A stretch of 64,000 nucleotides of DNA from Bacilli bacterium (GCA_017513865.1 JAFWMN010000032.1:16678-80677); one strand, 5' to 3'. Shown: positions 1 through 64,000, counted from the first letter of the stretch. Numbers and translations: made by a program. Notes: generated by a model from the sequence alone, not told the origin.

Positions 1-415
1 TAAAGATAAAACTATGAAAGAATTCACTAGAAGAATAAGAAACGAATTTCAATTTATGCCATATGCTCCCATCGTATTTTTATCAGCTTTAACTAAAAAA
101 AGAATTCATACTTTAATGCCACAAATAATAAAAGCAAATGAAAATGCCCACAGAGAAATTAAAACAAGTGCCTTAAATAGTGTTATAACTGATGCTTATG
201 CTTTAAACTTACCACCAACATATAAGAATAAAAGATTAAAAATATATTTTGCTAATCAAGTAAATACTTGTCCTCCAACCTTTAATATTAGGGTTAATAG
301 TAAAGGACTAATTCATTTCTCATATAAAAGATATTTAGAAAATAAAATCAGAGAAAATTTTGATTTTGAAGGAACACCAATTATTTTAAATTTTAAAAAT
401 AAAGGTGAGGAATAA
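1..415 (+). CDS. der: GTPase Der (EngA), C-terminal KH-like domain; 5' end lies outside the window
   Basis: Frame is open from position 2. The translation (FMPYAPIVFLSALTKKR...KRLKIYFANQVNTCPPTFNIRVN...HFSYKRYLENKIRENFDFEGTPI) matches the conserved C-terminus of Der/EngA. In Bacillus, der lies upstream of spoIVA. Confidence 0.85.
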   Translation, partial: KDKTMKEFTRRIRNEFQFMPYAPIVFLSALTKKRIHTLMPQIIKANENAHREIKTSALNSVITDAYALNLPPTYKNKRLKIYFANQVNTCPPTFNIRVNSKGLIHFSYKRYLENKIRENFDFEGTPIILNFKNKGEE

Positions 416-423
416 CACAAAAC

Positions 424-459
424 AAACCTCCTACATATATTATTCTAGGAGGTTTTAAA
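424..459 (+). terminator. Hairpin AAACCTCCT(N14)AGGAGGTTT followed by TTTTAAAA, a likely der terminator. Its 3' arm also supplies an AGGAGG RBS for the next ORF.
   Basis: 9-bp inverted repeat read directly from the sequence. Confidence 0.4.
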
Positions 460-460
460 A

Positions 461-703
461 TTGAAATTTTCAGATAGTTTTTTTAATAGAGTAGAGAAAA
501 AAACTAAGGTTAATAAAGAAACCATATTAAATTTAGCTGAAAAGTTAAGACAAAATGATATGAAAAATGAAGGAACATTAAGAGAAGTAATAAATGAATT
601 AAGTAAAATGACCGGAAGAGAAGTGTCTAAAGAAAAACAGGATAAAATAATTGAAGCGGTTATTAATGATAAAGTGCCAAAAGATATAGATAAGATGTTA
701 TAA
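461..703 (+). CDS. Small hypothetical protein (80 aa, TTG start) between der and spoIVA. Possibly sporulation-associated, family not recognised with confidence.
   Basis: ORF with AGGAGG 8 nt upstream of the TTG start. It overlaps an antisense ORF (445..717) that I consider spurious. Confidence 0.35.
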   Translation: MKFSDSFFNRVEKKTKVNKETILNLAEKLRQNDMKNEGTLREVINELSKMTGREVSKEKQDKIIEAVINDKVPKDIDKML

Positions 704-764
704 ACATCTTTTTTCATATATAAAAAACAAAAACATATATTTAAATAGATTACAGGAGGTAAAT

Positions 765-1127
765 ATGGAAAAAATAGATATTATTAAAAATATCACCGAA
801 AGAACAGGTGGTGATATATATTTAGGTGTAGTAGGAGCTGTTAGAACAGGAAAATCAACCTTTATAAAAAAATTTTTAGAAAATCTAGTTGTCCCAAATA
901 TTGAAGACGAATATGAAAGAAAAAGAACCTTAGATGAAATACCACAATCAGCAAAAGGAAAAACAATTATGACTACCGAACCAAAATTTGTTCCAAGCAA
1001 TGCCACCAAGATAAAAATAGATGACTTTAGTGCCAATGTTAGATTAGTTGACTGTGTTGGGTATATTATCGATGGAGCTAAAGGTTATGAGGACGAAAAT
1101 GGTCCACGAATGGTCCACACCCCTTGG
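765..1127 (+). CDS. spoIVA: Stage IV sporulation protein A (SpoIVA), 5' segment. The gene is interrupted after the Trp codon at 1125..1127 by the ICE.
   Basis: MEKIDIIKNITERTGGDIYLGVVGAVRTGKSTFIKKF...MTTEPKFVP...RLVDCVGY...KGYEDENGPRMVHTPW is near-identical to the SpoIVA N-terminus, including the Walker A motif GAVRTGKST. The reading frame then runs into unrelated sequence and stops at 1145. Confidence 0.9.
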
Positions 1128-1248
1128 GTGCAATTGATTATGTGATACCCCTAAATAATAAATAAAAAATCCCCGATAAAAAAAGGGCTAAAGGCAAAAT
1201 TTCACTTTATTAGTCAAAAGCTAAAAAACAAGAAAGTGAGATTTTTTT

Positions 1249-2238
1249 ATGAAAAATGAAGAAATTTTAGAAAAAGATGAATTAATACCTTTGCTGATAA
1301 AATATGTCAAAGTAAATAGAGTAGTTTTTCCTATTGAAAAGGTTAAGTATTTATCCAATGAAGAAGTTATAGAACTTTTAAAAGAATGTATTGAAAGCAA
1401 AATAATTTATAATCCGAATAATAAGTTAGTAGATGAAGTATCCCTATTAAGGGACGAAGATTTAAAAGTTATATTTAATCTCATGAAAGAAAGTATGAAT
1501 AATATTAATTATGATTATAAGACAGACATAGAAGAGTTAATGATCAATGTTAATTTAAGAAAAAAAGGAAAATCATTTAGTTTTCAAGAACACTTAAAAG
1601 CATTAATTATTGCATTACTTTCAAATCATAGATGGGGTGATAATAATATAAGAGAAAATATGGAAACTATTGATAATATTTTTCATAACTATGATAAGAA
1701 TTATTTAAAGGTAGTTAATCCAAGTATTTTAGTTAATAAGTTAAGAAAAATTCATTGCACTAATCCAATGATAAATAATCAAATGAAAGCATTATCTAAA
1801 AACATAATAGTGTTAGAGAAAATTGAAAAAGATTATGGTAGTCTAGATAAATTTGTTAATAAAGAAATGCCTAATGATATTGCCAACATGTTTAATGATG
1901 GAAAGTATAAGATGATACAAGTTGGACGAGCTTTTTCATACGATTATTTAAAACGAGTAGGTGTTAATACTTGTAAAACGAGTTCGGGACTACAAAGGTT
2001 ATTCGGCAGTCATAGATTAGGAATAGTTAAAAATCATAAAGCGACAGAACAACAGGTATTAAATATTATTAAAAAAATAGCAATATTAAATAACTGTGAT
2101 GAGATAATCGTTGAATCAATTATAGGACAATTTTGCTTATTAAGATCTGCCAATATATGTGGTAAAAACGCTAATTGTGAGAGATGTAAAATAAGAAATT
2201 ATTGTCATTACAATAAGAAAAATGAAGTAAATATTTAA
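1249..2238 (+). CDS. Hypothetical protein (329 aa) with a C-terminal Cys cluster (C-x7-C-x5-C-x2-C-x5-C). Possibly an Fe-S or HhH-GPD-like nucleic-acid enzyme.
   Basis: ORF with RBS. The cysteine spacing CERCKIRNYC resembles the endonuclease III-type 4Fe-4S loop. This is weak. Confidence 0.45.
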   Translation: MKNEEILEKDELIPLLIKYVKVNRVVFPIEKVKYLSNEEVIELLKECIESKIIYNPNNKLVDEVSLLRDEDLKVIFNLMKESMNNINYDYKTDIEELMINVNLRKKGKSFSFQEHLKALIIALLSNHRWGDNNIRENMETIDNIFHNYDKNYLKVVNPSILVNKLRKIHCTNPMINNQMKALSKNIIVLEKIEKDYGSLDKFVNKEMPNDIANMFNDGKYKMIQVGRAFSYDYLKRVGVNTCKTSSGLQRLFGSHRLGIVKNHKATEQQVLNIIKKIAILNNCDEIIVESIIGQFCLLRSANICGKNANCERCKIRNYCHYNKKNEVNI

Positions 2239-2331
2239 CACTAATTGGCTTACTTTTGTTCCACAAAATGATATAATGTAGGTACGAAAGTAAATGTGTG
2301 ATAAGTATGAATAACGAAGAATAATTAAAAG

Positions 2332-2532
2332 ATGATTAAAGTATTAAATCAAATGTTAATATTACTGATATTAGAGAAGAAGATGAATATGGTGATAATA
2401 AATATCATTAAAAAAATAGCAAAGCTTAATATTTGTGAAGAAGTTGTAGTAGAATCAATAATTAATCAATTCAGTTTATTAAGGTCTGCCAATATATGTG
2501 GAAAATATACTGTAATTACAACAAGAAATTAG
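2332..2532 (+). pseudogene. Truncated paralogous fragment of the C-terminus of the 1249..2238 protein
   Basis: IIKKIAKLNICEEVVVESIINQFSLLRSANICGK aligns with IIKKIAILNNCDEIIVESIIGQFCLLRSANICGK of the upstream gene. It then terminates early and lacks the remaining cysteines. Confidence 0.45.
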
Positions 2533-2613
2533 TTCAAAGTTAAAATATTATACATAGCTGTCTTATTAATTTAAGGCAGCATTTTTATGTTAGAAAGAGA
2601 GGTGAAAAAAAAG

Positions 2614-3450
2614 ATGCCTGATTGCAAAGTTATAGCTGTTGCTAATCAAAAAGGTGGAGTAGGTAAAACTACAACTACATTTAATCTAGGAGCCGCCCTC
2701 GCTAGAAATGGCAAAAAAGTATTACTAGTAGATTCTGATCCTCAAGGAGATTTAACAACTTACATGGGTTATGGACCAAATGATTTTGAATTATCACTTT
2801 CTATGTTATTTTTTGATTATATTAGTGATAATCCAGAGTTAGATATTAAAGATAGCATTTTACATCATGACGAAAAAGTAGATTTAATTCCATCAGATAT
2901 AGATTTATCCACTTTTGAAATGATTACTCAAAATGAAATGAGTAGAGAAACTTTAATGAAAAATATGCTCCATAATATAAAAGCTTATTATGACTATATT
3001 ATAATTGATTGTCAGCCTAGTTTAGGTCTATTAACAGTTAATGCTTTATCTATGGCAAATAGCGTTATTATACCTGTACAAACACATTATTTGGATGAGA
3101 AAGGTATGCATGGTTTGATCTCATCCATAAAAAAAGTTAGAGAACGAATAAATCCTGATTTAAAAGTAGATGGTATTCTTCAAACAATGGTTTCATTAAA
3201 TACTAATTTGTTTAAAGAAATGAGTCAGAGATTCAAAGATACTTATGGTACAGTATTTAATATTTATAAAACGCAGATTCCAAGAGCTGTTAAAGCAGCA
3301 GAATCAACATTTACTGGTAAAAGTGTATTCGAATATGATAAAAATGGTAAAGTAACAAAAGCTTATGAAGAACTTGCAAAAGAGGTATTAATGAATCATG
3401 AAAGAGAAAGAAAAAAAGGAACTCGCACGAAAGAAATTTTCAGTAGATGA
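2614..3450 (+). CDS. parA: ParA/Soj-family partition ATPase
   Basis: Deviant Walker [10 protein letters not shown], plus DSDPQG and [10 protein letters not shown] motifs. ATG at 2614 follows a GAGGTG RBS. The ORF track start at 2587 is probably too early. Confidence 0.85.
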
Positions 3451-4372
3451 TTTTTTTACCACACAAGAGCAGAGGGATGATGAAAAGAAAGAAAAAGTTA
3501 ATGAAATTGATATATCATTAATTGATGACTTTCCGAATCATCCTTTTAAAGTGCTCGAAAATGAAGAGTTAAAGAAATTAGCCGAAAGTATATACGATAC
3601 AGGTGTACTTGTACCGACATTAGTGAGACCGAAAGCTGATGGTAGATACGAAATGATCTCTGGTCATAGGAGAAAGAAGGCAAGTGAAATAGCAGGAATA
3701 AAAACTATCCCATGTATTGTAAGAGAACTTACTGATGATGAAGCAACAATAATAATGGTTGATAGTAACTTACAAAGAGAAAAAATACTTCCTAGTGAAA
3801 AAGCATTTGCTTATAAAATGAGAAACGATGCATTAAATCATCAAGGACAAAGAAATGACTTAACTTCTGACCGAATCGGACAAAAGTTAAATTCAAGAGA
3901 TATAATTGCATCAAAAACAGATGACAGTTCAACACAAATACAAAGGTATATCAGATTAACCTTTTTAATACCAGAATTATTAGAAATGGTAGATAATGCT
4001 GCATTAGGGGAAAAGCCATGTATTTCATTTTCTCCAGCAATAGAAATTTCGTATTTACAAGAAGATGAGCAATTAGTACTTCTAGATACAATCGAATTTA
4101 CAGATGCCACACCATCACTTTCTCAAGCTATAAGGCTTAAAAAATTAAGTCAAGAAGCTGCTAAAGAAAATAAAATATTAGATTCATATGTTATTGAAGA
4201 TATTTTAGGTGAAGAAAAACCAAATCAAATTCCAAAACTAAAATTTGATGAATCAAAAATTAGAAAAGTATTACCAAAAGGTATAGACAATAATGATATT
4301 GAAGATTTTGTTGTTAAGTCAATTGAATACTATACAAAACATCTAAGACAGAGAAGTAGTGAGGCGAGATAA
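3398..4372 (+). CDS. parB: ParB/Spo0J-like nuclease-domain partition protein
   Basis: ParB box GHRR ([23 protein letters not shown]). Overlaps the end of parA in operon arrangement. Confidence 0.8.
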
Positions 4373-4541
4373 ATTGTATATACATTTTACGCAATTTCCC
4401 CTCTTATAATCTCCCCTTATACTAACTATTAATTACTAACTGAAAAAACTATATTATATATTTATATATTAATATATAGTATTCGCACATTTTACAAAAT
4501 AAAATAATTAGAATATTATGTTAGCCAAAGAGGTGATTTAG

Positions 4542-5117
4542 TTGTTTAAAAAGATTTTATATTTATTTTTAGTATTTGTTTTAATATTCATGGGTGTTAG
4601 GTATAGTAAGCAAGTTACTCAAAAAAAGAATAATTTATCAAAAAATAAGACACAAATTAGACAAAATAAAAATCAAAAAGAAAAAAAGAATGAAGTAGAC
4701 AGTAAAGGTGCAGAAGAAAAGCAACCTGAAAGTGGTGAACAAAGCACAAATGAAGAAATCAATGAAAAGCAAAGTACTAATAAAACACAACCTTCCAATT
4801 CTTCAGCCAGTAGCCCAAAAGGGATAGGTGGTTCTAATGTACAAAATAATTCAAGTAGTGTTCCTAAAAATGAAAATGTGCAGAGAAATGATGTACAAAC
4901 TGATTCCAATCCTTCAAATGTACAAGAAACCCAAAATCCCGATGAAATAGATACAAATCATATTTTGTATTCTAATCATCATGGGCAAATAACTGAAAAT
5001 TGCGAAGAAAAAGGTTTTAAAATGCAGATTGAAAATCCTGACATGGGTAGTTTTTCATGCGTACCTGTTTATACTGTTTCTGGAAAAATTAAAGGATATT
5101 ATTTAGACATACATTAA
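4542..5117 (+). CDS. Secreted/membrane-anchored low-complexity (Ser/Asn/Gln-rich) protein
   Basis: N-terminal hydrophobic anchor LYLFLVFVLIFMGV followed by a low-complexity region. RBS GAGGTG. Confidence 0.45.
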   Translation: MFKKILYLFLVFVLIFMGVRYSKQVTQKKNNLSKNKTQIRQNKNQKEKKNEVDSKGAEEKQPESGEQSTNEEINEKQSTNKTQPSNSSASSPKGIGGSNVQNNSSSVPKNENVQRNDVQTDSNPSNVQETQNPDEIDTNHILYSNHHGQITENCEEKGFKMQIENPDMGSFSCVPVYTVSGKIKGYYLDIH

Positions 5118-5140
5118 GCAGCTTAAAAGCTGTTTTTTGT
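5118..5140 (+). terminator. Rho-independent terminator (CAGCTT aaa AGCTG followed by a T-run)
   Basis: Read directly from the sequence after the stop at 5117. Confidence 0.45.
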
Positions 5141-5162
5141 TTGAAGTTAGGAGGAAAAATTT

Positions 5163-6989
5163 ATGAGGAAAAAGATATTATTAACGATTTTTACAATGAT
5201 ACTTTGTATGCCTATATTAAGCTTAAAAGTAAAGGCAGCTGATAATGATTCAAATATTAGTTATCAGAAAATAGATGGTGTGTATTTTTATTTGGTAAAT
5301 AATTCTACAGGAGCTGTTGATACAAATCATGTAACTAAATTTTTCTTAAACGGAAAAATTGCTTATTGTATTGAACCAATGGTGGATATTAATACAAGAG
5401 TTTATAGTTCTACTAATGACTGGAATGTTACTGGACTAAGCGTAGAAAATAGAAGATATATTGAAAGAGTTGGATACTTTGGATATGAATATGCAGGTCA
5501 TGGTAATGATAGATATTGGCTTGCTGCTCAGCAATTAATTTGGGAAAAAGTAAATCCAAATGTTTCAGCTAAATTTACTACTGGGGCCAATGGTTCTGGA
5601 GAAGTGATTGACTTATCACCTGAAAGAAATGAAATAATAAATTTGATGAATACCTATGATATGAAAGCATCATTCCATAATACAACTATTGAAGGTTATA
5701 TTGGTGATGAATTTACAGTAGAAGATACAAATGGTGTATTAAATACATTTCAAATTCACTATAACGGAAAACATCAAATTACTCAAAATGGAAATAGTGT
5801 AACTATCAAATTAAACGATAAAGCTATGGGTGATGAAGTGGTAGAGTTTAGAAAATCAAACTACGATAATGAAGTTTCAATTATTTATTACAATGGAGCA
5901 TCACAAAAGCTTGCTTCACTTAGAATATCAGATCCAGCTTCTACATTCTTTAGATTAAAAAGTAAAGGTGCAGATGTTATAGTGGAGAAAAAAGGAGAAA
6001 ATGTAGTATTTGAAAATGCTAGTTATCACTATGAAGAAGTACCTTTAAAAGATACAGTATTTCCTGTTTACGCCAATGAAAATATAACAGATTTAAATGG
6101 GAATACAGTTTATAAAAAATATGATTTAGTTGGTACTTTATCAACAAATGAAGATGGATTTAGTCAGTTAAATGATATTTATTATGGTAAATATTTTACA
6201 GTAGAAGGAGAGACAGATCCTAAGCATGTAATAGATGATAAAAAGTACGAATTTGAAATTACAAAGGGAGACTTAATTGATGGCAAATTAGTTAAAACTC
6301 TCAATTTTAAAAATTTTATGAAGAAAGGTACATTTGAATTAACTAAGACAGATTTAGTTACAGGAGAAGTTATACCAAATACAGGAATTCAAATATTTAC
6401 AGAGGAAGATAGACTAATCTTTACTGGGGTAACAGATGAAAATGGTAAAATAGTTATTACTGATATTCCTGTTGGCGTTAAACTTTATATGATTGAGAAA
6501 AATCCAGCTACAGGTTATCAAATCACAGATGAAAAGATTTTCTTTGAAATAACTGAAAACGGTGAAATAGTAAAAGCCAACATGACAAATGAAAAAATTA
6601 AAGGTACACTAGATTTTACAAAATTAGATATATCAAACGACAAACCTATACCTAATACATTAATTGAAATTTATGATGAAAAAGACAATCTAATTTTTAG
6701 TGGTAGAACTGATGAAAACGGTAAAATAATAATCGAAAACTTAGAGTATGGAAAGTACTATATTTTAGAAAAAGAAGCTCCAAAAGGATATAAACTTAAT
6801 CCTGAAAAAATGTGGTTCGAGATAAAAACAGATGGTGAAATAGTTAAAGCTGTAATGAAAGATGAACTTGAAATAATCGAAGTACCTAACACTAAAAAGA
6901 ATGAAAAATATGAAGTAATAATAGGTGGAACTATTATTCTTGTTTTAGGAATAGGAGTTGTATTATTTGCTACTAAAAAAATTAAATAA
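5163..6989 (+). CDS. Cell-wall-anchored surface adhesin with repeated CnaB/prealbumin-like domains and a C-terminal sorting signal
   Basis: Signal peptide, then repeated G(K)YY..EK.AP.GY units typical of CnaB-type domains. The C-terminal VPNTK motif is followed by a hydrophobic helix and a KKIK tail. Confidence 0.65.
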   Translation: MRKKILLTIFTMILCMPILSLKVKAADNDSNISYQKIDGVYFYLVNNSTGAVDTNHVTKFFLNGKIAYCIEPMVDINTRVYSSTNDWNVTGLSVENRRYIERVGYFGYEYAGHGNDRYWLAAQQLIWEKVNPNVSAKFTTGANGSGEVIDLSPERNEIINLMNTYDMKASFHNTTIEGYIGDEFTVEDTNGVLNTFQIHYNGKHQITQNGNSVTIKLNDKAMGDEVVEFRKSNYDNEVSIIYYNGASQKLASLRISDPASTFFRLKSKGADVIVEKKGENVVFENASYHYEEVPLKDTVFPVYANENITDLNGNTVYKKYDLVGTLSTNEDGFSQLNDIYYGKYFTVEGETDPKHVIDDKKYEFEITKGDLIDGKLVKTLNFKNFMKKGTFELTKTDLVTGEVIPNTGIQIFTEEDRLIFTGVTDENGKIVITDIPVGVKLYMIEKNPATGYQITDEKIFFEITENGEIVKANMTNEKIKGTLDFTKLDISNDKPIPNTLIEIYDEKDNLIFSGRTDENGKIIIENLEYGKYYILEKEAPKGYKLNPEKMWFEIKTDGEIVKAVMKDELEIIEVPNTKKNEKYEVIIGGTIILVLGIGVVLFATKKIK

Positions 6990-7572
6990 GAAGATGGTTA
7001 TTATAATCGGCTTTTTATTTGTATTAATTGGTGCCGTAATTATTTATTGTTATTGCTCTTCTAAAATAATAGAAAAAAATATAGAAGAAAAGTCTATTGA
7101 AAGATTTTATTCTAATAATAAAAAGGCAGAAAGAAGTGAAGATATTTCTGATAGCAAAATAGATAATAATGTTATTAATTATATTGGAGTTATAAAGATT
7201 CCTAAAATAAATTTGGAAAAAGGATTTACAGCAAAAGACGATAAAAACAATGATGTAGAAAAAGGAATTAAAATATTAGAAAAATCTGATTATCCGAACA
7301 AAGATAAAGGTAATGTAATACTTGCATCACATTCAGGAACTGCAAGTATTTCATACTTTAAAAATCTTTATAAACTTTCAAATGGTGACGAGGTTTTAAT
7401 TATCTATAATGGTAATACTTATAACTATAAAGTTTCATCAAAATATAAAATAGATAAAACTGGATATGCAAAAATCAAACGAGATAATTCAAAAAGAACT
7501 CTTACATTAATAACATGCGAGGGTGATGATAAACAAATAGTAGTTATATGTGAACTTAACAATATTACATGA
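6958..7572 (+). CDS. Sortase (dedicated, likely class B/C) for the upstream adhesin
   Basis: N-terminal TM helix, conserved His (LASHSG) and the catalytic TLITCEG motif. Overlaps the adhesin gene. Confidence 0.7.
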   Translation: MYYLLLKKLNKKMVIIIGFLFVLIGAVIIYCYCSSKIIEKNIEEKSIERFYSNNKKAERSEDISDSKIDNNVINYIGVIKIPKINLEKGFTAKDDKNNDVEKGIKILEKSDYPNKDKGNVILASHSGTASISYFKNLYKLSNGDEVLIIYNGNTYNYKVSSKYKIDKTGYAKIKRDNSKRTLTLITCEGDDKQIVVICELNNIT

Positions 7573-7585
7573 ATGAGGTGGTAAA

Positions 7586-7792
7586 TTGAAAAATAATAAT
7601 TATATGAACAAGGTAAGACTATTAAAGAAAATAATAGATGCTGGATATAATACAAGAGAAAAGATAATAAAAATGAATATGAGTGATGTTAATAGACTTA
7701 AAGGTTTAACAATACAAGATTTTCATTTGATTAATGAATTAATTCCAATGATAAAAAGTAGAAAACTATTAGAGTTTTTAACTGAAATGTAA
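7586..7792 (+). CDS. Small hypothetical protein (68 aa)
   Basis: ORF with a GAGGTGG RBS. Confidence 0.35.
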   Translation: MKNNNYMNKVRLLKKIIDAGYNTREKIIKMNMSDVNRLKGLTIQDFHLINELIPMIKSRKLLEFLTEM

Positions 7793-7802
7793 AAAAATTT
7801 TT

Positions 7803-7830
7803 AAGCACTCTTAAATTGAGTGCTTTTTAA
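7803..7830 (+). terminator. Rho-independent terminator (AAGCACTC ttaaatt GAGTGCTT TTT)
   Basis: Perfect 8-bp stem followed by a T-run. Confidence 0.55.
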
Positions 7831-7838
7831 CATTTTAA

Positions 7839-8183
7839 ATGAAGGGAGATGGTTTAATGCCATTTAAAAAGAGAAAACCTCCAATTAAAGTTGAGGTGTC
7901 AAAAGAAAATTTTAATAAGCTAATAGAGTTAGTATATACTGCAAATGAGATTAATAGTGATGATGTAAAAGAAAAAGCAAATGTATTGAAAGAAAAACTA
8001 TTAAAATATAGTATTCCAACTGAAAAGGAAAATGTTATTATTAGATTATTTCCTTATGAAGCAGAGACTATTATTTATATTTTATTTTCAAGCTCAAAGG
8101 ATTATAAAGTAAACAATAACTATTACAATACTTTGCTTGAAACTAGAAAAAATTTAAAAGAAAGAGGTGAGAGTAATGCTTAA
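7839..8183 (+). CDS. Hypothetical protein (114 aa)
   Basis: ORF with RBS GAAGGGAG. Confidence 0.4.
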   Translation: MKGDGLMPFKKRKPPIKVEVSKENFNKLIELVYTANEINSDDVKEKANVLKEKLLKYSIPTEKENVIIRLFPYEAETIIYILFSSSKDYKVNNNYYNTLLETRKNLKERGESNA

Positions 8184-8520
8184 TCAAGTTGTTTTAGTTG
8201 GTAGACTTGTTACTGAGCCCGAACTTCATAAAACTGAAAACGAAAAGGAAAATGCAAGATTAGTACTTGCTGTTCCTAGAAGTTATAAGAATGAAAATGG
8301 AGAATATGAAACAGATTTTATACCTTGTACAACTTGGGGAACAATTGCACATAATACAGTAGAATACTGTAAAAAAGGTGATTTGATTGGAATTCGTGGA
8401 AGGATTGAAACTTATAATTTTGAAGTAGAAGATGGAAAAAAATATATAACAGAAGTTGTCGCCGAAAAAATTACATTTTTATCTTCTAAGAAAAAAGAAG
8501 AACCACAGGAATCTAGATAA
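8176..8520 (+). CDS. ssb: Single-stranded DNA-binding protein, short ICE/plasmid type
   Basis: MLNQVVLVGRLVTEPEL...TDFIPCTTWG...GDLIGIRGRIETYNFE OB-fold signature. Start ATG at 8176 after a GAGGTGAG RBS. Confidence 0.8.
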   Translation: MLNQVVLVGRLVTEPELHKTENEKENARLVLAVPRSYKNENGEYETDFIPCTTWGTIAHNTVEYCKKGDLIGIRGRIETYNFEVEDGKKYITEVVAEKITFLSSKKKEEPQESR

Positions 8521-8556
8521 ATTTCATATTAGTTAAAAAATGAAAGGTATAAAGTT

Positions 8557-8892
8557 ATGGAAAAGATAGATAATGAAAAAATAAAATCAAAAGCTATTAA
8601 AAAACTAACAGATGAATATTTTGAATTTTACAATAGTTTAAAAAATAAAAGTAAATCTGAAATATTAATAAAAGCTTATGAACTTGTTTGTAAAAATGAA
8701 ATAAAAGAATTATATATGTATGATGATAATAAATTGTCTGATTATAAAGCTATTTTAAAAATGAAAAAACCTTTAGATGAACTTTATAAGGTTTGGCTAT
8801 CGTTTGATGACACAATTTATATGACTATGAAGGAAAACTTACATGTATATATGACAAGAAATAACAAAGTAAATGATAGAATAGAGAGATAG
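8557..8892 (+). CDS. Hypothetical protein (111 aa)
   Basis: ORF only. Confidence 0.4.
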   Translation: MEKIDNEKIKSKAIKKLTDEYFEFYNSLKNKSKSEILIKAYELVCKNEIKELYMYDDNKLSDYKAILKMKKPLDELYKVWLSFDDTIYMTMKENLHVYMTRNNKVNDRIER

Positions 8893-8893
8893 T

Positions 8894-9832
8894 ATGTTTT
8901 ACGATAAATCTGTTATAAATGAAGTAAAAAAAATAGACGCATTAACATATCTAATGAACTATGAACCTGATAATGTTGTTAGAATTAGTAGAAATACTTA
9001 CTGTACTAAAGAACACGACAGTTTAAAACTTAGTAATGGTATGTGGTATTGGTTTTCTAAAAGTAAAGGCGGTAAGAGTGCAATTGATTATTTGATGATT
9101 GTAAAAGGATTATCTTTTACTGAATCCATAAAAATTTTATTAGAAAAAAAGAAAGCCGAGATAAAAAATTATTCATGTGATTATAAAAATATTTCTGCTG
9201 AATTTGTTAAACCAGAAGAAAATGACAACAATAATAAAGTAATAAAATACCTTTTATCTAGAGGAATTGATATTAAACTTATAATTGAATGTATAGATAA
9301 AAAATTAATATATGAAGATAAATATCATAATGCAGTTTTTGCTGGATATAATCTAAAAGGTGAGATGAAATATGCTTTTATAAGAGGAACTAATCACTCA
9401 AGATTTATGAAAGAAGCTTATGGAAGTATTAAGGCTTATTCTTTTAAAATAGATGCTATAAATGAAAGTAGATCATTACATTTATTTGAAAGTGCAATAG
9501 ATTTACTTTCTTATGCATCTTTAAATAAAGATTATTATAAAGATAACTTATTATCACTAGCCGGAGTATATAAACCCGCAAATAATTCTTCAGAAAGTAA
9601 ACTACCAATTGCATTAAAACTATATTTTTATATTCATCCTGAAATAGAAAAAGTATATTTTCATTTAGATAATGATAGGGCTGGTAGGGAGGCAACCTAT
9701 GCTCTTATGAACTTACTTAAAGATAAATATAAAGTCATTGATGAACCTCCAAAATACGGAAAGGATTTCAATGACTTTTTATGTCTTTTAAAAGAGAAAA
9801 AGCTTAATAAAATGTATAGATATGAGAGGTGA
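8894..9832 (+). CDS. DnaG/TraC-like primase: degenerate CHC2 zinc-finger-like N-domain plus Toprim domain
   Basis: HDSLKLSNGMWYWFSKSKGGKSAIDYLM resembles the primase zinc-binding region with the Zn ligands lost. The Toprim acidic motif is HLDNDRAGREA. Confidence 0.6.
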   Translation: MFYDKSVINEVKKIDALTYLMNYEPDNVVRISRNTYCTKEHDSLKLSNGMWYWFSKSKGGKSAIDYLMIVKGLSFTESIKILLEKKKAEIKNYSCDYKNISAEFVKPEENDNNNKVIKYLLSRGIDIKLIIECIDKKLIYEDKYHNAVFAGYNLKGEMKYAFIRGTNHSRFMKEAYGSIKAYSFKIDAINESRSLHLFESAIDLLSYASLNKDYYKDNLLSLAGVYKPANNSSESKLPIALKLYFYIHPEIEKVYFHLDNDRAGREATYALMNLLKDKYKVIDEPPKYGKDFNDFLCLLKEKKLNKMYRYER

Positions 9833-10056
9833 AAAACATGAAAAAGTTTATTGTAAAAATTAAAAATGTAACTGAAAAACAGTACTTAATAGATGCGAAA
9901 AATGAAGAAGAAGCAATGAAAAAAGCAACACAAACTTTCTTTGAAGAAAGACAAGAAATTGATATAGATGTGGCTGAATACGAAGTTGTTTCAGATGAGT
10001 ATGATGAAGAAGAATTTGCTCTAAAATTCAAAAAATTCGATATTTCTAAGGCTTAA
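9829..10056 (+). CDS. Small acidic hypothetical protein (75 aa)
   Basis: ORF with a GAGGTG RBS. Translationally coupled to the primase gene. Confidence 0.4.
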   Translation: MKNMKKFIVKIKNVTEKQYLIDAKNEEEAMKKATQTFFEERQEIDIDVAEYEVVSDEYDEEEFALKFKKFDISKA

Positions 10057-10074
10057 GATTAGTTATAGCCAGCA

Positions 10075-10130
10075 CTGAATTTGTATATACAAATTCAAAT
10101 TAAATGGGGAGACCCCAATCCCCCTAAAAT
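10075..10130. promoter_or_regulatory. Candidate oriT region: perfect 18-bp palindrome AATTTGTATATACAAATT plus a TGGGGagaCCCCA hairpin, immediately upstream of mobC and the relaxase gene
   Basis: Inverted repeats read from the sequence. Position relative to MobC/relaxase is typical of an oriT. The nic site is not identifiable by eye. Confidence 0.3.
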
Positions 10131-10156
10131 CTTTCATAGAAAGGAGTTGAAAAAGT

Positions 10157-10270
10157 ATGAACGAACTGTTATTTTTTATCATTGGACTTGTAATAGGAGG
10201 ACTAGTTGGAGTAGTACTTATGTGTTTTGTACAAATAGGAAGATTCAATGAACTTGAAAAAGAATATTTA
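10157..10270 (+). CDS. Possible small single-TM peptide (37 aa), absent from the ORF track
   Basis: AAAGGAG RBS 7 nt upstream of the ATG. Encodes MNELLFFIIGLVIGGLVGVVLMCFVQIG..., a single hydrophobic helix. Confidence 0.25.
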
Positions 10271-10302
10271 ATAGCTACTGGAGAGTTTCAGGATGGTGAG
10301 CC

Positions 10303-10632
10303 ATGTCAAGAAAAGAATTAAATTTTATTTTAAGATTATCTTACGAGGAAAAAGAAAAATTAGAAAAGAAAGCCGAGACCTGTGGTTATTCTATGTCAGA
10401 ATATATTAGAAGTTTAATTAATGGAATAGAGCCGAGAGAAAAACCTGATAAGGAATTTTATGATGTCTTAAAAGAAATAAGAAGAATTGGTGTTAATCTT
10501 AATCAGCTTGCTAGACACGTTAATACATTTGGTTATGCATCCAACCGAGATTTTAGAGAATTATATGATGAGGTTAGCAATCTTATATTAGATATGAAAA
10601 CTGAATATTTATATCCTAAAAAGCTAGAGTAA
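10303..10632 (+). CDS. mobC: MobC-family relaxosome accessory protein (RHH)
   Basis: LSYEEKEKLEKKAETCGYSMSEYIRSLI...NLNQLARHVN is typical of the bacterial mobilisation protein MobC family. Lies directly upstream of the relaxase gene. Confidence 0.65.
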   Translation: MSRKELNFILRLSYEEKEKLEKKAETCGYSMSEYIRSLINGIEPREKPDKEFYDVLKEIRRIGVNLNQLARHVNTFGYASNRDFRELYDEVSNLILDMKTEYLYPKKLE

Positions 10633-10700
10633 ATCATATTGACTTTAATAATCTAGCAATATATAATTTATGGTGTTGTAAGAAAGAGGTAGTAAGTATT

Positions 10701-10952
10701 ATGGATGAAAAAATTGTTAACGAATTAATTTTGCAGGTTTATGATTTAAATTTAGGAGAGAAAACGACTATATCTGAATTATTAAGTAAGACTCATTATA
10801 AAGTTATGATCAAAGATATGCCTAAACTTATGAATCTATTTCTAATAGAGTGTGAAAAGAGAAAGATTGAACTTGATTTTGGTGACAACAAAAATATAAA
10901 AACAAAGATGAATTATTCAATTCCATTTGTGAAAAAGAAAATTAATATTTAA
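10701..10952 (+). CDS. Hypothetical protein (83 aa)
   Basis: ORF only. Confidence 0.35.
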   Translation: MDEKIVNELILQVYDLNLGEKTTISELLSKTHYKVMIKDMPKLMNLFLIECEKRKIELDFGDNKNIKTKMNYSIPFVKKKINI

Positions 10953-11003
10953 GTACTCATTTATGGGTACTTTTTTTATAACAAAATTTGAAAGGAGATT
11001 TAT

Positions 11004-11270
11004 ATGAGATTAAGAAAATTAAAGAATAAAGTAAATATAATTGGAGAAATAGCAGGAAAGTCAAAGATGACTAATATTAATGGAAAAAGTGCAGTAGAGT
11101 TGTTAGTAAATGCAAACGGAGTAATAACTTGTTATTATTATTCTGATGAAAATGTTTTTGAAAAATATGAAATTGGCTCAAAAATAGCTTTAATAGGACA
11201 CGTTGAAGCTAAAGATGATACGATTGTTCCAATTATAGAAGAATATAAAGTTAAAAAAGGTGCGAGATAA
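11004..11270 (+). CDS. Hypothetical protein (88 aa)
   Basis: ORF with a GGAG RBS. Confidence 0.4.
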   Translation: MRLRKLKNKVNIIGEIAGKSKMTNINGKSAVELLVNANGVITCYYYSDENVFEKYEIGSKIALIGHVEAKDDTIVPIIEEYKVKKGAR

Positions 11271-12593
11271 TTGGCTGTTACCCAGATATGGAAAGTTAAT
11301 AATTTAAAAAGAGTAATTGACTATACTACTAATGCTGAAAAAACAGTAAAAGATATTTCTGTTTATAAAGAGGTTCACAATGGAAAAGAATATGATAATT
11401 TGGATTATGAATCAGAAGAACAATGCTTTGTTTCAGGTATAAACTGCTCTCCTAAAACTGCTTATAAAGAAATGATGATTACTAAACATCAATTTAATAA
11501 AACTGGTAGTATTCAGGGATTTCACTCTTTTCAATCGTTTAAAGAAGGAGAAGTAACTTCAGAGCTTGCTCATAAAATTGGAGTTAAGTTTGCTAGTGAA
11601 ATGTGGGGAGATAGGTTTGAAGTAGTAGTATCGACTCACTTAAATACAGATCATATTCATAATCATTTTGTTATTAATTCCGTTTCATTTGTAGATGGTA
11701 AAAGATATTATGATACTAGAAGTAGCTATGCCACAATTAGAAGACTATCTGATATGATTTGTGAAGAATATGGTCTTAGTGTTATTAGAGAAAAACCAAC
11801 AAGAAAAAAGATTAATTACGATAACTATTTTAAAAGTTCTATTAGAAGATTAAATTACTATACAATTGCTAAAGAAGATTTAGATAAAGCTATTATGGAA
11901 GCTTATAATTATGAAGACTTTGAAAATCTAATGAGATGTATGAATTATACTTTAACATATAGAGTTGGTAAATTAAGTATAAGAAAAGGTAATTATAAGA
12001 GAAATATTAGAGTTGAAAGAATGTTTGGAGAAGATTATTCTAAAGATAATATAATAGATAGAATTAGTAAGACTTATTCACCTAGAGAGCCATTTATTGA
12101 AGAATATGGAATTTCAAAAAGAAAGGTATATGCTAAAGATTATAAAAAACATAAAGGAATAGTTGCTTTGTATTTGCACTATTGTTATTTGCTTGGAGTT
12201 TTTAAGCCGAAAGAAAGATTTAACAAATTAACTCCAGAAATGAGACTTGAAGTATATAAAATGGAAAGGTATTCAGAAGAGACAAGACTGCTTGTGAGAG
12301 AAAATATAGAAACTCATGAGCAGTTTTTTGCTTATAAGAAAAATATAGAGGATAAATATATAGATTTAGTTAAAAAAAACAAAAGCTTGTGGTATGAACA
12401 TAAGAAAGGAAAATCAAGCGATGAAAAAGAAAATATATTAAAGCAAATTGAAAATCTAAATAATGATATTATTCCTTTAAAAAATGAGTATGAACTATGT
12501 AAAAAAATAGAAGAGGATATTGATAAGGTATCTGATAATTTAAAAAAGCAAGAAAAGGAGATGATAAAAAATGAACTCATCAGAGGCAGCTGA
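11271..12593 (+). CDS. Relaxase (relaxase/mobilisation nuclease domain, MobA/VirD2-like)
   Basis: N-terminal MAVTQIWKV... and the His triad HLNTDHIHNHFVIN of the PF03432-type relaxase. Paired with mobC. Confidence 0.8.
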   Translation: MAVTQIWKVNNLKRVIDYTTNAEKTVKDISVYKEVHNGKEYDNLDYESEEQCFVSGINCSPKTAYKEMMITKHQFNKTGSIQGFHSFQSFKEGEVTSELAHKIGVKFASEMWGDRFEVVVSTHLNTDHIHNHFVINSVSFVDGKRYYDTRSSYATIRRLSDMICEEYGLSVIREKPTRKKINYDNYFKSSIRRLNYYTIAKEDLDKAIMEAYNYEDFENLMRCMNYTLTYRVGKLSIRKGNYKRNIRVERMFGEDYSKDNIIDRISKTYSPREPFIEEYGISKRKVYAKDYKKHKGIVALYLHYCYLLGVFKPKERFNKLTPEMRLEVYKMERYSEETRLLVRENIETHEQFFAYKKNIEDKYIDLVKKNKSLWYEHKKGKSSDEKENILKQIENLNNDIIPLKNEYELCKKIEEDIDKVSDNLKKQEKEMIKNELIRGS

Positions 12594-13290
12594 AAGTGTT
12601 GTTAAAGTTTATTTAGAAGGAGTAGAGGTCGGAGTTAGAATTGTTGGCCCTGCTGCTAAAGAACTTGCTGTAATGTTTTATGCAATACTTAAAGACAACA
12701 AAAAAATTGCAGGAAGTACAAACCTTCGTAATATGCTTAAGTCTGGTAAAGAATTGAAAGTATTTTCATTAAAAGAAAAAGATTTAAAGACGTTTCAAAG
12801 AGAAGCTAAAAATTATGGAATACTATATAGCGTTTTAAAAAAGAAAAATCAAAAATCAGAAGATGGAATTGTCGACATATTAGTTAGAAGTGAGGACGCT
12901 GCAAAAATAAATAGAATTGTAGAGAAATTCAAGTTGATGACTCATGATAAGGCAGAGATATTAAGTAGTATAGAAAAAGATAGGGAAGCTAAAAACAAGG
13001 GAGTTAAAGAGAAAAGCCCATCAGTGAAGGAAAAGGAAGATATTATTACTAAACCTAGTAAAAAGGATGATAATTCGCTGGACCCCTATTTGGCAAAGAC
13101 AGAAAAAAGCCCTCTGTTCGAGCAGAACTTAGAAAACAAAAATATTTCAGTTAAGGGTACTGACAAAACTTCTGTAAAAAAAGAATTAGATGAAATAAAA
13201 GCAGAAATTAAGAGTAAGTCAGGTAAGAAAACTGAAGTTAAAGCTCCAAAGAAGAATAGAAATAAGAAACGAAAAACAAAAAGTAGATGA
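12571..13290 (+). CDS. Conjugation accessory protein, tentatively DUF3801/PcfB-like, with a Lys-rich C-terminus
   Basis: Position between the relaxase and coupling-protein genes, plus the GSTNLRNMLKSGKELKVFSL...AKNYGILYSV motif. Family assignment is from memory and unverified. Confidence 0.4.
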   Translation: MNSSEAAESVVKVYLEGVEVGVRIVGPAAKELAVMFYAILKDNKKIAGSTNLRNMLKSGKELKVFSLKEKDLKTFQREAKNYGILYSVLKKKNQKSEDGIVDILVRSEDAAKINRIVEKFKLMTHDKAEILSSIEKDREAKNKGVKEKSPSVKEKEDIITKPSKKDDNSLDPYLAKTEKSPLFEQNLENKNISVKGTDKTSVKKELDEIKAEIKSKSGKKTEVKAPKKNRNKKRKTKSR

Positions 13291-13306
13291 GTTGGAGATA
13301 TAGTTT

Positions 13307-13504
13307 ATGAAAAAAAGAATTAATATTTTAGAATTAACCGATGATGAACATAGTTTAATTATCAATGCTTTAAATGAACTTAGAACTAAATTAAAACAGG
13401 AAGAGATGGATACTGAATTTGTAGAAGACTTACTTATAAAAATATTAGATCCAATTGTTAAAATTAAAAAATTTGGTAGATATGTAGAAGAAAGGGATAG
13501 ATGA
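13307..13504 (+). CDS. Small hypothetical protein (65 aa)
   Basis: ORF coupled to the downstream T4CP gene. Confidence 0.35.
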   Translation: MKKRINILELTDDEHSLIINALNELRTKLKQEEMDTEFVEDLLIKILDPIVKIKKFGRYVEERDR

Positions 13505-15300
13505 TGAATAAAAGTGATTATTCATTTATTTATTTTTTTGGACTTATAATAACTATTTGGTTTTCTTTATTATCAGCTCCAATTATGGATGGTGGATTAC
13601 CTAAATACATTATGGAATTTTCAAAAGTAATGGATAATCCTTTTAAGATAACTTTTACAGATAATACATTAAGAATAACATTCATTTTTGTAATAATTTA
13701 TTCTTTAAGTTTTTTAGTCTATATAACTACTAGAAAGAACTACCGAAAAGGTGAAGAGTATGGTTCTGCTAAGTGGGGAAATAAGAAAAAACTTAGAGAT
13801 AAATATAAGAAAGAACCTATTAGCGATAATAAAATACTGACTCGAAATGTTTATTTAGGATTAGATGGTAAAATCCATAGAAGAAATTTAAATACCTTAG
13901 TAATTGGTGGTAGTGGTGCAGGAAAGACTAGATTTTATGCTAAACCTAATATTATGCAATGTAATACTTCTTTTGTAATACTTGATCCTAAGGGAGAGAT
14001 TGTAAGAGCACTTGGAGGCCTTTTGAAAAGTAAAGGTTATAATGTCAAAATTTTAGATTTAATTAATATGGAAAAAAGCCACTGTTATAATCCATTTGTT
14101 TATTTAGAAAATGATAATGATGCTCAAAGACTCGTTACTAATTTATTTAAGGCAACAACTCCAAAAGGAAGTCAGTCACAAGATCCATTTTGGGATACTG
14201 CTGCAAGTATGCTTTTACTAGCTTTAATATTTTATTTAAAATATGAAGCTCCAGAAGAAGAACAAAATTTCCCAATGGTTATGGAAATGCTTAGAGCAGG
14301 AGATGTTAAAGAAGACGATGAGATGTATGAAAGTCCATTAGATGTTTTATTTAAAAGACTTGAAGAAAGAGATCCTGAACACATAGCTCTTAAGTACTAT
14401 GATGGCTATAAAAGTGGAGCAGATAAAACTCGTAAATCAATATTAATTACTTTAATAGCAAGACTCGAAAAGTTTAATCTAGATAGTTTAATATCTCTTA
14501 CACAAACAGATGAGTTAGAACTTCAAAGGCTTGGAGAAGAAAAGACTGCTTTATTTGCTTTACTACCTGATAATGATACTAGTTTTAACTTTTTAGTTAG
14601 TATTTTATATACGCAGTTATTTCAGCAGTTATTTTTAGTTGCCGATAGAAAGTATGGTGGAAGTTTAAAAGTACCTGTTCATTTTGTTATGGACGAATTT
14701 GCTAATGTAAGTTTGCCAAATGATTTTCAGCAGCTACTTTCTGTTATGAGGTCTAGAAATATATTCGTATCAATTATTATTCAAAATTTATCACAGTTAA
14801 AAGCTCTTTTTGAAAAAGATTGGGATTCTATTGTTGGAAACTGTGATGAATTTTTATATTTAGGTGGTAATGAACAGTCTAGTCATAAATACGTTAGTGA
14901 AATAATTGGAAAGGAATCTTTAGATATAAATACTTATGGTAAGTCTAGTGGTAGAAGTGGCAATTATTCTACTAATTATCAAGGTACTGGAAGAGAACTA
15001 ATAACTCCTGATGAAGTTAGAAGACTTGATGATAGACATTGTATTTTATTAATTAGAGGAGAAATGCCAGTTAAGGATTTAAAGTATAACATCTTAAAAC
15101 ATCCTAATATTAAACTTACTGAAGATGGAGGAGCAAAGCCATTTATTCATGGTAATACTGATGAAGCTGTTGCTACTGTACACCTTGATTTGAATATTGA
15201 TAATATTGATTCTTCTATGGTAGAAGAAGTACTTGATGAATATATAGTGATTGATTCTGTTGATTTAGATGATTATTTTGAAAATGAAAGGAAGATGTAA
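13501..15300 (+). CDS. Type IV secretion coupling protein (VirD4/TraG/TcpA-like)
   Basis: Two N-terminal TM helices, Walker A LVIGGSGAGKT and the Walker B-like HFVMDEF motif. 599 aa. Confidence 0.8.
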   Translation: MMNKSDYSFIYFFGLIITIWFSLLSAPIMDGGLPKYIMEFSKVMDNPFKITFTDNTLRITFIFVIIYSLSFLVYITTRKNYRKGEEYGSAKWGNKKKLRDKYKKEPISDNKILTRNVYLGLDGKIHRRNLNTLVIGGSGAGKTRFYAKPNIMQCNTSFVILDPKGEIVRALGGLLKSKGYNVKILDLINMEKSHCYNPFVYLENDNDAQRLVTNLFKATTPKGSQSQDPFWDTAASMLLLALIFYLKYEAPEEEQNFPMVMEMLRAGDVKEDDEMYESPLDVLFKRLEERDPEHIALKYYDGYKSGADKTRKSILITLIARLEKFNLDSLISLTQTDELELQRLGEEKTALFALLPDNDTSFNFLVSILYTQLFQQLFLVADRKYGGSLKVPVHFVMDEFANVSLPNDFQQLLSVMRSRNIFVSIIIQNLSQLKALFEKDWDSIVGNCDEFLYLGGNEQSSHKYVSEIIGKESLDINTYGKSSGRSGNYSTNYQGTGRELITPDEVRRLDDRHCILLIRGEMPVKDLKYNILKHPNIKLTEDGGAKPFIHGNTDEAVATVHLDLNIDNIDSSMVEEVLDEYIVIDSVDLDDYFENERKM

Positions 15301-15609
15301 ATGAATAAAAAAATTAAAATGATTAAATTATATTATATTATGGTAACTATTGTTGCATCATTGATTTTCAGTATTATGCCAGTGTATGCAACTGAAGATC
15401 CACTAGCTGTTATAAATAACTTATCAAACTTTGTTTTTAGTATTTTAAGAGGAGTTGGAACGATATTACTTGCTTTTGGTATTTCACAGTTTGGTATGTC
15501 TTTTAAGAGTCATGACCCCTCACAGAGAGCTAATGGTGTAATGACAATAGTAGGTGGAATCATAATAGCTTTTTCGAAAGAAATTTTAAATATCATAATG
15601 GGAGGGTAA
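15301..15609 (+). CDS. Small secreted two-TM protein, VirB2/TrbC pilin-like candidate
   Basis: Signal peptide followed by two hydrophobic segments, 102 aa. Lies within the T4SS operon. Confidence 0.45.
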   Translation: MNKKIKMIKLYYIMVTIVASLIFSIMPVYATEDPLAVINNLSNFVFSILRGVGTILLAFGISQFGMSFKSHDPSQRANGVMTIVGGIIIAFSKEILNIIMGG

Positions 15610-15644
15610 AACCTCCCTTAATTTATGAAAAGAGGTGATTTGTT

Positions 15645-16481
15645 TTGAGTGATAACTGGATAGTGGGAAGCTTAAATAATGCTTTAGAAACTTGGAATTC
15701 AAAACTAGCAGAAATATGGAAATTAATAACTGAAACCCCACAAACATTTAAAGGTGGTGGTATATGGAACGTTATAGTAAATATCCACGGAGCTTTAGAA
15801 GCCATAGGACTTGCTTTACTTGTTTTATTCTTTGTTGTTGGTATTACTAAGACTTGTTCCTCACTTACAGAAGTTAGGAAGCCAGAACATGCTTTAAAGT
15901 TCTTTATTAGGTTTGCTATTGCTAAATTAATTGTAACTAGAGGAATGGAACTTATGCTGAGCTTATTTAAAATAGGACAAGGTATATCTCTAAAAATAAT
16001 GGAAGTAGCTAATATACAGAAAGTTTCAAATGCTACTTTACCTAAAGAAATGATAAAAGCAATTGAAAGCTGTGGTTTTTTTGAATCGATTCCACTATGG
16101 TTTGTTACATTAATTGGAGGTCTTGCTGTGACCGTATTATCTTTTATTATGATAATGACAGTGTACGGAAGATTTTTTAAATTATATATTTACACTGCAA
16201 TAGCACCAATACCACTTTCTACATTTGCTGGAGAACACGTACAAAATGTAGGTAGAACATTTTTAAAAAGCTATGTTGGTGTTTGTTTAGAGGGTGCTGT
16301 GATTGTACTTTCCTGTATTATTTTCTCTATGTTTGCTTCATCTCCACCAGTAGTGGATACAAATGCTGCCCCAGTTACTATGGCATGGAAGTATTTAGGG
16401 GAAATAATATTTAATATGCTTGTTTTAGTTGGAACAATTAAAGCTTCCGATAGAGTAGTTAAAGAAATGGTTGGATTATAG
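15645..16481 (+). CDS. Polytopic membrane protein, VirB6/TrbL-like channel-component candidate
   Basis: At least five predicted TM helices, located in the T4SS operon. TTG start with an AGAGGTG RBS. Confidence 0.45.
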   Translation: MSDNWIVGSLNNALETWNSKLAEIWKLITETPQTFKGGGIWNVIVNIHGALEAIGLALLVLFFVVGITKTCSSLTEVRKPEHALKFFIRFAIAKLIVTRGMELMLSLFKIGQGISLKIMEVANIQKVSNATLPKEMIKAIESCGFFESIPLWFVTLIGGLAVTVLSFIMIMTVYGRFFKLYIYTAIAPIPLSTFAGEHVQNVGRTFLKSYVGVCLEGAVIVLSCIIFSMFASSPPVVDTNAAPVTMAWKYLGEIIFNMLVLVGTIKASDRVVKEMVGL

Positions 16482-16604
16482 ATTATTATAAATTGTAATA
16501 TATAGATGACGAAAGAAATTTCATTCTAATATTTATTTAATTTAATAATTTTTTTAGCAAATAATTATATCATCATGTTATAATTAATAACTAGAGGTGA
16601 TGAT

Positions 16605-17864
16605 ATGGCAAAAAGAACTAAATATGAATTTACCTCATCATTTTTAAATACATATAAAGAAGTTGAAGTAATTGGTGAAGGTGGAAATTCGACTGTATTT
16701 AAAGTTATCGATGATGAAAATAAGGAATATGCTCTTAAGCTATTGAACAAAAAGATAGATAAAGAAAACAAAAAAAGATATAAAAATGAGATTAATTACT
16801 GTTTAAAATCTAATCATGAAAATATAATGAATGTCATAGATAATGGTATATTCGAATTAAATAATGAAAAGTACATGTTTTACGTAATGCCAATTTATTA
16901 TGAAAATTTAAGAAATATGATGACAAGAAAAATAAGTAATGAAGATAAATTAAAATATTTTAATCAAATACTCGAAGGAATAAAGTATTTTCATAATGGA
17001 AAGAATTATCATAGAGACATTAAGCCAGAAAATATACTTTTCGATAAAGCTAAGAATATTATTGTAGTTGCTGATTTTGGTATATCACATTTTAATGAAA
17101 ATGAATTATATACAGTAGTAGAAACTAAAGCTGGAAGTAGAATGGCAAACTTTCAATACGCAGCTCCAGAGCAAAAAGAAAAAAATGCAATTGTAGATCA
17201 TAGAGCAGACATCTATGCTTTAGGATTGATATTAAATGAATTATTTACTGGTCACATTCCAGTAGGGACTAGTTATAAAAAAATAGGAAATGTTGCACCT
17301 GAATATTCTTTTTTAGATGAAGTTGTTGAAAAAATGATAAAACAAGATAAAAATGATAGACCTAAAGACATTGAAACAGTACAATATGAGATTAATTCAA
17401 GAATTGAATTAGAAAAAATAAATGACGAAATAAAACGATTAAGAAAAATAGAAATAAAAGAATCGGACGAAAAAGACATTTTGATTATTGATCCTCCGAA
17501 ATTAATAAATATATCATATGATGAATATGAAAATAGGTTAAAATTTAAATTAAATCATCCTATTAATAATGATTGGATTAGTTGTATTAAGTCAAGCTCA
17601 CGAAGTTCAATAATGGGGTATGATGTTGATAGTTTTAGATTTGAATATGAATATGCAAGTGTTTTATTACCTGTTAGAAACCTCGGCTATGCTCAAAATA
17701 TTACAGATTATTTCAAACAATGGATTGACAAAGCAAATGCTAAATATCCAATTTTAATTAAAAATAGGAGAAATATCGAAAAACTTAATAAAGAAAAAGC
17801 AATGAAAGAAGAAATAGAAAAAAAAGAAAAAATTACAAAAATATTAAGCGATATTAAATTTTAA
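16605..17864 (+). CDS. Hanks-type (eukaryotic-like) Ser/Thr protein kinase with a roughly 150-aa C-terminal extension
   Basis: G-loop GEGGNSTVF, catalytic Lys in YALKLL, HRDIKPENILF, DFGIS and APE motifs. Confidence 0.8.
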   Translation: MAKRTKYEFTSSFLNTYKEVEVIGEGGNSTVFKVIDDENKEYALKLLNKKIDKENKKRYKNEINYCLKSNHENIMNVIDNGIFELNNEKYMFYVMPIYYENLRNMMTRKISNEDKLKYFNQILEGIKYFHNGKNYHRDIKPENILFDKAKNIIVVADFGISHFNENELYTVVETKAGSRMANFQYAAPEQKEKNAIVDHRADIYALGLILNELFTGHIPVGTSYKKIGNVAPEYSFLDEVVEKMIKQDKNDRPKDIETVQYEINSRIELEKINDEIKRLRKIEIKESDEKDILIIDPPKLINISYDEYENRLKFKLNHPINNDWISCIKSSSRSSIMGYDVDSFRFEYEYASVLLPVRNLGYAQNITDYFKQWIDKANAKYPILIKNRRNIEKLNKEKAMKEEIEKKEKITKILSDIKF

Positions 17865-17958
17865 TATTAAATATTGTTAGTTTGATAGACAAATTCAATC
17901 ATAAAATGGTTGGATTTTTTTTGTTATTTAATATAAAAAAAGAAAGGGATGAGAGATA

Positions 17959-18471
17959 ATGAGAAAACAATATGATGATTTTACGCAATTGAAAGTTAAA
18001 GATATGAGTAAAAGTATAAGTGATATGACTTATAAATATATAAACCCAGAAACAAATACACCTACTAAAGTACCACCAATGCATTATGAAAAAATACTTA
18101 GTCAGGTAACAGAAAAATATATGGCTGATGTTACTAGTAAACAGTTTTTAAATATTATGTATACACAGTTAGTAAATCTAAAAAAAGAAGATGAAAATTA
18201 CTTTAACCAAGCATTAGTATGCATGGATATAGGAATCAATCCAAAAGATCTTAGAATTGATGAGCAAATCGCTATAAAGATTATTAGTGAATATATAGAT
18301 GATAAGAAGAAAAATGAAAAGAAAAATTATCATTTTTTAAGTGAAGATATAGTCGAAACATTTAATGAGGCAAAAAATAATCCTGAACTTCAATCGTCAA
18401 TTATTAAAGAGTCAAATAGAGTAGAGGGAATTGATAACTATAGAAGAAATGATTATAGGGATGAAAGATAA
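17959..18471 (+). CDS. Hypothetical protein (170 aa), downstream partner of the kinase
   Basis: ORF with a GGGATGAGAG RBS. Confidence 0.45.
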   Translation: MRKQYDDFTQLKVKDMSKSISDMTYKYINPETNTPTKVPPMHYEKILSQVTEKYMADVTSKQFLNIMYTQLVNLKKEDENYFNQALVCMDIGINPKDLRIDEQIAIKIISEYIDDKKKNEKKNYHFLSEDIVETFNEAKNNPELQSSIIKESNRVEGIDNYRRNDYRDER

Positions 18472-18476
18472 AGTAT

Positions 18477-18734
18477 ATGCAAGGAAACAGTAAAATAAGA
18501 GCATTACTTACAGAAATCAGATTAAATAATGGACTATCACAAAGAGAGATGTCAAGAAGATTAGGAATTAGTCATTCTGCAATAAATGATATTGAAAATG
18601 GCAAGATAAAAAATGTAAGTATTAAAATTATAATTAAACTGGCTGAAGAATTTAATATAAGTATTAAAACACTTCTAATAGGTTCTGGATATGAAAAACT
18701 TATATATTTATTAGAAAATAGTAAGAAAGGGTGA
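18477..18734 (+). CDS. XRE-family HTH transcriptional regulator
   Basis: LSQREMSRRLGISHSAINDIENGK helix-turn-helix. Confidence 0.6.
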   Translation: MQGNSKIRALLTEIRLNNGLSQREMSRRLGISHSAINDIENGKIKNVSIKIIIKLAEEFNISIKTLLIGSGYEKLIYLLENSKKG

Positions 18735-18739
18735 TTTGA

Positions 18740-19117
18740 TTGGAAATTAAAATAAATAAAGAAATAAGGGATTTTACTGAGAATGTTTATTTTGGTTTAT
18801 CACTAAGACAATTTATATGTACGTTACTAGCATGTTTAATGGCTATTATTATTTATTTTTCTTTGAAAAAGTATATAGGAATAGATATACTATCATGGCT
18901 TTGTATGATTGGAGCTTTTCCCTTTATCGCACTTGGGTTTATAAAATATAATGGTATGAATTTTGAAGAGTTAGTATTTGCTTTTGTAAAAAGTGAAATT
19001 TTAACTCCTAAACATTTATGTTTTAAGCCAGTAAACTTTTATAATGAACTAGTTAATAATAAAAAAGAAACGGAGGTTAAAAATGAAATTAGTAAACATA
19101 TTACCAAAAATAGATAA
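18740..19117 (+). CDS. PrgI/TcpE/Tn916-Orf17-like small membrane protein
   Basis: Two TM helices, about 125 aa. Immediately upstream of and overlapping the VirB4 ATPase gene, as in Tn916 and ICEBs1. Confidence 0.5.
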   Translation: MEIKINKEIRDFTENVYFGLSLRQFICTLLACLMAIIIYFSLKKYIGIDILSWLCMIGAFPFIALGFIKYNGMNFEELVFAFVKSEILTPKHLCFKPVNFYNELVNNKKETEVKNEISKHITKNR

Positions 19118-21422
19118 GGATGAGTTTGATATTCCTAAAAGTGTACAAGATACGATTCCTATTGAAAGTATATGGAAAGATGGAATTTTTAAAGTAGGAA
19201 ATAATAAATATTCAAAATGTTTCAAATTTACTGATATTAATTATGCTGTTGCTTCTAGAAACGATAAAGAAGCAATGTTTTTACATTATAGTGAAATATT
19301 GAATTCGTTTGACGCAGGTTGTCATACAAAAATAACTATTTTGAATAGAAAATTAAATAAACTAGATTTTGAAAATAATATATTATTGCCTCTTAATAAT
19401 GATAATTTAGATGAATATAGAAAAGAATATAATAATATGCTTTTAGATAAAGCTCTTGGTACTAATAGTTTTATGCAAGAAAAATTCTTAACTATAACAG
19501 TAGAGAAAAAAACAGTAGAAGAAGCTAGAAATTATTTTTCAAGAATAGGAGCAGAATTAAGTAATCACTTTATGGCTTTGGGTTCTAAGTTTATAGAACT
19601 TGATACTAACGATAGATTAAGACTATTACATGATTATTATCGAACAGGAGAAGAAGATAATTTTGAATTCGATATGTTAGATGACATGAAAAAAGGACAT
19701 AGTTTTAAAGACTATATATGTCCTGATTCTTTTAGTTTTAAAAAAGATTATTTTGAAATGGGAAGTAAATATGGAAGAGTTTTATTTTTAAAACATTATG
19801 CTACTTATATTCGTGATGATTTAGTAGCAGAAATTACTGATTTAAGTAGAAATATGATGCTTTCAGTTGATGTTTCACCAATCCAAATGGATGAAGCTAT
19901 TAGAGAAGTTGAAAATAGGAAATTAGGTGTTGAAACTAATATTACAAATTGGCAAAGAAGACAAAATAAAAACAATAATTTTAGTGCTGTTATTCCTTAT
20001 GATTTAGAGAAACAAAGAGAAGAAAGCAGAGAATTACTAGATGATTTAATAACACGTGATCAAAGATTATTTATGTGTGTTATAACAATGGTACAAGTTT
20101 CTGATAGTAAAGAAGAATTAGATGAAAGCACAGACAGTCTTCAAGCTATTGGAAGAAAGTATAATTGCCAGTTTGGAATATTAAATTATCAGCAAATGGA
20201 TGGACTTAATACAACTTTTCCAATAGGTGTTAGTAGAATTAATACACTAAGATCATTGACTACTGAATCTTTAGGAGCATTTATGCCATTTAACGTACAA
20301 GAGATAAATCATGAAAATGGAATATATTATGGTCAAAATGTAATAAGTAAAAATATGATAATTGCTGATAGAAGACAACTTTTAAACGGCAATTCTTTTA
20401 TTTTAGGTGTATCAGGTAGTGGTAAATCGTTTACAGCTAAGAATGAAATAATATCTATTGCTCTTAGAGAACCTAATGCCGATATTATTATCATTGACCC
20501 AGAAAAAGAATATCCAAATTTAGTTAAATCTTTAGGAGGAGAACATATTTATATATCAGCTACTAGTAACAATCATATAAACGCTATGGATATAAATAGT
20601 GAATATGGAGATGGAGCAAATCCTGTAATTTTAAAAAGTGAGTTTATACTATCTCTTTGTGAGCATTTAATAGGTGGTTCTAATTTAGGACCAAAAGAAA
20701 AGTCTATTATAGATAGATGTACAGCTAGAGTATATAGAATTTATCAGCAAGGTAATTATCAAGGAGTACCACCAACACTTCAAGATTTTAGGGAAGAACT
20801 TTTAAAACAACCAGAACCTGAGGCAAAACAAATCGCCCTTGCAATTGAACTATTTACAGATGGTTCATTAAATACATTTGCTAAAAATACAAATGTTAAT
20901 ACTCATAGTAGAATTATTTGTTATGACATTTTAGATTTAGGTAAACAATTACTTCCAATAGGAATGCTTGTGGTACTAGACAGTATTTTAAATAGAATTA
21001 CGATGAATAGAGCAAAAGGAAGAAATACTTATATTTTTATTGATGAAATATATTTATTGTTCCAGCATGAGTATTCTGCAAACTTTTTATTTACTCTTTG
21101 GAAAAGAGTCAGAAAGTATGGAGCTTATGCAACAGGAATAACTCAAAATGTAGATGATTTATTACAATCACATACAGCAAGGACTATGCTTGCAAACTCA
21201 GAATTTATTGTTATGTTAAATCAAGCAAGTACAGATAGATTAGAACTTGGTAAATTACTTTCTATATCTGATTTACAGATGAATTATATTACTAATGTAG
21301 GAGCTGGAGAAGGCCTTCTTAAAGTAGGAAGTAATTTAGTACCTTTTATAAATCATTTTCCAACAAATTTAAAACTATATAAACTAATGAGTACTAAATT
21401 TGGTGAAGATGACAAAAATTAA
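19083..21422 (+). CDS. VirB4-like conjugative ATPase (Tn916 Orf16 / TcpF / ConE family)
   Basis: 779 aa. Walker A GVSGSGKS, Walker B IIIIDPEKE and the characteristic N-terminus IPIESIWKDGIF. Confidence 0.85.
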   Translation: MKLVNILPKIDKDEFDIPKSVQDTIPIESIWKDGIFKVGNNKYSKCFKFTDINYAVASRNDKEAMFLHYSEILNSFDAGCHTKITILNRKLNKLDFENNILLPLNNDNLDEYRKEYNNMLLDKALGTNSFMQEKFLTITVEKKTVEEARNYFSRIGAELSNHFMALGSKFIELDTNDRLRLLHDYYRTGEEDNFEFDMLDDMKKGHSFKDYICPDSFSFKKDYFEMGSKYGRVLFLKHYATYIRDDLVAEITDLSRNMMLSVDVSPIQMDEAIREVENRKLGVETNITNWQRRQNKNNNFSAVIPYDLEKQREESRELLDDLITRDQRLFMCVITMVQVSDSKEELDESTDSLQAIGRKYNCQFGILNYQQMDGLNTTFPIGVSRINTLRSLTTESLGAFMPFNVQEINHENGIYYGQNVISKNMIIADRRQLLNGNSFILGVSGSGKSFTAKNEIISIALREPNADIIIIDPEKEYPNLVKSLGGEHIYISATSNNHINAMDINSEYGDGANPVILKSEFILSLCEHLIGGSNLGPKEKSIIDRCTARVYRIYQQGNYQGVPPTLQDFREELLKQPEPEAKQIALAIELFTDGSLNTFAKNTNVNTHSRIICYDILDLGKQLLPIGMLVVLDSILNRITMNRAKGRNTYIFIDEIYLLFQHEYSANFLFTLWKRVRKYGAYATGITQNVDDLLQSHTARTMLANSEFIVMLNQASTDRLELGKLLSISDLQMNYITNVGAGEGLLKVGSNLVPFINHFPTNLKLYKLMSTKFGEDDKN

Positions 21423-22887
21423 AGTAAAAGATGTTGCAAAAGGCGGAATTAAAACATTAAACAAAGCTGCTCATTTATCAGAAAAAATTTTAGATGTTGG
21501 TGTAAAAGGTAAAGATAATAGTATTACAGATTATGGTGACGAAAAAATAAAAAATACCATTAGGAAAACTACCAATGAAATAAAAGAGATAGCTATAAAA
21601 GAATTTAAAAAGAAACCTGATAAATATGAAATCAAAACAAAAGAGTTTAAGAAAAAAGATGTCATTAAAAAAGCAAAAAAAGAAATAAAAAAATCAGAAA
21701 GAAGAATTCAAAATAGTAAAAAAGTTCTAAATACTGCCAAAAGAACATATGAAGCAGGTAAAAGACTTGCGATTGAATCTGCTAAAAAATTAGTAGAGGG
21801 GGCAAAAGCTACTGCGAAGTTTATTGCTTCCTCAATTAAAGCTTTGGCAAGAGCAACAGAGGCACTTATAGAATTTTTAGTCGCAGGTGGCTGGATAGTA
21901 CTTGTAATTTTGCTTGTAATTCTTTTAGTAGGTATGCTTTTCAGTTCTGTGTTTGGTATATTCTTTTCTAGTGAAAAACTAGATAAAAATAATGTTCCTA
22001 TGAGTGAAATTGTAAGTGAACTTAATAATGAACTTGCGAGTAAAATAACTGAAATTCAAAATTCCAATCCTCATGATGATTATATAATTGAATCAGATAG
22101 AGCAGATTGGAAAGATATTTTAAGTGTATATGCCGTAAAACTTTCTAATGGAAAAAATGAGACAGAAGTAGTAACAATGAATGAAGAAAAGAAAAAACTA
22201 TTAAAACAAGTATTTTGGGATATGAATGTTTTAACATATGAAGTAAAGGATGAAATGACATATGAGGATATGACTGACAAAACAGGGCCATCAAAACAAG
22301 TTAATAAAAAAGTTCTTCATATTAAAATAACCCCTAAAACTATTACGGATATGCAAGTTCAATATAATTTCTCACCTTTGCAAATAAAACAGTTAAATGA
22401 AATATCTGATAAAAAGTTTATTAGTTTATGGACTAAAGCAATTTATGGAAGCAGTACAGGAGATTCAGATATTGTTAAAATTGCCCTAAGTCAAATCGGA
22501 AATGTAGGTGGAGATCCTTATTGGTCTTGGTATGGTTTTCCATCTAGAGTAGAATGGTGTGCTTGTTTTGTTTCATGGGTAGCAAATCAAGCAGGATATA
22601 TTAAAGCGAATATAATACCTAAATTTGCAAGTTGTCAGAATGGAGCTGATTGGTTTAAAGCTATGGGAGAATGGAAAGATAGAGGATATATTCCTAAATC
22701 AGGAGAAATAATATTCTTCGATTGGAATGGTGATGGCTGGGCTAATCATGTTGGAATTGTAGAGAGAACAGATAGTAATTATATATATACAGTTGAAGGT
22801 AATTCAGGTGATAGATGTAAACAAATGAAATATCCTATTAATAGTAAAGATATATTAGGTTTTGGAACACCTCTATACACAAATTGA
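21400..22887 (+). CDS. Membrane-anchored cell-wall hydrolase with a C-terminal CHAP domain (Orf14/TcpG/CwlT-like)
   Basis: Lys-rich N-terminus, TM helix, and a C-terminal CHAP domain with catalytic Cys in VEWCACFVSW and His in WANHVGIV. Confidence 0.75.
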   Translation: MVKMTKIKVKDVAKGGIKTLNKAAHLSEKILDVGVKGKDNSITDYGDEKIKNTIRKTTNEIKEIAIKEFKKKPDKYEIKTKEFKKKDVIKKAKKEIKKSERRIQNSKKVLNTAKRTYEAGKRLAIESAKKLVEGAKATAKFIASSIKALARATEALIEFLVAGGWIVLVILLVILLVGMLFSSVFGIFFSSEKLDKNNVPMSEIVSELNNELASKITEIQNSNPHDDYIIESDRADWKDILSVYAVKLSNGKNETEVVTMNEEKKKLLKQVFWDMNVLTYEVKDEMTYEDMTDKTGPSKQVNKKVLHIKITPKTITDMQVQYNFSPLQIKQLNEISDKKFISLWTKAIYGSSTGDSDIVKIALSQIGNVGGDPYWSWYGFPSRVEWCACFVSWVANQAGYIKANIIPKFASCQNGADWFKAMGEWKDRGYIPKSGEIIFFDWNGDGWANHVGIVERTDSNYIYTVEGNSGDRCKQMKYPINSKDILGFGTPLYTN

Positions 22888-22913
22888 TCGTCCTTTGGGA
22901 CGATCTTTTTTTT
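22886..22913. terminator. Bidirectional Rho-independent terminator (GATCGTCC tttg GGACGATC followed by T9)
   Basis: Perfect 8-bp stem between convergent genes. Confidence 0.6.
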
Positions 22914-22914
22914 G

Positions 22915-23193
22915 TTATCTATTATTATATTTATTTCTAAAATGATTTAATTCATTTTTTTCATATTCTAATTTTTCCTCAAAGTAATTTATTTTTTCTG
23001 TAATATTATCTAATTCTTCTTTCCACAAATTGTATTTCTTTTTAAATATTTTAAGTGGCTTATAATTTAATTGTATTTCTTTTTGCTTCTTCCAGTGATT
23101 TAAACTGATATTAATACTTTTTAATATTAAATTACTTTGTTTTAATTCAATTAAATATAATTTGTCTATTTCTTTTTGATAGTCTGCTTTCAT
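22915..23193 (-). CDS. Small coiled-coil hypothetical protein (92 aa)
   Basis: The only credible minus-strand ORF inside the element. Convergent with the T4SS operon. Confidence 0.4.
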   Translation of the reverse strand: MKADYQKEIDKLYLIELKQSNLILKSINISLNHWKKQKEIQLNYKPLKIFKKKYNLWKEELDNITEKINYFEEKLEYEKNELNHFRNKYNNR

Positions 23194-23298
23194 ATAGCAC
23201 TCCTTTTTTAATTGATTATATCACATTTCTAATCTATACGTCAGACATACGAGGTTAAAATTGATTTAAATGGGAAAATTATTATAGGTGATAGTAGT

Positions 23299-23751
23299 AT
23301 GATTGATAATAATTTAAAATGGTGCAGAGAAGAGCTAGATATGACACAAGAGGAACTAGGATATATATTTGGTGTTAGCAGAAAAACCGTTTCTGGTTGG
23401 GAAACTGCAAATAATCCAATTCCACTTAAAAAGTTGGTTAAGCTATGTAATACATATGATTTTTCAGCAGATTATGCTGTTGGCTTCACTAGAAGAAATA
23501 ATAAATACGGAACACAAATAAAAATAGATAAAAAGGAAATTGGATTAAGAATTAAGAAAGTGCGAAAAAAAATGAATTTATCTCAAGCTAAATTTGCCGA
23601 AAAAATCGGCATTTCCCAAACAACTTATAGTCATTATGAAACAGGATTATATTTAATTACCACGATATCTGCTTATTATATTTGCAAGACATATAATATT
23701 TCTATGGATTATATACTTGGAAGAATAAATAATATTTATAGAAATAAGTGA
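23299..23751 (+). CDS. Tandem (double) XRE-type HTH regulator
   Basis: Two HTH units: LDMTQEELGYIFGVSRKTVSGWE and MNLSQAKFAEKIGISQTTYSHYE. Confidence 0.6.
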   Translation: MIDNNLKWCREELDMTQEELGYIFGVSRKTVSGWETANNPIPLKKLVKLCNTYDFSADYAVGFTRRNNKYGTQIKIDKKEIGLRIKKVRKKMNLSQAKFAEKIGISQTTYSHYETGLYLITTISAYYICKTYNISMDYILGRINNIYRNK

Positions 23752-23827
23752 TATAATAGAAATGTATTCGAAAGAATACGAACCATTTAACTTTGCATCT
23801 CCCACGCTCTTACAAAGAGATGCAATA

Positions 23828-23867
23828 AGGAATAGCTATTTGTTAACAATGCTATTCCTTTTTCTTT
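23828..23867 (+). terminator. Rho-independent terminator (AGGAATAGC N14 GCTATTCCT followed by a T-run)
   Basis: 9-bp stem read from the sequence. Confidence 0.45.
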
Positions 23868-24007
23868 ATATTTGATATATGAAACATTAATAGGTGTTAA
23901 ATGTATAAAATATTGTTTTTATTATATGTTGTAATATATTCAAGATTCGTGTTTGACTAAATTATAAAAAAAGCGTATTATATACATCAATTCAAGGGGT
24001 GAATGCA

Positions 24008-24889
24008 ATGAAAGAAGCAAGAAATGACATACAATTACTTTATGACTTTTGGGTTGTTGCTAGAGAAGGAAAATTAAATGTTGCTGCTAATATTCTAGAT
24101 TTAACATCATCAAACTTAAGTAAAAGAATATCTACTTTGGAAGGGTTGATGAATCAAACTTTAATGATTAGAGATAATAAAGGAATAAAACTAACTTTAC
24201 AAGGTAAACAATTATTTAAAAAAATAGAATCTGAAATGGCTAATCTTACCTCTATTTATGGTAAAGCTGATACAAAAGGATCTTTAATCATTGGCACAAC
24301 AAGAAATATTGCTGATAATTATCTCGCAACCTATTTGACAATTTTTAAAAAAAAATATCCTAATGTTTTTATAAAAATTATTACAGATAATGCTTCTAAT
24401 TTAAATACATATTTAACAGAACATAAAATAGATATTTTAATCGATTATTTTCCACAAATAAATTTTACAGAAAAATATGATTTTGAAACTAAATCTTTAA
24501 ATGAATTTAAAACTTGTTTTGCCTGTAGTAAAGATTTTTACATGAAGAATGGAAAATATATTGAAAGTTTGAAAGAATTAAACAATTATAATTTAGTTAT
24601 ACCAGGTAGTTCTCGTAGACGACAAATGTTGGATGAAATACTTCAAAAAAATAACATTCAACTGAATCCCAAAATAGAAATGCCAGATTCAAAATTAATG
24701 ATTAATTTTGTTGAAAGAACAGAAGATTATATTGGATATTTTATTGAAAATGAATTAGCAGGGACTAATTTAATCAAATTAAAGATTAAAGAAAATCTTC
24801 CATCGAATTCCTTTGGAATAGTTTATTTGAAAAACTTTAATTCTAATTATAATGTGAAAAAATTTGTTGAGTTAATATATGATAATTAA
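24008..24889 (+). CDS. LysR-type transcriptional regulator
   Basis: N-terminal wHTH (LLYDFWVVAREGKLNVAANILDLTSSNLSKRISTLE) followed by a substrate-binding-domain-sized C-terminus. ATG at 24008 follows an AAGGGGTG RBS. Confidence 0.6.
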   Translation: MKEARNDIQLLYDFWVVAREGKLNVAANILDLTSSNLSKRISTLEGLMNQTLMIRDNKGIKLTLQGKQLFKKIESEMANLTSIYGKADTKGSLIIGTTRNIADNYLATYLTIFKKKYPNVFIKIITDNASNLNTYLTEHKIDILIDYFPQINFTEKYDFETKSLNEFKTCFACSKDFYMKNGKYIESLKELNNYNLVIPGSSRRRQMLDEILQKNNIQLNPKIEMPDSKLMINFVERTEDYIGYFIENELAGTNLIKLKIKENLPSNSFGIVYLKNFNSNYNVKKFVELIYDN

Positions 24890-25061
24890 CTCTTTTTTAT
24901 TTTGTATGTTATAATTTACAATAGACATGAATTAATTTTACATATCTCATCAAAAAATGAGACTACTATAATTAATGAAGAGAATATTTCTTTTTAGAGA
25001 AGCAGACATTTATAATTTTTCTTCTAAAGAAATAAAATCGCAAAAAAAATAGAGGGATAAT

Positions 25062-25625
25062 ATGAAAGTATTCAAAATAATTACTGATGAAGATTTCGGC
25101 TTAAAAATGAAGAAAATTACCAATCCAAGAATTAGATTTGGTGCTCGCGGAATTATAATTAATAAAAACAATGAAATTGGATTATTATATAAGGAAAAGA
25201 AAAAAGAGTATAAATTGATTGGTGGTGGGGTAAAAAAAGGTGAAACTTATGAAAATGCTTTTATACGAGAGGCTAGAGAGGAAGCAGGATGCCTAATAAA
25301 TATAGACAAAAAGATAGGAATTATTAAAGAAATCAAAACTCACGATAATTTTATTCAGGAATCAGAAGTATTTATAGCACATGTTGTTAGAGATAAAATG
25401 AAATTAGAGTTAACGGAAAAGGAAATTGGCGAAGGTTCTAAATGTATATGGGTGAAAATTGATAAAGCCATTGAGTTGATTAGAAATTCTGAAAAAGAAA
25501 TAATAGCATCTAAATATGACGGAGAAAAGAGTATTTATCATACAATGTTTATAGTTAGAAGAGATGCTGAAATATTAAAATACTATATAAAGAATTGTAA
25601 TATAATAACACATAAGTTATATTGA
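25062..25625 (+). CDS. NUDIX hydrolase
   Basis: Nudix box GGGVKKGETYENAFIREAREEAGC. Confidence 0.7.
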   Translation: MKVFKIITDEDFGLKMKKITNPRIRFGARGIIINKNNEIGLLYKEKKKEYKLIGGGVKKGETYENAFIREAREEAGCLINIDKKIGIIKEIKTHDNFIQESEVFIAHVVRDKMKLELTEKEIGEGSKCIWVKIDKAIELIRNSEKEIIASKYDGEKSIYHTMFIVRRDAEILKYYIKNCNIITHKLY

Positions 25626-25716
25626 ATTTCAGTAAACATATATTGTAAAATTAATAATTTACAAATATTGAAAAGTCCTTATAATAAAAGATAAATATTA
25701 AAAAAGGAGGACTTTT

Positions 25717-27543
25717 ATGGTAGATGATAAATATATTATTAACGCAATTAATAATCATTGTAATATAGAACATAAGAAAAATAAGATATCTGTAGCTTTA
25801 ATAGGATTAGGACCACATGCCAAAAGAATTTATTTGAATTTCTTTAAAAAATATAAAATTAATCTCACTTTATTAGTGGATTTGACATCTAAAAAAAGTA
25901 ACATAAGAAAATATCTAGACGATAAAGGATTTAATAAGACTAGAATATTTACAATAGATGATTCAATTAAAGACTTAGATCATCTACCAAAAGAAATTTT
26001 TAGTAATCTACGTGCCATATGCGATATATTAGAAATTACACACATTGTGATTGCAACTGAACCAAAAGCTCATAACATGTATTTAGAATTTGCATTAAAA
26101 AACAATATAGACGTTTTAACTGATAAGCCAATAACAGTTACGAAGAATATGACCAATTTTAATAGTATAAATAAGATTAGAAAACAATATTATCATATAT
26201 ATAAATTGGCAGAGCATTCTAATGCACTATGCAAAGTCATGTGTCAAAGACAATATCATAAAGGTTATGAATATATTAAAGAAGTCTTGTCAGATGTTGT
26301 TAAAAAATATCAAATTCCAATAACTTATATAGATATTTACCATTGTGATGGAAACTGGGAAATGCCACATGATTTATTAAAAGAGAATCATCCTTACAAG
26401 TATGGATATGGAAAATTATTTCATAGTGGCTATCATTTTATTGATTTATTAAGTGATCTTATAAAAATAAATAATCAACTTCCACAGTCAAAAAAAATTA
26501 CAAAAGGTGAAATATATAGCAACTGTTTTACACCAAATGATGAACTTGCAGTCTTTAATATAAAAGATTATAAACGTATATTTAAAAACCAAAAAATCCC
26601 CGAATATTATAAAATTAACACTAATCCTAAATTTAACAAATTTGGTGAGAAAAATTTTTATGGATTATTAAAATTTACAAATTCTCACAATCAAACCATA
26701 ACTAATGTTGATTTGAATCTACTTCATTATGGATTTTCAAGAAGAGGGTGGATAGAGAGCAGAGATTTTTATAAAAAAAATGGAAGAATTAGACATGAAC
26801 AGATTAATATACAAGTAGGGACACTTATGAATATTCAAATTCATAGCTACCAGTCTAAGCAAATAGAAGATAGAAGTAGTGATAATTTATCAGAAGAACA
26901 GGTTGGTGGATTAGAGCATTTTGATATAGATATATATAGAAATATCGATATAATTGGTGGAAAGCCATATGAACGAATAACTCTTGGAAATTTATACACT
27001 GATAGTGAAAAGAAAAATATGCTTGGCTATAATGAACTAGCAAGAGAAACATATTTAACTAATTTCTTCAGTAGAAAGTGCGAAAAAGGCGATATAAAGG
27101 ATCAGGCCCTAGCTATTGAAATTTTATATAGCTGTGCAATGGGAATAAAAAATTATTATAATAATGTTAAAAAGCCAGAAAAAATACGTGTTAGAAATAA
27201 GTACACATATCCGATAAAGCTAAAAGAATTAAAAAAGCACATATCAAAAGATAATATTAATGAAGAAAAAAAAATATTAAAATATTATAAAATAGAAGAC
27301 GATGAATATGCTTATGGATCAACTTTAGCTTATTTGAATAATAAAAAAAGCTATGAAGCGTACTTGCATATTTCTGATGACGATGATACTGCAAGTGGCT
27401 TATTCTATAAAGAAATAAAAAATAAATTTTTGGCATATATCTATTATTACATCATATGCATTTTGGCTTACAAAAAAAATATAAAAAAGATAAGTGATTT
27501 ATTAGATAAGACAACGATTGAACAAAATTTGCACAAACAATGA
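25717..27543 (+). CDS. Large hypothetical protein (608 aa) with an N-terminal Rossmann-like (Gfo/Idh/MocA-type) fold
   Basis: ISVALIGLGPHAKRIY dinucleotide-binding-like motif and ...DVLTDKPIT. The rest is unrecognised. Confidence 0.4.
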   Translation: MVDDKYIINAINNHCNIEHKKNKISVALIGLGPHAKRIYLNFFKKYKINLTLLVDLTSKKSNIRKYLDDKGFNKTRIFTIDDSIKDLDHLPKEIFSNLRAICDILEITHIVIATEPKAHNMYLEFALKNNIDVLTDKPITVTKNMTNFNSINKIRKQYYHIYKLAEHSNALCKVMCQRQYHKGYEYIKEVLSDVVKKYQIPITYIDIYHCDGNWEMPHDLLKENHPYKYGYGKLFHSGYHFIDLLSDLIKINNQLPQSKKITKGEIYSNCFTPNDELAVFNIKDYKRIFKNQKIPEYYKINTNPKFNKFGEKNFYGLLKFTNSHNQTITNVDLNLLHYGFSRRGWIESRDFYKKNGRIRHEQINIQVGTLMNIQIHSYQSKQIEDRSSDNLSEEQVGGLEHFDIDIYRNIDIIGGKPYERITLGNLYTDSEKKNMLGYNELARETYLTNFFSRKCEKGDIKDQALAIEILYSCAMGIKNYYNNVKKPEKIRVRNKYTYPIKLKELKKHISKDNINEEKKILKYYKIEDDEYAYGSTLAYLNNKKSYEAYLHISDDDDTASGLFYKEIKNKFLAYIYYYIICILAYKKNIKKISDLLDKTTIEQNLHKQ

Positions 27544-27783
27544 ACAAATAATATGAAAATAATGAAATAATTATATACAATTAAATATATTGAACGTGAA
27601 AAATATATTCGTATAATATTGTATGATGAGTCATTTTTACAAAGAATGACTCTTTTTTTATTTCCAATTTTTTCAAACAAACTATTGACTAAACATGCAA
27701 TATTTATTAGAATAAATAACAAATTTTTACTATGAGAGAGTTTTCCTAGACTATCATTAAGCTATGAATGTCTCTCACAAATA

Positions 27784-27846
27784 TTGTATGTAGTATGTTG
27801 TATGTTGTATGTTGTAAGTTGTATGTTGTAAGTTGTAAGTTGTAAT
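27784..27846. repeat. Heptanucleotide tandem repeat (TTGTAWG), about 9 units, immediately upstream of the 27871 ORF
   Basis: ttgtatg tagtatg ttgtatg ttgtatg ttgtaag ttgtatg ttgtaag ttgtaag ttgtaat, read directly. Confidence 0.8.
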
Positions 27847-27870
27847 TTTAGAAAGGTTAGGCGAATCTAA

Positions 27871-28407
27871 ATGGAAGATATACTTACATTAGATAAAATA
27901 TTTAGTTTGCCAAATACGATATTACATAATTCAGAATTGTTAAATGAATATACAAAAATGCTTGATGAAGATTATTATAATAAGTTTAATATTGCTGAGA
28001 TTAAATTAGATTTGGATCAGTTCTTCAAGAAATTTAATAATCTTAAATATACATATAGATATAATATTTCGACTGGTAATAAAGTAATTTCAAATTATGA
28101 TTTTGGCTCTGTAATTAATTCGTATATAAAAAGTGATAAAACAGCAGTATTGGCATGTAATATTATTGATAGTACTGCATTATTAAATGAGATATCTAAT
28201 GCAATGATTAACTTGTCTAATAAATTAACAATTGAAGAAGCAGTCTATTTCGTAAATGAATTTTTTGGGAATCTTTCTGAAACTAAAATTGCTGACAATT
28301 TAAGGATATGCAGAAATACTTTACAAAAAATTAAGAAAAGTTGTTTGGTAAAAACATGGTTTGAATTAAAACCTTATTTAGATGAATTAGAAAAATTAAA
28401 TGAGTGA
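27871..28407 (+). CDS. Hypothetical protein (178 aa)
   Basis: ORF with a GAAAGG RBS, followed by a hairpin and T-run. Confidence 0.4.
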   Translation: MEDILTLDKIFSLPNTILHNSELLNEYTKMLDEDYYNKFNIAEIKLDLDQFFKKFNNLKYTYRYNISTGNKVISNYDFGSVINSYIKSDKTAVLACNIIDSTALLNEISNAMINLSNKLTIEEAVYFVNEFFGNLSETKIADNLRICRNTLQKIKKSCLVKTWFELKPYLDELEKLNE

Positions 28408-28503
28408 CTTAGCACTCTTTTTTTTTGAAAAAATTGGAAGTAAGTAAAAACAGAAAATCAGTGGTGACTGTCTATGCGTACTTTACAATTAAAAATATAT
28501 CAT

Positions 28504-28540
28504 AGAGAAGAATTATATATAATGTTCTTCTCTTTTTTTT
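28504..28540 (+). terminator. Rho-independent terminator (AGAGAAGAA N12 TTCTTCTCT followed by T8)
   Basis: 9-bp stem read from the sequence. Confidence 0.45.
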
Positions 28541-28610
28541 ATGGTTTCATTAACTCTCGTGCTCCTCCTTATAAAGCAAAAATTTTAACAAAAAAAATAG
28601 GAGGTAAAAT

Positions 28611-29078
28611 ATGAATGCAAATCCAAAAAGAAGAAAATATAGAGATAATCCTTATACATTAATGAATAATGAAGATGAATTTTGTATATTATTTATTGAT
28701 TCATCTAATAATGTTCAGATAATAGAGGTCCCAGAATTTGTTTATGATACTTTCAATCTTTTCGAACTTGAAGATCTTTCTCAAATGAATGAATATGATA
28801 GACACATCGAACATATGAGTTTTGATGACATTTCCTTTAGTAAAATTACAAATAAACAAAAAAGTTTAGAAGATGAAGTAATCAATAAAATTTTATGTGA
28901 CACTCTAAAAAAAGAAATATCGAAATTACCAGAAATACAGAAACGTAGACTTGTTATGTATTTTTTTAATGATATGAAATTAAAAGATATAGCACTTCTT
29001 GAAAATTGTTCCCCTAGAGCTGTAAAGTCAAGTATAGATATCTCTATTTCAAAATTAAAAAAAATATTAAAATATTAA
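28611..29078 (+). CDS. Sigma-70 region-4-like regulator (Tn916 Orf7-like / small sigma-like factor), copy A
   Basis: C-terminal PEIQKRRLVMYFFNDMKLKDIALLENCSPRAVKSSIDISISKLKK matches the region-4 HTH. Paralog of the 41859..42317 gene. Confidence 0.55.
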   Translation: MNANPKRRKYRDNPYTLMNNEDEFCILFIDSSNNVQIIEVPEFVYDTFNLFELEDLSQMNEYDRHIEHMSFDDISFSKITNKQKSLEDEVINKILCDTLKKEISKLPEIQKRRLVMYFFNDMKLKDIALLENCSPRAVKSSIDISISKLKKILKY

Positions 29079-29109
29079 AAATTAGACTTCAAAAAATAAG
29101 TATAAGTGA

Positions 29110-29158
29110 GGAATATAATGAAGGAGTTTTTTCTCTTTCATTATATTCCATTTTTTTA
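29110..29158 (+). terminator. Strong Rho-independent terminator (13-bp stem GGAATATAATGAA/TTCATTATATTCC followed by T7)
   Basis: Read directly from the sequence. Confidence 0.6.
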
Positions 29159-29167
29159 TGGAATTAA

Positions 29168-29379
29168 TGTTCTTTGAAAATTTAGTAAAAATAATCAAAT
29201 ACGTTCTTATTACTTTGAGCACATTAACAAGTACGCTTGCGAATAATACTTGGTTATAAATATTAATTTGCTTTTAATAATGCGATGACAAGAAATAAGT
29301 ATAATGATACTTCTACCCAGCCACAGACTCAACCAATGGGGGTAGTCCTGAATAGATCCAGGAAAGTGAAAATCTTATG
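29168..29379 (+). repeat. 212-bp conserved leader repeat, copy A (about 88% identical to 42389..42600). Contains TATAAT, a CTACCC...GGGTAG hairpin, an RBS and an ATG.
   Basis: Direct repeat found by eye. Both copies lie just downstream of a sigma-like gene and its terminator. Confidence 0.85.
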
Positions 29380-31344
29380 GAATTGATTAGCAATCAATCA
29401 TTTGATTATTACGTGAAACAAATTTTAATAATAAATTTAAAAAGAAAGGTTGTGGAAAAAATGAATTTAGATAATTTAAAATTATCAGGAGTCGGAGAAA
29501 TTCATTTAACAGATTCACTTAATGCATCATTGCTAAAGTTAAATGTTAAACTAAATTCTTCATCCGTGGCTCCAAACAGTAATGATTTGTTCATATATGT
29601 TGATAAAGCAGACATGAACAATCAAACAGATGAAAGAAAAGAATATTTATTTGATTTATCAAACCCATTAAAACAACTAAATGGAGTTAGTGATGAATTT
29701 AAATTAACAATTGAATTTGAAGAAAATGAAGCAATATTAAAAGCTTCCGTAAAAAGAATGATTGGAGTATCTGAAGAAATAGATTATGTATTAGATAGTC
29801 CTGTAATTGAAGAAATTGAAAGTTTTCCAATAACATTATTTGAAGGTGAAAACTATATTTATACAAATTATACAGGAGCAGTTATTGATTTAATGTATCC
29901 AAAAGATACAGAAGTAAATAGAATGTTTTTAAACAATGCTATTTATTACGGTCATAAATTAAAAAAAGATGGTGAATTTACTTTAGATGATATTTATTTC
30001 AAAGATGCATTTACAAAAACAGAAGACAAACTAAACTTAGAAGTGAATAATGCTAACATTGACTGTTTAACTTCTAGAAATAATAAATTTAGTTTAGACA
30101 GTGAAGGTAATTTAATAGTTAATAGTATTACTTCAAAAATACAGACTAATATTGCAGGAGAAGTTACCCTAGACGGTGAAGCATCAAAAATAGAGATTAC
30201 AAATCTAGATGCTTTAAATGACGGCGGTGTATATGAATTTATCGCTATTGGATATACCAATTCTACTACTCAAACAGATATTAGTGTTAAAATTAATGAC
30301 CAAACTTCAGGATATCATCATTGCTATATGAATGCTCAAGGTAATCGAGATAATAGTGGTGGTTTATCTACTAATTTCAATTATGTTCAGGACAGTGATG
30401 ATATAAATGAATTTTTACAAACAAATGGGTCAATTAATTCTTATCCAGTAGTTGTAGAAGGAAGACTATATATTTCGGAAAATTCTTCTAATCAAAAGAG
30501 AGTTAATTATAGTTTAAGACATTATAGAAGTGTTGCATCAGGACAGTCAATTTGTCTATTAGGTGGTGTATTTTCTCAATCATTTGAAAATATTAATTCA
30601 TTAAGTATTTCTTTAACTAACAGTTCAATTAAATTTTCTAAAGGCTCTAGACTAGTCGTATTTAATCCATTAAAGGGGGCAAAAGGTGACCAAGGGGAAA
30701 CTGGCGCTACAGGTCCTTCAAATTCAATAACTATTGGTACAGTAGTAGCGGGAAATGAAGCTAGTGCTACACTTACTGGTGAAAGTCCAAATCAGGTACT
30801 TAATCTTGTATTGCCAAGAGGTGAACAAGGAGAAGCCGGAGGAACAATGACGGTTTCTGAAGTTGAAAATTTAATTACCCAAAGACTTGGTACTTTATAT
30901 CCTGTGGGAAGTATTTATATGTCAGTAGTTGCAACGAATCCAAGTACGTTATTTGGTGGAACTTGGGAACAGCTTAAAGATAGATTTTTACTTGGCGCTG
31001 GAGATATTTATGAAAATGGTGCTACAGGTGGTAGTGCTGAATTACAAGCCCATTTTCATGGTATACCTTCTTTAAGTGGAACAGCTCAAAGTAATGGTGA
31101 TCATTCCCATGTCACATCAAGAAGAACTTCTACATATGGCTCAGGCATGCAGTCAAATTGGAGATGTATTACAGCCCCAGCATCAGCTAATGGAGATTAT
31201 ACTCAGATAAGTAATACTGAAAATGCAGGAGCTCACACACATACAGTAACAACTAATGCAAGCACTACAGAAAGCACAGGTAATGGTACAGCAGGAAATA
31301 TGCCACCATATTTAGCAGTCTATATGTGGAAACGTATTTCATAG
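29377..31344 (+). CDS. Phage tail-fibre-like protein with collagen-like G-X-Y repeats and a C-terminal tail-collar-type domain
   Basis: GAKGDQGETGATGPS...RGEQGEAGG collagen triplets. C-terminal PVGSIYMS...LFGGTWEQLKDRFLLGAG pattern of the phage tail-collar/fibre domain, then His-rich motifs. Confidence 0.6.
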   Translation: MELISNQSFDYYVKQILIINLKRKVVEKMNLDNLKLSGVGEIHLTDSLNASLLKLNVKLNSSSVAPNSNDLFIYVDKADMNNQTDERKEYLFDLSNPLKQLNGVSDEFKLTIEFEENEAILKASVKRMIGVSEEIDYVLDSPVIEEIESFPITLFEGENYIYTNYTGAVIDLMYPKDTEVNRMFLNNAIYYGHKLKKDGEFTLDDIYFKDAFTKTEDKLNLEVNNANIDCLTSRNNKFSLDSEGNLIVNSITSKIQTNIAGEVTLDGEASKIEITNLDALNDGGVYEFIAIGYTNSTTQTDISVKINDQTSGYHHCYMNAQGNRDNSGGLSTNFNYVQDSDDINEFLQTNGSINSYPVVVEGRLYISENSSNQKRVNYSLRHYRSVASGQSICLLGGVFSQSFENINSLSISLTNSSIKFSKGSRLVVFNPLKGAKGDQGETGATGPSNSITIGTVVAGNEASATLTGESPNQVLNLVLPRGEQGEAGGTMTVSEVENLITQRLGTLYPVGSIYMSVVATNPSTLFGGTWEQLKDRFLLGAGDIYENGATGGSAELQAHFHGIPSLSGTAQSNGDHSHVTSRRTSTYGSGMQSNWRCITAPASANGDYTQISNTENAGAHTHTVTTNASTTESTGNGTAGNMPPYLAVYMWKRIS

Positions 31345-31366
31345 TATTAGTGAAAAAGGTGATAAA

Positions 31367-34300
31367 ATGAATAATAATAAGTTTAACAGATTAAATAATA
31401 ATAGAAAACTGTCAAAAGAAGAAATTATGGCAAAAGTTAAAAAGGATTTAGAACCTGATAAAGGTATTGAAATTATATCTAAACGTGGAAAAAGGGAAAA
31501 GCATTTTTTGCAAAAAGATGGTACTATTGTTGCGAAAATATATTCTGACGACATTCATTTTCAAAAAAATAACAAATATGAAGAAATAGATAATACTTTG
31601 ATAAAAGAAGGAAAATATTATAGAAATAAAAATAATTCTTTTAAAGTATATTTTAAAAATAATAGTAAAGAAGATTTTCTTATTTATGAAATTGATGGTA
31701 GCAATTTGATTTTTAACATAACAGATGTTAATGATACTCAGGCAATTATTAGTGATACTGATACTAAATATGTTAAGAAAATTACATATAAAAACATATA
31801 TGAAGAAATAGATTTTGAATATTTGATAACCCCTACAAAAGTAAAAGAAAATATAATTATTAAAAATAAAGAATCATTAAAAAACGATATTAAGTTCATT
31901 TTGAAAACTGAATTATATTTAAAATATAATTCTGAAAAAAGTATAAGCGCAATAAAAAACGGTAAAGTATTGTTCAATTTAGAAGCACCATATATAATCG
32001 ATGCGAATGGCGATATTATCGATAATGTATCATATAAACTAAACAGTTTAGATAATGGATATGAACTATCTTTCATAATAAATAAGGATAAATTATCAGA
32101 TAATAATATTAATTATCCTATTATTATAGACCCAACCATCTCAACATATAGTGATGGCGAAGTTTATGATACATATATATACCCAGGAGATGCATCTGAT
32201 AATTGCAATAGTCATGATGTCTTAAAAGCTTGTGTTGAAAAGGTTAATGGGCAAAATAGAATTAATAGAAGTTTAATAAAATTTGACTTACCTACAATTG
32301 GAACCGGAAGTCAAATCTGCGAAGCAAGATTAAATTTGGTTGGTTATCCTTTATCTGATAATTGGTATGTTGGAAATAATGATAATAATTATATTGATGT
32401 ACATAGGATTACAGAAGATTGGAATGAAAGCAATGCAAAATGGAATAATATGAATGATAAATATGATCATAAAATAATAGACTCATCATATTTTGTTAAA
32501 GGTACAATAACATTTGAAGATACAGATTACACGTATACTGGATATTCTTCCTTCAATATCACTTCATTAGTTCAGAGTTGGTATACTGATAGTCAGAATT
32601 ATGGTGTTTTGCTTAAACAACATAATGAAACATATAATAGCAATTGTGAATTAGCTAAGTTTTATTCAAAAAATAATAATATTAGTGGCGATAACCCAAA
32701 ACCAACTTTAATTATAGTGTATAGAAATCAGAATGGTTTAGAATCATATATGAATTACCAATCACAAGCAATTACTAATGGTATGGTTTATCAGAATACG
32801 TTTAATGGAAATCTTATAGCAATGCTTCAAGTAGCACAGACAATTGGAAGTTATTTGCCTGTTAATTTAAACATTGTTTATAATACAAATGATGTTATTC
32901 TAAATAATAATAGAGGCTTAGGAATTGGGTTTAAATTCACATTATGGCAGACAATAAAAGAAGTCACCATCTCTGGAATTAATTATTTAGAATATTTAGA
33001 TGAAGATGGAACATTACATTATTTTATTAACGAAGATGGTGTATATAAAGATGAAGATAATTTGGAACTTTCTATAGAAAAAAATACTAGTTACTATTTA
33101 TTAACCGATAGATTTGGTAATAAAATGACATTTACAATAGTAAATAGTATAGGATATCTGACAAAGTATCAGGACACATCCAACAATACTATAACGATTA
33201 ATTATGATTCTTCCAATAGAATAATAGAAGTTGTTGACAGCAATAATAAAAATATAATAATTAATTATGATAATGATTTAGTTAGGGTAATAAGTGCTAA
33301 TAATACTGTATGCTTGAATTATTTATCTAATAAATTAGTTTCAGTTTCATATGATTCTGATATTATATCTTTTTCTTATAATGACAATAATTGTATATCA
33401 GAAATAATAAACACAGATGGTTTAAAACTACAATATGAATATTATGAAAAAACACCACATAAGATTAAAAAAGTAAAAGAATATGGGCTGAACAATGAAG
33501 AAGGGTCTTACTTTAGATTTGATTATGGACACAATATTACAAAAATTACTGATAATAAAAATAGAGTAACAACTATAAGTTTTAATGACTCAGGATTAGA
33601 AGTATGTACAAGTGATTTAAAGAATGAAAATGGAGTGTCGAATGCATATTCTATTTTTAACAAATATGGTGAAGATGATATATATAAAAATAAGTTAATA
33701 ACCGGTGGTATCCCAACAAAATATGTAAAGAACTATTTAAAGAACACAGGATTCGAAAATAACGAATTGTTTTTTGTTAAGAGCGATAATTTATTTGATT
33801 TATCATTAACTGAAGAACATGCTTATAATGGGAATAGAAGTTTAAAACTGTCAACAGAATTAAATGATAAAAATATAAGCTACTCGATTTCTGTTCCTAA
33901 AGGGAAATACTATACTTTTAGTTGCTATATTAAGAATAATGCCAAAGTAAAAATTGGATTATCCTACATAGATAGTAATAATAATAGCATTTCGAATAAT
34001 TCTGAATATATCATGCCATCTCAAAGATTTGAGCGAAATGAAGTTTCTATTTTTTATCCAAATGATTCTTTAAGTAATATATCTATAAATATATATCAGG
34101 AATTTGCAGGAATTACTTATATAGATAATATTCAGCTTGAAGAAGGCCAAATTGCAAACAAATTTAATTATATTGAAAATTCTGATTTTTCAGATGGTTT
34201 AACAGGATGGGATTTGTCTTCTGGTGATAATGATAACTCTAGATTTAGTATAGTAGCACTAGATGATAATAGCAAAGCTTTAAAAATTAATATGGATCCT

Positions 34301-37300
34301 ATTATATATACAAGCATTTATAAAGAATTTTATATTAATGGCAAAGCAGGTGAAAAGTATACAATATCGTTTTGGTACAAGGATAACGGTAATTCAAATC
34401 CTGAAAACAATTATGTTATTATTTCACCTAATTTTGAAGAATCATTGGAAACAGATTGGCATCCAGAAGAATCATTAAATTCAAGTGCTAACATTTGGCA
34501 ATATTTTTCAAAAACTATGACTATGCCAGCATCTTTTGATAAAATTGGAATATTACTATTGCAGCATGATGTTAATGAAATGTATATAACAAATATATCA
34601 CTTTACAAAGATGAAAATGAAAGTTCTTATAATTATGACGCTAATGGAAATGTTATAGGAATATATGACTATAACAAAAAAATTGGTTCATATAATTATG
34701 ATTCAAATAATCAAATGATAGGCTCAGCAAATAAAGATGGATGTACTACTTATTATGAATATGATAATCTAATTCATGACAAAATCCATAGGAATCTTAC
34801 TGATTTTGGTATGGTTAATGAGATAATGTATGATAGCAATAATAATCCTATTGTATCAAGAACTATAAAAAAAGGATATCAAAATGATAATACTGATGGC
34901 TTATATAGTATAAGAATTAAAGGAAGTAACACTTATGTGAGAAATATTAGAAATCAAGTTGTTCTTTGTTCTAACTGTGGAATTCATGATTTGTGGAATG
35001 TTAGAAAATATAATGATGATTTTTATACAATTAGCCATTCAATTCTACTAAATAAATTTTTTACTGTCACAAATAATAAATTGACTTTGTGTGATTTTAA
35101 TGAACAAAAATCTTTATTCAAACTAACAAGAAATAAAAATGGTAGTTTTTCAATACAGGATTATAATAATAAATACTTAAAGGTTGATAATAATTTATTA
35201 ATATTGTCAGACTATTCACAAAATGATAGTAATTTTGAGTTTTACTTAGAAAATAGTGTTGGAAAGCAATTTATTGAAGGGAATACTAAATATAATAACA
35301 ATGGAAAATATATTGAAGAGACAATAGATAGCGGCTTATTTACTAGAAAGTATGTTATAGATGAAAATACTGGACATATTGAAAAAATAACTTCATCAGA
35401 TGGAAATGTTACTATTTATGAATATGATGAAGATGAAAAAATTAGTAAAGCAATAAACTTTGACAGAAAAATTATTTATAATTATAACGACAACAAGTGC
35501 TTAAAAGAAATAGTAGTTGGAAATAAAGTTTATAAGTTTATATATGATGACTTCTTAAATATTTCTGAAGTTTTATTAAATAATAATTATTCATTGATAA
35601 AAAGTAATTATGAAAATAATAATGGGGTAGTTTTATCTACAAAATATGGAAATAATGATTTAACATATTATACTTATGATGAGTTTGATAGGTTAAAAAC
35701 TATTACTAGAGGAGACGATGTATATACTTTTATTTACAACAATAATGGTCATTTAGTGAGAATAGTATCGAATAATCATGAAGAAAGATTTATTTATAAT
35801 GAAAATGGTAAATTAGACAGATATGAGTTTGACAATTTTAAGATAAAGTATTCAGAGTCAGATGATGGTATAAGTCACTTTAATGAGTTTGTAATAATAG
35901 AAGGAGAGAATAGTCATTCTGAGCAGATGAATTTTCAATATGTGAATAATAATATTGGGTGCTTAAATTTTGATAATAACAATATTCAATATAGTTATGA
36001 TGAAATAGGAAGATTGATTAAATCTAATATTAATAACAGCATTGATGTTACAATAGAATATTTAAGAAATGGAAATCGCATGACTTCATTAGTTAAAAAA
36101 TACAAATATTACAATAATACATATTTATATAAATATAATAAATCCGGTTTTATTACTCATGAATATATAAATGGAAAACTGAATCACAAATATTACTATA
36201 ATCACTATAATGAATTAATAAAAGAAGATGATTATAAGTTAAGTCAAACAATAAAGTATAATTATGATTTGTATGGAAATTTACTAGAAAAGCGAATTTA
36301 TAAAATTAACAGTTTTGAATTATTAGATCAGATAAAGTATGAATATAATACTAATTGGGAAGATCAATTAGTTGAATTTAACGGAGAAGAAATATTATAT
36401 GACGCAAGTGGAAATGTAACAAATATTAATAATAGAGTTACTTTAACGTGGTCAAATGGTAAGCAATTAGATAAATATCAAGATAATGAGGGTAATATAA
36501 TTATGTATAATTATTCTCATGATGGACTGAGAATAGGAAAAAACATAAATGGAAATGAAATAAAGTATTATTTAGATGGTCATAATATTATATTTGAAAA
36601 AGATGGATTAAATATGATATACTATATACGTGATAACAAGGGTAATCTTTTAGGATTTAAATATAATAATGATTTATATTATTATGTTAAAAATGTTCAA
36701 GAAGATATAATTGGAATTTTAAATTCTAACTATCAGTGCGTTGCAAAATATAGCTATGATAGCTGGGGTAATATTGTTTCAATTACTGATTCTAATGATA
36801 ATGATATTAGTCAGATTAATAATCATATTGCTAACATAAACCCTTTCAGATATCGTAGCTACTATTATGATAAAGAGACATCTCTTTATTATTTAAATAG
36901 TCGTTATTATAATCCTAAATGGGGAAGATTTATAAGTGCTGATGGAATTATAGGAGTTTCAGATTTTATGGGATTCAACTTATATCAATATGCTTTTAAT
37001 AATCCGATAAATTATTCAGATTCAGATGGACATTTTAGTGTACTAGCCGCTATTGTTGGTGGTGTTGTAATAGCAGGAGCATATTCTCTTATTAAAAAAG
37101 CAACTAATTCTAGTAGCAAAAAATCAAACAAGAAGAGTTCATCATCAAAAAACAAAAATAATAAAAAAAATAGTTCCAGTGTATCATCAGCAAGTTCAGT
37201 AGCAAGTGCAGGTGCTCAAAGAGCCTCTAGTAGTCTATCATCTTTAGCAGTTACTTGTACGTATAAAACTCCAAAGAAATATCATTATGAAGATGCAATT

Positions 37301-37765
37301 AAGCAAGCAGAATGCTTTGTTAAGGCTTATGGCATAACTAAAGAAACACATTATAGTCGTAATGATAACTATAATAAACTGCCACTAACTCATCAGAAAG
37401 AGGCGTTTAAATATCATTTTGTTCCAATGCAAAATTCTAGTTGTCATAATATAGGAACAAAAGGTAATACTAAGTATGTTGGACCTATAGAAACAATAGT
37501 TGTAAATGGAAAAGTTATTACAATTCAAAAGGAAGTCGTTTTTGATCCAAGAGGATTTATAGTTACTGATCCTAATAATTATGGAACAGCTAATTTTGCA
37601 CCAAGAATTGAGGGAATAGAAGACAAGGAACTACAAAAAGAAAATCACGATAGACATTATGCTTATGATGTAGCTGCATGGATTTTATGGGGTAATAGTG
37701 AAGATGATACAACATCTATTGAGCAGAGAATAAATGCATATCATAAGTGGAAACCAAAAAAATAA
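31367..37765 (+). CDS. Rhs/YD-repeat polymorphic toxin (2132 aa) with tandem CBM-like domains, an inserted ricin-B-like beta-trefoil, an Rhs core, a TM helix plus Ser/Lys linker, and a variable C-terminal toxin domain
   Basis: Many YD repeats (YDxxGN, YxYDxxxR). Core end motif RYRSYYYDKETSLYYLNSRYYNPKWGRFISADGI. No signal peptide or LXG domain. Confidence 0.85.
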   Translation: MNNNKFNRLNNNRKLSKEEIMAKVKKDLEPDKGIEIISKRGKREKHFLQKDGTIVAKIYSDDIHFQKNNKYEEIDNTLIKEGKYYRNKNNSFKVYFKNNSKEDFLIYEIDGSNLIFNITDVNDTQAIISDTDTKYVKKITYKNIYEEIDFEYLITPTKVKENIIIKNKESLKNDIKFILKTELYLKYNSEKSISAIKNGKVLFNLEAPYIIDANGDIIDNVSYKLNSLDNGYELSFIINKDKLSDNNINYPIIIDPTISTYSDGEVYDTYIYPGDASDNCNSHDVLKACVEKVNGQNRINRSLIKFDLPTIGTGSQICEARLNLVGYPLSDNWYVGNNDNNYIDVHRITEDWNESNAKWNNMNDKYDHKIIDSSYFVKGTITFEDTDYTYTGYSSFNITSLVQSWYTDSQNYGVLLKQHNETYNSNCELAKFYSKNNNISGDNPKPTLIIVYRNQNGLESYMNYQSQAITNGMVYQNTFNGNLIAMLQVAQTIGSYLPVNLNIVYNTNDVILNNNRGLGIGFKFTLWQTIKEVTISGINYLEYLDEDGTLHYFINEDGVYKDEDNLELSIEKNTSYYLLTDRFGNKMTFTIVNSIGYLTKYQDTSNNTITINYDSSNRIIEVVDSNNKNIIINYDNDLVRVISANNTVCLNYLSNKLVSVSYDSDIISFSYNDNNCISEIINTDGLKLQYEYYEKTPHKIKKVKEYGLNNEEGSYFRFDYGHNITKITDNKNRVTTISFNDSGLEVCTSDLKNENGVSNAYSIFNKYGEDDIYKNKLITGGIPTKYVKNYLKNTGFENNELFFVKSDNLFDLSLTEEHAYNGNRSLKLSTELNDKNISYSISVPKGKYYTFSCYIKNNAKVKIGLSYIDSNNNSISNNSEYIMPSQRFERNEVSIFYPNDSLSNISINIYQEFAGITYIDNIQLEEGQIANKFNYIENSDFSDGLTGWDLSSGDNDNSRFSIVALDDNSKALKINMDPIIYTSIYKEFYINGKAGEKYTISFWYKDNGNSNPENNYVIISPNFEESLETDWHPEESLNSSANIWQYFSKTMTMPASFDKIGILLLQHDVNEMYITNISLYKDENESSYNYDANGNVIGIYDYNKKIGSYNYDSNNQMIGSANKDGCTTYYEYDNLIHDKIHRNLTDFGMVNEIMYDSNNNPIVSRTIKKGYQNDNTDGLYSIRIKGSNTYVRNIRNQVVLCSNCGIHDLWNVRKYNDDFYTISHSILLNKFFTVTNNKLTLCDFNEQKSLFKLTRNKNGSFSIQDYNNKYLKVDNNLLILSDYSQNDSNFEFYLENSVGKQFIEGNTKYNNNGKYIEETIDSGLFTRKYVIDENTGHIEKITSSDGNVTIYEYDEDEKISKAINFDRKIIYNYNDNKCLKEIVVGNKVYKFIYDDFLNISEVLLNNNYSLIKSNYENNNGVVLSTKYGNNDLTYYTYDEFDRLKTITRGDDVYTFIYNNNGHLVRIVSNNHEERFIYNENGKLDRYEFDNFKIKYSESDDGISHFNEFVIIEGENSHSEQMNFQYVNNNIGCLNFDNNNIQYSYDEIGRLIKSNINNSIDVTIEYLRNGNRMTSLVKKYKYYNNTYLYKYNKSGFITHEYINGKLNHKYYYNHYNELIKEDDYKLSQTIKYNYDLYGNLLEKRIYKINSFELLDQIKYEYNTNWEDQLVEFNGEEILYDASGNVTNINNRVTLTWSNGKQLDKYQDNEGNIIMYNYSHDGLRIGKNINGNEIKYYLDGHNIIFEKDGLNMIYYIRDNKGNLLGFKYNNDLYYYVKNVQEDIIGILNSNYQCVAKYSYDSWGNIVSITDSNDNDISQINNHIANINPFRYRSYYYDKETSLYYLNSRYYNPKWGRFISADGIIGVSDFMGFNLYQYAFNNPINYSDSDGHFSVLAAIVGGVVIAGAYSLIKKATNSSSKKSNKKSSSSKNKNNKKNSSSVSSASSVASAGAQRASSSLSSLAVTCTYKTPKKYHYEDAIKQAECFVKAYGITKETHYSRNDNYNKLPLTHQKEAFKYHFVPMQNSSCHNIGTKGNTKYVGPIETIVVNGKVITIQKEVVFDPRGFIVTDPNNYGTANFAPRIEGIEDKELQKENHDRHYAYDVAAWILWGNSEDDTTSIEQRINAYHKWKPKK

Positions 37766-37785
37766 ATAGTTGAGGGGAGATAAAT

Positions 37786-38571
37786 ATGAAGAGAATATTA
37801 GGAATTATAATAATTTGCGTAATAATTATAATTACTTGTATTATTTCAATTTTTCGTACATTAAATAGTATGCATTTTAAGTATATCGAGAGGGGCGTAA
37901 AAATTGTTAATAGTAATATTTATCGTTTAAACCTTGCTATAGAAGATGAAAATGAACAAGAAATAAAAAAAATGATAAAAACGATTAATCTTAATAAGTT
38001 ACCATTTTTTTATGAACGAAATGTTATTGAAGAAACCAAGGAACAATACATGAATATTTCCCCATTATCTACCGCCTGCTGGATGGGAAATTATAAAATA
38101 GTTCAGATGTTAATTGAAAATGGTGCAGACGTTAATTATAGAGGGAATTCTTATAATTATTATCCGATTGAACATGCATTAATATATTATGGTATGACAG
38201 AAGATAGATATAAAATTGCAAAGCTATTAATAGAAAAAGGCTCAAAAATAAATGTACGAAGTAGTAATCAAAATTTGTTAGTTTCCTTTTTAATGGCTAA
38301 TTATATTGATAATGATGAATTAAATTCTAAACAAGCTAGATTATGTTTGAAAACAATAAAACTACTTATTAATAAATATAACTATAGTACTGATGAATTA
38401 AATGCCATTTTAGTTGCATCGGTTAAAAGTAATAATTTTATTGTTGCAAAATATCTGATAGAAAATTCTATGCTTTATGATAATAATCAACTTAAATTAA
38501 AAGAATTGTTATTAGAAATTGCAAAGTCCAATGAAAACAAGTCAATGATTGAGTACTTACAAAGTAAATAG
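37786..38571 (+). CDS. Ankyrin-repeat protein, putative immunity protein for the Rhs C-terminal toxin
   Basis: Ankyrin-like repeats (SPLSTACWMGNYKIVQMLIENGADVN...). Immediately downstream of the toxin gene in the canonical toxin/immunity arrangement. Confidence 0.6.
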   Translation: MKRILGIIIICVIIIITCIISIFRTLNSMHFKYIERGVKIVNSNIYRLNLAIEDENEQEIKKMIKTINLNKLPFFYERNVIEETKEQYMNISPLSTACWMGNYKIVQMLIENGADVNYRGNSYNYYPIEHALIYYGMTEDRYKIAKLLIEKGSKINVRSSNQNLLVSFLMANYIDNDELNSKQARLCLKTIKLLINKYNYSTDELNAILVASVKSNNFIVAKYLIENSMLYDNNQLKLKELLLEIAKSNENKSMIEYLQSK

Positions 38572-38695
38572 TTTATTTTTCTTATATTATTTAAAATAGT
38601 TTTATTAGTTAGTACATAATTGATTTTGTCAACTATAATTTAGTTGAATTTAATTACTTTATGTATTTCTAATTAATAAGGAAGGATGGCGAAAA

Positions 38696-39553
38696 TTGAG
38701 TGATATACTCAACATGCATATGACATTGGAAAGTAAAAAAATGAGCAATTACTATAAAAAATTTAAAAGTGGTAAAATAAGTATTGAAGAATTTGAAAAA
38801 GCGAAAAAAGAAGGTTATTTATTTGATTTTCCTACATATCTTGAACACGATGATATACTAAAGCAAATTAAATATTTTGTAAGTCAAATATCAAAAAAAG
38901 ATGTAGCTAATGCATTTCTCTATAGTTTAACAACAAGAAGACTTGAATATAGATCAATTTTAGGTTCATATTGGTATGCCGTAGCTTTATTTCCACACAA
39001 AAAACATAATCGTTATGGAACTGATGGATTTTGCGATATATGTGATTGGATGGATATGCCAAAAGATACACCTGAAAATGAAAAAAAATGGTATCATTAC
39101 AAATATAATATTTATAATTATGATAGATATAGAGTTGGGGGCATTGTACATACAAATGTCAATTATGTAATGTTTGATTTGCGTGAATTTCTAAAAATGC
39201 CAAAAGTTGAGCCAACACAAAAAGACAAAGAAATACTTTTGAAAACACTTCATCTTATTGATGATTTGAAATTAAATAACAAAGCTGGAACATATAGAGA
39301 TTACATTGTGAAAAATAAATTGTTCCCTACTAATAAAAATGAAATCGCTCAATTTTTAAATATACTAGGTGTCTGTGGAGTTTTATCAAGCGATATGTAT
39401 CCATGTTATGATGAATATTATGTTCCTGCGGATGGTTCTAGAGACCCAATTGAGTATTTAAATGATTTTCGCTATCCATTGAATAGATGGAAAGTAGCTG
39501 ATGGTATCAATAAAAAACGCTTTAAAAAAGTATTTGGTTTTGAATATAGATAA
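38696..39553 (+). CDS. Hypothetical protein (285 aa), possibly an orphan immunity or accessory protein
   Basis: ORF with a TTG start. Position in the polymorphic-toxin locus only. Confidence 0.35.
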   Translation: MSDILNMHMTLESKKMSNYYKKFKSGKISIEEFEKAKKEGYLFDFPTYLEHDDILKQIKYFVSQISKKDVANAFLYSLTTRRLEYRSILGSYWYAVALFPHKKHNRYGTDGFCDICDWMDMPKDTPENEKKWYHYKYNIYNYDRYRVGGIVHTNVNYVMFDLREFLKMPKVEPTQKDKEILLKTLHLIDDLKLNNKAGTYRDYIVKNKLFPTNKNEIAQFLNILGVCGVLSSDMYPCYDEYYVPADGSRDPIEYLNDFRYPLNRWKVADGINKKRFKKVFGFEYR

Positions 39554-39723
39554 TATTAAGCAAGATATTGAATATAGTCTCATCAATTTGTTTTCTTCAT
39601 TTACACTAAAAAGATAACTAATATTTGCAAAAGGAATATTATTATAAAACACACAAAATAGCAAAAAATTAAAGAATCTTTGATATTTATTCAAAGATTC
39701 TTTAATATTTATGAAAGGAAATT

Positions 39724-40026
39724 ATGATAGAAATAGTATTAAATTGGTTTATACCTTTTATTTTAACTGCTATATTTGGATATATAGCAAAAGAACTTAA
39801 AGAAAATAAAAAACATGATGAAGCCATGCGTAACAGCATGGTTTTATTATTACGTAGTCAAATAACAGGAAAATGCGAAAATTATTTAAGAATGGGTTTT
39901 CTACCAGATTATGCAAGGAGTTGCTTAGAAGATTTATATAAGCAATATGAATCTTTAGGAGGAAATCATGGAGTAAATAAATTGGTTGATCAAACTTTTA
40001 ACCTAAAACCATTAAAGGAGGATTGA
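39724..40026 (+). CDS. Small protein with an N-terminal TM helix (100 aa)
   Basis: ORF with a GAAAGGAAA RBS. Upstream of the holin/endolysin pair. Confidence 0.35.
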   Translation: MIEIVLNWFIPFILTAIFGYIAKELKENKKHDEAMRNSMVLLLRSQITGKCENYLRMGFLPDYARSCLEDLYKQYESLGGNHGVNKLVDQTFNLKPLKED

Positions 40027-40030
40027 TACT

Positions 40031-40282
40031 ATGGAAATTTATTATATGTCTATTGTTGCAATGATGACTTTTGTCTTTGGTGCAATAAACAAAGCATATT
40101 TTGAAAGTATGCCAAATAGATTTATACCAATTCAAAATGTTTTTATTGGATTAATATCAGGAATTATTTGTTATTTCGGTCATTTAGAAAGTGATTTGTT
40201 AGAATCTATTGTTTTATGCATAATGGCAGCTATGAGTTCAGGAGGAGTTGCCGATATGAAGGATATTGTTAAACGTGATTAA
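40031..40282 (+). CDS. Putative holin (83 aa, 2-3 TM helices)
   Basis: AAAGGAGG RBS, hydrophobic helices and a charged C-terminus. Overlaps the start of the GH25 lysin gene. Confidence 0.5.
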   Translation: MEIYYMSIVAMMTFVFGAINKAYFESMPNRFIPIQNVFIGLISGIICYFGHLESDLLESIVLCIMAAMSSGGVADMKDIVKRD

Positions 40283-41294
40283 AAAAGGTATAGATGTATC
40301 TAAATGGCAAGGGATTATAGACTGGAATAAAGTTAAAAATAGTGGTATTGAATTTGCTATTATAAGAATTGGCTTTGGTAAATTTATTAACCAAAAAGAC
40401 ACCTGTTTTGAAAGAAATTATAGAGAAGCTAGAAATAGTGGTATACCTATAGGTGTATATCATTATAGCTATGCTACTTCTGTAGAAGAGGCAAAAGAAG
40501 AAGCAAAATGTGTTGTAAGATGGTTAAATGGCAGAAAACTAGATTTACCTGTTTATTTCGATATAGAAGATAAATCTCAGAGTTCGTTAAATAAAAATAT
40601 ATTAAATTCTATGTGTGAAGCTTTTTGCAATATTATTGAAAAAGCTGGTTATTGGGCCGGAATATATTCAAACAAATATTGGGCCACATCAATTATTGAT
40701 GGTGCAAAATTAGGTAGTAGATATACGTATTGGATTGCACAATATAATAATGAATGCACTTATAAAGGAAATTATGATATATGGCAATATAGCTCCTCTG
40801 GTAGTGTAGATGGAATAATAGGAAATGTAGATATGAATTATATGAATAGAGATTTAATTTCAGAAATCAACAATCCTAACGACAAATCTAATATAGAAAA
40901 TAATAACAAAGAGAACAATATACTTGATTTAAGCAATTATAATGGAAAATCAATTGTAGATGGATTAAAAAGTATAGGGGTAGATAGTTCTTTTGAAAAC
41001 AGAAGTATTATATATAGAAATATGGGGTTTATTGATGAATATATTGGAAGTAGTATTCAAAATATAAATCTTCTAAATAGACTAAAACATAAATCTATAA
41101 ATACTTTCTATCCTAAATATAATGGAAATAGTGATTCTATAGTAGATGCCTTAAAGTCATTAAATGTTGATAGTTCTATAAATAATAGAAAAATAATAGC
41201 AAAAATTAATAACATCGATAATTATACGGGAAGTGCTATTCAAAATATACAATTACTAAGATTATTAAAAAATGGCCAATTAAAGAAAAAATAA
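40266..41294 (+). CDS. GH25 muramidase (endolysin-like, no signal peptide) with two about 45-aa C-terminal putative cell-wall-binding repeats
   Basis: Start KKGIDVSKWQGIIDWNKVKNSGIEFAIIRIGFG is the GH25 signature. Internal repeats LKSIGVDSS.../LKSLNVDSS.... Confidence 0.8.
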   Translation: MLNVIKKGIDVSKWQGIIDWNKVKNSGIEFAIIRIGFGKFINQKDTCFERNYREARNSGIPIGVYHYSYATSVEEAKEEAKCVVRWLNGRKLDLPVYFDIEDKSQSSLNKNILNSMCEAFCNIIEKAGYWAGIYSNKYWATSIIDGAKLGSRYTYWIAQYNNECTYKGNYDIWQYSSSGSVDGIIGNVDMNYMNRDLISEINNPNDKSNIENNNKENNILDLSNYNGKSIVDGLKSIGVDSSFENRSIIYRNMGFIDEYIGSSIQNINLLNRLKHKSINTFYPKYNGNSDSIVDALKSLNVDSSINNRKIIAKINNIDNYTGSAIQNIQLLRLLKNGQLKKK

Positions 41295-41858
41295 AAGTAT
41301 ATAATAATTTTAATACGCTTTTTTCGATATAAATATTAAATTAAATAATATAATAACAAAAATCATTTTTTATAAAGTAAATTATTTCTTATATTCTGTA
41401 AATAATTAGATATATTATTCGCTTTATTTTATAGACTATTATAAAATTATTGGTAACTATATGTTATATATATTTCTTTCAGACAAAAAAGTACACCATT
41501 CGGAACACTTATATAAAAAAAAGAGAATATTGAATATAATAAAGGCCATCAGCAATTACAAGGGTATGTTAAAGGACTATTGTAATGAAGAAAAAGGGGA
41601 TTTATCCTTTTTCATCGGCGAATCTAACATATACTTTGTATAATGTTCCGTTCATTGTAATTGCAATAGGTGGTTACTATGAACGAAAAATGTTATTTGT
41701 TATGCTGTTTGCTATGTGATAACTCAAGAAGTTTGTCTTCTAGGGCTGTGTCTTTTACTCATTTTAAGAGTAGGAGATGCAGCCCTCTTTTTTTGTGCTC
41801 TTTTTTAGTTAGAGGACCACCTATCCTTTCAATTAAAAAAATTGAAAGGAGTTACGAG

Positions 41859-42317
41859 GTGGATAAAAGACCAATAAGAAGAAAGTATAGAGATAATCCT
41901 TATTTACTAGAAAGCATTAAAGAAAAGAATATATATATTATTAAATTTAATGATATAAATGGAAAACATGAAGTAGTAGTAGACAAGGATATTTTTGATT
42001 TATTTGATAAAAATGAGAAATATGAAAACGCTAGATATTTTGAATATTCTAAACATTTATTTCATAATGAAATTAACTATTCGCAAATTAAATCTAATTA
42101 TTCTTTAGAAGATGAGGTTATAAATAATCTATCTCTTAAAGAATTAAAGTACACTATTGAAATGCTGCCTGATATTCAGAAAAGAAGAATTAAAAAATAT
42201 TATTTTGAAGAGAAAACTTTAGAAGAAATTGCTATGGAAGAAGGCTGTTCAAAAGTTGCAATTAAGTATTCTATTGATAGTGCATTGAGAAAAATATCAA
42301 AAATTTTCAAAATATGA
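41859..42317 (+). CDS. Sigma-70 region-4-like regulator, copy B (GTG start)
   Basis: Paralog of 28611..29078 (RRKYRDNPY...LPDIQKRRIKKYYFEEKTLEEIAMEEGCSKVAIKYSIDSALRKI). AAAGGAG RBS before GTG at 41859. The ORF-track start at 41670 gives an implausible Cys-rich extension. Confidence 0.55.
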   Translation: MDKRPIRRKYRDNPYLLESIKEKNIYIIKFNDINGKHEVVVDKDIFDLFDKNEKYENARYFEYSKHLFHNEINYSQIKSNYSLEDEVINNLSLKELKYTIEMLPDIQKRRIKKYYFEEKTLEEIAMEEGCSKVAIKYSIDSALRKISKIFKI

Positions 42318-42346
42318 CTTAACTTTTTCACGATTTCGCTACTAAA

Positions 42347-42382
42347 GGGTGAGAGTGTAAAAAACTTCTCACCCTATTTTTT
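42347..42382 (+). terminator. Rho-independent terminator (GGGTGAGAG N11 TCTCACCC followed by a T-run)
   Basis: Read directly from the sequence. Confidence 0.55.
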
Positions 42383-42388
42383 AGGTTT

Positions 42389-42600
42389 TGTTCTTTGAAA
42401 ATTTAGTGTCATTTATCAAATACGTTCTTATTACTTTGAGCACATTAACAAGTACGCTTGCGAATAATACTTGGTTATAAAAATAAAGTGGCTCTTTATT
42501 ATGTAATGACGAGTAATAAGTATAATGATACTTCTACCCAGCCACAGACTCAACCAATGGGGGTAGTCCTGAATAGAAACAGGAAAGTGAAATTCTTATG
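42389..42600 (+). repeat. 212-bp conserved leader repeat, copy B. Its ATG opens only a 3-codon ORF (ATG AAA CTG TAA).
   Basis: Paralog of 29168..29379. Confidence 0.85.
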
Positions 42601-42729
42601 AAACTGTAAAGCCGGCAGTTGTTTGATAAATCCCAACTGAGGGAATGAGAAATATATCAGATATGATTAAGTAAAAAATATCCAAGACTTTTTGTCTTGG
42701 TTTATACATATGAAAGGTTAGTGAAAAAA

Positions 42730-42921
42730 ATGAAAGAATATCAAATAGATTTAAAATTAATTTTATCTAGCAAATTTTTACAAAGTGGGAAAAATAAGAA
42801 GGAAATAAGAGATAAAGTTACTAATGTCATAATAGAAGCTTTAAAAAATGATAAGACTTTAAAAATATTATTTAATAATGAAATTCCTGTATATATAATG
42901 GATATAAGTGAAAATGAATAG
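42730..42921 (+). CDS. Candidate antitoxin (63 aa) overlapping the MazF-like gene
   Basis: Small ORF whose stop overlaps the start of the toxin gene. Shows no recognisable antitoxin fold. Confidence 0.3.
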   Translation: MKEYQIDLKLILSSKFLQSGKNKKEIRDKVTNVIIEALKNDKTLKILFNNEIPVYIMDISENE

Positions 42922-43276
42922 AAGAGAAATTAGAAGAGGAGATATTTATACAGCAATTTTAGAATTGGGAATTGGCTCTGAACAAACTGGGATTAGACCT
43001 GTACTTATCATTCAAAATAATGTAGGAAATATATATAGTAATACAACTATAATCGCACCTATTTCATCATCATATACAAAACATGATATTCCAACTCATG
43101 TTTTTTTAAATAATAAAGATTACTTATATAACAGTTCAATTATTTTATTAGAACAAATACGAGTAATATCTAAAAATAGATTAGGTCACTACATAGCACA
43201 TCTAAGCGATAAAAAAATGAAAGATGTTGACAATGCAATATTAAAGTCATTGGGAATAAAAAAAAACAAAATTTAA
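42908..43276 (+). CDS. PemK/MazF-family mRNA interferase toxin
   Basis: RRGDIYTAILELGIGSEQTGIRPVLIIQNNVGNIYSNTTIIAPISS is characteristic of the MazF/PemK family. Confidence 0.65.
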   Translation: MKMNRREIRRGDIYTAILELGIGSEQTGIRPVLIIQNNVGNIYSNTTIIAPISSSYTKHDIPTHVFLNNKDYLYNSSIILLEQIRVISKNRLGHYIAHLSDKKMKDVDNAILKSLGIKKNKI

Positions 43277-43359
43277 AAATATGAGGAGGCAGAGCATTAT
43301 AGAAAAATGTAATTTTTATAAAATAAATAACATAGAATTGGAAGTAGGGAGGAATATTT

Positions 43360-43578
43360 ATGTATAAAACAATAGAGTTTTACGATAATAATGGCTGTGA
43401 CTTAAAAGAGGTACTAAAAAGTTGTATATATAAATATTACATTGAAAATAAAAATTTACTAATAAACAAAAAAAGCAAACTTGAAACGGACGAGAAAAGT
43501 AGTATAATAAAAGCGACTAATAAAGTGAAAAAGTTGTCTAATGAAAGGAGTAAGAAATGTACCCTAAGTACAAATTAG
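43360..43578 (+). CDS. Small protein (72 aa) directly upstream of and overlapping the serine recombinase gene. Candidate recombination directionality factor.
   Basis: Strong RBS GGGAGG. Position only. Confidence 0.3.
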   Translation: MYKTIEFYDNNGCDLKEVLKSCIYKYYIENKNLLINKKSKLETDEKSSIIKATNKVKKLSNERSKKCTLSTN

Positions 43579-45143
43579 GAAAGACAACATTTAAAATAGC
43601 CATTTATATAAGGCTTTCAAGAGAAGATGGAGATGATTTAGAATCTGAAAGTGTCACAAATCAGAGAAGCTTATTACTTGGTTATTTGAAAGCACAAAAT
43701 TTAGAACATGTCGATATATATATTGACGATGGATACACAGGAACAAATTTCGAACGTCCAGAATTCAAAAGAATGCTTGAAGATATAAAAAATGGGAAAA
43801 TAAATATGGTTATTACAAAAGATCTTTCAAGATTAGGCCGTGACCATATAATGACAGGTTACTATGTTGAAACCTATTTTCCTGAAAACGATGTTAGATA
43901 TATTGCAGTAAATGATGACATAGACACATTCTACGAAACAAGTGGTTCTGATATGATGCCGTTTAGATTAAGTATGAATGACATGTATGCGAAAGATATA
44001 TCTAAAAAAGTTCGCTCAAATCTACTTCAAATGAAAAAAGATGGAAAATTTTGTGGTAGTTCTGCCTCATATGGATATATGAGAGATCCATTAGATAAAC
44101 ATAAATTAATACCAAATCCAGAAACTGCACCAGTAGTAAAAAGGATATTTGACTTATATGTTGCAGGATATGGTAGTTCCCAAATCGCTGAAATATTGAC
44201 TAGAGAAGAATTACCTACGCCAATTATGTATAAACATTCTGGTGCTAAATTGAATAGATTCAATCATCCTGAAATATGGAAACATACTACAGTTAGCAAT
44301 ATCATTAAAAATAGAGTATATATTGGAGATTTAATTCAGCACAAATTTCAAAAAATCAATTATAAAATTAAGAAAAGAAAAGCAGTACCAGAAAATGAAT
44401 GGTTTATAAAAGAAAATGCACATGAGCCACTTATTGATAAGAAAACTTTTCAAATAGCACAATCCATAAAAGATTCTTCTAATAATTATGATCCAAATCG
44501 TAGAAAAGTAAATTACGTCTTATCTGATTTAGTTTTTTGTAAAGATTGTGGTGCTAGAATGAGCATTAGTTATGATAAAAAAAGAGATAGAACCACAATG
44601 AATTGTAATAACTATCGCAAATTTAGCAAATATGATATATGCTTTTCACATTATATTAACTATAAAAAACTAGAAAAGACAGTATATGACAAACTAAGAA
44701 GTATGGCTAGTAAGTATGATAACAATAAAGAAGAATTTGAAAGAATTATTAAAAATGAATATACAGATCCTAAAGCTGAAAAAATAAAAAAGATAGATGA
44801 GTTAAACATTAAGATTACAGATTTGAAAAGAAAACAAGATTCATTATATGACGATAAGTTTAATAATATTATTACTGTGGAAACATATCAGAGATTATTT
44901 AATAATGCTGAAGAAGAAATTAATATTGCAAAGAGTAAACTAAAAATATTAAAAAAAGAAGTATCTAGTATTCAAAAAGAAAATTCTGACTATAACGAAT
45001 ATTTAGAAATAGTAGAAAATTTCTTAAAAATGAAAAATCCTACTAAAGAAATAATGAATAGATTAATAGAAAAAATCTATATAACAAAAGATAAGACATT
45101 AGAAATTCATTATCGAATAAAGAAAAATGAACTTACAGTATAA
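43557..45143 (+). CDS. Large serine recombinase (TndX/TnpX/SpoIVCA/SprA-like)
   Basis: Resolvase-type N-domain with catalytic Ser in IYIRLSREDG and the DGYTGTNFERPEF...ITKDLSRLGRD motif. 528 aa with a Cys-containing and coiled-coil C-terminal region. Its 3' end is 69 bp from the element junction. Confidence 0.9.
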   Translation: MYPKYKLGKTTFKIAIYIRLSREDGDDLESESVTNQRSLLLGYLKAQNLEHVDIYIDDGYTGTNFERPEFKRMLEDIKNGKINMVITKDLSRLGRDHIMTGYYVETYFPENDVRYIAVNDDIDTFYETSGSDMMPFRLSMNDMYAKDISKKVRSNLLQMKKDGKFCGSSASYGYMRDPLDKHKLIPNPETAPVVKRIFDLYVAGYGSSQIAEILTREELPTPIMYKHSGAKLNRFNHPEIWKHTTVSNIIKNRVYIGDLIQHKFQKINYKIKKRKAVPENEWFIKENAHEPLIDKKTFQIAQSIKDSSNNYDPNRRKVNYVLSDLVFCKDCGARMSISYDKKRDRTTMNCNNYRKFSKYDICFSHYINYKKLEKTVYDKLRSMASKYDNNKEEFERIIKNEYTDPKAEKIKKIDELNIKITDLKRKQDSLYDDKFNNIITVETYQRLFNNAEEEINIAKSKLKILKKEVSSIQKENSDYNEYLEIVENFLKMKNPTKEIMNRLIEKIYITKDKTLEIHYRIKKNELTV

Positions 45144-45212
45144 TAAAAAGTGAGTTGCCGATGAGCAATTTTTAAAAAGTCGAAAGGGTATCACGAAAAC
45201 AGGTCATACTGG

Positions 45213-46325
45213 TATGAAGAAGCTATACCGTTTGTCGAAGCTGCCGAAATAGGAACTGAAAAAGTTATCAAAGATCATTCCAGCATTGGTATTCTAATAA
45301 CAACCGACGGCTCGATAGGAGAATTTGAAAGAAAAGATTATATTGAAGCTGAAACTAAAGTAGCAGAGGAACTAAAAGAAATAGGCAAACCATATATAAT
45401 AATTTTAAATTCTACTCATCCGATGCTTCCGGAAACTGAAAATATTGCCCAAAATCTCAAAGACGAATATAAAGTACCAGTACTTCCAATGAATATTGAT
45501 AACATGAGTGAAAGAGATGCCTATAACATATTAAGAGAAGCTTTATATGAATTTCCAGTAAACTCTATAAATATTGATATGGCCGATTGGGTTGCTTGTT
45601 TAGAACCAAATAACAAATTAAAAAAAGCTTATATTGATATTATTAAAGAAAGTATAGAACCAATTGATAAAATAAGAGATGTCGATACTATTACAAACAA
45701 ACTAGAGGAATGCGAATATATTGAAAAAGCTTATCTTTCAGCCGTCGATACCGCAACCGGAGATATTAGAGTAACTTTAAAAACCCCAAACCATTTATAT
45801 GAAGAAGTATTAAAAGATATAATAGGCGTTGAAATAAATAATAAATCACAACTATTAAGTTTATTTCAAGAATATAATGAAGCTAAAAATGAATATGATC
45901 AAATAAAAGAAGCCTTAAAAATGGTTAAAACAACGGGCTATGGGGTAGCTTCACCAACTTTATCTGATATGACCTTAGACACCCCAGAAATTATCAAACA
46001 AGGAAGTAGGTATGGTATTAAATTAAAAGCTGTAGCTCCATCAATTCATATGTTTAGGGTAGATGTAGAATCAACCTTCGAACCAATTATCGGTTCAGAA
46101 CTACAAAGTAAAGAGCTTATTAATTATCTCATGAAAGACAAAGAAACTGATAGTGAAAATATTTGGAAAAGTGAAATCTTTGGTAGAAGTTTAGATGTTA
46201 TAGTTAAAGAGGGAATACAAGCAAAACTATCATTAATGCCAGAATCAGTTAGATATAAATTAAAACAAACATTATCAAAAGTAGTAAATAAAGGCTCAAA
46301 TAATTTATTTGCTATTGTCATATAG
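45213..46325 (+). CDS. spoIVA: SpoIVA, 3' segment (370 aa). In-frame continuation after the insertion.
   Basis: YEEAIPFVEAAEIGTEKVIKDHSSIGILITTDGSIGEF...KMVKTTGYGVASPTLSDMTLDTPEIIKQGSRYGIKLKAVAPSIHM...IQAKLSLMPESVRYKLKQTL is collinear with the B. subtilis SpoIVA middle and C-terminus. Confidence 0.9.
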   Translation, partial: YEEAIPFVEAAEIGTEKVIKDHSSIGILITTDGSIGEFERKDYIEAETKVAEELKEIGKPYIIILNSTHPMLPETENIAQNLKDEYKVPVLPMNIDNMSERDAYNILREALYEFPVNSINIDMADWVACLEPNNKLKKAYIDIIKESIEPIDKIRDVDTITNKLEECEYIEKAYLSAVDTATGDIRVTLKTPNHLYEEVLKDIIGVEINNKSQLLSLFQEYNEAKNEYDQIKEALKMVKTTGYGVASPTLSDMTLDTPEIIKQGSRYGIKLKAVAPSIHMFRVDVESTFEPIIGSELQSKELINYLMKDKETDSENIWKSEIFGRSLDVIVKEGIQAKLSLMPESVRYKLKQTLSKVVNKGSNNLFAIVI

Positions 46326-46507
46326 ATAGTTTAACAAACTATCTTTTTAATATAGAAATAAACATTCTGTTATAAAGGTAGTAAAATTATAAAAAAAATA
46401 AGCAAAAAGTGTAAAAAAACCTTAAAAAATATTGATTTTTACCTTCAAAAATGGTACTATTTAAGTGTAAGCAAGATAGCTTAACAAAACAAGGGAGGTA
46501 TTTAGAA

Positions 46508-46780
46508 ATGACTAAACAAAATTTAGTAAACTATGTCGCTGAAGAAACTGGTATGACAAAAGCTGATGCTACTAGAGCATTAGACGCAGTTTTAGGCGGA
46601 ATCGTTGCAGGATTAAAAAAGGAAGGAAAAGTAACTTTAACAGGTTTCTGCACTTTTACAAAACAACATAAAGAAGCAAGAAAAGGACGTAACCCAAGAA
46701 CTGGGGAAACTGTTACTATTCCTGCTAGAAATGCTGTTTCAATTAAAGCTGGATCTAAATTAAAAGATGCATTAAACTAA
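46508..46780 (+). CDS. hup: DNA-binding protein HU
   Basis: MTKQNLVNYVAEETGMTKADA...RKGRNPRTGETVTIPARNAVSIKAGSKLKDAL. GGGAGG RBS. hbs follows spoIVA in Bacillus. Confidence 0.9.
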   Translation: MTKQNLVNYVAEETGMTKADATRALDAVLGGIVAGLKKEGKVTLTGFCTFTKQHKEARKGRNPRTGETVTIPARNAVSIKAGSKLKDALN

Positions 46781-46819
46781 GGCTTTGCGCCTTTTTTTAA
46801 TGGGAAATTGGAGGAAATA

Positions 46820-47914
46820 ATGTACGAAACTACCCTAAAATTATTACAAAAAATTAGTAGCTTTGGCTATAAAGCATATATTATAGGTGGTTATCCAAGA
46901 GATTTATATTTAAAAAGAAGTAGTAGTGATGTTGATATATGCACGGATGCAACCCCTATGGAGCTGCACAATATATTTTCAGAAATAATATATAGTTCTG
47001 AATATGGTTCAGTAACAATAATCTTTGAAAATATTAAATTTGAAATCACAACGTTTAGAAAAGAATATAATTATAAAGATAATAGACACCCAGATAAAAT
47101 AGAATATATTGATAATTTAGAAGAAGACTTACTTAGAAGAGACTTCACCATGAATACTTTAGCTATCGATAAAGATGGCAACGAAATAGATCTATTAGGG
47201 GCCAAAAAAGATTTGGATAAAAAAATAATTAGAATGGTAGGAAACCCTAAAGTAAGATTAAAAGAAGATGCCTTAAGAATATTAAGAGCAGTAAGATTTG
47301 CTACTACCTTAAATTTTGAACTTGATCCTATTTTAAAAATATATATAAAAAAATACGGACATTTTTTAAGAAAAATATCTAATGATGTTAAGAAAAACGA
47401 ATTAGATATAATATTTTCAAATTCTAATAAAGAATATGGGATAAAATTATTAATCGATTTAAAATTAACTAATCACTTAGATATTTCAAACTTAAAAAAT
47501 ATTAAAATAACACCATCTATGATAGTTACATGGGCTCAGCTAAATGCTATCCACAAATATAATTTCAATTCTATTGAAAAAGAAAGTATTCTCAAAATAA
47601 ATGAAGTAAAAGATAAAGATATATTAGATAGAAATGTCTTATATAGATATGGATTATATACTTGTACTATGGCAGCCGAACTAAAAGACATTGACAAAAG
47701 AAAATTAAATGAAGAATTTGCTAAAATGCCAATAAGAAGCAAAAATGATATAGCTTTAGAACCAGTGGAAATATGTAAAATACTAAACAAAGAAGCAGGC
47801 CCCTTTTTAAAACAAATTATTGATGATTTAGAATCAAAAATATTAAATGATAAACTTCCTAATGAAAAGGAAGAAATAATAAAATATATTGAAGAAAAAT
47901 ATAAGAAGAGCTAA
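46820..47914 (+). CDS. cca: CCA-adding tRNA nucleotidyltransferase
   Basis: GGYPRDLYL...DVDI polymerase-beta-like head motif. ATG at 46820 follows a GGAGGAAATA RBS. Confidence 0.8.
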   Translation: MYETTLKLLQKISSFGYKAYIIGGYPRDLYLKRSSSDVDICTDATPMELHNIFSEIIYSSEYGSVTIIFENIKFEITTFRKEYNYKDNRHPDKIEYIDNLEEDLLRRDFTMNTLAIDKDGNEIDLLGAKKDLDKKIIRMVGNPKVRLKEDALRILRAVRFATTLNFELDPILKIYIKKYGHFLRKISNDVKKNELDIIFSNSNKEYGIKLLIDLKLTNHLDISNLKNIKITPSMIVTWAQLNAIHKYNFNSIEKESILKINEVKDKDILDRNVLYRYGLYTCTMAAELKDIDKRKLNEEFAKMPIRSKNDIALEPVEICKILNKEAGPFLKQIIDDLESKILNDKLPNEKEEIIKYIEEKYKKS

Positions 47915-47976
47915 AAACTCTTTTTATATTGGCAAAAAGAAATAATTAAGATATAATAAGTTAAAAAGGTGATAAC

Positions 47977-48594
47977 ATGACAAGTAAAGTGATTGAATTA
48001 ATAAAAAATGGCAGTATTTTAATTCCTAAATTACTACTAACAAACTATAAAAAATTAGAGATAACTGATAAAGAATTAATATTAGTCGTCTATCTAATTA
48101 ATAATGACGAATTTGATCCCGAAAGAATATCTAATGATTTAGATTTAAAGATTCCTGATGTTTTAAAAATGATTGATAGTTTAACTAAAAAAGATATTTT
48201 AGAAATAAAAGCTACTACGAATAAAGTATATGAAGAAAAAGTAATTTTAGATGAACTTTATAACAAATTAGCTTTACTTATTATTAATAAAGAAGAAGTA
48301 AAAGAAACTACTATATATGATAAATTTGAAAAAGAATTTGCTAGAACATTAAGCCCTATGGAATATGAAATAATAGGGGCTTGGATTGATAATAATTATA
48401 GTGAAGAAATAATTGAAGAAGCCTTAAAAGAAGCAATTTATAATGGGGTAACCAGTTTAAAATATATTGATAAAATATTATCAGAATGGCAAAGAAAAGG
48501 TATTAAAAGTAAAAAAGATATAAACAAAAAACCAAAGGTAACAAAAGAGAAGAAAGAAGTATTTGATTATGACTGGCTCAACGAAAATGATTGA
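47977..48594 (+). CDS. dnaD: DnaD-domain replication initiation / membrane attachment protein
   Basis: C-terminal DnaD/DnaB_2 signature MEYEIIGAWIDNNYSEEIIEEALKEAIYNGVTSLKYIDKILSEWQRKGI. Adjacent to nth as in Bacillus. Confidence 0.65.
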   Translation: MTSKVIELIKNGSILIPKLLLTNYKKLEITDKELILVVYLINNDEFDPERISNDLDLKIPDVLKMIDSLTKKDILEIKATTNKVYEEKVILDELYNKLALLIINKEEVKETTIYDKFEKEFARTLSPMEYEIIGAWIDNNYSEEIIEEALKEAIYNGVTSLKYIDKILSEWQRKGIKSKKDINKKPKVTKEKKEVFDYDWLNEND

Positions 48595-49186
48595 AAATTA
48601 CTTAGATGAGTTATATCCAAATCCCCGATGTGAATTAAATTATATTAAAGATTATGAATTATTATTAGCCACTATGTTAAGTGCTCAAACAACCGATAAA
48701 AGAGTCAATATGGTAACCAAAACTTTATTTAAAAAATATCCTACTTTAAATGACTTAAGTCAAGCAAATATTAATGAAGTAATGAATATTATTAAACCAA
48801 TCGGAACTTTCAGAATAAAAGGAAATAACTTGATTGAAATAGCTAAAAGATTAATCAAAGATTATGATGGGAAACTACCAAATGATAGAAAATATTTAGA
48901 AACATTACCTGGGGTAGGGAGAAAAACCGCTAACGTTGTTTTAAGTAATATATTTAATGAACCATGTATCGCCGTTGATACCCATGTATCTAGAGTGAGT
49001 AAAAGATTAAATCTAGCTAAACCAAAAGATGATCCATTAATAATCGAAAAAAAACTAACTAAAAAATTTAAAAAAGAAGATTTATGTAAAAGACATCATC
49101 AAATGGTCTTATTTGGGAGATACTACTGTACAGCTAGAAATCCTAAATGTGAAACATGTAAATTAAAAGAAATATGCAACAATTAG
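48563..49186 (+). CDS. nth: Endonuclease III
   Basis: HhH-GPD motif LPGVGRKTANVVL...D and the 4Fe-4S cluster CTARNPKCETCKLKEIC. Confidence 0.85.
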   Translation: MIMTGSTKMIENYLDELYPNPRCELNYIKDYELLLATMLSAQTTDKRVNMVTKTLFKKYPTLNDLSQANINEVMNIIKPIGTFRIKGNNLIEIAKRLIKDYDGKLPNDRKYLETLPGVGRKTANVVLSNIFNEPCIAVDTHVSRVSKRLNLAKPKDDPLIIEKKLTKKFKKEDLCKRHHQMVLFGRYYCTARNPKCETCKLKEICNN

Positions 49187-49228
49187 TTGCATATTTTTCA
49201 TGTAAAAAAAGGAATAATAATTTATTCC

Positions 49229-52200
49229 TTAATTAACGTCGACTGTGACTTCTATCTTTCCAACATTTGTATCAGCATATTTAACATCATATGTTACCAA
49301 ATATCTTCCAGCATTATTAGACACATCATTTATTGTTGCTTTCTCGCCAGTTACTTTATTAATAATACTTCCTCTAGTAACCGTAGCTTCACTAGTAATA
49401 TCCTCACCACGTGCGGTTATTTTAACTTTATTGTGATTATAAGGCTTATCTTTAGGATTAAAGTCGTAGGCTTTACCAGCATTCCAACTTATTACATACA
49501 TATCAGGACTGATATGAACATCACTAGGAGAAATACCTTTATAATCTACTGATATTTCAGCACCAGAACTTGAAGCCCCTTTAAATACAGTATAAGAAGA
49601 CTTAACAACAAGTTTTGGTGAATTAATATTAGGAAGTTTAACTGTCGCACTATTTGATGTAGATGAACCAAGTAGATTTAAACTATCACCATTTTTAACA
49701 TATATATCATATACTACTTGACCAAGAACACTATTATTATATCCCATAATATAATTTAAAAGTGAGCTTTGATCTTTACTAGAAGAATAAGCTTTATTAA
49801 TGTGACCTTTCCAATAATCAGGATTAAGACCTTCAGGCATTCCAATTGCATTCCAAGTAAGAGTAGCATTATTTCCACTAACAGATGCCTTAAGACCAGT
49901 AACATTAGGTAAAGCGTTAAATCTAGATGATACTTCACTAGGCTTACTATCAGCTTTAAACACTTCTACAGTTTTAGCATCATCCGGTGTACTAGGACCA
50001 GGGAGTAATGCCTCACCACAGTTTCTTTCAACAGTAACTTCAACAACCCCTTCAGGTTTACTAAAATGTGAACCAGCTTTAAAGAAGTTTTTAGCTACAG
50101 CTTGGAATAATCTAGAATTTTGACCAGAACCAAATCTGTTATAGTGGGTACTTGAATTTATTTCATAACCATACCAAACAGCAATTGTATAATCTGGACT
50201 AATACCAGCCACCCATAAATCATTGATTGCATTACTTGGCAAATGTCTTATAGCCAAAGTTTTTTTATCAAAGTTAGTCGTACCAGTTTTAGCACCAAAT
50301 TCAGCCCCATTAATATTTTTATATTTTCCTAAGGCATTTTGTCCAGTATCGATCAACATATTAGTAACCATATAAGCCGTTTCTGGACTCATAACTTTTT
50401 CCTTTTTAATCTCATTTTCATAAGTTTTACCATCTTTATCAAATTCGATTTTTGTAAAACTATAAGGTTCTACATAGAAACCACCATTAGCGAAAGTTTC
50501 ATATGCACCAGCAACAGTCATAGGTGATTCACCATCATAACCACCAATTGCATGTGCCTCATGAATCTTACCACTACTTTCATCAACCTCTGGAGAAAGA
50601 CCAATACTTTGTACAAATTCCTTTATTTTTTCATTTTCAACATTTTGGAAAGTTTTTAAAGCTGGTATGTTTCGTGATTCAACTAAAGCCTGTCTAATTG
50701 TCATCATACCCTTATATCTTCCATCCCAGTTATTAATTTCTGTACCATTACTATAAGTGGTTTTTTCATCCAAAATTAATTGTGAAGGATTCCAGTTATT
50801 ATATTCAATAGCTGGACCATAGTCATACATTGGTTTAGCCGTTGAACCGATTTGTCTTTTAATTTGTGTGGCATTATTTCTACTCATGGCGCCTTCTTTG
50901 TTACGACCACCACCAATAGCGACAATAGCTCCGGTTTTAGTATCAAGAGCAATTACACCGGCTTCAACTTCATCGTTTTCCCAGCTATAGCTAGCCCCAC
51001 TCATAATATCAGAAATTGTATCTTGTTTTTCTTTGTCCATTGTTGTATATATTTTCATTGAATATGAATATGGATTATAACCAGTTTTTTCTTCAACTTC
51101 TCTAGCTACTGTATCAATGAAACCTTGATACTTAGAATTAGCTGTTGTTGATTTACGGCCTTTAATAACAATTTTATCAACTGTCATTTTTTTAGCAATC
51201 TCATGTTCTTTATTAGTGATATAACCATGACGTTTCATTAAAGAAAGAACTATTTTTCTACGAGCTTCGGTTTTTTCTGGATTTAAATTTGGATCATATA
51301 CAACTGGTGATTGGAATAAACCTGCAATCATTGCTGACTCCGAAACATTTAAATCTTTGGCATGCTTATTAAAATATGTTTGAGCAGCTTGTTCAACGCC
51401 ATAAGCTCCACTACCTAAATAATATGAATTAGCATAAAATTCTAATATTTGTTCCTTAGAATAATTTTTTTCAATTTGGAACATCGCAATATAAATATCG
51501 GTAAATTTACGTTTAATACCTTCAAATCCTCTAGCAATATTAGAAGTATATTGGTTTTTAGACACCTGCATTGTTAAAGTTGAAGCCCCACCTGCATGTT
51601 GACCTAAAACTTGACCAAATGAAGCTTTGATAAATCTTGGCAAGTCAAATCCATTATGTTCAAAGAATCTTGAATCTTCTGTTGCGATTATCGCATTAAC
51701 AAGTTCTTCAGACATTTGGTCATAAGCTATTTTCTGTCTCATCTCAGTACCTAGTTTTGCAAAAGTATCGCCCTTACTATCTAATAAAGTACTAGCCTCT
51801 TTAGAATACAGCTTATTAGGGTTAAATTTTCCAGCTGTTAAAGCGATAAATACACAGAAAACAACCCCTAAAATAATACATAATAAGAAGAACGATAAAA
51901 GACCTAAAAGAATTTTTTTCTTTAAACTCTTTTTCTTTTTAGTTTTTCTTTTTTTTGCCATATTGTCACTTCCTTTATCTGTATCTGAATCAGAAATAAC
52001 AAGCGGAGAATCTACTTTTTTACTTCTTCTAGAAGTTCTCGAATGTCTAATTTTATTTCTATTTTCCAATTTTTTGCGCCAACTAAAATAAGGAATCAGC
52101 CATACTAAATTTGCTAGTACAAAAGCTAAAAAACCTATAAAGAAATTAAAGATAATAGTTCCAATAATAAAAATTAATAAAGATAGACATAAAACAATTA

Positions 52201-52288
52201 AACGGAATTTATCTTTCATTAGAAAAACCTTTACATCTTTAAATTCTCTTAATAAAAATTCTTTAATATCTAATAATTTTTCTTTCAT
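49229..52288 (-). CDS. ponA: Class A penicillin-binding protein 1A (glycosyltransferase + transpeptidase) with a C-terminal Ig/Fn3-like extension
   Basis: GT51 motif EDSRFFEHNGFD. TP motifs STAKP, SRN and KTGT. N-terminal TM anchor. Confidence 0.9.
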   Translation of the reverse strand: MKEKLLDIKEFLLREFKDVKVFLMKDKFRLIVLCLSLLIFIIGTIIFNFFIGFLAFVLANLVWLIPYFSWRKKLENRNKIRHSRTSRRSKKVDSPLVISDSDTDKGSDNMAKKRKTKKKKSLKKKILLGLLSFFLLCIILGVVFCVFIALTAGKFNPNKLYSKEASTLLDSKGDTFAKLGTEMRQKIAYDQMSEELVNAIIATEDSRFFEHNGFDLPRFIKASFGQVLGQHAGGASTLTMQVSKNQYTSNIARGFEGIKRKFTDIYIAMFQIEKNYSKEQILEFYANSYYLGSGAYGVEQAAQTYFNKHAKDLNVSESAMIAGLFQSPVVYDPNLNPEKTEARRKIVLSLMKRHGYITNKEHEIAKKMTVDKIVIKGRKSTTANSKYQGFIDTVAREVEEKTGYNPYSYSMKIYTTMDKEKQDTISDIMSGASYSWENDEVEAGVIALDTKTGAIVAIGGGRNKEGAMSRNNATQIKRQIGSTAKPMYDYGPAIEYNNWNPSQLILDEKTTYSNGTEINNWDGRYKGMMTIRQALVESRNIPALKTFQNVENEKIKEFVQSIGLSPEVDESSGKIHEAHAIGGYDGESPMTVAGAYETFANGGFYVEPYSFTKIEFDKDGKTYENEIKKEKVMSPETAYMVTNMLIDTGQNALGKYKNINGAEFGAKTGTTNFDKKTLAIRHLPSNAINDLWVAGISPDYTIAVWYGYEINSSTHYNRFGSGQNSRLFQAVAKNFFKAGSHFSKPEGVVEVTVERNCGEALLPGPSTPDDAKTVEVFKADSKPSEVSSRFNALPNVTGLKASVSGNNATLTWNAIGMPEGLNPDYWKGHINKAYSSSKDQSSLLNYIMGYNNSVLGQVVYDIYVKNGDSLNLLGSSTSNSATVKLPNINSPKLVVKSSYTVFKGASSSGAEISVDYKGISPSDVHISPDMYVISWNAGKAYDFNPKDKPYNHNKVKITARGEDITSEATVTRGSIINKVTGEKATINDVSNNAGRYLVTYDVKYADTNVGKIEVTVDVN

Positions 52289-52842
52289 GGCATACCTCCA
52301 AAATACAAATTATCAATTACCTCGATATAATCGGTCCTTGGATTATATTTATCTTTAATTAAATATCCTTTATTTTCAAAATAAGTAAGAGGAATTGATT
52401 TACGATCATTATTATTAATAAATTCTTTTAAATCACCATGAGTTAAAAGAAACGTCTTATTTATTGTGGTAAACCTTACTATTAAAAAACCAATCCCACC
52501 GTGCTTACATATCATATCTAAATGCTTAAGCTGATGAACATGAATATTACTTAAAGGAAAAGACGTACGTGATTTAGTTTCTTTAGCTTCAAAATCAATA
52601 TACTTTCCTTTATATATCCCATTATAATCAGTAGTTGAAGGCGTTCTAAAGTAACCTTCTTTAATTACCGCTTCTAATCTTGAAGGATAATTAACTTTAG
52701 ATATGGTAATAGGCGTTGGTTTTTTATAAATAACCGCAATATCATTTACTAGATAAAAATGATTAGTAGCTTCCAAATCAGCTTCTAATGTCATTCCACG
52801 ATTCGCATATTTATAATTTTTCGCCCCTAATGATTTTATCAT
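52285..52842 (-). CDS. recU: Holliday junction resolvase RecU
   Basis: Typical RecU sequence. The ponA-recU adjacency is conserved. Confidence 0.85.
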   Translation of the reverse strand: MIKSLGAKNYKYANRGMTLEADLEATNHFYLVNDIAVIYKKPTPITISKVNYPSRLEAVIKEGYFRTPSTTDYNGIYKGKYIDFEAKETKSRTSFPLSNIHVHQLKHLDMICKHGGIGFLIVRFTTINKTFLLTHGDLKEFINNNDRKSIPLTYFENKGYLIKDKYNPRTDYIEVIDNLYFGGMP

Positions 52843-53126
52843 ATTTGATCGCCACTATAATTATACTATAAATAGAATAATTTTTGAAGTTTAAATTAAA
52901 AAAATACTAAATATATCTAGTATTGTCGAAAGAGCTGAAAATATAAGGTAAACGTGTTAGTATGAAAAAGAAAGAGAGGAAATATGGATATAAAAAAAAT
53001 AAATAAAATGTTTGAAAGTATGCTTTATGATATAGAATATATAAAGAAAATAACTTATTTAATAAAAAGAGAGTAGTTTTTAAAAAATAAAGGTGCTATA
53101 ATAAAAAAAGAATAAGGAGGGATACT

Positions 53127-54368
53127 TTGAATAGAAAACCTTTAGATTTAACCTCGTTACCAAATATAATTAAAGAAATGATTGAAGGTAATGCAAATGC
53201 TGCCTGCATCATTGATGAACTTATTAAGACTAAAGGAGAAAACAACACTCTGGCTATTTTAATAATTTTAGATGATATGAATATAAGAGGAAGCCAATTA
53301 TATAATTTATATAAAATGTGTGAACAAGACATAAATAATTTTTATGAAAAAGTTATAAATATGTCCGAAAAAGACACTGAAGAATTAAATTCTAATTCTT
53401 TTGCTATTACTAAATATAAAGCTATTTTTGAAGGTACAAGTAAAGATAGAGAAAATAATCCTGATAAATATATTTTCTCTGATGAAGAAAGAAATAATAT
53501 AAGAAATAAAAAAAGCAAAGATATGGCCCGTGATATCCTAGAAGAAAAACAAACGGATTTATATCCAAGTATTACCTCTAAAGAAGCCTTACAAATTATA
53601 AATAAAAAAGGGTTTACCTTAGGATATCAAAAAACATATGAAACAAATAATAAAAAAATAATATATAGAGTATTTTATAATGAATATGGCGACATCTTAT
53701 ATACTCATTCCTTAGAAAAACCAGATATATTTTTATGGGGAGAGTCTAAACTCCATATGTTAAGACATTATAATCATCAAAAATATGATAATATAAAATG
53801 CAATATATATAAAAACATAAGAGGTATTATCTCATACGTCATAGAACTAAAAGAAAAACCATTTAAAACTTATGAAGAAATATTAGAAAGAAAAGAAGAA
53901 AAAATAAAAGAATATAAACCAGAATATTATGATAGTAATATGCTACCAATAATTAAATCATTAGATTCATTAAAATATAAAGAAAAAAATAAAGATTATA
54001 ACAGCATTGTAATCGCCAGTATATATAATTTAATGGTATTTCCTGAAACATACTATGATTTAGATAAAAATTTAAAACAAATTTACAAAAAACTTTTAGA
54101 AAATTCTGAAGTTAAAGCCTATGATGAAATTATTTACCAGTTAAATGCGAATGATAGTATTGAAATAGCAAAAAAAATTCAAGATGTTTTAAGAATTAAT
54201 TTAGATAAAGAAAAACTTCTAAAAGCCAAAGCAAGATATCAAGAAAAAATTTATCAAAATACAAATGCTAAAAACAAGATTTTAAGTCATTTTATAGAAA
54301 ATCCCGAAGATATAAACTTAAAAACCAAAATAGATAAAATATCTAAAATAAAAGTAGAAATAAACTAA
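53127..54368 (+). CDS. Hypothetical protein (413 aa)
   Basis: ORF with an AGGAGGGA RBS. No motif recognised. Confidence 0.45.
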   Translation: MNRKPLDLTSLPNIIKEMIEGNANAACIIDELIKTKGENNTLAILIILDDMNIRGSQLYNLYKMCEQDINNFYEKVINMSEKDTEELNSNSFAITKYKAIFEGTSKDRENNPDKYIFSDEERNNIRNKKSKDMARDILEEKQTDLYPSITSKEALQIINKKGFTLGYQKTYETNNKKIIYRVFYNEYGDILYTHSLEKPDIFLWGESKLHMLRHYNHQKYDNIKCNIYKNIRGIISYVIELKEKPFKTYEEILERKEEKIKEYKPEYYDSNMLPIIKSLDSLKYKEKNKDYNSIVIASIYNLMVFPETYYDLDKNLKQIYKKLLENSEVKAYDEIIYQLNANDSIEIAKKIQDVLRINLDKEKLLKAKARYQEKIYQNTNAKNKILSHFIENPEDINLKTKIDKISKIKVEIN

Positions 54369-54464
54369 CCCCATTTTATAAAAAAATGAGGTTTTCTATT
54401 GTACATTTCCTTTACGTTCTATATACATTATAGTAATATTTTATATGGAAAAACATACTTCAAA

Positions 54465-55553
54465 TTAAGAAGTATGTTTTTCCATATAATAAGCATAATA
54501 CTCTTCTAAAGTTATATCATTTTCATAAATAATTTTAGAAACTTTTTTTCCAACATATCGATAGTGCCAAGACTCATATTTATAACCAGTAATATCTTCT
54601 TTACCTTTAGGAAACCTCAAAATAAAACCATATTTATAAGCATTTTCACTAAGCCACTTTGCTTCTTTAGTATTTGCAAAACTAGAATTTATTGTATTAA
54701 TGTCTGTGCATAGTCCTGTCTGATGTTCAGAATAGCCTGGTCTAGCTGAATAAATATCTGCTTTTTCTTTACCATCTCGTTGAACATAACTATTATATAA
54801 ATTAACCTGATAATTATAACTACGGTAAGCTGAAGCATTTTTTAAAATAATATTATCTAATAAAGCACCGTCAACCATTTCCATAAACTTATCAGCAGCC
54901 TCTTTTCGCATTTTATTATTGGCCCCGCTATTATACTTAGAAGAAAGAGCAACTAGATCTGTAGGTACATAATTATCAGACAAATGATTAAATTTATTAA
55001 CTAAAACTAAATTATCATCATTTAAATTAGAAGATTTAGTATCACTATAAAAAGTTTTATCCGCATTAGAATTAACAATAGCTACAATTTTTTTACTATT
55101 ATAATCATGACTATTACCATAATCTAAATACCTAGAAGTATTATCATAAATAAAATATTTTTCTTTAACTAAATCAGCAAGTAAAGAAGAAGCCGTATAC
55201 TTCATAAAATCATACCCAGAATTAACAATTGTAATAATGTCATTTATATCAGAATTACTATTTTTTTCATAATAATCAAAATATTTCTTAAAATTACTAT
55301 CTTTATAATCTTTTGATTTAATTAAATTAACTAAATCCTTATTATATTTTTTAATAAATTTATAATTTCTTTTTGGCACATTTTCCATTATAATTGAAAC
55401 TTCTTTAGAATTATATCCAAGATTGTTTAATCGTTTTTTAAAACTAGGTTTTACTTTATAGAAAAGGATAGAACATAGTAAAATAAAACCACAAACTATT
55501 AAAAAAACAAATAAATAAACCTTTTTTTTAAGTCTTCTTTTTTTCTTTCTCAT
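54465..55553 (-). CDS. Membrane-anchored D-alanyl-D-alanine carboxypeptidase, VanY/peptidase M15B family
   Basis: SEHQTGLCTDI and ESWHYRYVG zinc-binding motifs. N-terminal TM helix. Confidence 0.75.
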   Translation of the reverse strand: MRKKKRRLKKKVYLFVFLIVCGFILLCSILFYKVKPSFKKRLNNLGYNSKEVSIIMENVPKRNYKFIKKYNKDLVNLIKSKDYKDSNFKKYFDYYEKNSNSDINDIITIVNSGYDFMKYTASSLLADLVKEKYFIYDNTSRYLDYGNSHDYNSKKIVAIVNSNADKTFYSDTKSSNLNDDNLVLVNKFNHLSDNYVPTDLVALSSKYNSGANNKMRKEAADKFMEMVDGALLDNIILKNASAYRSYNYQVNLYNSYVQRDGKEKADIYSARPGYSEHQTGLCTDINTINSSFANTKEAKWLSENAYKYGFILRFPKGKEDITGYKYESWHYRYVGKKVSKIIYENDITLEEYYAYYMEKHTS

Positions 55554-55561
55554 TAAAATCC

Positions 55562-56521
55562 CTACTTATCTAAATAATATGCATAATATTCATCAAAGGT
55601 TAAACCACTATTGAAAACTTTAGTTGCCAAATCTTTACCTAAATAACGATAATGCCAAGCTTCATAATCATAGCCAGTTATACTTTCTTTATCTTTAGGA
55701 TATCTTAAAATAAAACCATATTTATAGGCATTTTTACTAAGCCATTTAAAAGCATCAGTTCCTTCAAAATTTTTCATACCAGCACCTGGCGTGAAAATAT
55801 CTAAAGCAAGACCTGTTTGATGTTCAGAAAAGTTTGGCCTAGCAGCAACACTATCCGCATATTTTTGCCCCTTTTTATCTTCATATTGTTCATAAATTCT
55901 CTTTTGTGAATTATAATCTCTATAAGAAGAATTAACTATTAAAGTAATACCATCTTCTTTAGCTTTTTTAGACATTTCTTTAAAAGCCTCGTAAACTTTT
56001 TCTTTTATACTATTATTTGGATAAGCATAAGAATTACTCATTGAAACAATATCTTTAGGTTCATATTTATCAGGCAAATAATAGTATTTATTAACTAAAA
56101 TACCGTATCCCTTATCCATATCAGTTTCTAAAGTATGAGTATAAAAATCATAATTAGTTTTCGTATTCACTTTGGCAATAACATCCTTATAATTAATACT
56201 ATTACTTTTATATGTTTTTTTAATATAAGCAAGATAATCATCATATTTTGACCATATTAAATACTTTTGCTTAGTAAGTGGTATTAAAAATCTATCATAT
56301 TTTTTTAAAGCATAATCAATATATTTTTTATCGAGTTTTACGATATAAGCAATTTCCGCATCATCATAGCCAATTTTACCAAGCTTATATTCATAACTAG
56401 TATAATGTTTAAATAAAGCAAAAATTAACAGAAGAGCTAAAAAACAGAATAAAATAATCCCCAATAAAATAAATGGCTCTTTTTTTAATTTTCTTTTTTT
56501 CATAAAACTCACCACCTCCAT
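55562..56521 (-). CDS. Membrane-anchored D,D-carboxypeptidase, VanY/M15B family (tandem paralog)
   Basis: SEHQTGLALDI and EAWHYRYLG motifs. Confidence 0.75.
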   Translation of the reverse strand: MEVVSFMKKRKLKKEPFILLGIILFCFLALLLIFALFKHYTSYEYKLGKIGYDDAEIAYIVKLDKKYIDYALKKYDRFLIPLTKQKYLIWSKYDDYLAYIKKTYKSNSINYKDVIAKVNTKTNYDFYTHTLETDMDKGYGILVNKYYYLPDKYEPKDIVSMSNSYAYPNNSIKEKVYEAFKEMSKKAKEDGITLIVNSSYRDYNSQKRIYEQYEDKKGQKYADSVAARPNFSEHQTGLALDIFTPGAGMKNFEGTDAFKWLSKNAYKYGFILRYPKDKESITGYDYEAWHYRYLGKDLATKVFNSGLTFDEYYAYYLDK

Positions 56522-56618
56522 TATAGCACATTTACCTTATATAATAATGAAAATATCGTTTATTTCTTGACGAAAATACAAAAAATAATTATAATTTTAA
56601 AAAAAGAAAGGAATATAT

Positions 56619-57179
56619 ATGAAAGAAGACGACTATGAAAATATAGATATATATGATTATTTAGCTTACTGTAATAATAAAAGATTAATTAGACTATCAG
56701 GATTAATAACCAAAAAACAAGTAATAAATCTTATTCCAAAAGATAATACAGGTTTATCACCGATTCATATTGATATTATAGAAGAAATATTAAAGAAAAC
56801 GATTCCTAAACGAAGAAGAGCAAATTGGCAAGACGCATCTGAGGAAATTGTTATATTTTCAAACGGGTATGATTTTGTCATTGAACTTCCAAACAAAATA
56901 TCAGTAGAACAATATAATGCATTACTAAATCTTATCTATGAAATAAAAAGATATGAAAAAGATTATAATCAAAAAATTGATTTATCATTTGAACCAGAAA
57001 ACTTAATAAAAGAAGCCGAAAGTAAAATATCATATGATATTAGCCCCAACTCAAATGAAATAATTGTTGGAAGGCCACATAATAATCTTGAGGAAAAGTC
57101 AAAACAAAAAGGATTAAAAGAAGAGTTCGAAAACGGCATAAAACGTTTTAAAAGATTAATAAAAGTTAGAAAAAAATAA
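56619..57179 (+). CDS. Hypothetical protein (186 aa)
   Basis: ORF only. Confidence 0.4.
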   Translation: MKEDDYENIDIYDYLAYCNNKRLIRLSGLITKKQVINLIPKDNTGLSPIHIDIIEEILKKTIPKRRRANWQDASEEIVIFSNGYDFVIELPNKISVEQYNALLNLIYEIKRYEKDYNQKIDLSFEPENLIKEAESKISYDISPNSNEIIVGRPHNNLEEKSKQKGLKEEFENGIKRFKRLIKVRKK

Positions 57180-57243
57180 ATAAAACTATACAAAATTAAA
57201 AATAAATGATATAATTTTGTTGTAGGTAATAGAGGGTGGTCGT

Positions 57244-57678
57244 TTGAAATATTTAGGCTTAGATTTAGGCACTCGTTCACTTGGCATATCCATATCAGAC
57301 TTAACAAAAACTGTTGCTACACCATATGAAGTAGTACATTTTGAAGAAAAAGATTATGGAAAGGCAATTGAAAAACTAGCCACTATTATTGAAAAAGAAC
57401 CTATTGAAAAATTCATATTAGGCTATCCAAAAAATATGAATGGATCAGAGGGCCCTAGAGCTAAAGAAACTTTAGAATTCAAAAAACTTTTAGAAGAAAA
57501 TTTCAAATTAGAAGTTATTCTTCAAGACGAAAGATTATCGACTAAAGAAGCTTCAGGGTATATGATAAAAGCAGACATGTCTAGAAAAAAAAGAAAACAA
57601 AAAATAGACAGTTTGGCTGCTAATATTATTTTACAGACATATTTGGATAAAAGAAAGGGTGGAAAATATGGAAAATAA
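57244..57678 (+). CDS. ruvX: RuvX/YqgF pre-16S rRNA nuclease (Holliday junction resolvase-like)
   Basis: LGLDLGTRSLGISISD N-terminus. Confidence 0.85.
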   Translation: MKYLGLDLGTRSLGISISDLTKTVATPYEVVHFEEKDYGKAIEKLATIIEKEPIEKFILGYPKNMNGSEGPRAKETLEFKKLLEENFKLEVILQDERLSTKEASGYMIKADMSRKKRKQKIDSLAANIILQTYLDKRKGGKYGK

Positions 57679-57994
57679 TGAAGTTGTAAAATTTAAAGCA
57701 ATTGACGATGAAGGAAGACAATTAGACTGTGAAGCACTATTCTTATTTGAATCACCAGAGACAAAAAAACACTATATAGTTTATACAGATCATTCGATTG
57801 ATGATGAAGGAAACACAAAAGTATATGCTTCAATTTATAATCCTGATGATTTAAAACAAGATGAAAATAATGAGTTTGCCGCACTACCACTTCAACCAAT
57901 TGAAACTGATAAAGAATGGAAAATAATTGAAACAATTTTAAATGAGATGCAAGCTCAAATTGAATCAGCTAGTAGTCCTGCTGAGAATGCTTAA
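57659..57994 (+). CDS. DUF1292 (YrzB-like) protein
   Basis: Acidic about 110-aa protein, conserved downstream of ruvX. Confidence 0.6.
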   Translation: MENMENNEVVKFKAIDDEGRQLDCEALFLFESPETKKHYIVYTDHSIDDEGNTKVYASIYNPDDLKQDENNEFAALPLQPIETDKEWKIIETILNEMQAQIESASSPAENA

Positions 57995-58013
57995 TTTAGA
58001 GTAGGTCTTTACT

Positions 58014-59099
58014 TTGAAAACAGTTAGAAGATTTTCATGGAGTAAGTTCTTACTCTTTTTACTATTTCTAATAATATTTAATATAATAATCGCAATAGGT
58101 GTATACATATTTGAAACAGCCCCTGTAAGCAGCAAAAAAACACCTAAAATGATCACAATTGAAAAAGGTGAAAATTATTATTTAATAGCTGATAAATTAA
58201 AAAAGAATAATTTAATAAAATCAAAAACATTTTATAAAATATATTTAAAAATAAATTCACCAAAATCATTAACCGCCGGTGATTATGAATTAAATGAATC
58301 AATGAGCGTAAGCGAAATAGTAAAAACCTTAAGTGATGAAGATAATCAAAAAATTGACACTATAAAAATAACTTTTAGAGAAGGACTAAATATTAGACAA
58401 ATCGCAAAAATTGTCGAAGAAAAAACAGAAATTAAAGCTGATGAATTCATACGAACTGTAACAGATAAAGAATTCTTAAAATCCATTCAAAGTGATTATT
58501 GGTTTTTAACTGATAGTATTTATAATGAACAAATTTTTTATCCATTAGAAGGGTATTTATTTCCAGATACTTATATTTTTGATAAAAAAACCTTAACCGC
58601 TAAAAGCATCGTTAAAAAAATGTTAGAAAACACTGGTACTAAACTAAAAAAATATGAAGAAAAACTAGCCCAAAATCAAACATACAGTATTCATAATATT
58701 TTTACTATGGCGTCATTAATAGAACAAGAAGGCGTTACAGCTGAAGATAGAGCTCTAGTAGCCAGCGTATTTTACAATAGACTTAAAATAAATATGTCAT
58801 TAGGAAGTGATGTCACTACTTATTATTCAGCCGGGAAATCATTAAACGAATCATTAACTAAAGCTGAATTAGATGACTGTAATGGTTATAATACTAGATG
58901 TGTAACTATGAAGGGTCTCCCTGTTGGACCAATATCAAATTTTGGCTTAACCTCTTTAGAAGCTGCTTTAAATCCAACACCTAGTGATTACTATTATTTT
59001 GTTGCCGACACCAGTAAAAAAGTATACTTCACTAAAAATATAAATGAACACAATCAAACAATTGCTAAACTAAAAAAAGAGGGAAAATGGGCCGCTTAG
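58014..59099 (+). CDS. mltG: Endolytic murein transglycosylase MltG (YceG)
   Basis: N-terminal TM helix and the YceG-like domain (...FYPLEGYLFPDTY...). Confidence 0.85.
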   Translation: MKTVRRFSWSKFLLFLLFLIIFNIIIAIGVYIFETAPVSSKKTPKMITIEKGENYYLIADKLKKNNLIKSKTFYKIYLKINSPKSLTAGDYELNESMSVSEIVKTLSDEDNQKIDTIKITFREGLNIRQIAKIVEEKTEIKADEFIRTVTDKEFLKSIQSDYWFLTDSIYNEQIFYPLEGYLFPDTYIFDKKTLTAKSIVKKMLENTGTKLKKYEEKLAQNQTYSIHNIFTMASLIEQEGVTAEDRALVASVFYNRLKINMSLGSDVTTYYSAGKSLNESLTKAELDDCNGYNTRCVTMKGLPVGPISNFGLTSLEAALNPTPSDYYYFVADTSKKVYFTKNINEHNQTIAKLKKEGKWAA

Positions 59100-59674
59100 A
59101 AGACATTGAAAAGTATGCTGAAAAAGAAAATATTCCAATCATGCAAAAAGATGGAATTGAATTCCTCGAAAACTATATAAAAGAAAATAAAATTAAAAAA
59201 ATCTTAGAAATTGGATCAGCAATTGGCTATTCAGCAATTAAAATGGCTTTAGTAGATAAAGATATTGAAATAACTACCATTGAAAGAGAACAAAAAAGAT
59301 ATGAAAAAGCTATAGAAAATATAAAAGAATTTAATTTGGATAAAAGAATAAATATTATCTTAAAAGACGCTTTAGAAGTAACTATAAATGATAAATACGA
59401 TTTAATATTTATTGATGCGGCTAAAGCGCAAAACATAAAGTTTTTTGAAAAATTTAAAAATAATTTAAATAAAAATGGTGTAATAATTACTGATAATTTA
59501 AATTTCCACGGACTTACAGAAAATCCTGAAAATATTAAAAGTAAAGCCTTAAAAGCCTTGGTAAGAAAAATAAATAATTACAAAGATTTTTTAAAAAATA
59601 ATGAGGAATTTAAAACATTTTTCTCTGACAAAGGTGATGGTATATCAATTAGTAAAAAAAATGATGAAAAATGA
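59087..59674 (+). CDS. SAM-dependent O-methyltransferase, YrrM/TrmR-like
   Basis: LEIGSAIGYSAIKMA SAM-binding motif and DLIFIDAAK. Position matches B. subtilis yrrM. Confidence 0.7.
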   Translation: MGRLEDIEKYAEKENIPIMQKDGIEFLENYIKENKIKKILEIGSAIGYSAIKMALVDKDIEITTIEREQKRYEKAIENIKEFNLDKRINIILKDALEVTINDKYDLIFIDAAKAQNIKFFEKFKNNLNKNGVIITDNLNFHGLTENPENIKSKALKALVRKINNYKDFLKNNEEFKTFFSDKGDGISISKKNDEK

Positions 59675-59717
59675 AAAAAAGTATGTTATAATGTATAATA
59701 GAAAAGGGGAATGAAAA

Positions 59718-60431
59718 ATGAATATAAATAAAATGAAAGAAAAAGCCCTAAAAAAGCTTAAAGGCAATTATGGAGTAATAGTTCCAGCTATCTTAATATA
59801 TTTTTTAATAGTTTTGTTCTTTAGTGCAGCATCAAGATTAATATATAATGAAAATATAGATATACTATTTAATATATTAATTACGGGACTATTATACATG
59901 GGATTACTTCAAATAGTAATTAAAACATCTAAAGGTGAAAAAACAGACCTAAAAACCTTGTTTTCAAGAACAGATTTGTTCTGGAAAGCAACGGCTATAA
60001 CCATAGTAAACACTATATTTACTTTAATTTGTTTAATATTAGAATGCATTGCTGCAAAATCATTAATGACTTTTATTTGTAATGAAGCTAATATAAATAT
60101 TATGTTAGTAACCTTTATGATTATAATTGGCGTATTATTATGTTCGGCAATCGCTATTTTCTATATAATTATTATGACATCTTGGTCACAAGTATACTAT
60201 ATATTATATGAAAATGAAGATATGCCAGTAGTTGACATATTTTCAAGAAGTATGGACCTAATGGAAGAATACAAACTTGATTATATTATTCTTCTTTTAA
60301 GCTTTATTGGTTGGATTATTGCCGGAATATTTACCTTTGGAATTTTATATTTATGGCTTACCCCTTATATAGCTGTAGCTCAAACAAATTTCTATTATGA
60401 ATTAAAGAAAAAAGAAAAAAAAGAAAGTTAA
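59718..60431 (+). CDS. Polytopic membrane protein (237 aa)
   Basis: At least 5 hydrophobic helices. Confidence 0.45.
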   Translation: MNINKMKEKALKKLKGNYGVIVPAILIYFLIVLFFSAASRLIYNENIDILFNILITGLLYMGLLQIVIKTSKGEKTDLKTLFSRTDLFWKATAITIVNTIFTLICLILECIAAKSLMTFICNEANINIMLVTFMIIIGVLLCSAIAIFYIIIMTSWSQVYYILYENEDMPVVDIFSRSMDLMEEYKLDYIILLLSFIGWIIAGIFTFGILYLWLTPYIAVAQTNFYYELKKKEKKES

Positions 60432-60509
60432 CCTCTATTTAATAGAGGTTTTTATTATAAGTGGATTTTTTAATTATATTTTGATATAATCTATATCGCG
60501 GAGGAGACT

Positions 60510-61295
60510 ATGAATAAAATTAGTGTAATTATAAAAAGTATAGCTGAAGCTAAAGATATAAAAGATATGGTAGATGCGTATTTAATACCTATAGAAGATT
60601 TAAGTATCAATTACCAAAAGACATTTACAATAGAAGAAATAGAAGAAATAAAAAAACTAAAAAAAGAAGTTTTTGTGTTTATAAATAAAAATATCCACAA
60701 TAATGAATTAGAAAAATTAGAAGAAACATTAAAAAATATAGAAAAATTAAATATAAATGGCATTATATTTTACGATATATCATTAATAGAATTAAAAAAA
60801 GAATTAAATTTAAAAACAGATTTAGTTTGGCATCAAGAACACCTAACTACTAATTATGTTGCGGCTAATTATTATTATGATAAAGGCGTAAAATATACAT
60901 ATTTATCCTCTGAGCTTACAAAAAGGGAAATAGAAGAAATAAAAGAAAAATATAAAGGCAAAACCTTTGTAAATGTTTTTGGATATCTTCCAATGTTTAC
61001 TTCAAGAAGACGTTTAGTAAATAATTATGTTGATACATTTAATTTAAAAGAAAAAGGAAATAGAATATATAAAGAAGAAAAATACTATTACATAGATGAC
61101 AATAAAAAAGGCACAACCGTATATTCTGATTATATTTTAAATGTTAAAGAAGAAATAAAGGCCGATTATATCGTTTTTAATAGTAATATGATTGATGAAG
61201 ATACATTTAAAGAAATATTAAAAGACTATAAAAATAATAAACTAGAAAAAGAAACAGGTTTCTTATTTAAGGAAACAATATATAAGGTGAAGTAA
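60510..61295 (+). CDS. Peptidase U32-family protein (YrrN/TrhP-like)
   Basis: U32 family resemblance and the yrrN position in conserved synteny. Confidence 0.6.
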   Translation: MNKISVIIKSIAEAKDIKDMVDAYLIPIEDLSINYQKTFTIEEIEEIKKLKKEVFVFINKNIHNNELEKLEETLKNIEKLNINGIIFYDISLIELKKELNLKTDLVWHQEHLTTNYVAANYYYDKGVKYTYLSSELTKREIEEIKEKYKGKTFVNVFGYLPMFTSRRRLVNNYVDTFNLKEKGNRIYKEEKYYYIDDNKKGTTVYSDYILNVKEEIKADYIVFNSNMIDEDTFKEILKDYKNNKLEKETGFLFKETIYKVK

Positions 61296-61296
61296 T

Positions 61297-62487
61297 ATGG
61301 AAAAACCCGAGTTATTAGCGCCAGCTGGCGATTTAGAAAGATTAAAAATTGCTTTATTATATGGTGCGGACGCCGTATATATAGGAGGCATGTTTAATTT
61401 AAGAGCGAATACCCCCAATTCTACTTTAGAAGACTTAAAAGAAGGGGTAGAATATGCCCATAAATTAAATAAAAAAGTATATGTTACTGTTAATATAGCC
61501 ATGCACAATAAAGAATGTGAAAAAATAAAACCATATTTAAAAGAACTAAAAAAAATAAATGTTGATGCTATAATAATTAGTGATCCAGGACTTATAAAAA
61601 TGGCTAAAGAAATTGGACTAGAAGTTCATTTATCAACCCAAAATTCAACTCTAAACAAAAAATCTGTAAAATTTTGGGAAAATGAAGGCGTTTCTAGAAT
61701 TGTACTAGCTAGAGAATGCAGTAAAGAAGATATAAAAGATATCAAAGAAAATAATAAAATAGAATTAGAAGTATTTATCCATGGAGCCATATGTGCTTCA
61801 TATAGCGGAAGATGCGTTCTTTCAAATTATCTAACTAATAGAGATTCCAATCGAGGTGGCTGCAGTCAAATATGCAGATGGGATTTTGATTTATATAATG
61901 AAAATAAAAAAATCGAAGGTGAAAAACCCTTTACTTTTTGTACTAAAGATTTATCTATGGCTAAATACTTGCCAGATTTAATAAATCTAGGAGTAGATAG
62001 CTTAAAAATTGAAGGAAGAATGCGCTCTGTCTATTATATCGCAACAGTTGTTAAAACATATAGAAGCATTATTGATGAATATTTTAATAATAAAAAGACA
62101 TATAAGTACAATAAAGAATATGAAAAAATATTAGATGATGTTGCTAATAGAGAATCAATCACCCAATTCTTTGATGGCAATTTTGGTAAAGATGTTCAAT
62201 ATTATAATGGAAGAAAAGAAACGACCAACCAAGAATTCATTGGTATTGTTCTTTCCTATGACGAAAAGAATAAATTGGCCAAAGTAGAGCAAAGGAATCA
62301 TTTTAAAAAAGGTGATAATATCGAAATATTTGGTCCTAAAACAAGACAAAAGTTAAAAATAAATGACATATATGACGAAGATATGAATATTATTGAAATA
62401 GTTAGGCATCCTAAGCAAATAGTATACTTAAAAGTACCTGAAAAAGTCGAAGAAAATTACATGATAAAATGTATTGACAAACAATAA
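61297..62487 (+). CDS. Peptidase U32-family protein (YrrO/TrhP-like) with a C-terminal beta-barrel
   Basis: U32 signature E.R...SYSGRC...CRW with Cys cluster. Synteny. Confidence 0.8.
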   Translation: MEKPELLAPAGDLERLKIALLYGADAVYIGGMFNLRANTPNSTLEDLKEGVEYAHKLNKKVYVTVNIAMHNKECEKIKPYLKELKKINVDAIIISDPGLIKMAKEIGLEVHLSTQNSTLNKKSVKFWENEGVSRIVLARECSKEDIKDIKENNKIELEVFIHGAICASYSGRCVLSNYLTNRDSNRGGCSQICRWDFDLYNENKKIEGEKPFTFCTKDLSMAKYLPDLINLGVDSLKIEGRMRSVYYIATVVKTYRSIIDEYFNNKKTYKYNKEYEKILDDVANRESITQFFDGNFGKDVQYYNGRKETTNQEFIGIVLSYDEKNKLAKVEQRNHFKKGDNIEIFGPKTRQKLKINDIYDEDMNIIEIVRHPKQIVYLKVPEKVEENYMIKCIDKQ

Positions 62488-62538
62488 AATATATAGTATA
62501 CTTTGCAAGTAAAATATTTAGAAAACCGAGGTGAGAAA

Positions 62539-63003
62539 ATGACAGAAGAAGTTTATGTGACTGAGCAAGGTCTAAATGACATGAAAAAAGAACTTGAATA
62601 TTTAAAAATGGAAAAAAGGCCTGCCGTAATTGAAGCTTTAAAAGAAGCCAGAGCCTTAGGAGACTTAAGTGAAAATGCTGAATATGATGCTGCTAGAAAT
62701 GAACAATCAGAAGTTGAAAATCGTATTCTTATTCTTGAAAAACAAATTGAAAATGCTATTGTGATTGAAAATAGAGGTAATGACAAAGTCAATGTTGGAA
62801 ATACCGTTGAAATAGAATATGTTGAAGATAAAGAAAAAGAAACATACACCATTGTTGGTATTAAAGAAGCTGATCCATTTGAAAATAAAATTTCTAATGA
62901 ATCACCAATTGCTCAAGCTATCATGGGAGCAAAACTAGGAGAAGTAAGAGCGGTTGCTAGTCCAAATGGTGAATATCAAGTAAAAGTAATCAGCATTAAA
63001 TAA
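62539..63003 (+). CDS. greA: Transcription elongation factor GreA
   Basis: VTEQGLNDMKKELEYLKM...EAREHGDLSENAEYDAA. ATG at 62539 follows a GAGGTGAG RBS. Confidence 0.85.
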   Translation: MTEEVYVTEQGLNDMKKELEYLKMEKRPAVIEALKEARALGDLSENAEYDAARNEQSEVENRILILEKQIENAIVIENRGNDKVNVGNTVEIEYVEDKEKETYTIVGIKEADPFENKISNESPIAQAIMGAKLGEVRAVASPNGEYQVKVISIK

Positions 63004-63111
63004 ACACCTATTTAGGTGTTTTTTTGTTTTTTTAAATATCACTTGACTTATATTTATAATATCTTTAAAATATAATTAGAGAATGAATTTTCTCTAGATG
63101 GAGGTAATAAA

Positions 63112-64000
63112 ATGAATAATATTATTTTCTCCATTTTGCTAGTTTTAATAGGACTTTTTGTTGGCATAATTGCCATGATAATTTTAAATTCAGTAAAAAC
63201 CTTTGCGGCTACCAAAAAAGCTCAAGGGTTAATTAAAGATGCTAAAAAAGAAGCTGATAAAATAAAAAGAGATAGTATTTTAGAAGCTAAAGAAGAAAAC
63301 CATAAATTAAAAATTCAATTAGATAAAGAAACAAAAGAGAAAAAACAAGAAATAAAAGAACTAGAAGACCGTCTTCAGGCTAGAGAAGACAGTATTGATA
63401 GACGTGATCAAAACATGCAAAAAAGAGAGCAAATGCTCGAAGATAAAGAAAATAGTCTAATTGAAAAACAAAAAGATATTCAAAATAAGCAAGTGGAGTT
63501 GGAAGAAACTAAAAAAGAAGAATTAAAACTACTTGAAAAAATTGCTGGTTATTCTAAAAAAGAAGCCAAAGAACTCATTATGAAAAAAGTTGAAGAAATG
63601 ATGAACTTAGAAATCACTTCTTATATCAAAGATAGAGAAGCAGAAGCCAAACTCGAAGTTGATAAAAAATCAAAAGATTTACTAGTATCAGCTATGCAGA
63701 AATATGCTGCTGATGTTGCTGAAGAACAAACAGTAACTGTAGTAGCTTTACCAAATGATGAAATGAAAGGCCGTATTATCGGTAGAGAAGGAAGAAACAT
63801 CAGAACAATTGAAGCTGTTACCGGAGTTGATTTAATAATTGATGATACTCCTGAAGCTATTGTTTTATCAAGTTTTGATCCATACAGAAGAGAAATTGCT
63901 AGAATAACTTTAGAAAATTTAATAAAAGATGGAAGAATTCATCCAGGAAGAATTGAAGAAGTATATGATAAAACTGCCAAAGAAATGCAAAGTAAATTAA
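63112..64000 (+). CDS. rny: Ribonuclease Y, N-terminal part; 3' end lies outside the window
   Basis: N-terminal TM helix, coiled coil and the KH motif MKGRIIGREGRNIRTIEAVTGVDLIIDDTPEAIVLSSFDPYRREIA. Confidence 0.85.
   Translation, partial: MNNIIFSILLVLIGLFVGIIAMIILNSVKTFAATKKAQGLIKDAKKEADKIKRDSILEAKEENHKLKIQLDKETKEKKQEIKELEDRLQAREDSIDRRDQNMQKREQMLEDKENSLIEKQKDIQNKQVELEETKKEELKLLEKIAGYSKKEAKELIMKKVEEMMNLEITSYIKDREAEAKLEVDKKSKDLLVSAMQKYAADVAEEQTVTVVALPNDEMKGRIIGREGRNIRTIEAVTGVDLIIDDTPEAIVLSSFDPYRREIARITLENLIKDGRIHPGRIEEVYDKTAKEMQSKL

Follow-up and report, generated by a model that had tools for sequence, protein, structure and literature searches.

Genomic context and gene composition

The window, that is, the whole stretch of 64,000 nucleotides from an uncultured gut Bacilli bacterium (GCA_017513865.1, JAFWMN010000032.1:16678-80677) that was analyzed, contains a cassette in which all ORFs are co-directional on the plus strand. 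The features of this region and its immediate surroundings are as follows:

27871..28407, plus strand: accessory gene, 178 aa, with a weak C-terminal HTH; possible co-regulator, homologues of which adjoin the cassette
28611..29078, plus strand: regulator 1, 155 aa, 'sigma factor-like HTH' (Pfam Sigma70_r4_2, E=2e-8)
29110..29149, plus strand: intrinsic terminator of regulator 1 (17-bp stem, then T-run)
29168..29404, plus strand: structured leader of ~235 nt, first copy (RF02913 match and covariation)
29461..31344, plus strand: tail-fibre-like protein without signal peptide (Gp10_C, E=2e-17; PHROG tail proteins)
31367..37765, plus strand: leaderless polymorphic Rhs toxin, 2132 aa (RHS_repeat; DNRLRE, 90 bits; Rhs core)
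37786..38571, plus strand: ankyrin immunity protein, N-terminal TM anchor and ankyrin repeats (Ank_2, E=1.5e-11)
38696..39553, plus strand: lineage-specific 285-aa gene, outside the conserved cassette
39668..39706, no strand assigned: palindromic 16-bp hairpin separating the 285-aa gene from the lysis genes (terminator prediction)
39724..40026, plus strand: TM protein, 100 aa, one N-terminal TM helix (phrog_4105, E=9e-20)
40031..40282, plus strand: holin, 83 aa, three TM segments and a charged C-terminus (PHROG holin 1129, 1299; E=4e-5)
40266..41294, plus strand: endolysin without signal peptide, GH25 muramidase and two DUF3597 repeats (Glyco_hydro_25, E=2e-35)
41742..41786, plus strand: strong intrinsic terminator, end of the toxin/lysis transcription unit (19-bp stem and T-run)
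41859..42317, plus strand: regulator 2, 152 aa, paralogue of regulator 1 (38% identity)
42389..42625, plus strand: second leader copy (RF02913, 46.1 bits, gathering score 34.8; model R1, see below, 248 bits)

The cassette lies in an ICE, with the conjugation genes on one side and the recombination module on the other. This ICE occupies positions 1128–45212 of the window, precisely splits spoIVA and encodes ParA/ParB, relaxase, T4CP, PrgI, VirB4, CHAP and serine recombinase markers, the CHAP-domain protein being the T4SS hydrolase that serves conjugation. The fibre-like gene and the lysis module are the only phage-like genes of this 44-kb element, the rest being conjugation genes and cargo. No capsid, terminase or tail-tube genes were found in the window, and given the absence of sheath/tube/baseplate and capsid/terminase genes from the element, it is neither a tailocin nor a prophage by gene content. 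The 178-aa accessory gene, near the 3' end of which there is a terminator-like hairpin (28402-28417), matched no Pfam family above threshold; its homologues are found beside the cassette in 14 loci, mostly directly 5' of the sigma-like gene.

Regulators and the structured leader RNA

In regulator 1, a novel N-terminal domain precedes sigma-70 region 4: the AF2 model has three strands and one helix at residues 15-54 and sigma4 at residues 86-153, the latter being the only part for which Foldseek yielded matches. Of the 41 loci with full flanks, at least 13 have this gene 5' of the fibre-Rhs genes. All scores of the regulators against the NCBIfam sigma models were under the cutoff (17.3 bits for the BotR model TIGR03209, cutoff 138). 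Assignment of the regulators to the TcdR/UviA/BotR/TetR (group 5) sigma-70 factors was rejected given that region 4 is detected and region 2 is absent; the TcdR/UviA-type factor of the original prediction, at odds with the lone region 4, the BotR score and the beta-strand N-domain of the AF2 model, is accordingly abandoned. The TTGACA-like box that is conserved 3' of the regulator gene in 12 loci appears compatible with region-4 binding.

For regulator 2, the ORF listed from a GTG at 41670 crosses the strong terminator at 41742-41786; the real start was placed at about 41859. A second sigma-like gene had been described as bracketing the toxin locus; it is indeed present and ends at 42317, but it belongs to the ICE recombination module as the regulator of that module, not to the toxin locus. 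In two other loci (L009 and L054), a sigma-like gene is found 3' of the lysin and before a recombinase, as in the window; in L059 and L077, such a gene is also located downstream, and no recombinase was detected at these loci.

A -35-like TTGAAA (29174-29179) precedes the first leader copy. The Rfam pemK motif (RF02913) corresponds to the 3' third of the ~235-nt leader (29301-29380 in the first copy, where its 43.8 bits exceed the gathering score of 34.8, so that this RNA belongs to the family). An alignment of 12 leader sequences supports 53 pairs, for which pairing reaches 96%, with compensatory changes in 37 pairs compared to 16.6±2.4 in shuffles. The covariance model of the leader built in this analysis (R1) scores 256.8 bits on the first copy and matched 13 loci directly upstream of fibre-Rhs operons. 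The two copies in the window are identical in 194 of 215 positions (~90%); the second one, with its pemK motif at 42522-42601, is followed by a small ORF, PemK, a 72-aa ORF and the serine recombinase (42697-45143). This promoter/leader appears to drive both the toxin operon and the ICE PemK/serine-recombinase operon. Given the near-identical leader and the second regulator at the latter operon, toxin release is probably co-regulated and co-induced with ICE activation, and there is indirect support for the suggestion that ICE activation fires the cassette.

A small sigma-like regulator, Orf7, is also located upstream of the excision/recombination operon of the ICE Tn916. The regulator described here resembles Orf7 in being a region-4-only 'sigma factor-like HTH' protein encoded before such an operon and, as in RF02913, a pemK motif with a score over the gathering score is found upstream of a pemK gene. 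Unlike in both these cases, a toxin/lysis operon, also in non-ICE loci, has come under the regulator-plus-leader module by duplication or co-option.

No plus-strand terminators were predicted between 29149 and 41742 in the window. The hairpin at 39668-39706 reads as a minus-strand terminator and is at most a weak plus-strand one. Because this hairpin and the lineage-specific gene intervene, co-transcription of the immunity and lysis genes in the window is not certain.

Rhs toxin, immunity gene and tail-fibre-like partner

The giant protein belongs to the Rhs/YD polymorphic toxins (RHS_repeat, 58.7 bits; TIGR03696, 67.2 bits at residues 1797-1889, cutoff 32.5). It encompasses a DUF7948-like domain, DNRLRE, two CBM_4_9 domains, the Rhs shell and core, a TM helix, an S/K-rich linker and, after these, a putative C-terminal toxin domain of ~190 aa. 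There is no N-terminal hydrophobic stretch that could represent a signal peptide, and searches of Pfam and NCBIfam detected no signal peptide, PAAR, LXG/WXG or TcB-type trafficking module. Among 119 relatives, the C-terminal domain is shared only by P0002 and P0004, the remainder having different C-termini, and no other recognizable homologue of this domain was found. The ankyrin gene begins 20 bp past the Rhs stop; in the locus of P0002 (L003), the only relative with the same C-terminus whose locus was examined, a homologous ankyrin gene follows the Rhs gene as well, which is the combination of a variable C-terminal domain and a cognate downstream immunity gene that typifies polymorphic toxins. 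The adjacent 285-aa gene had no match in Pfam, PHROG, NCBIfam or PDB and is found only in contigs identical to the window. The predicted succession of a 2132-aa Rhs protein without signal peptide, an ankyrin immunity protein and an unknown gene is confirmed in full.

The start of the fibre-like gene was moved from 29377, which falls within the conserved leader RNA, to the likely position 29461, the start called in an identical public contig. The protein contains a collagen-like Gly-X-Y stretch followed by a C-terminal Gp10_C (T4 gp10 head) domain (PDB 2FKK, E=1e-3); the core conserved among its homologues consists of an N-terminal segment of ~50 aa and the Gp10_C domain. The fibre-like gene is found immediately 5' of 53 of the 55 leaderless Rhs genes of the family compared to none of the 4 that encode a signal peptide (Fisher p=3e-5). 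No other partner of the toxin is as strictly conserved, and the original prediction had underrated this gene.

Lysis module

The small TM protein, the holin and the signal-less GH25 muramidase are all present in the predicted order. The 100-aa TM protein, the first in the module, is possibly a holin partner or an antiholin, and its homologues are encoded directly 5' of the holin in at least 10 loci. The similarity to UviB that had been implied is not supported: no BhlA/UviB Pfam match was obtained for this protein (to E=1) or for the holin (to E=0.01). The end of the holin gene overlaps the start of the GH25 gene, the product of which has its catalytic domain starting at residue 9 and matches the phrog_291 endolysin (E=3e-55). 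With respect to the definition of type 10 secretion (Palmer et al.), the holin adjoins a signal-less peptidoglycan hydrolase, and the Rhs and fibre-like proteins are leaderless and are linked to lysis genes outside prophages.

Conservation of the cassette

A family search in bacterial genomes, one genome per species, yielded 593 related Rhs stretches. Rhs homologues with 42–46% identity are embedded in the same cassette in other genomes, namely a regulator, a Gp10_C fibre-like protein, a leaderless Rhs, an immunity protein, a small TM protein, a holin and a peptidoglycan hydrolase. Because this arrangement is found again in dozens of other genomes, it is far from a chance one. Some of the cassettes are located amid housekeeping genes, outside any ICE or prophage, and others on ICEs; the hosts are uncultured MAGs. 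The cassette is widespread in gut Bacilli/Firmicutes and was apparently undescribed.

The great majority of the full-length Rhs proteins of the family (56 of 62) are leaderless. Local lysis genes were detected in 24 of the 38 leaderless Rhs loci compared to none of the 3 signal-peptide loci; given that seed-based detection identified no lysis gene within 5 kb in the other 14 leaderless loci, local lysis genes are frequent but not obligatory. Among the Rhs loci of the family, the signal peptide and the fibre/lysis genes are mutually exclusive, and the distant DNRLRE-Rhs proteins encoded on plasmids of the Bacillaceae Priestia and Cytobacillus possess Sec signal peptides and lack fibre, holin and lysin genes. 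Within 5 kb of Rhs, there are 5.1 lysin-like, 4.0 holin-like and 11.6 fibre-like ORFs per 100 kb compared to 0.7, 1.2 and 0.7, respectively, in the outer flanks. Two gene orders were identified: in type A, the lysis genes are downstream of the immunity gene, and in type B, they immediately precede the fibre gene. In 18 of 20 loci, the genes from Rhs to lysin are co-directional and separated by short gaps. The lysis genes show non-orthologous displacement at fixed positions: in place of GH25 there are M23, Amidase_2 or CW_7/LysM enzymes, and at least three holin families are represented, the loci elsewhere having Phage_holin_6_1, Phage_holin_4_1 or small TM proteins that are unclassified. The predicted coupling of the toxin with the holin and lysin, with a dedicated regulator upstream and on an ICE, is supported apart from the TcdR/UviA identity of the regulator: the linkage is kept across diverged loci, also outside ICEs and prophages, the lysin and holin families are swapped in place, and signal peptides and fibre/lysis genes exclude each other.

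Comparison with known systems

The closest systems are the PaLoc of C. difficile (TcdR, TcdB/TcdA, the holin TcdE and the endolysin remnant TcdL) and the bcn-uviAB locus of C. perfringens pIP404, where a large signal-less toxin or bacteriocin is likewise encoded beside a phage-type holin, with or without a lysin, and a dedicated small positive regulator; the pIP404 locus is also carried by a mobile element, as is the cassette in the window. There are also differences. The regulator is not a group-5 sigma factor because region 2 is absent, and a tail-fibre-like partner, which is obligatory, and a structured leader RNA are present. In addition, an Rhs polymorphic toxin and an immunity gene are encoded in place of a glucosyltransferase toxin, and the lysin is intact and catalytically diverse between loci. 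Release in PaLoc and pIP404 is holin- or lysis-dependent, as is proposed here.

The Tc toxins of Yersinia entomophaga and Y. enterocolitica depend on a T10SS, a holin-endolysin-spanin lysis cassette that acts in a specialized subpopulation (PMC10847048, PMC10847046, PMC9718411), and thus also combine an Rhs-cocoon toxin without a secretion signal with a dedicated phage-derived lysis cassette. However, the Rhs protein described here is not a Tc (ABC) toxin, given that neither a TcA-like translocator nor TcB SpvB/beta-propeller domains were found in it or in its neighbours: it consists of one chain that contains DNRLRE and CBM domains, and its partner is a small phage fibre-tip protein in place of the separate large TcA that binds the receptor. 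There is no spanin because the host is Gram-positive, the cassette is compact and often ICE-borne, and the immunity gene next to the toxin points to bacteria, not insects, as the targets.

Similarly to colicin and pyocin operons, the cassette combines toxin, immunity and lysis genes on a mobile element, with separate receptor-binding and toxic modules and, under the proposed model, altruistic release by a fraction of the cells. Unlike these operons, it encodes a holin/endolysin pair instead of a lipoprotein, an encapsulating Rhs shell with a polymorphic C-terminus and a separate phage-fibre-like protein as the putative receptor binder, and its regulation is not known to depend on the SOS response. 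With B. subtilis WapA, S. suis WapA, T6SS PAAR/VgrG-Rhs and T7SS LXG-Rhs, the toxin shares the YD-repeat shell, the Rhs core and the variable C-terminal toxin domain followed by a cognate immunity gene, but it lacks a signal peptide, PAAR, LXG and WXG and shows strict linkage to a fibre-like gene and frequent linkage to lysis genes.

A model of toxin release and alternative explanations

The proposed connection between the toxin and the lysis genes is supported by comparative genomics. Most likely, the giant leaderless Rhs leaves by lysis of the producer through the holin/cell-wall-hydrolase pair, and on balance we favor the view that the ICE carries a self-contained 'Rhs bacteriocin' cassette, the product of which is released via the cassette's own lysis genes. 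Under this scenario, the small sigma-region-4 DNA-binding protein and the leader RNA would control one long operon that encodes the fibre-like protein, the Rhs cocoon toxin, the membrane-anchored ankyrin immunity protein and the three-gene lysis module; expression is probably induced together with the ICE through the shared promoter/leader. The toxin would build up in the cytoplasm of a subset of cells, probably docked to its trimeric fibre-like partner; the holin would give the endolysin access to the wall, so that the producer lyses or leaks and the complex is released. The fibre tip and the carbohydrate-binding modules of the toxin could then attach to the surface of related bacteria, with the polymorphic C-terminal domain, which has its own TM helix, delivered into the target and the immunity protein protecting kin cells. 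Both the fibre-toxin complex and the bacterial target are pure inference. For the ICE, killing its host by lysis comes at a cost and would call for tight control of the lysing subpopulation.

A prophage-remnant origin, with the cassette being the decayed 3' end of a siphophage late operon, Rhs-immunity a moron, the adjacency merely historical, and the toxin exiting otherwise or via lysis by a helper phage, appears unlikely, even though fibre, small TM proteins, holin and lysin are the usual end of a Firmicute phage late operon and PHROG tail, holin and endolysin matches are present. It is compatible with the 650-aa phage tail protein (phrog_372) encoded directly upstream in L065, L084 and L085, and three contigs of this type are listed as viral in IMG/VR. 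Against such decay, every cassette ORF is intact over dozens of diverged genomes, lysin and holin families have been exchanged with their positions unchanged, and the lysis genes are retained in two alternative gene orders. Furthermore, the cassettes possess their own regulators, the window and the loci L005 and L007, with their housekeeping flanks, contain no other phage structural or replication genes, and the fibre genes are strictly tied to leaderless Rhs and missing from signal-peptide ones. That the holin and lysin instead serve the ICE, by DNA release or as a transfer aid, or form an abortive or addiction-like module with PemK unrelated to the toxin, is highly improbable: the position between the conjugation genes and the recombination module and the adjacent second regulator and PemK toxin-antitoxin pair would fit, but the holin/lysin-fibre-Rhs unit is also found at chromosomal loci without ICE genes, the lysis genes track the Rhs/fibre pair and not the conjugation genes, and the ICE already encodes its CHAP-domain hydrolase.

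For TcdA/TcdB (TcdE) and TpeL, holins have been proposed to act in release without lysis. By this precedent, the holin could be a conduit and the hydrolase could open the wall locally, such that living cells export the Rhs and fibre proteins in a T10SS- or PaLoc-like manner; the gene content would be identical to that under producer lysis, the extra conserved TM protein before the holin could modulate it, and the host of the ICE would be spared. Nevertheless, we do not expect this to be the route, given that a folded Rhs cocoon of ~240 kDa with its fibre is very large for a holin lesion and that the endolysins are full-length catalytic enzymes, unlike the degenerate TcdL. Recent studies of the Yersinia Tc toxins (PMC10847048) and of C. 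difficile (PMC12485765) also favor lysis of a subpopulation.

Implications

The cassette would represent a Gram-positive version of lysis-cassette-dependent toxin release, new among such systems. A more speculative extension, which we put forward only tentatively, is that it defines a new class of Gram-positive protein bacteriocins, a fibre-guided Rhs cocoon that is assembled in the cytoplasm and exits only via its own holin/endolysin cassette, effectively a Gram-positive T10SS, and that the module of region-4-only sigma-like protein and leader RNA which controls it also governs ICE excision; given that the ICE interrupts spoIVA, toxin release, excision and perhaps sporulation mother-cell lysis could be one programme. 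The ICE, inserted in a sporulation gene, carries a putative altruistic-lysis weapon.

The orphan pemK RNA motif gains a biological context: it lies within a larger RNA that is linked to a sigma-like regulator. The cassette, with its seven to eight genes, is compact and genetically tractable, and the signal-peptide relatives without fibre and lysis genes provide a natural control and hence a falsifiable prediction. These observations bear on the exit of large leaderless toxins from Gram-positive cells and on how Rhs toxins get to Gram-positive targets in the absence of T6SS and T7SS. They suggest that Rhs toxins have acquired phage receptor-binding proteins as aiming devices, and such fibre-aimed toxins might be of use as programmable narrow-spectrum antibacterials against gut Firmicutes.

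Gene content of the cassette

Every gene named in the original prediction was recovered by ORF and domain searches, all in the same direction, in a stretch of low GC content (about 26%) from the MAG of an uncultured 'Bacilli bacterium'.

Genes of the toxin/lysis cassette and the two sigma-like genes of the window
28611-29078, + strand: sigma-like protein (regulator 1), Sigma70_r4_2
ends 31344, + strand: fibre gene, Gp10_C / PHROG tail protein
31367-37765, + strand: Rhs protein, 2132 aa; DNRLRE (90 bits), Rhs core TIGR03696 (67 bits), two CBM_4_9 modules
37786-38571, + strand: ankyrin protein, TM-anchored
38696-39553, + strand: orphan 285-aa gene
39724-40026, + strand: 100-aa TM protein, phrog_4105
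40031-40282, + strand: holin, three TM
40266-41294, + strand: lysin, GH25 and DUF3597, without signal peptide
ends 42317, + strand: second sigma-like gene (regulator 2)

The fibre gene most likely starts at 29461, and the start of regulator 2 was moved to about 41859 because the longer ORF crosses a terminator with a 19-bp stem. The 285-aa gene is restricted to the lineage of the window, and searches of Pfam (E<=1), PDB sequences and the protein database gave no identity for its product.

Conservation of the cassette across genomes

Hundreds of proteins of about 2050 aa are related to the Rhs protein at 40-49% identity and differ in their C-terminal domains. A scan of one genome per species yielded 593 related stretches, and 74 loci (designated L0xx) were fetched, mostly from gut MAGs assigned to 'Bacilli' or 'Tenericutes', with a few labelled Clostridia. 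One of them, L025, belongs to Roseburia sp. AF12-17LB, a candidate cultured carrier. The neighboring genes were labelled using our own ORF maps and phmmer-propagated labels, with Pfam spot checks.

Two gene orders were recognized, namely regulator, fibre, Rhs, immunity, TM, holin, lysin (type A) and (HTH regulator), TM, holin, lysin, fibre, Rhs, immunity (type B). Three relatives (L003, L005 and L007) keep the order sigma region 4 gene, Gp10_C, Rhs, small or immunity gene, small TM protein, holin and peptidoglycan hydrolase; the first of these cassettes adjoins another ICE and the other two are surrounded by housekeeping genes (asparagine synthase, DpaA, MutS and sigE/sigG, among others). When only non-redundant loci with 4 kb or more on either side are counted (41), the fibre gene is located within 600 bp upstream of Rhs in 32, and a recognizable holin and/or lysin is present within 5 kb in at least 25, a lower bound given the seed-based detection. 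Per 100 kb, ORFs labelled fibre (Gp10_C) number 11.6 at distances up to 5 kb from the Rhs gene and 0.7 in the flanks 5-10 kb away; the corresponding values are 5.1 and 0.7 for lysin and 4.0 and 1.2 for holin. From Rhs to lysin, 18 of 20 loci have all genes in one direction, separated by short gaps. In 24 loci, the Rhs-immunity pair is succeeded downstream by short Rhs-repeat fragments, each with small genes behind it, an arrangement typical of orphan toxin-tip/immunity arrays for C-terminal switching.

Export signals of Rhs proteins and their genomic neighborhoods

The 2132-aa Rhs protein of the window lacks a hydrophobic segment at the N-terminus, as do 56 of the 62 full-length family members in the fetched loci, whereas the remaining six (L042, L053, L069, L072, L079 and L082) possess a typical signal peptide. 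A fibre gene is located directly upstream of 53/55 leaderless Rhs genes but of none of the four that encode a signal peptide (Fisher p=3e-5), and the two leaderless exceptions have fibre-like genes downstream instead. Local lysis genes show the same tendency (24/38 vs 0/3, Fisher p=0.06), with the caveat that the numbers are small and the lysis counts are lower bounds. Clear Sec signal peptides are present in more distant DNRLRE-Rhs proteins from plasmids of Priestia and Cytobacillus, whose genes are not accompanied by fibre, holin or lysin genes. Taken together, these patterns indicate that loss of the export signal accompanies the gain of a fibre-like partner and, usually, of a lysis module. 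This contrast is the strongest computational support for the putative lysis-dependent release, and it shows the predicted obligatory partner of the toxin to be the fibre-like protein rather than the regulator. The release route put forward in the original prediction is accordingly favored by gene linkage and by the association of leaderless Rhs with fibre and lysis genes; the mechanism itself we still infer from the gene arrangement. Within the window, no T7SS or other secretion system was found near the cassette.

Lysis genes

The hydrolase at the lysin position belongs to GH25 in the window, L003 and L046, to M23 in L005, L009, L015 and L017, and to Amidase_2 in L067, and is an unclassified catalytic domain with CW_7/LysM in L007, L019 and L039; the holins of the cassettes likewise represent several families. 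That unrelated families replace one another at a fixed place is an argument for selection on the combination of holin and wall hydrolase as a component of the unit.

In three loci (L066, L078 and L012), a holin-like gene alone, with no detectable lysin, is located directly upstream of the fibre-Rhs pair; the two of these that were checked (L066 and L012) adjoin housekeeping genes. Lysis genes are missing from the neighborhood of some other leaderless Rhs genes. The possibility that the lysin-free loci belong to wall-less 'Tenericutes' was ruled out, given that MAGs so labelled do have lysins; release in these cases may depend on lysis functions encoded elsewhere. An apparent binding domain common to the lysin and the fibre protein turned out to be an artefact of a single Collar-domain protein in L005.

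Toxin domain, immunity protein and fibre-like protein

The C-terminal region of the window Rhs protein begins after the Rhs core (..NPINYSDSDG) and consists of a TM helix, an S/K-rich linker and a domain of ~190 aa for which no homologue was detectable by Pfam (E<=1), PDB sequence or protein database searches. Only two of the 119 relatives (P0002 and P0004) share this domain, and in the locus of P0002 (L003), the one of the pair that was examined, a homologous ankyrin gene lies immediately downstream. This fits the domain and the ankyrin protein being a cognate toxin/immunity pair, which would imply a bacterial target.

The conserved core of the fibre-like protein comprises an N-terminal segment of ~50 aa (residues ~198-256 of the 655-aa ORF in the window) and the Gp10_C head domain, to which the window protein adds further domains and a collagen-like stretch. 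An extra gene of ~120 aa, encoding a coiled coil and an HTH-like 'GIE..LYYEI..G.N..KAV' motif, is inserted between the fibre and Rhs genes in L009, L024, L030, L043, L045, L048, L051, L054, L064 and L071 and is absent from the window; cassettes with this gene lack the structured leader described below, which suggests an alternative regulatory design.

Regulators and the leader RNA

The sigma-like genes had been compared with TcdR/UviA-type factors. The two proteins are paralogues (38% identity), and NCBI names their family 'sigma factor-like helix-turn-helix DNA-binding protein'. Profile searches detect sigma region 4 only, all curated sigma models, BotR included, score far below cutoff, and the AF2 model (pLDDT 73) combines a small three-strand-plus-helix N-domain with a C-terminal sigma4, the only part aligned by Foldseek. 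Given these results, TcdR/UviA identity is ruled out.

Downstream of each regulator gene come a terminator, a TTGAAA/TTGACA box and a conserved stretch of ~235 nt whose 3' portion matches the Rfam pemK motif (43.8 and 46.1 bits, gathering score 34.8). Folding of a 12-sequence alignment gave ten helices with 96% of cells paired and compensatory changes in 37 of 53 pairs, compared with 16.6±2.4 in shuffled and 7-14 in slid controls. Helices 1-6 fall outside the Rfam model, on its 5' side, and include pairings with the 5' end that the model treats as single-stranded. The known pemK motif covers just the 3' third of an RNA that is longer and covaries strongly. No Rfam family was matched by the remaining 5' two-thirds; an overlapping hit to the dinG motif (RF03082) stays below threshold. 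A 'TATAAT' within the leader is unlikely to be a -10 box because it is base-paired with covariation in helices 1-2. The RNA was seen in the window (both copies), L003, L005, L007, L019, L025, L039, L046, L052, L055, L058, L067, L077, L009 and L020; most of these loci have a sigma region 4 gene and a TTGACA-like box before it, and in L025, L052, L055 and L077 the ORF immediately upstream is not sigma-like.

A covariance model built from the same alignment detected 16 copies in 1.74 Mb of locus sequence, 13 directly upstream of fibre-Rhs operons, chromosomal loci included, and three, including 42389-42625 in the window, upstream of ICE recombinase-type operons; none was found ahead of holin genes. 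Given that the two window copies are identical at 194/215 positions, it is a reasonable inference that the toxin/lysis operon would be co-regulated with the PemK-recombinase operon, which lends indirect support to the proposal that ICE activation triggers the cassette. Between 29149 and 41742 the predictions contain no terminator for the plus strand; the sole structure there is a palindrome (39668-39706) after the lineage-specific gene.

The leader copies also form ~220-bp direct repeats (29168-29404 and 42389-42625, about 13.2 kb apart) that bracket the fibre-Rhs-lysis genes and regulator 2; through homologous recombination between the repeats, the weapon cassette would be removed or gained as a clean unit. 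The two-regulator layout of the window recurs in L009 and L054, where a sigma-like gene flanks the cassette at either end.

Mobile element context

The surroundings of the cassette are those of an ICE, with ParA/ParB, a SpaA adhesin and sortase, relaxase, T4CP, PrgI, VirB4, a CHAP hydrolase and a large serine recombinase. A prophage context was rejected in the absence of capsid, terminase and tail-tube genes from the window; a scan of viral contigs recovered only 8 loci, for the most part fragments, and INPHARED matches were weak or partial.

The ~44-kb element (1128-45212), with the recombinase at its right end, sits precisely within spoIVA (junctions at about 1127/1128 and 45212/45213). The N-terminal part of the gene (765-1127) ends in ..PRMVHTPW, the C-terminal part starts at 45213 (YEEAIPF...), and the halves would be in frame once rejoined. 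This looks like an intervening element of the skin/SPbeta type in a sporulation gene, although the window element is conjugative and carries a toxin/lysis cassette. A eukaryotic-type Ser/Thr protein kinase is encoded among the conjugation genes (16605-17864), and the SpaA/thioester-domain adhesin has its own sortase (5163-7572). About seven loci (window 23999-27543; L003, L038, L047, L049, L070) have a GFO_IDH_MocA-like oxidoreductase of ~600 aa immediately before the cassette. A LysR regulator occurs with it in the window, L003, L038 and L070, and the window and L003 also have a NUDIX or His_Phos gene; this arrangement may provide a linked accessory function, e.g., surface glycan or receptor modification.

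Relation to known systems

No description of an Rhs/fibre/lysis cassette was found in the full texts searched, which include few subscription journals, so an earlier description may exist. The logic of the cassette is similar to that of the PaLoc, of bcn-uviAB of pIP404 and of colicin operons, and the closest likeness is the T10SS-dependent release of Rhs-containing Tc toxins in Yersinia (PMC10847048, PMC10847046). Unlike the Tc toxins, the window Rhs protein is paired with a phage fibre-tip partner in place of TcA. Compared with the known systems, the cassette is Gram-positive, its regulator consists of region 4 only and is paired with a structured leader, and it is compact, mobile and equipped with an immunity gene, which implies that the toxin would be directed against bacteria.

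Follow-up and report, generated by a model that had tools for sequence, protein, structure and literature searches.

How does a very large polymorphic toxin leave the cell that makes it if it carries no signal peptide, and on which side of the target membrane would its C-terminal (CT) domain act? These questions are raised by an Rhs/YD gene in a stretch of 64,000 nucleotides from a Bacilli bacterium (GCA_017513865.1, JAFWMN010000032.1:16678-80677), the whole of which was analysed and is referred to here as the window (Table 1). The reading that we favour, with confidence somewhat above even, is that the gene belongs to an Rhs toxin/immunity pair for interbacterial competition, encoded in a self-contained, phage-derived expression-and-release cassette that is carried here on an integrative conjugative element (ICE).

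Table 1. Features of the window; nucleotide positions are counted from its first letter.
Feature	Position	Strand	Evidence
ICE, ~44.1 kb, in spoIVA	1128..45212		Pfam matches, spoIVA halves
178-aa protein, cassette head	27871..28407	+	position kept in relatives
Small sigma-70-family factor, 155 aa	28611..29078	+	Sigma70_r4_2 E 2.2e-8
pemK RNA motif (Rfam RF02913), fibre/Rhs operon leader	29301..29380	+	43.8 bits
Phage receptor-binding-protein-like fibre	29377..31344	+	PF21939 Gp10_C E 2.2e-17, aa 506-654
Rhs/YD polymorphic toxin, 2132 aa, ATG start	31367..37765	+	RHS_repeat PF05593 E 6.8e-16
DNRLRE domain, aa 267-450	32165..32716	+	NF033679 E 1.5e-25
Two CBM_4_9-type modules, about aa 788-1030	33728..34456	+	PF02018 E 5.3e-13, two stretches
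Probable beta-trefoil lectin-like module, about aa 1175-1302	34889..35272	+	weak Pfam matches
Rhs-associated core, aa 1797-1889	36755..37033	+	TIGR03696 E 1.3e-18
Hydrophobic TM-like helix FSVLAAIVGGVVIAGAYSLI, aa 1890-1909	37034..37093	+	mean Kyte-Doolittle 2.21 over 17 residues
Ser/Lys-rich low-complexity linker, aa 1910-1978	37094..37300	+	21 Ser, 13 Lys in 69 residues
CT toxin domain, aa 1979-2132, unnamed family	37301..37762	+	109 representatives, alignment A2, AF2
Ankyrin-repeat immunity protein, 261 aa	37786..38571	+	Ank_2 E 1.5e-11
285-aa ORF, TTG start, candidate orphan immunity gene	38696..39553	+	locus comparison
100-aa protein, one N-terminal TM helix	39724..40026	+	phrog_4105 E 9.3e-20
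Holin, 83 aa, three hydrophobic segments	40031..40282	+	phrog_1129 E 3.7e-5, phrog_1299 E 1.5e-4
Endolysin, GH25 muramidase and two DUF3597-type C-terminal repeats	40266..41294	+	Pfam, PHROG
ICE end module	41859..45143	+	sigma paralogue, pemK RNA, MazE-like/MazF, recombinase
Paralogous sigma factor in end module	41859..42317	+
Second pemK RNA in end module	42522-42601	+
MazE-like and MazF genes in end module	42697..43276	+
Large serine recombinase in end module	43557..45143	+

The Rhs protein is identical to P0001 in public assemblies. A first-pass annotation had described it as an Rhs/YD polymorphic toxin that lacks a signal peptide as well as LXG and PAAR domains, and this description holds: its N-terminus is hydrophilic, with no signal peptide, Pfam and NCBIfam returned no LXG, PAAR or signal-type match and none to LysM or CWB wall-binding repeats, SpvB or TcA, and the YD repeats are recognised by the NCBIfam models YD_repeat_2x and TIGR01643 (E 4.6e-15), with the RHS_core model at aa 1306-1643. 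The DNRLRE domain is preceded by a weak match to DUF7948 (PF25778, E 9.4e-6, aa 42-257). More than 100 homologues share the first ~1890 aa at 42-49% identity, their matches covering 87-92% of the query, whereas the C-termini differ. The CTs of these homologues match PF15607, PF15654, PF15649, PF14412, PF07486 or no known domain; orphan Rhs CT fragments are present in one relative (L107). The two CBM modules, also named at first pass, stand (best CBM_4_9 stretch about aa 788-883, with a weak GTA_spike_fiber match at aa 838-930), while the matches for the ricin-B-like beta-trefoil are only weak (Fascin, E 0.006, about aa 1231-1301; RicinB_lectin_2, E 0.31). Both blocks are present in the Rhs family consensus, and are thus conserved parts of the family and not the unusual inserted domains for which they had been taken.

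The Rhs core carries an autoproteolysis-type motif (RYYNPKWGRFISAD ... NNPINYSDSDGH), with RYYNPKWGRF at aa 1846-1855 and the cleavage-type motif PINYSDSDGH at aa 1880-1889; NNPINYSDSDGH is a variant of the PxxxxDPxG type in which both Asp positions are kept, and cleavage is predicted here. The CT fragment so released would start with the helix FSVLAAIVGGVVIAGAYSLI, followed by the Ser/Lys-rich linker, for which comparable stretches are found in P0002, P0004 and P0006. Helix and linker are both present as annotated, but the helix is shared by the Rhs family at large and is not peculiar to this toxin: among the 66 homologues in which the cleavage motif could be placed, the post-cleavage position is occupied by a TM-like helix in 24 and by a Lys-rich amphipathic helix in 27, and such a helix also precedes nuclease-type CTs (e.g. 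Tox-REase-7) in relatives. It may be a membrane-crossing device rather than an anchor.

As for the way out of the cell, not one of the 119 homologues has a signal peptide (no hydrophobic stretch in the first 70 residues), from which we infer a T10SS-like release by holin and endolysin, and the context of the gene offers an answer to the absent signal. The cassette is ordered as sigma factor, pemK-RNA leader, Gp10_C fibre, Rhs, immunity protein, 100-aa TM protein, holin and endolysin, so that a holin and a peptidoglycan hydrolase are linked to a signal-less cargo, which is the gene arrangement of type 10 secretion. At its head, the 178-aa protein has no Pfam match; in L001 and L004 its homologues likewise stand at the head of the cassette, in L159 a homologue immediately precedes the Rhs gene, and its C-terminus looks like a helix-turn-helix, making it a possible regulator. 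In the sigma factor only region 4 was detected, all ECF-type NCBIfam matches being below cut-offs, and the same gene is found upstream of fibre and Rhs genes in seven other loci (L001, L004, L075, L077, L079, L083, L085). A terminator-like hairpin lies 3' of the sigma gene (29110-29149) and another closes the unit (41742-41786), and no + strand terminator was predicted in the scanned parts of 29150-41742 (the interior of the Rhs gene being outside the scan). The pemK RNA of the leader, scoring 43.8 bits where the RF02913 gathering score is 34.8, is contained in a 239-nt repeat (29168-29406) duplicated at 42389-42627 (repeat D1, 87% identity), and a pemK RNA is placed between the sigma and Gp10_C genes in four loci (the window, L001, L004 and L075).

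The fibre has an uncharacterised N-terminal region, then a GXY stretch of collagen type and, at its C-terminal end, a Gp10_C domain bearing HxH motifs; it also matches PHROG tail and tail-fibre families, and over its C-terminus it shares 40-42% identity with the "antireceptor" of Lactobacillus phages Ld3 and c5. Its true start is probably M29 at 29461, the later start being favoured by a 627-aa gene call in L165. A Gp10_C-type fibre gene directly precedes the Rhs gene in 16 of the 18 close-relative loci. At the other end of the cassette, the 100-aa TM protein, a possible lysis accessory or regulator, occupies the slot between the immunity gene and the holin, as it does in L001, L004, L075 and L083; the holin slot itself is filled by other families elsewhere (Phage_holin_6_1 in L001, Phage_holin_4_1 in L077), and the endolysin is matched by PF01183 (E 2.2e-35), PF12200 (E 6e-12) and PHROG endolysins (E 2.6e-55). 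The gene order is repeated in relatives, including chromosomal sites that have neither ICE nor phage genes, with lysins of four non-orthologous types (GH25, CW_7/LysM, M23 or M15). The lysis genes hold their position even though their families change between loci, which argues for selection on the linkage. A holin and a lysin were recognised in only 8 of the 12 close-relative loci with enough downstream sequence; therefore, either lysis-mediated release is not universal or other lysis genes escaped the seed searches.

Those relatives with no recognisable holin or lysin would also fit an export by an unrecognised Sec-independent signal, by a T7SS or by the T4SS of the ICE, the lysis genes being unrelated cargo, and the conjugation genes of the ICE do form a complete set of the Gram-positive kind (coupling protein, VirB4-like ATPase, CHAP hydrolase). 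We nevertheless hold this explanation to be very improbable, given that the annotated ORFs of the window include no LXG/WXG domain or T7SS gene, that the cassette is present in places with no ICE genes nearby, and that the lysis genes stay in place while their families change. Nor were PAAR/VgrG-binding or T6SS genes found among the same ORFs.

The ICE is inserted in spoIVA, whose 5' part stops at ...HTPW (nt 1127) and which resumes with YEEAIPFVEAAEIGT at 45213, the two halves covering positions 1-124 and 195-492 of the SpoIVA profile. Its gene content by Pfam comprises ParA/ParB, a TED-SpaA adhesin, a sortase, SSB, Toprim, NikA/MobC, regulators, a relaxase (E 1.3e-39), a T4SS coupling protein (gene at 13501..15300; T4SS-DNA_transf, E 8e-60), a VirB4-like ATPase (TraG P-loop and AAA_10 are also matched) and a CHAP hydrolase, together with the Rhs cassette, MazEF and a serine recombinase. 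Relaxase, coupling protein, VirB4-type ATPase, recombinase and disrupted spoIVA target are the features by which the element is classed as an ICE, and the gene order of its end module is identical in L004. A PHROG "terminase" match (E 2.4e-11) was rejected, as Pfam assigns it to a TraG/VirB4-type P-loop ATPase. The sigma, pemK-RNA, phage-fibre, holin and endolysin cassette on an ICE in spoIVA had been missed by the first-pass annotation.

Could the Rhs protein instead belong to a phage or phage-tail-like particle as a structural or accessory component, associated with the tail fibre and carried on virions, with the fibre, holin and endolysin genes representing the end of a prophage late operon? 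Its gene is indeed situated between a tail-fibre-like gene and the holin/endolysin genes, the usual position of a receptor-binding gene, receptor-binding proteins of phages commonly have CBM and lectin modules, and relatives occur on six IMG/VR contigs and, in L160, downstream of two Gp10_C genes. However, the ORFs of at least 100 aa in 1128..45212 include no capsid, portal, terminase, tail-tube or tape-measure gene; the cassette stands alone amid housekeeping genes (MutS, NusB, DpaA), with no ICE genes nearby, in L075 and L077; only 6 viral loci are found against more than 563 metagenome loci; and competition toxins typically show variable CT/immunity modules together with orphan CT fragments. 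A role as a phage part is, in our estimation, improbable.

The CT domain had been annotated as an uncharacterised toxin of roughly 200 aa, which is supported as to the toxin and too generous as to the size, the folded domain being about 155 aa (1979-2132). At E<=1e-3 the family counts 109 representatives, in nearly all of which the domain is C-terminal; a domain HMM confirms nearly all of its 68 genome loci, which span many phyla, and its partner domains are Rhs, DUF7211, DUF637, Phage_Mu_F, LXG and SpvB (in Rhs, LXG, MuF, CdiA-like and SpvB-type proteins). No Pfam (even at E 5), NCBIfam or PHROG model covers the domain, and none of the motifs or folds of nucleases, deaminases or ARTs was recognised in it. 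On the evidence of these sequences, this is a genuine and widespread polymorphic-toxin family, uncharacterised and without a database model. Seven residues are invariant in alignment A2 (R1998, H2027, H2097, D2101, N2110, D2114 and R2121), and this His/His/Asp/Asp/Asn/Arg/Arg set suggests an enzyme, possibly metal-dependent.

Structure prediction of the domain, as recommended at first pass, was run and gave a confident AF2 fold (pLDDT 93.2, pTM 0.86); the AMOP domain of human Isthmin-1 (PDB 9c6t) is its only structural relative, and a weak one. Entry 9c6t is the top PDB match of two sequence profiles of the CT family (E 0.007 and 0.021) and also the top Foldseek match of the AF2 model (borderline, TM 0.30-0.39 and Foldseek E 0.05-0.1), and the motif in common is Y.D..L(V/I)T...GT.N....H...DVLPWI. 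No Pfam AMOP match was obtained in any of 37 CT members, even at E 10, and the conserved AMOP disulfides are absent from the family, in which cysteines vary (alignment A2).

Indications on where the domain would act come from its partners. The ankyrin gene lies 20 nt downstream of the Rhs gene, and its product, in which Ank and Ank_4 are also matched, has an N-terminal signal-anchor (MKRILGIIIICVIIIITCIISIF). In L001 and L004 the same CT domain is followed by colinear ankyrin homologues (29-30% identity), and in 12 more, unrelated loci with other delivery domains by ankyrin proteins; by this recurrence, the protein is the cognate partner and predicted immunity protein of the CT domain, as its position had led the first-pass annotation to propose. 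An N-terminal signal, TM segment or lipobox is present in 11 of the latter 12, and when the window, L001 and L004 are included a signal-anchor or lipobox is found in 14 of 15 partners, the topology being judged from sequence only. Clear lipoboxes (LLGGC, VTSCG) occur in two to three of the homologues and not in the window's own protein, and in other phyla the genes downstream of the CT domain often encode small polytopic membrane proteins. Exported ankyrin and polytopic membrane partners suggest that the toxin attacks the cell envelope from its outer side, so that its target would be extracytoplasmic and not, as is usual, cytoplasmic. As far as the cited accounts go, an exported ankyrin immunity protein is directed against an envelope enzyme in the Tli/Tle phospholipase pair (bioRxiv 10.1101/2023.03.28.534661), and the exported ankyrin protein Bd3460 counters DD-endopeptidases (PMC4686830).

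Most characterised Rhs CTs work in the cytoplasm, and the same could apply here if, after an identical delivery, the helix drove translocation and the ankyrin protein, tethered to the membrane, had its repeats on the side of the cytoplasm, where such repeats are usually found. The helix type that precedes nuclease-type CTs in this Rhs family, and the ambiguous charges flanking the TM segment of the window's ankyrin protein, would agree with this, as would Imm-ank (Zhang et al. 2012), which is listed alongside the nuclease Tox-AHH (PMC3482391); Imm-ank is alike in having ankyrin repeats encoded beside a polymorphic toxin, and the window protein differs from it by its export signal and its toxin partner. 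By contrast, several ankyrin partners bear lipoprotein-type signals, which fix their repeats on the outer side of the membrane, many partners from other phyla are polytopic membrane proteins, and the CT domain has none of the nuclease, deaminase or ART features sought, so that we consider a cytoplasmic site of action unlikely.

The 285-aa ORF further downstream, put forward at first pass as a second or orphan immunity gene, is plausibly an orphan one. It has no family match (Pfam, NCBIfam, PHROG) and no TM segment, and it is missing between the ankyrin and 100-aa genes in L001 and L004; its only annotated relative, 32% identical and encoded on the Niallia plasmid NZ_CP095745, sits among DUF2716, SMI1/KNR4 and DUF4304 genes, an immunity-type island.

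Under the favoured reading of a competition toxin with its own release genes, we infer every functional step of the following mechanism. The cassette sigma factor would turn on the operon, probably in a fraction of the cells, and the Rhs cocoon would be made in the cytoplasm, where it would cut off its own CT fragment and enclose it. Holin and endolysin would then let out the ~245-kDa protein, either through lysis or through a T10SS-like permeabilisation, and with it the antireceptor-like fibre, possibly bound to Rhs, going purely by their adjacency. The CBM and trefoil modules, and perhaps the fibre, would bind sugars of the target cell wall; the CT fragment would exit the cocoon, its hydrophobic helix would insert in the target membrane from outside, and the long Ser/Lys linker would leave the catalytic domain on the outer face of that membrane, where it would attack an envelope component. 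Sister cells would be shielded by the ankyrin protein on the outer face of their own membrane.

The cassette points to a so far undescribed toxin-release route in Gram-positive bacteria. A bolder version, which we regard as possible though doubtful, is that of an undescribed Gram-positive delivery system in its entirety (sigma control via the pemK leader, a producing subpopulation, docking by fibre and lectins, a toxin acting from outside), with the CT domain a true relative of AMOP. If so, H-x3-D ("DVLPW") would be a candidate conserved site of AMOP, and the origin of AMOP would be bacterial.

Among known systems, WapA (Bacillus subtilis; Streptococcus suis, PMC12704120) is alike in its large YD/Rhs shell, DNRLRE near the N-terminus, Rhs core cleavage motif, variable C-terminal toxin and immunity gene directly downstream, but it has a Sec signal peptide and LysM/CWB repeats, whereas the window protein and its 119 relatives have neither and the window gene is accompanied instead by a sigma factor, a phage fibre gene and a holin/endolysin pair. 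MuF and LXG toxins may bear the same CT domain, on Phage_Mu_F and LXG proteins, and differ in the delivery domains. TelC is one of the LXG toxins, and the TelC/TipC logic, in which a toxin acting extracellularly is met by a membrane-anchored extracellular immunity protein, resembles what is proposed here; neither the sequence nor the fold of the CT domain showed any similarity to TelC. Dedicated sigma factors and holins are found in the toxin or bacteriocin loci of C. difficile (PaLoc, TcdR/TcdE/TcdL) and C. perfringens (UviA/UviB-BCN5), in each of which a large toxin devoid of a signal is likewise encoded together with a small alternative sigma factor and genes of holin/endolysin origin; the window toxin differs in being an Rhs polymorphic toxin with an immunity gene, and the match of its sigma factor to the BotR model (TcdR/UviA group) is far below cut-off (E 0.0035). 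The AMOP domain (Isthmin-1, MUC4, SUSD2; PDB 9c6t, PMC12000326) resembles the modelled CT domain in consisting of helices around antiparallel strands, and it is extracellular, as is proposed for the CT domain. Finally, the Tc toxins of Yersinia entomophaga, including their Rhs-type cocoon, are released by a holin/endolysin T10SS through lysis of a specialised subpopulation (PMC10847048, PMC10847046). The Tc BC cocoon is alike in being a very large, signal-less, Rhs-type encapsulating toxin beside a phage-derived holin/endolysin cassette; Tc toxins, however, are anti-eukaryotic and have a separate TcA translocator, an SpvB/TcB N-terminal part, Gram-negative hosts and a spanin, whereas the window cassette has no SpvB or TcA (SpvB being found on one other protein with the same CT domain), a Gram-positive host, an antireceptor-like fibre and an immunity gene, the last of which argues for an antibacterial role.

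By every feature that could be tested here, the window protein belongs to the Rhs polymorphic toxins. Its RHS repeats are matched by Pfam (E 6.8e-16), and further matches cover YD repeats, a DNRLRE domain (aa 267-450, E 1.5e-25), two CBM_4_9 stretches (E 5.3e-13) and the Rhs-associated core (aa 1797-1889, E 1.3e-18); a signal peptide is absent, as are LXG and PAAR domains. Directly after the motif NNPINYSDSDGH, whose last residue is aa 1889, comes a hydrophobic helix, FSVLAAIVGGVVIAGAYSLI (aa 1890-1909), then a 69-residue Ser/Lys-rich linker and a terminal domain of about 155 aa (1979-2132), here called the CT domain. Domain searches and the sequence itself thus agree with the first-pass annotation as to the Rhs/YD reading frame, the absence of signal peptide, LXG and PAAR, the CBM modules, the TM helix and the Ser/Lys linker. 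That annotation was also right in recognising no motif in the C-terminal domain, the size of which it overestimated at about 200 aa, and it overstated a ricin-B-like beta-trefoil among the YD repeats, for which the matches are weak (Fascin, E 0.006; RicinB_lectin_2, E 0.31).

Coordinates of the main features in the window
Feature	Coordinates	Strand	Remarks
spoIVA halves	765..1127 and 45213..46325		flank the integrative conjugative element (1128..45212)
Gp10_C fibre	29377..31344		PF21939 match at C-terminal domain; upstream of Rhs
Rhs/YD protein	31367..37765	+	2132 aa
Ankyrin-repeat protein	37786..38571		next gene after Rhs
285-aa ORF	38696..39553		no family match
Holin and GH25 endolysin			downstream of Rhs gene
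Large serine recombinase	43557..45143		right end of the element

P0001 in the protein database is identical to the window protein, and over 100 relatives there, about 2050 aa long, have 42-49% identity across the first ~1890 residues and differing C-termini. Directly after the cleavage motif, a TM-like helix is present in 24 of 66 Rhs homologues and a Lys-rich amphipathic helix in another 27. Since this post-cleavage helix is family-wide and occurs also in members with a nuclease-type CT, its role may be a general one in entering membranes and not the anchoring of the CT toxin specifically. Two of the compared loci contain orphan Rhs C-terminal fragments of 329 and 332 aa (L107, 12135..13121 and 14251..15246) and a duplicated 214-aa downstream gene (L092, 13042..13683 and 14501..15142), which are typical displaced toxin/immunity modules, as is usual for polymorphic loci.

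The CT domain has no model in Pfam, NCBIfam or PHROGs. A word-index protein search with a 179-aa CT query returned nothing, not even the identical P0001 present in that database, and short queries can escape this type of search altogether. The negative is uninformative, since 1.84 billion representatives, searched exhaustively with HMMER, yielded 109 CT-domain proteins at E<=1e-3, in nearly all of which the domain, of ~140 aa, forms the extreme C-terminus. These proteins also carry Rhs repeats (5), DUF7211 (5), DUF637/CdiA-like (2), Phage_Mu_F (2), LXG (1) or SpvB (1), with LysM or SLH domains also among them. C-terminal position combined with varied partner domains is the hallmark of polymorphic-toxin domains, and as judged from sequence the CT domain is one. 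Its motifs are HYxRN, (C)H(Q/N)F, NxKYVSPDG, E.IYD..G.LVTDP.D.GTYN, HFxxDVxPWIxWGNSxxDxTT and R, and its seven invariant positions are all found in the window protein (R1998, H2027, H2097, D2101, N2110, D2114 and R2121). Motifs of PAP2, HKD/PLD, M23/LAS, colicin M, TelC and ART, compared by eye, were rejected because their order or spacing does not fit. In genomes, a degenerate DNA pattern for H-x3-D-[VI]-x-P-W-x2-W-G-N led to 68 loci, nearly all confirmed by the domain HMM, including Lachnospiraceae, Ruminococcaceae, Oscillospiraceae, Paenibacillus, Mollicutes-like MAGs and Patescibacteria as well as Rhodobacterales, gut Azospirillum, Treponema, Verrucomicrobia, Bacteroidota, Chloroflexota and Cyanobacteria. 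This is a widespread toxin domain without a database model, and its invariant residues are open to mutation. In some Rhodobacterales loci (L026, L033, L039, L043 and L045) long ORFs (562-2288 aa) have the domain close to their N-terminus instead of at the C-terminus, and there it may have a role other than that of a terminal toxin. Two IMG/VR contigs encode stand-alone 165-aa proteins consisting almost only of the CT domain (L005, 3473-3968, and L006); the gene directly downstream has an N-terminus that, by eye, is like a terminase large subunit.

Structure prediction of the C-terminal residues, which the first-pass annotation had recommended, was unusable with a single sequence (AF2, pLDDT 35) and confident with the CT-family alignment (pLDDT 93.2, pTM 0.86), giving a domain at 1979-2132 with short helices at its N-terminus, followed by a long beta-hairpin, then a long helix bearing H-x3-D, and finally a C-terminal helix. 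Neither phmmer against PDB sequences nor Foldseek of the model against BFVD gave anything significant, and Foldseek against the PDB gave no match at E<=1e-3. The best two PDB Foldseek matches are both chains of the human Isthmin-1 TSR-AMOP structure, 9c6t (E 0.05-0.1, TM 0.30-0.39), which is also the top match of two CT sequence profiles (E 0.007 and 0.021) and, with borderline scores, the sole PDB entry reached by sequence profile and Foldseek alike. The pattern Y.D..L(V/I)T...GT.N....H...DVLPWI is common to the CT region (37301-37762) and 9c6t; the CT domain has no Pfam AMOP match and the AMOP cysteines are missing. The agreement of two methods makes a relationship between CT and AMOP suggestive, which is not proof. 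PMC12000326 describes AMOP as a distinct fold of unknown function, and a true link would tie the fold of a bacterial toxin to an extracellular domain of animals that is itself enigmatic.

The ankyrin gene had been proposed as immunity partner from its position, and the same arrangement recurs in relatives. Two Rhs relatives with the same CT domain, P0002 (39% identity) and P0004 (37%), are each followed by an ankyrin gene whose product is colinear with the window ankyrin protein at 29-30% identity, and in genome loci an ankyrin protein of 170-317 aa (most about 265-317) follows 12 CT-domain proteins, all in Firmicutes or Mollicutes-like genomes and with various delivery regions. All but one of 15 ankyrin partners start with a signal-anchor or a lipoprotein-type signal (e.g., LLGGC, VTSCG), which defines an exported ankyrin immunity family. 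In other phyla the gene downstream of the CT domain often encodes a small polytopic membrane protein. Published reports describe exported ankyrin immunity against a T6SS phospholipase (Tle) and against DD-endopeptidases of Bdellovibrio. Taken together, exported ankyrin partners, polytopic membrane partners and these precedents favour an extracytoplasmic target for the CT toxin. The following 285-aa ORF, previously considered a second or an orphan immunity gene, has no TM segment, is missing from the equivalent position in the related loci L001 and L004, and is separated from the ankyrin gene by only 125 nt, so that no toxin fragment lies upstream of it. Its two homologues found are both plasmid-borne (Niallia, Paenibacillus), the one in Niallia within a run of immunity-type genes (DUF2716, SMI1/KNR4, DUF4304), and the best reading of the ORF is a putative orphan immunity gene.

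The Rhs genes sit inside a 44.1-kb integrative conjugative element (ICE, 1128..45212) and not in a prophage. The latter was suggested by Gp10_C, the holin, the endolysin and a PHROG "terminase" match; the sole such match in the element is in fact the VirB4-like ATPase, no capsid, portal or tail-tube family occurs among its ORFs of at least 100 aa, and megablast of 27000-45000 against INPHARED phages gave no match. Pfam, instead, identified a relaxase, a coupling protein, a VirB4-like ATPase, ParAB and a sortase, and the two halves of spoIVA lie on either side: the 5' half stops at ...MVHTPW (nt 1127) and the frame picks up with YEEAIPFVEAAEIGT at 45213. The gene order of this ICE is ParA, ParB, TED-SpaA adhesin, sortase, SSB, DUF3991-Toprim, NikA/MobC, MobA/VirD2 relaxase, T4SS coupling protein, VirB4-like ATPase, CHAP hydrolase, regulators, the Rhs block, a second sigma factor, MazEF and the large serine recombinase. 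That an ICE inserted in a sporulation gene carries these genes implies horizontal spread of the weapon together with its immunity.

Several further observations concern the element and its surroundings. The interruption of spoIVA by a 44-kb element with a recombinase at its right end resembles the skin-like "intervening elements" excised in sporulation, and L004 has the same recombinase-spoIVA junction. The TED/SpaA-type adhesin and sortase (5163..7572), probably a conjugation adhesin, again adjoin the cassette in L001 (19057..21199). ICE-borne copies also keep, just upstream of the cassette, a protein of 580-608 aa that weakly matches GFO_IDH_MocA NAD-binding (window, 25717..27543; L001, 2223..3968; L004, 3..1337). 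Past the ICE, strand bias and GC skew shift, with minus-strand ORFs at 49229..52288, 52285..52842 and 54465..56521, one of 1019 aa.

The genes around Rhs form a recurrent cassette. It emerged from a survey by seed searches and Pfam that took in the loci of four relatives together with 80 loci from metagenomes and 6 from viral contigs. Its order is a small sigma factor, a Gp10_C protein (199-731 aa), Rhs, a variable immunity gene, a ~100-aa protein with one TM helix, a holin and a peptidoglycan hydrolase. Gp10_C is directly upstream of Rhs in 16 of 18 close-relative loci, a sigma gene was identified upstream in 8 loci, and a lysin is present in two thirds of the loci with sufficient downstream sequence (8/12). 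The lysins are non-orthologous between loci, namely GH25+DUF3597 (window and L004), GH25+CW_7+LysM (L001), CW_7+LysM (L075), M23+LysM (L077) and PG_binding_1+M15 (L085), and the holins differ too. In L075/L076 and L077 the cassette lies amid housekeeping genes (MutS, NusB, DpaA, asparagine synthase), and neither ICE nor phage genes are close by. Since position is kept while gene families swap, and since the cassette is independent of any mobile element, we argue that the linkage is functional. Related loci number more than 563 in metagenome contigs (many of the 80 retained are labelled human gut) versus 6 IMG/VR contigs.

The fibre ORF probably starts at M29 (nt 29461). Its product combines a collagen-like GXY stretch with a C-terminal domain that bears HxH motifs and shares 40-42% identity with the C-terminal part of the "antireceptor" in Lactobacillus delbrueckii phages Ld3 and c5. 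Together with the PF21939 match, these features suggest a trimeric receptor-binding fibre. The fibre/Rhs operon has in its leader an Rfam "pemK RNA" (29301-29380), a second copy of which (42522-42601) occupies the canonical place upstream of MazE/MazF, at the head of the MazEF-recombinase unit. Both copies lie inside a 239-nt direct repeat (29168-29406 and 42389-42627, 87% identity), each downstream of one of two paralogous small sigma genes. The order sigma, pemK RNA, Gp10_C is shared with L001, L004 and the chromosomal cassette L075, where no MazF/pemK gene is nearby; the motif therefore seems tied to the cassette's sigma family rather than to pemK, and may be a promoter or leader for that family, a possible function for this orphan RNA. 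A TcdR/BotR-type assignment of the sigma factor was dropped, its match being below threshold. Terminator-like hairpins follow the sigma gene (29110-29149) and the lysin (41742-41786), the latter closing the unit, and no + strand terminator is predicted between them in the parts scanned, which lie outside the interior of the Rhs gene.

For Gram-positive Rhs proteins two export routes have been described: T7SS, and Sec, which WapA uses and for which it has a signal peptide, along with wall-binding repeats (PMC12704120). That study, on S. suis WapA, calls the wall passage of such very large (>300 kDa) proteins unexplained, and a comprehensive catalogue of trafficking modes includes no holin route (PMC3482391). 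Neither Sec nor T7SS fits the window protein, and a hydrophobic N-terminal stretch is absent from all 119 Rhs homologues. The closest precedent for release is the Tc toxin of Yersinia entomophaga, including its Rhs-type cocoon, which leaves a specialised subpopulation by holin/endolysin-dependent "type 10" secretion (T10SS; PMC10847048). From the missing N-terminal signal, the unfitting Sec and T7SS routes and this precedent, we infer that the holin and endolysin of the cassette itself would release the Rhs toxin. Of the major steps this one is the least certain, because some relatives have no recognisable lysis genes, and it offers a concrete, testable answer to how very large Rhs toxins exit Gram-positive cells. 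The literature searched describes neither the toxin domain nor its exported ankyrin partner, nor the architecture of the cassette, nor this combination of Rhs with a holin, a lysis cassette or T10SS in Gram-positive bacteria. The window protein falls outside the WapA-type, T6SS, T7SS and Tc groups; the system would work most like a Tc toxin with T10SS or a lysis-released bacteriocin, but unlike these it combines immunity-based kin protection with a putative partner resembling a phage antireceptor.
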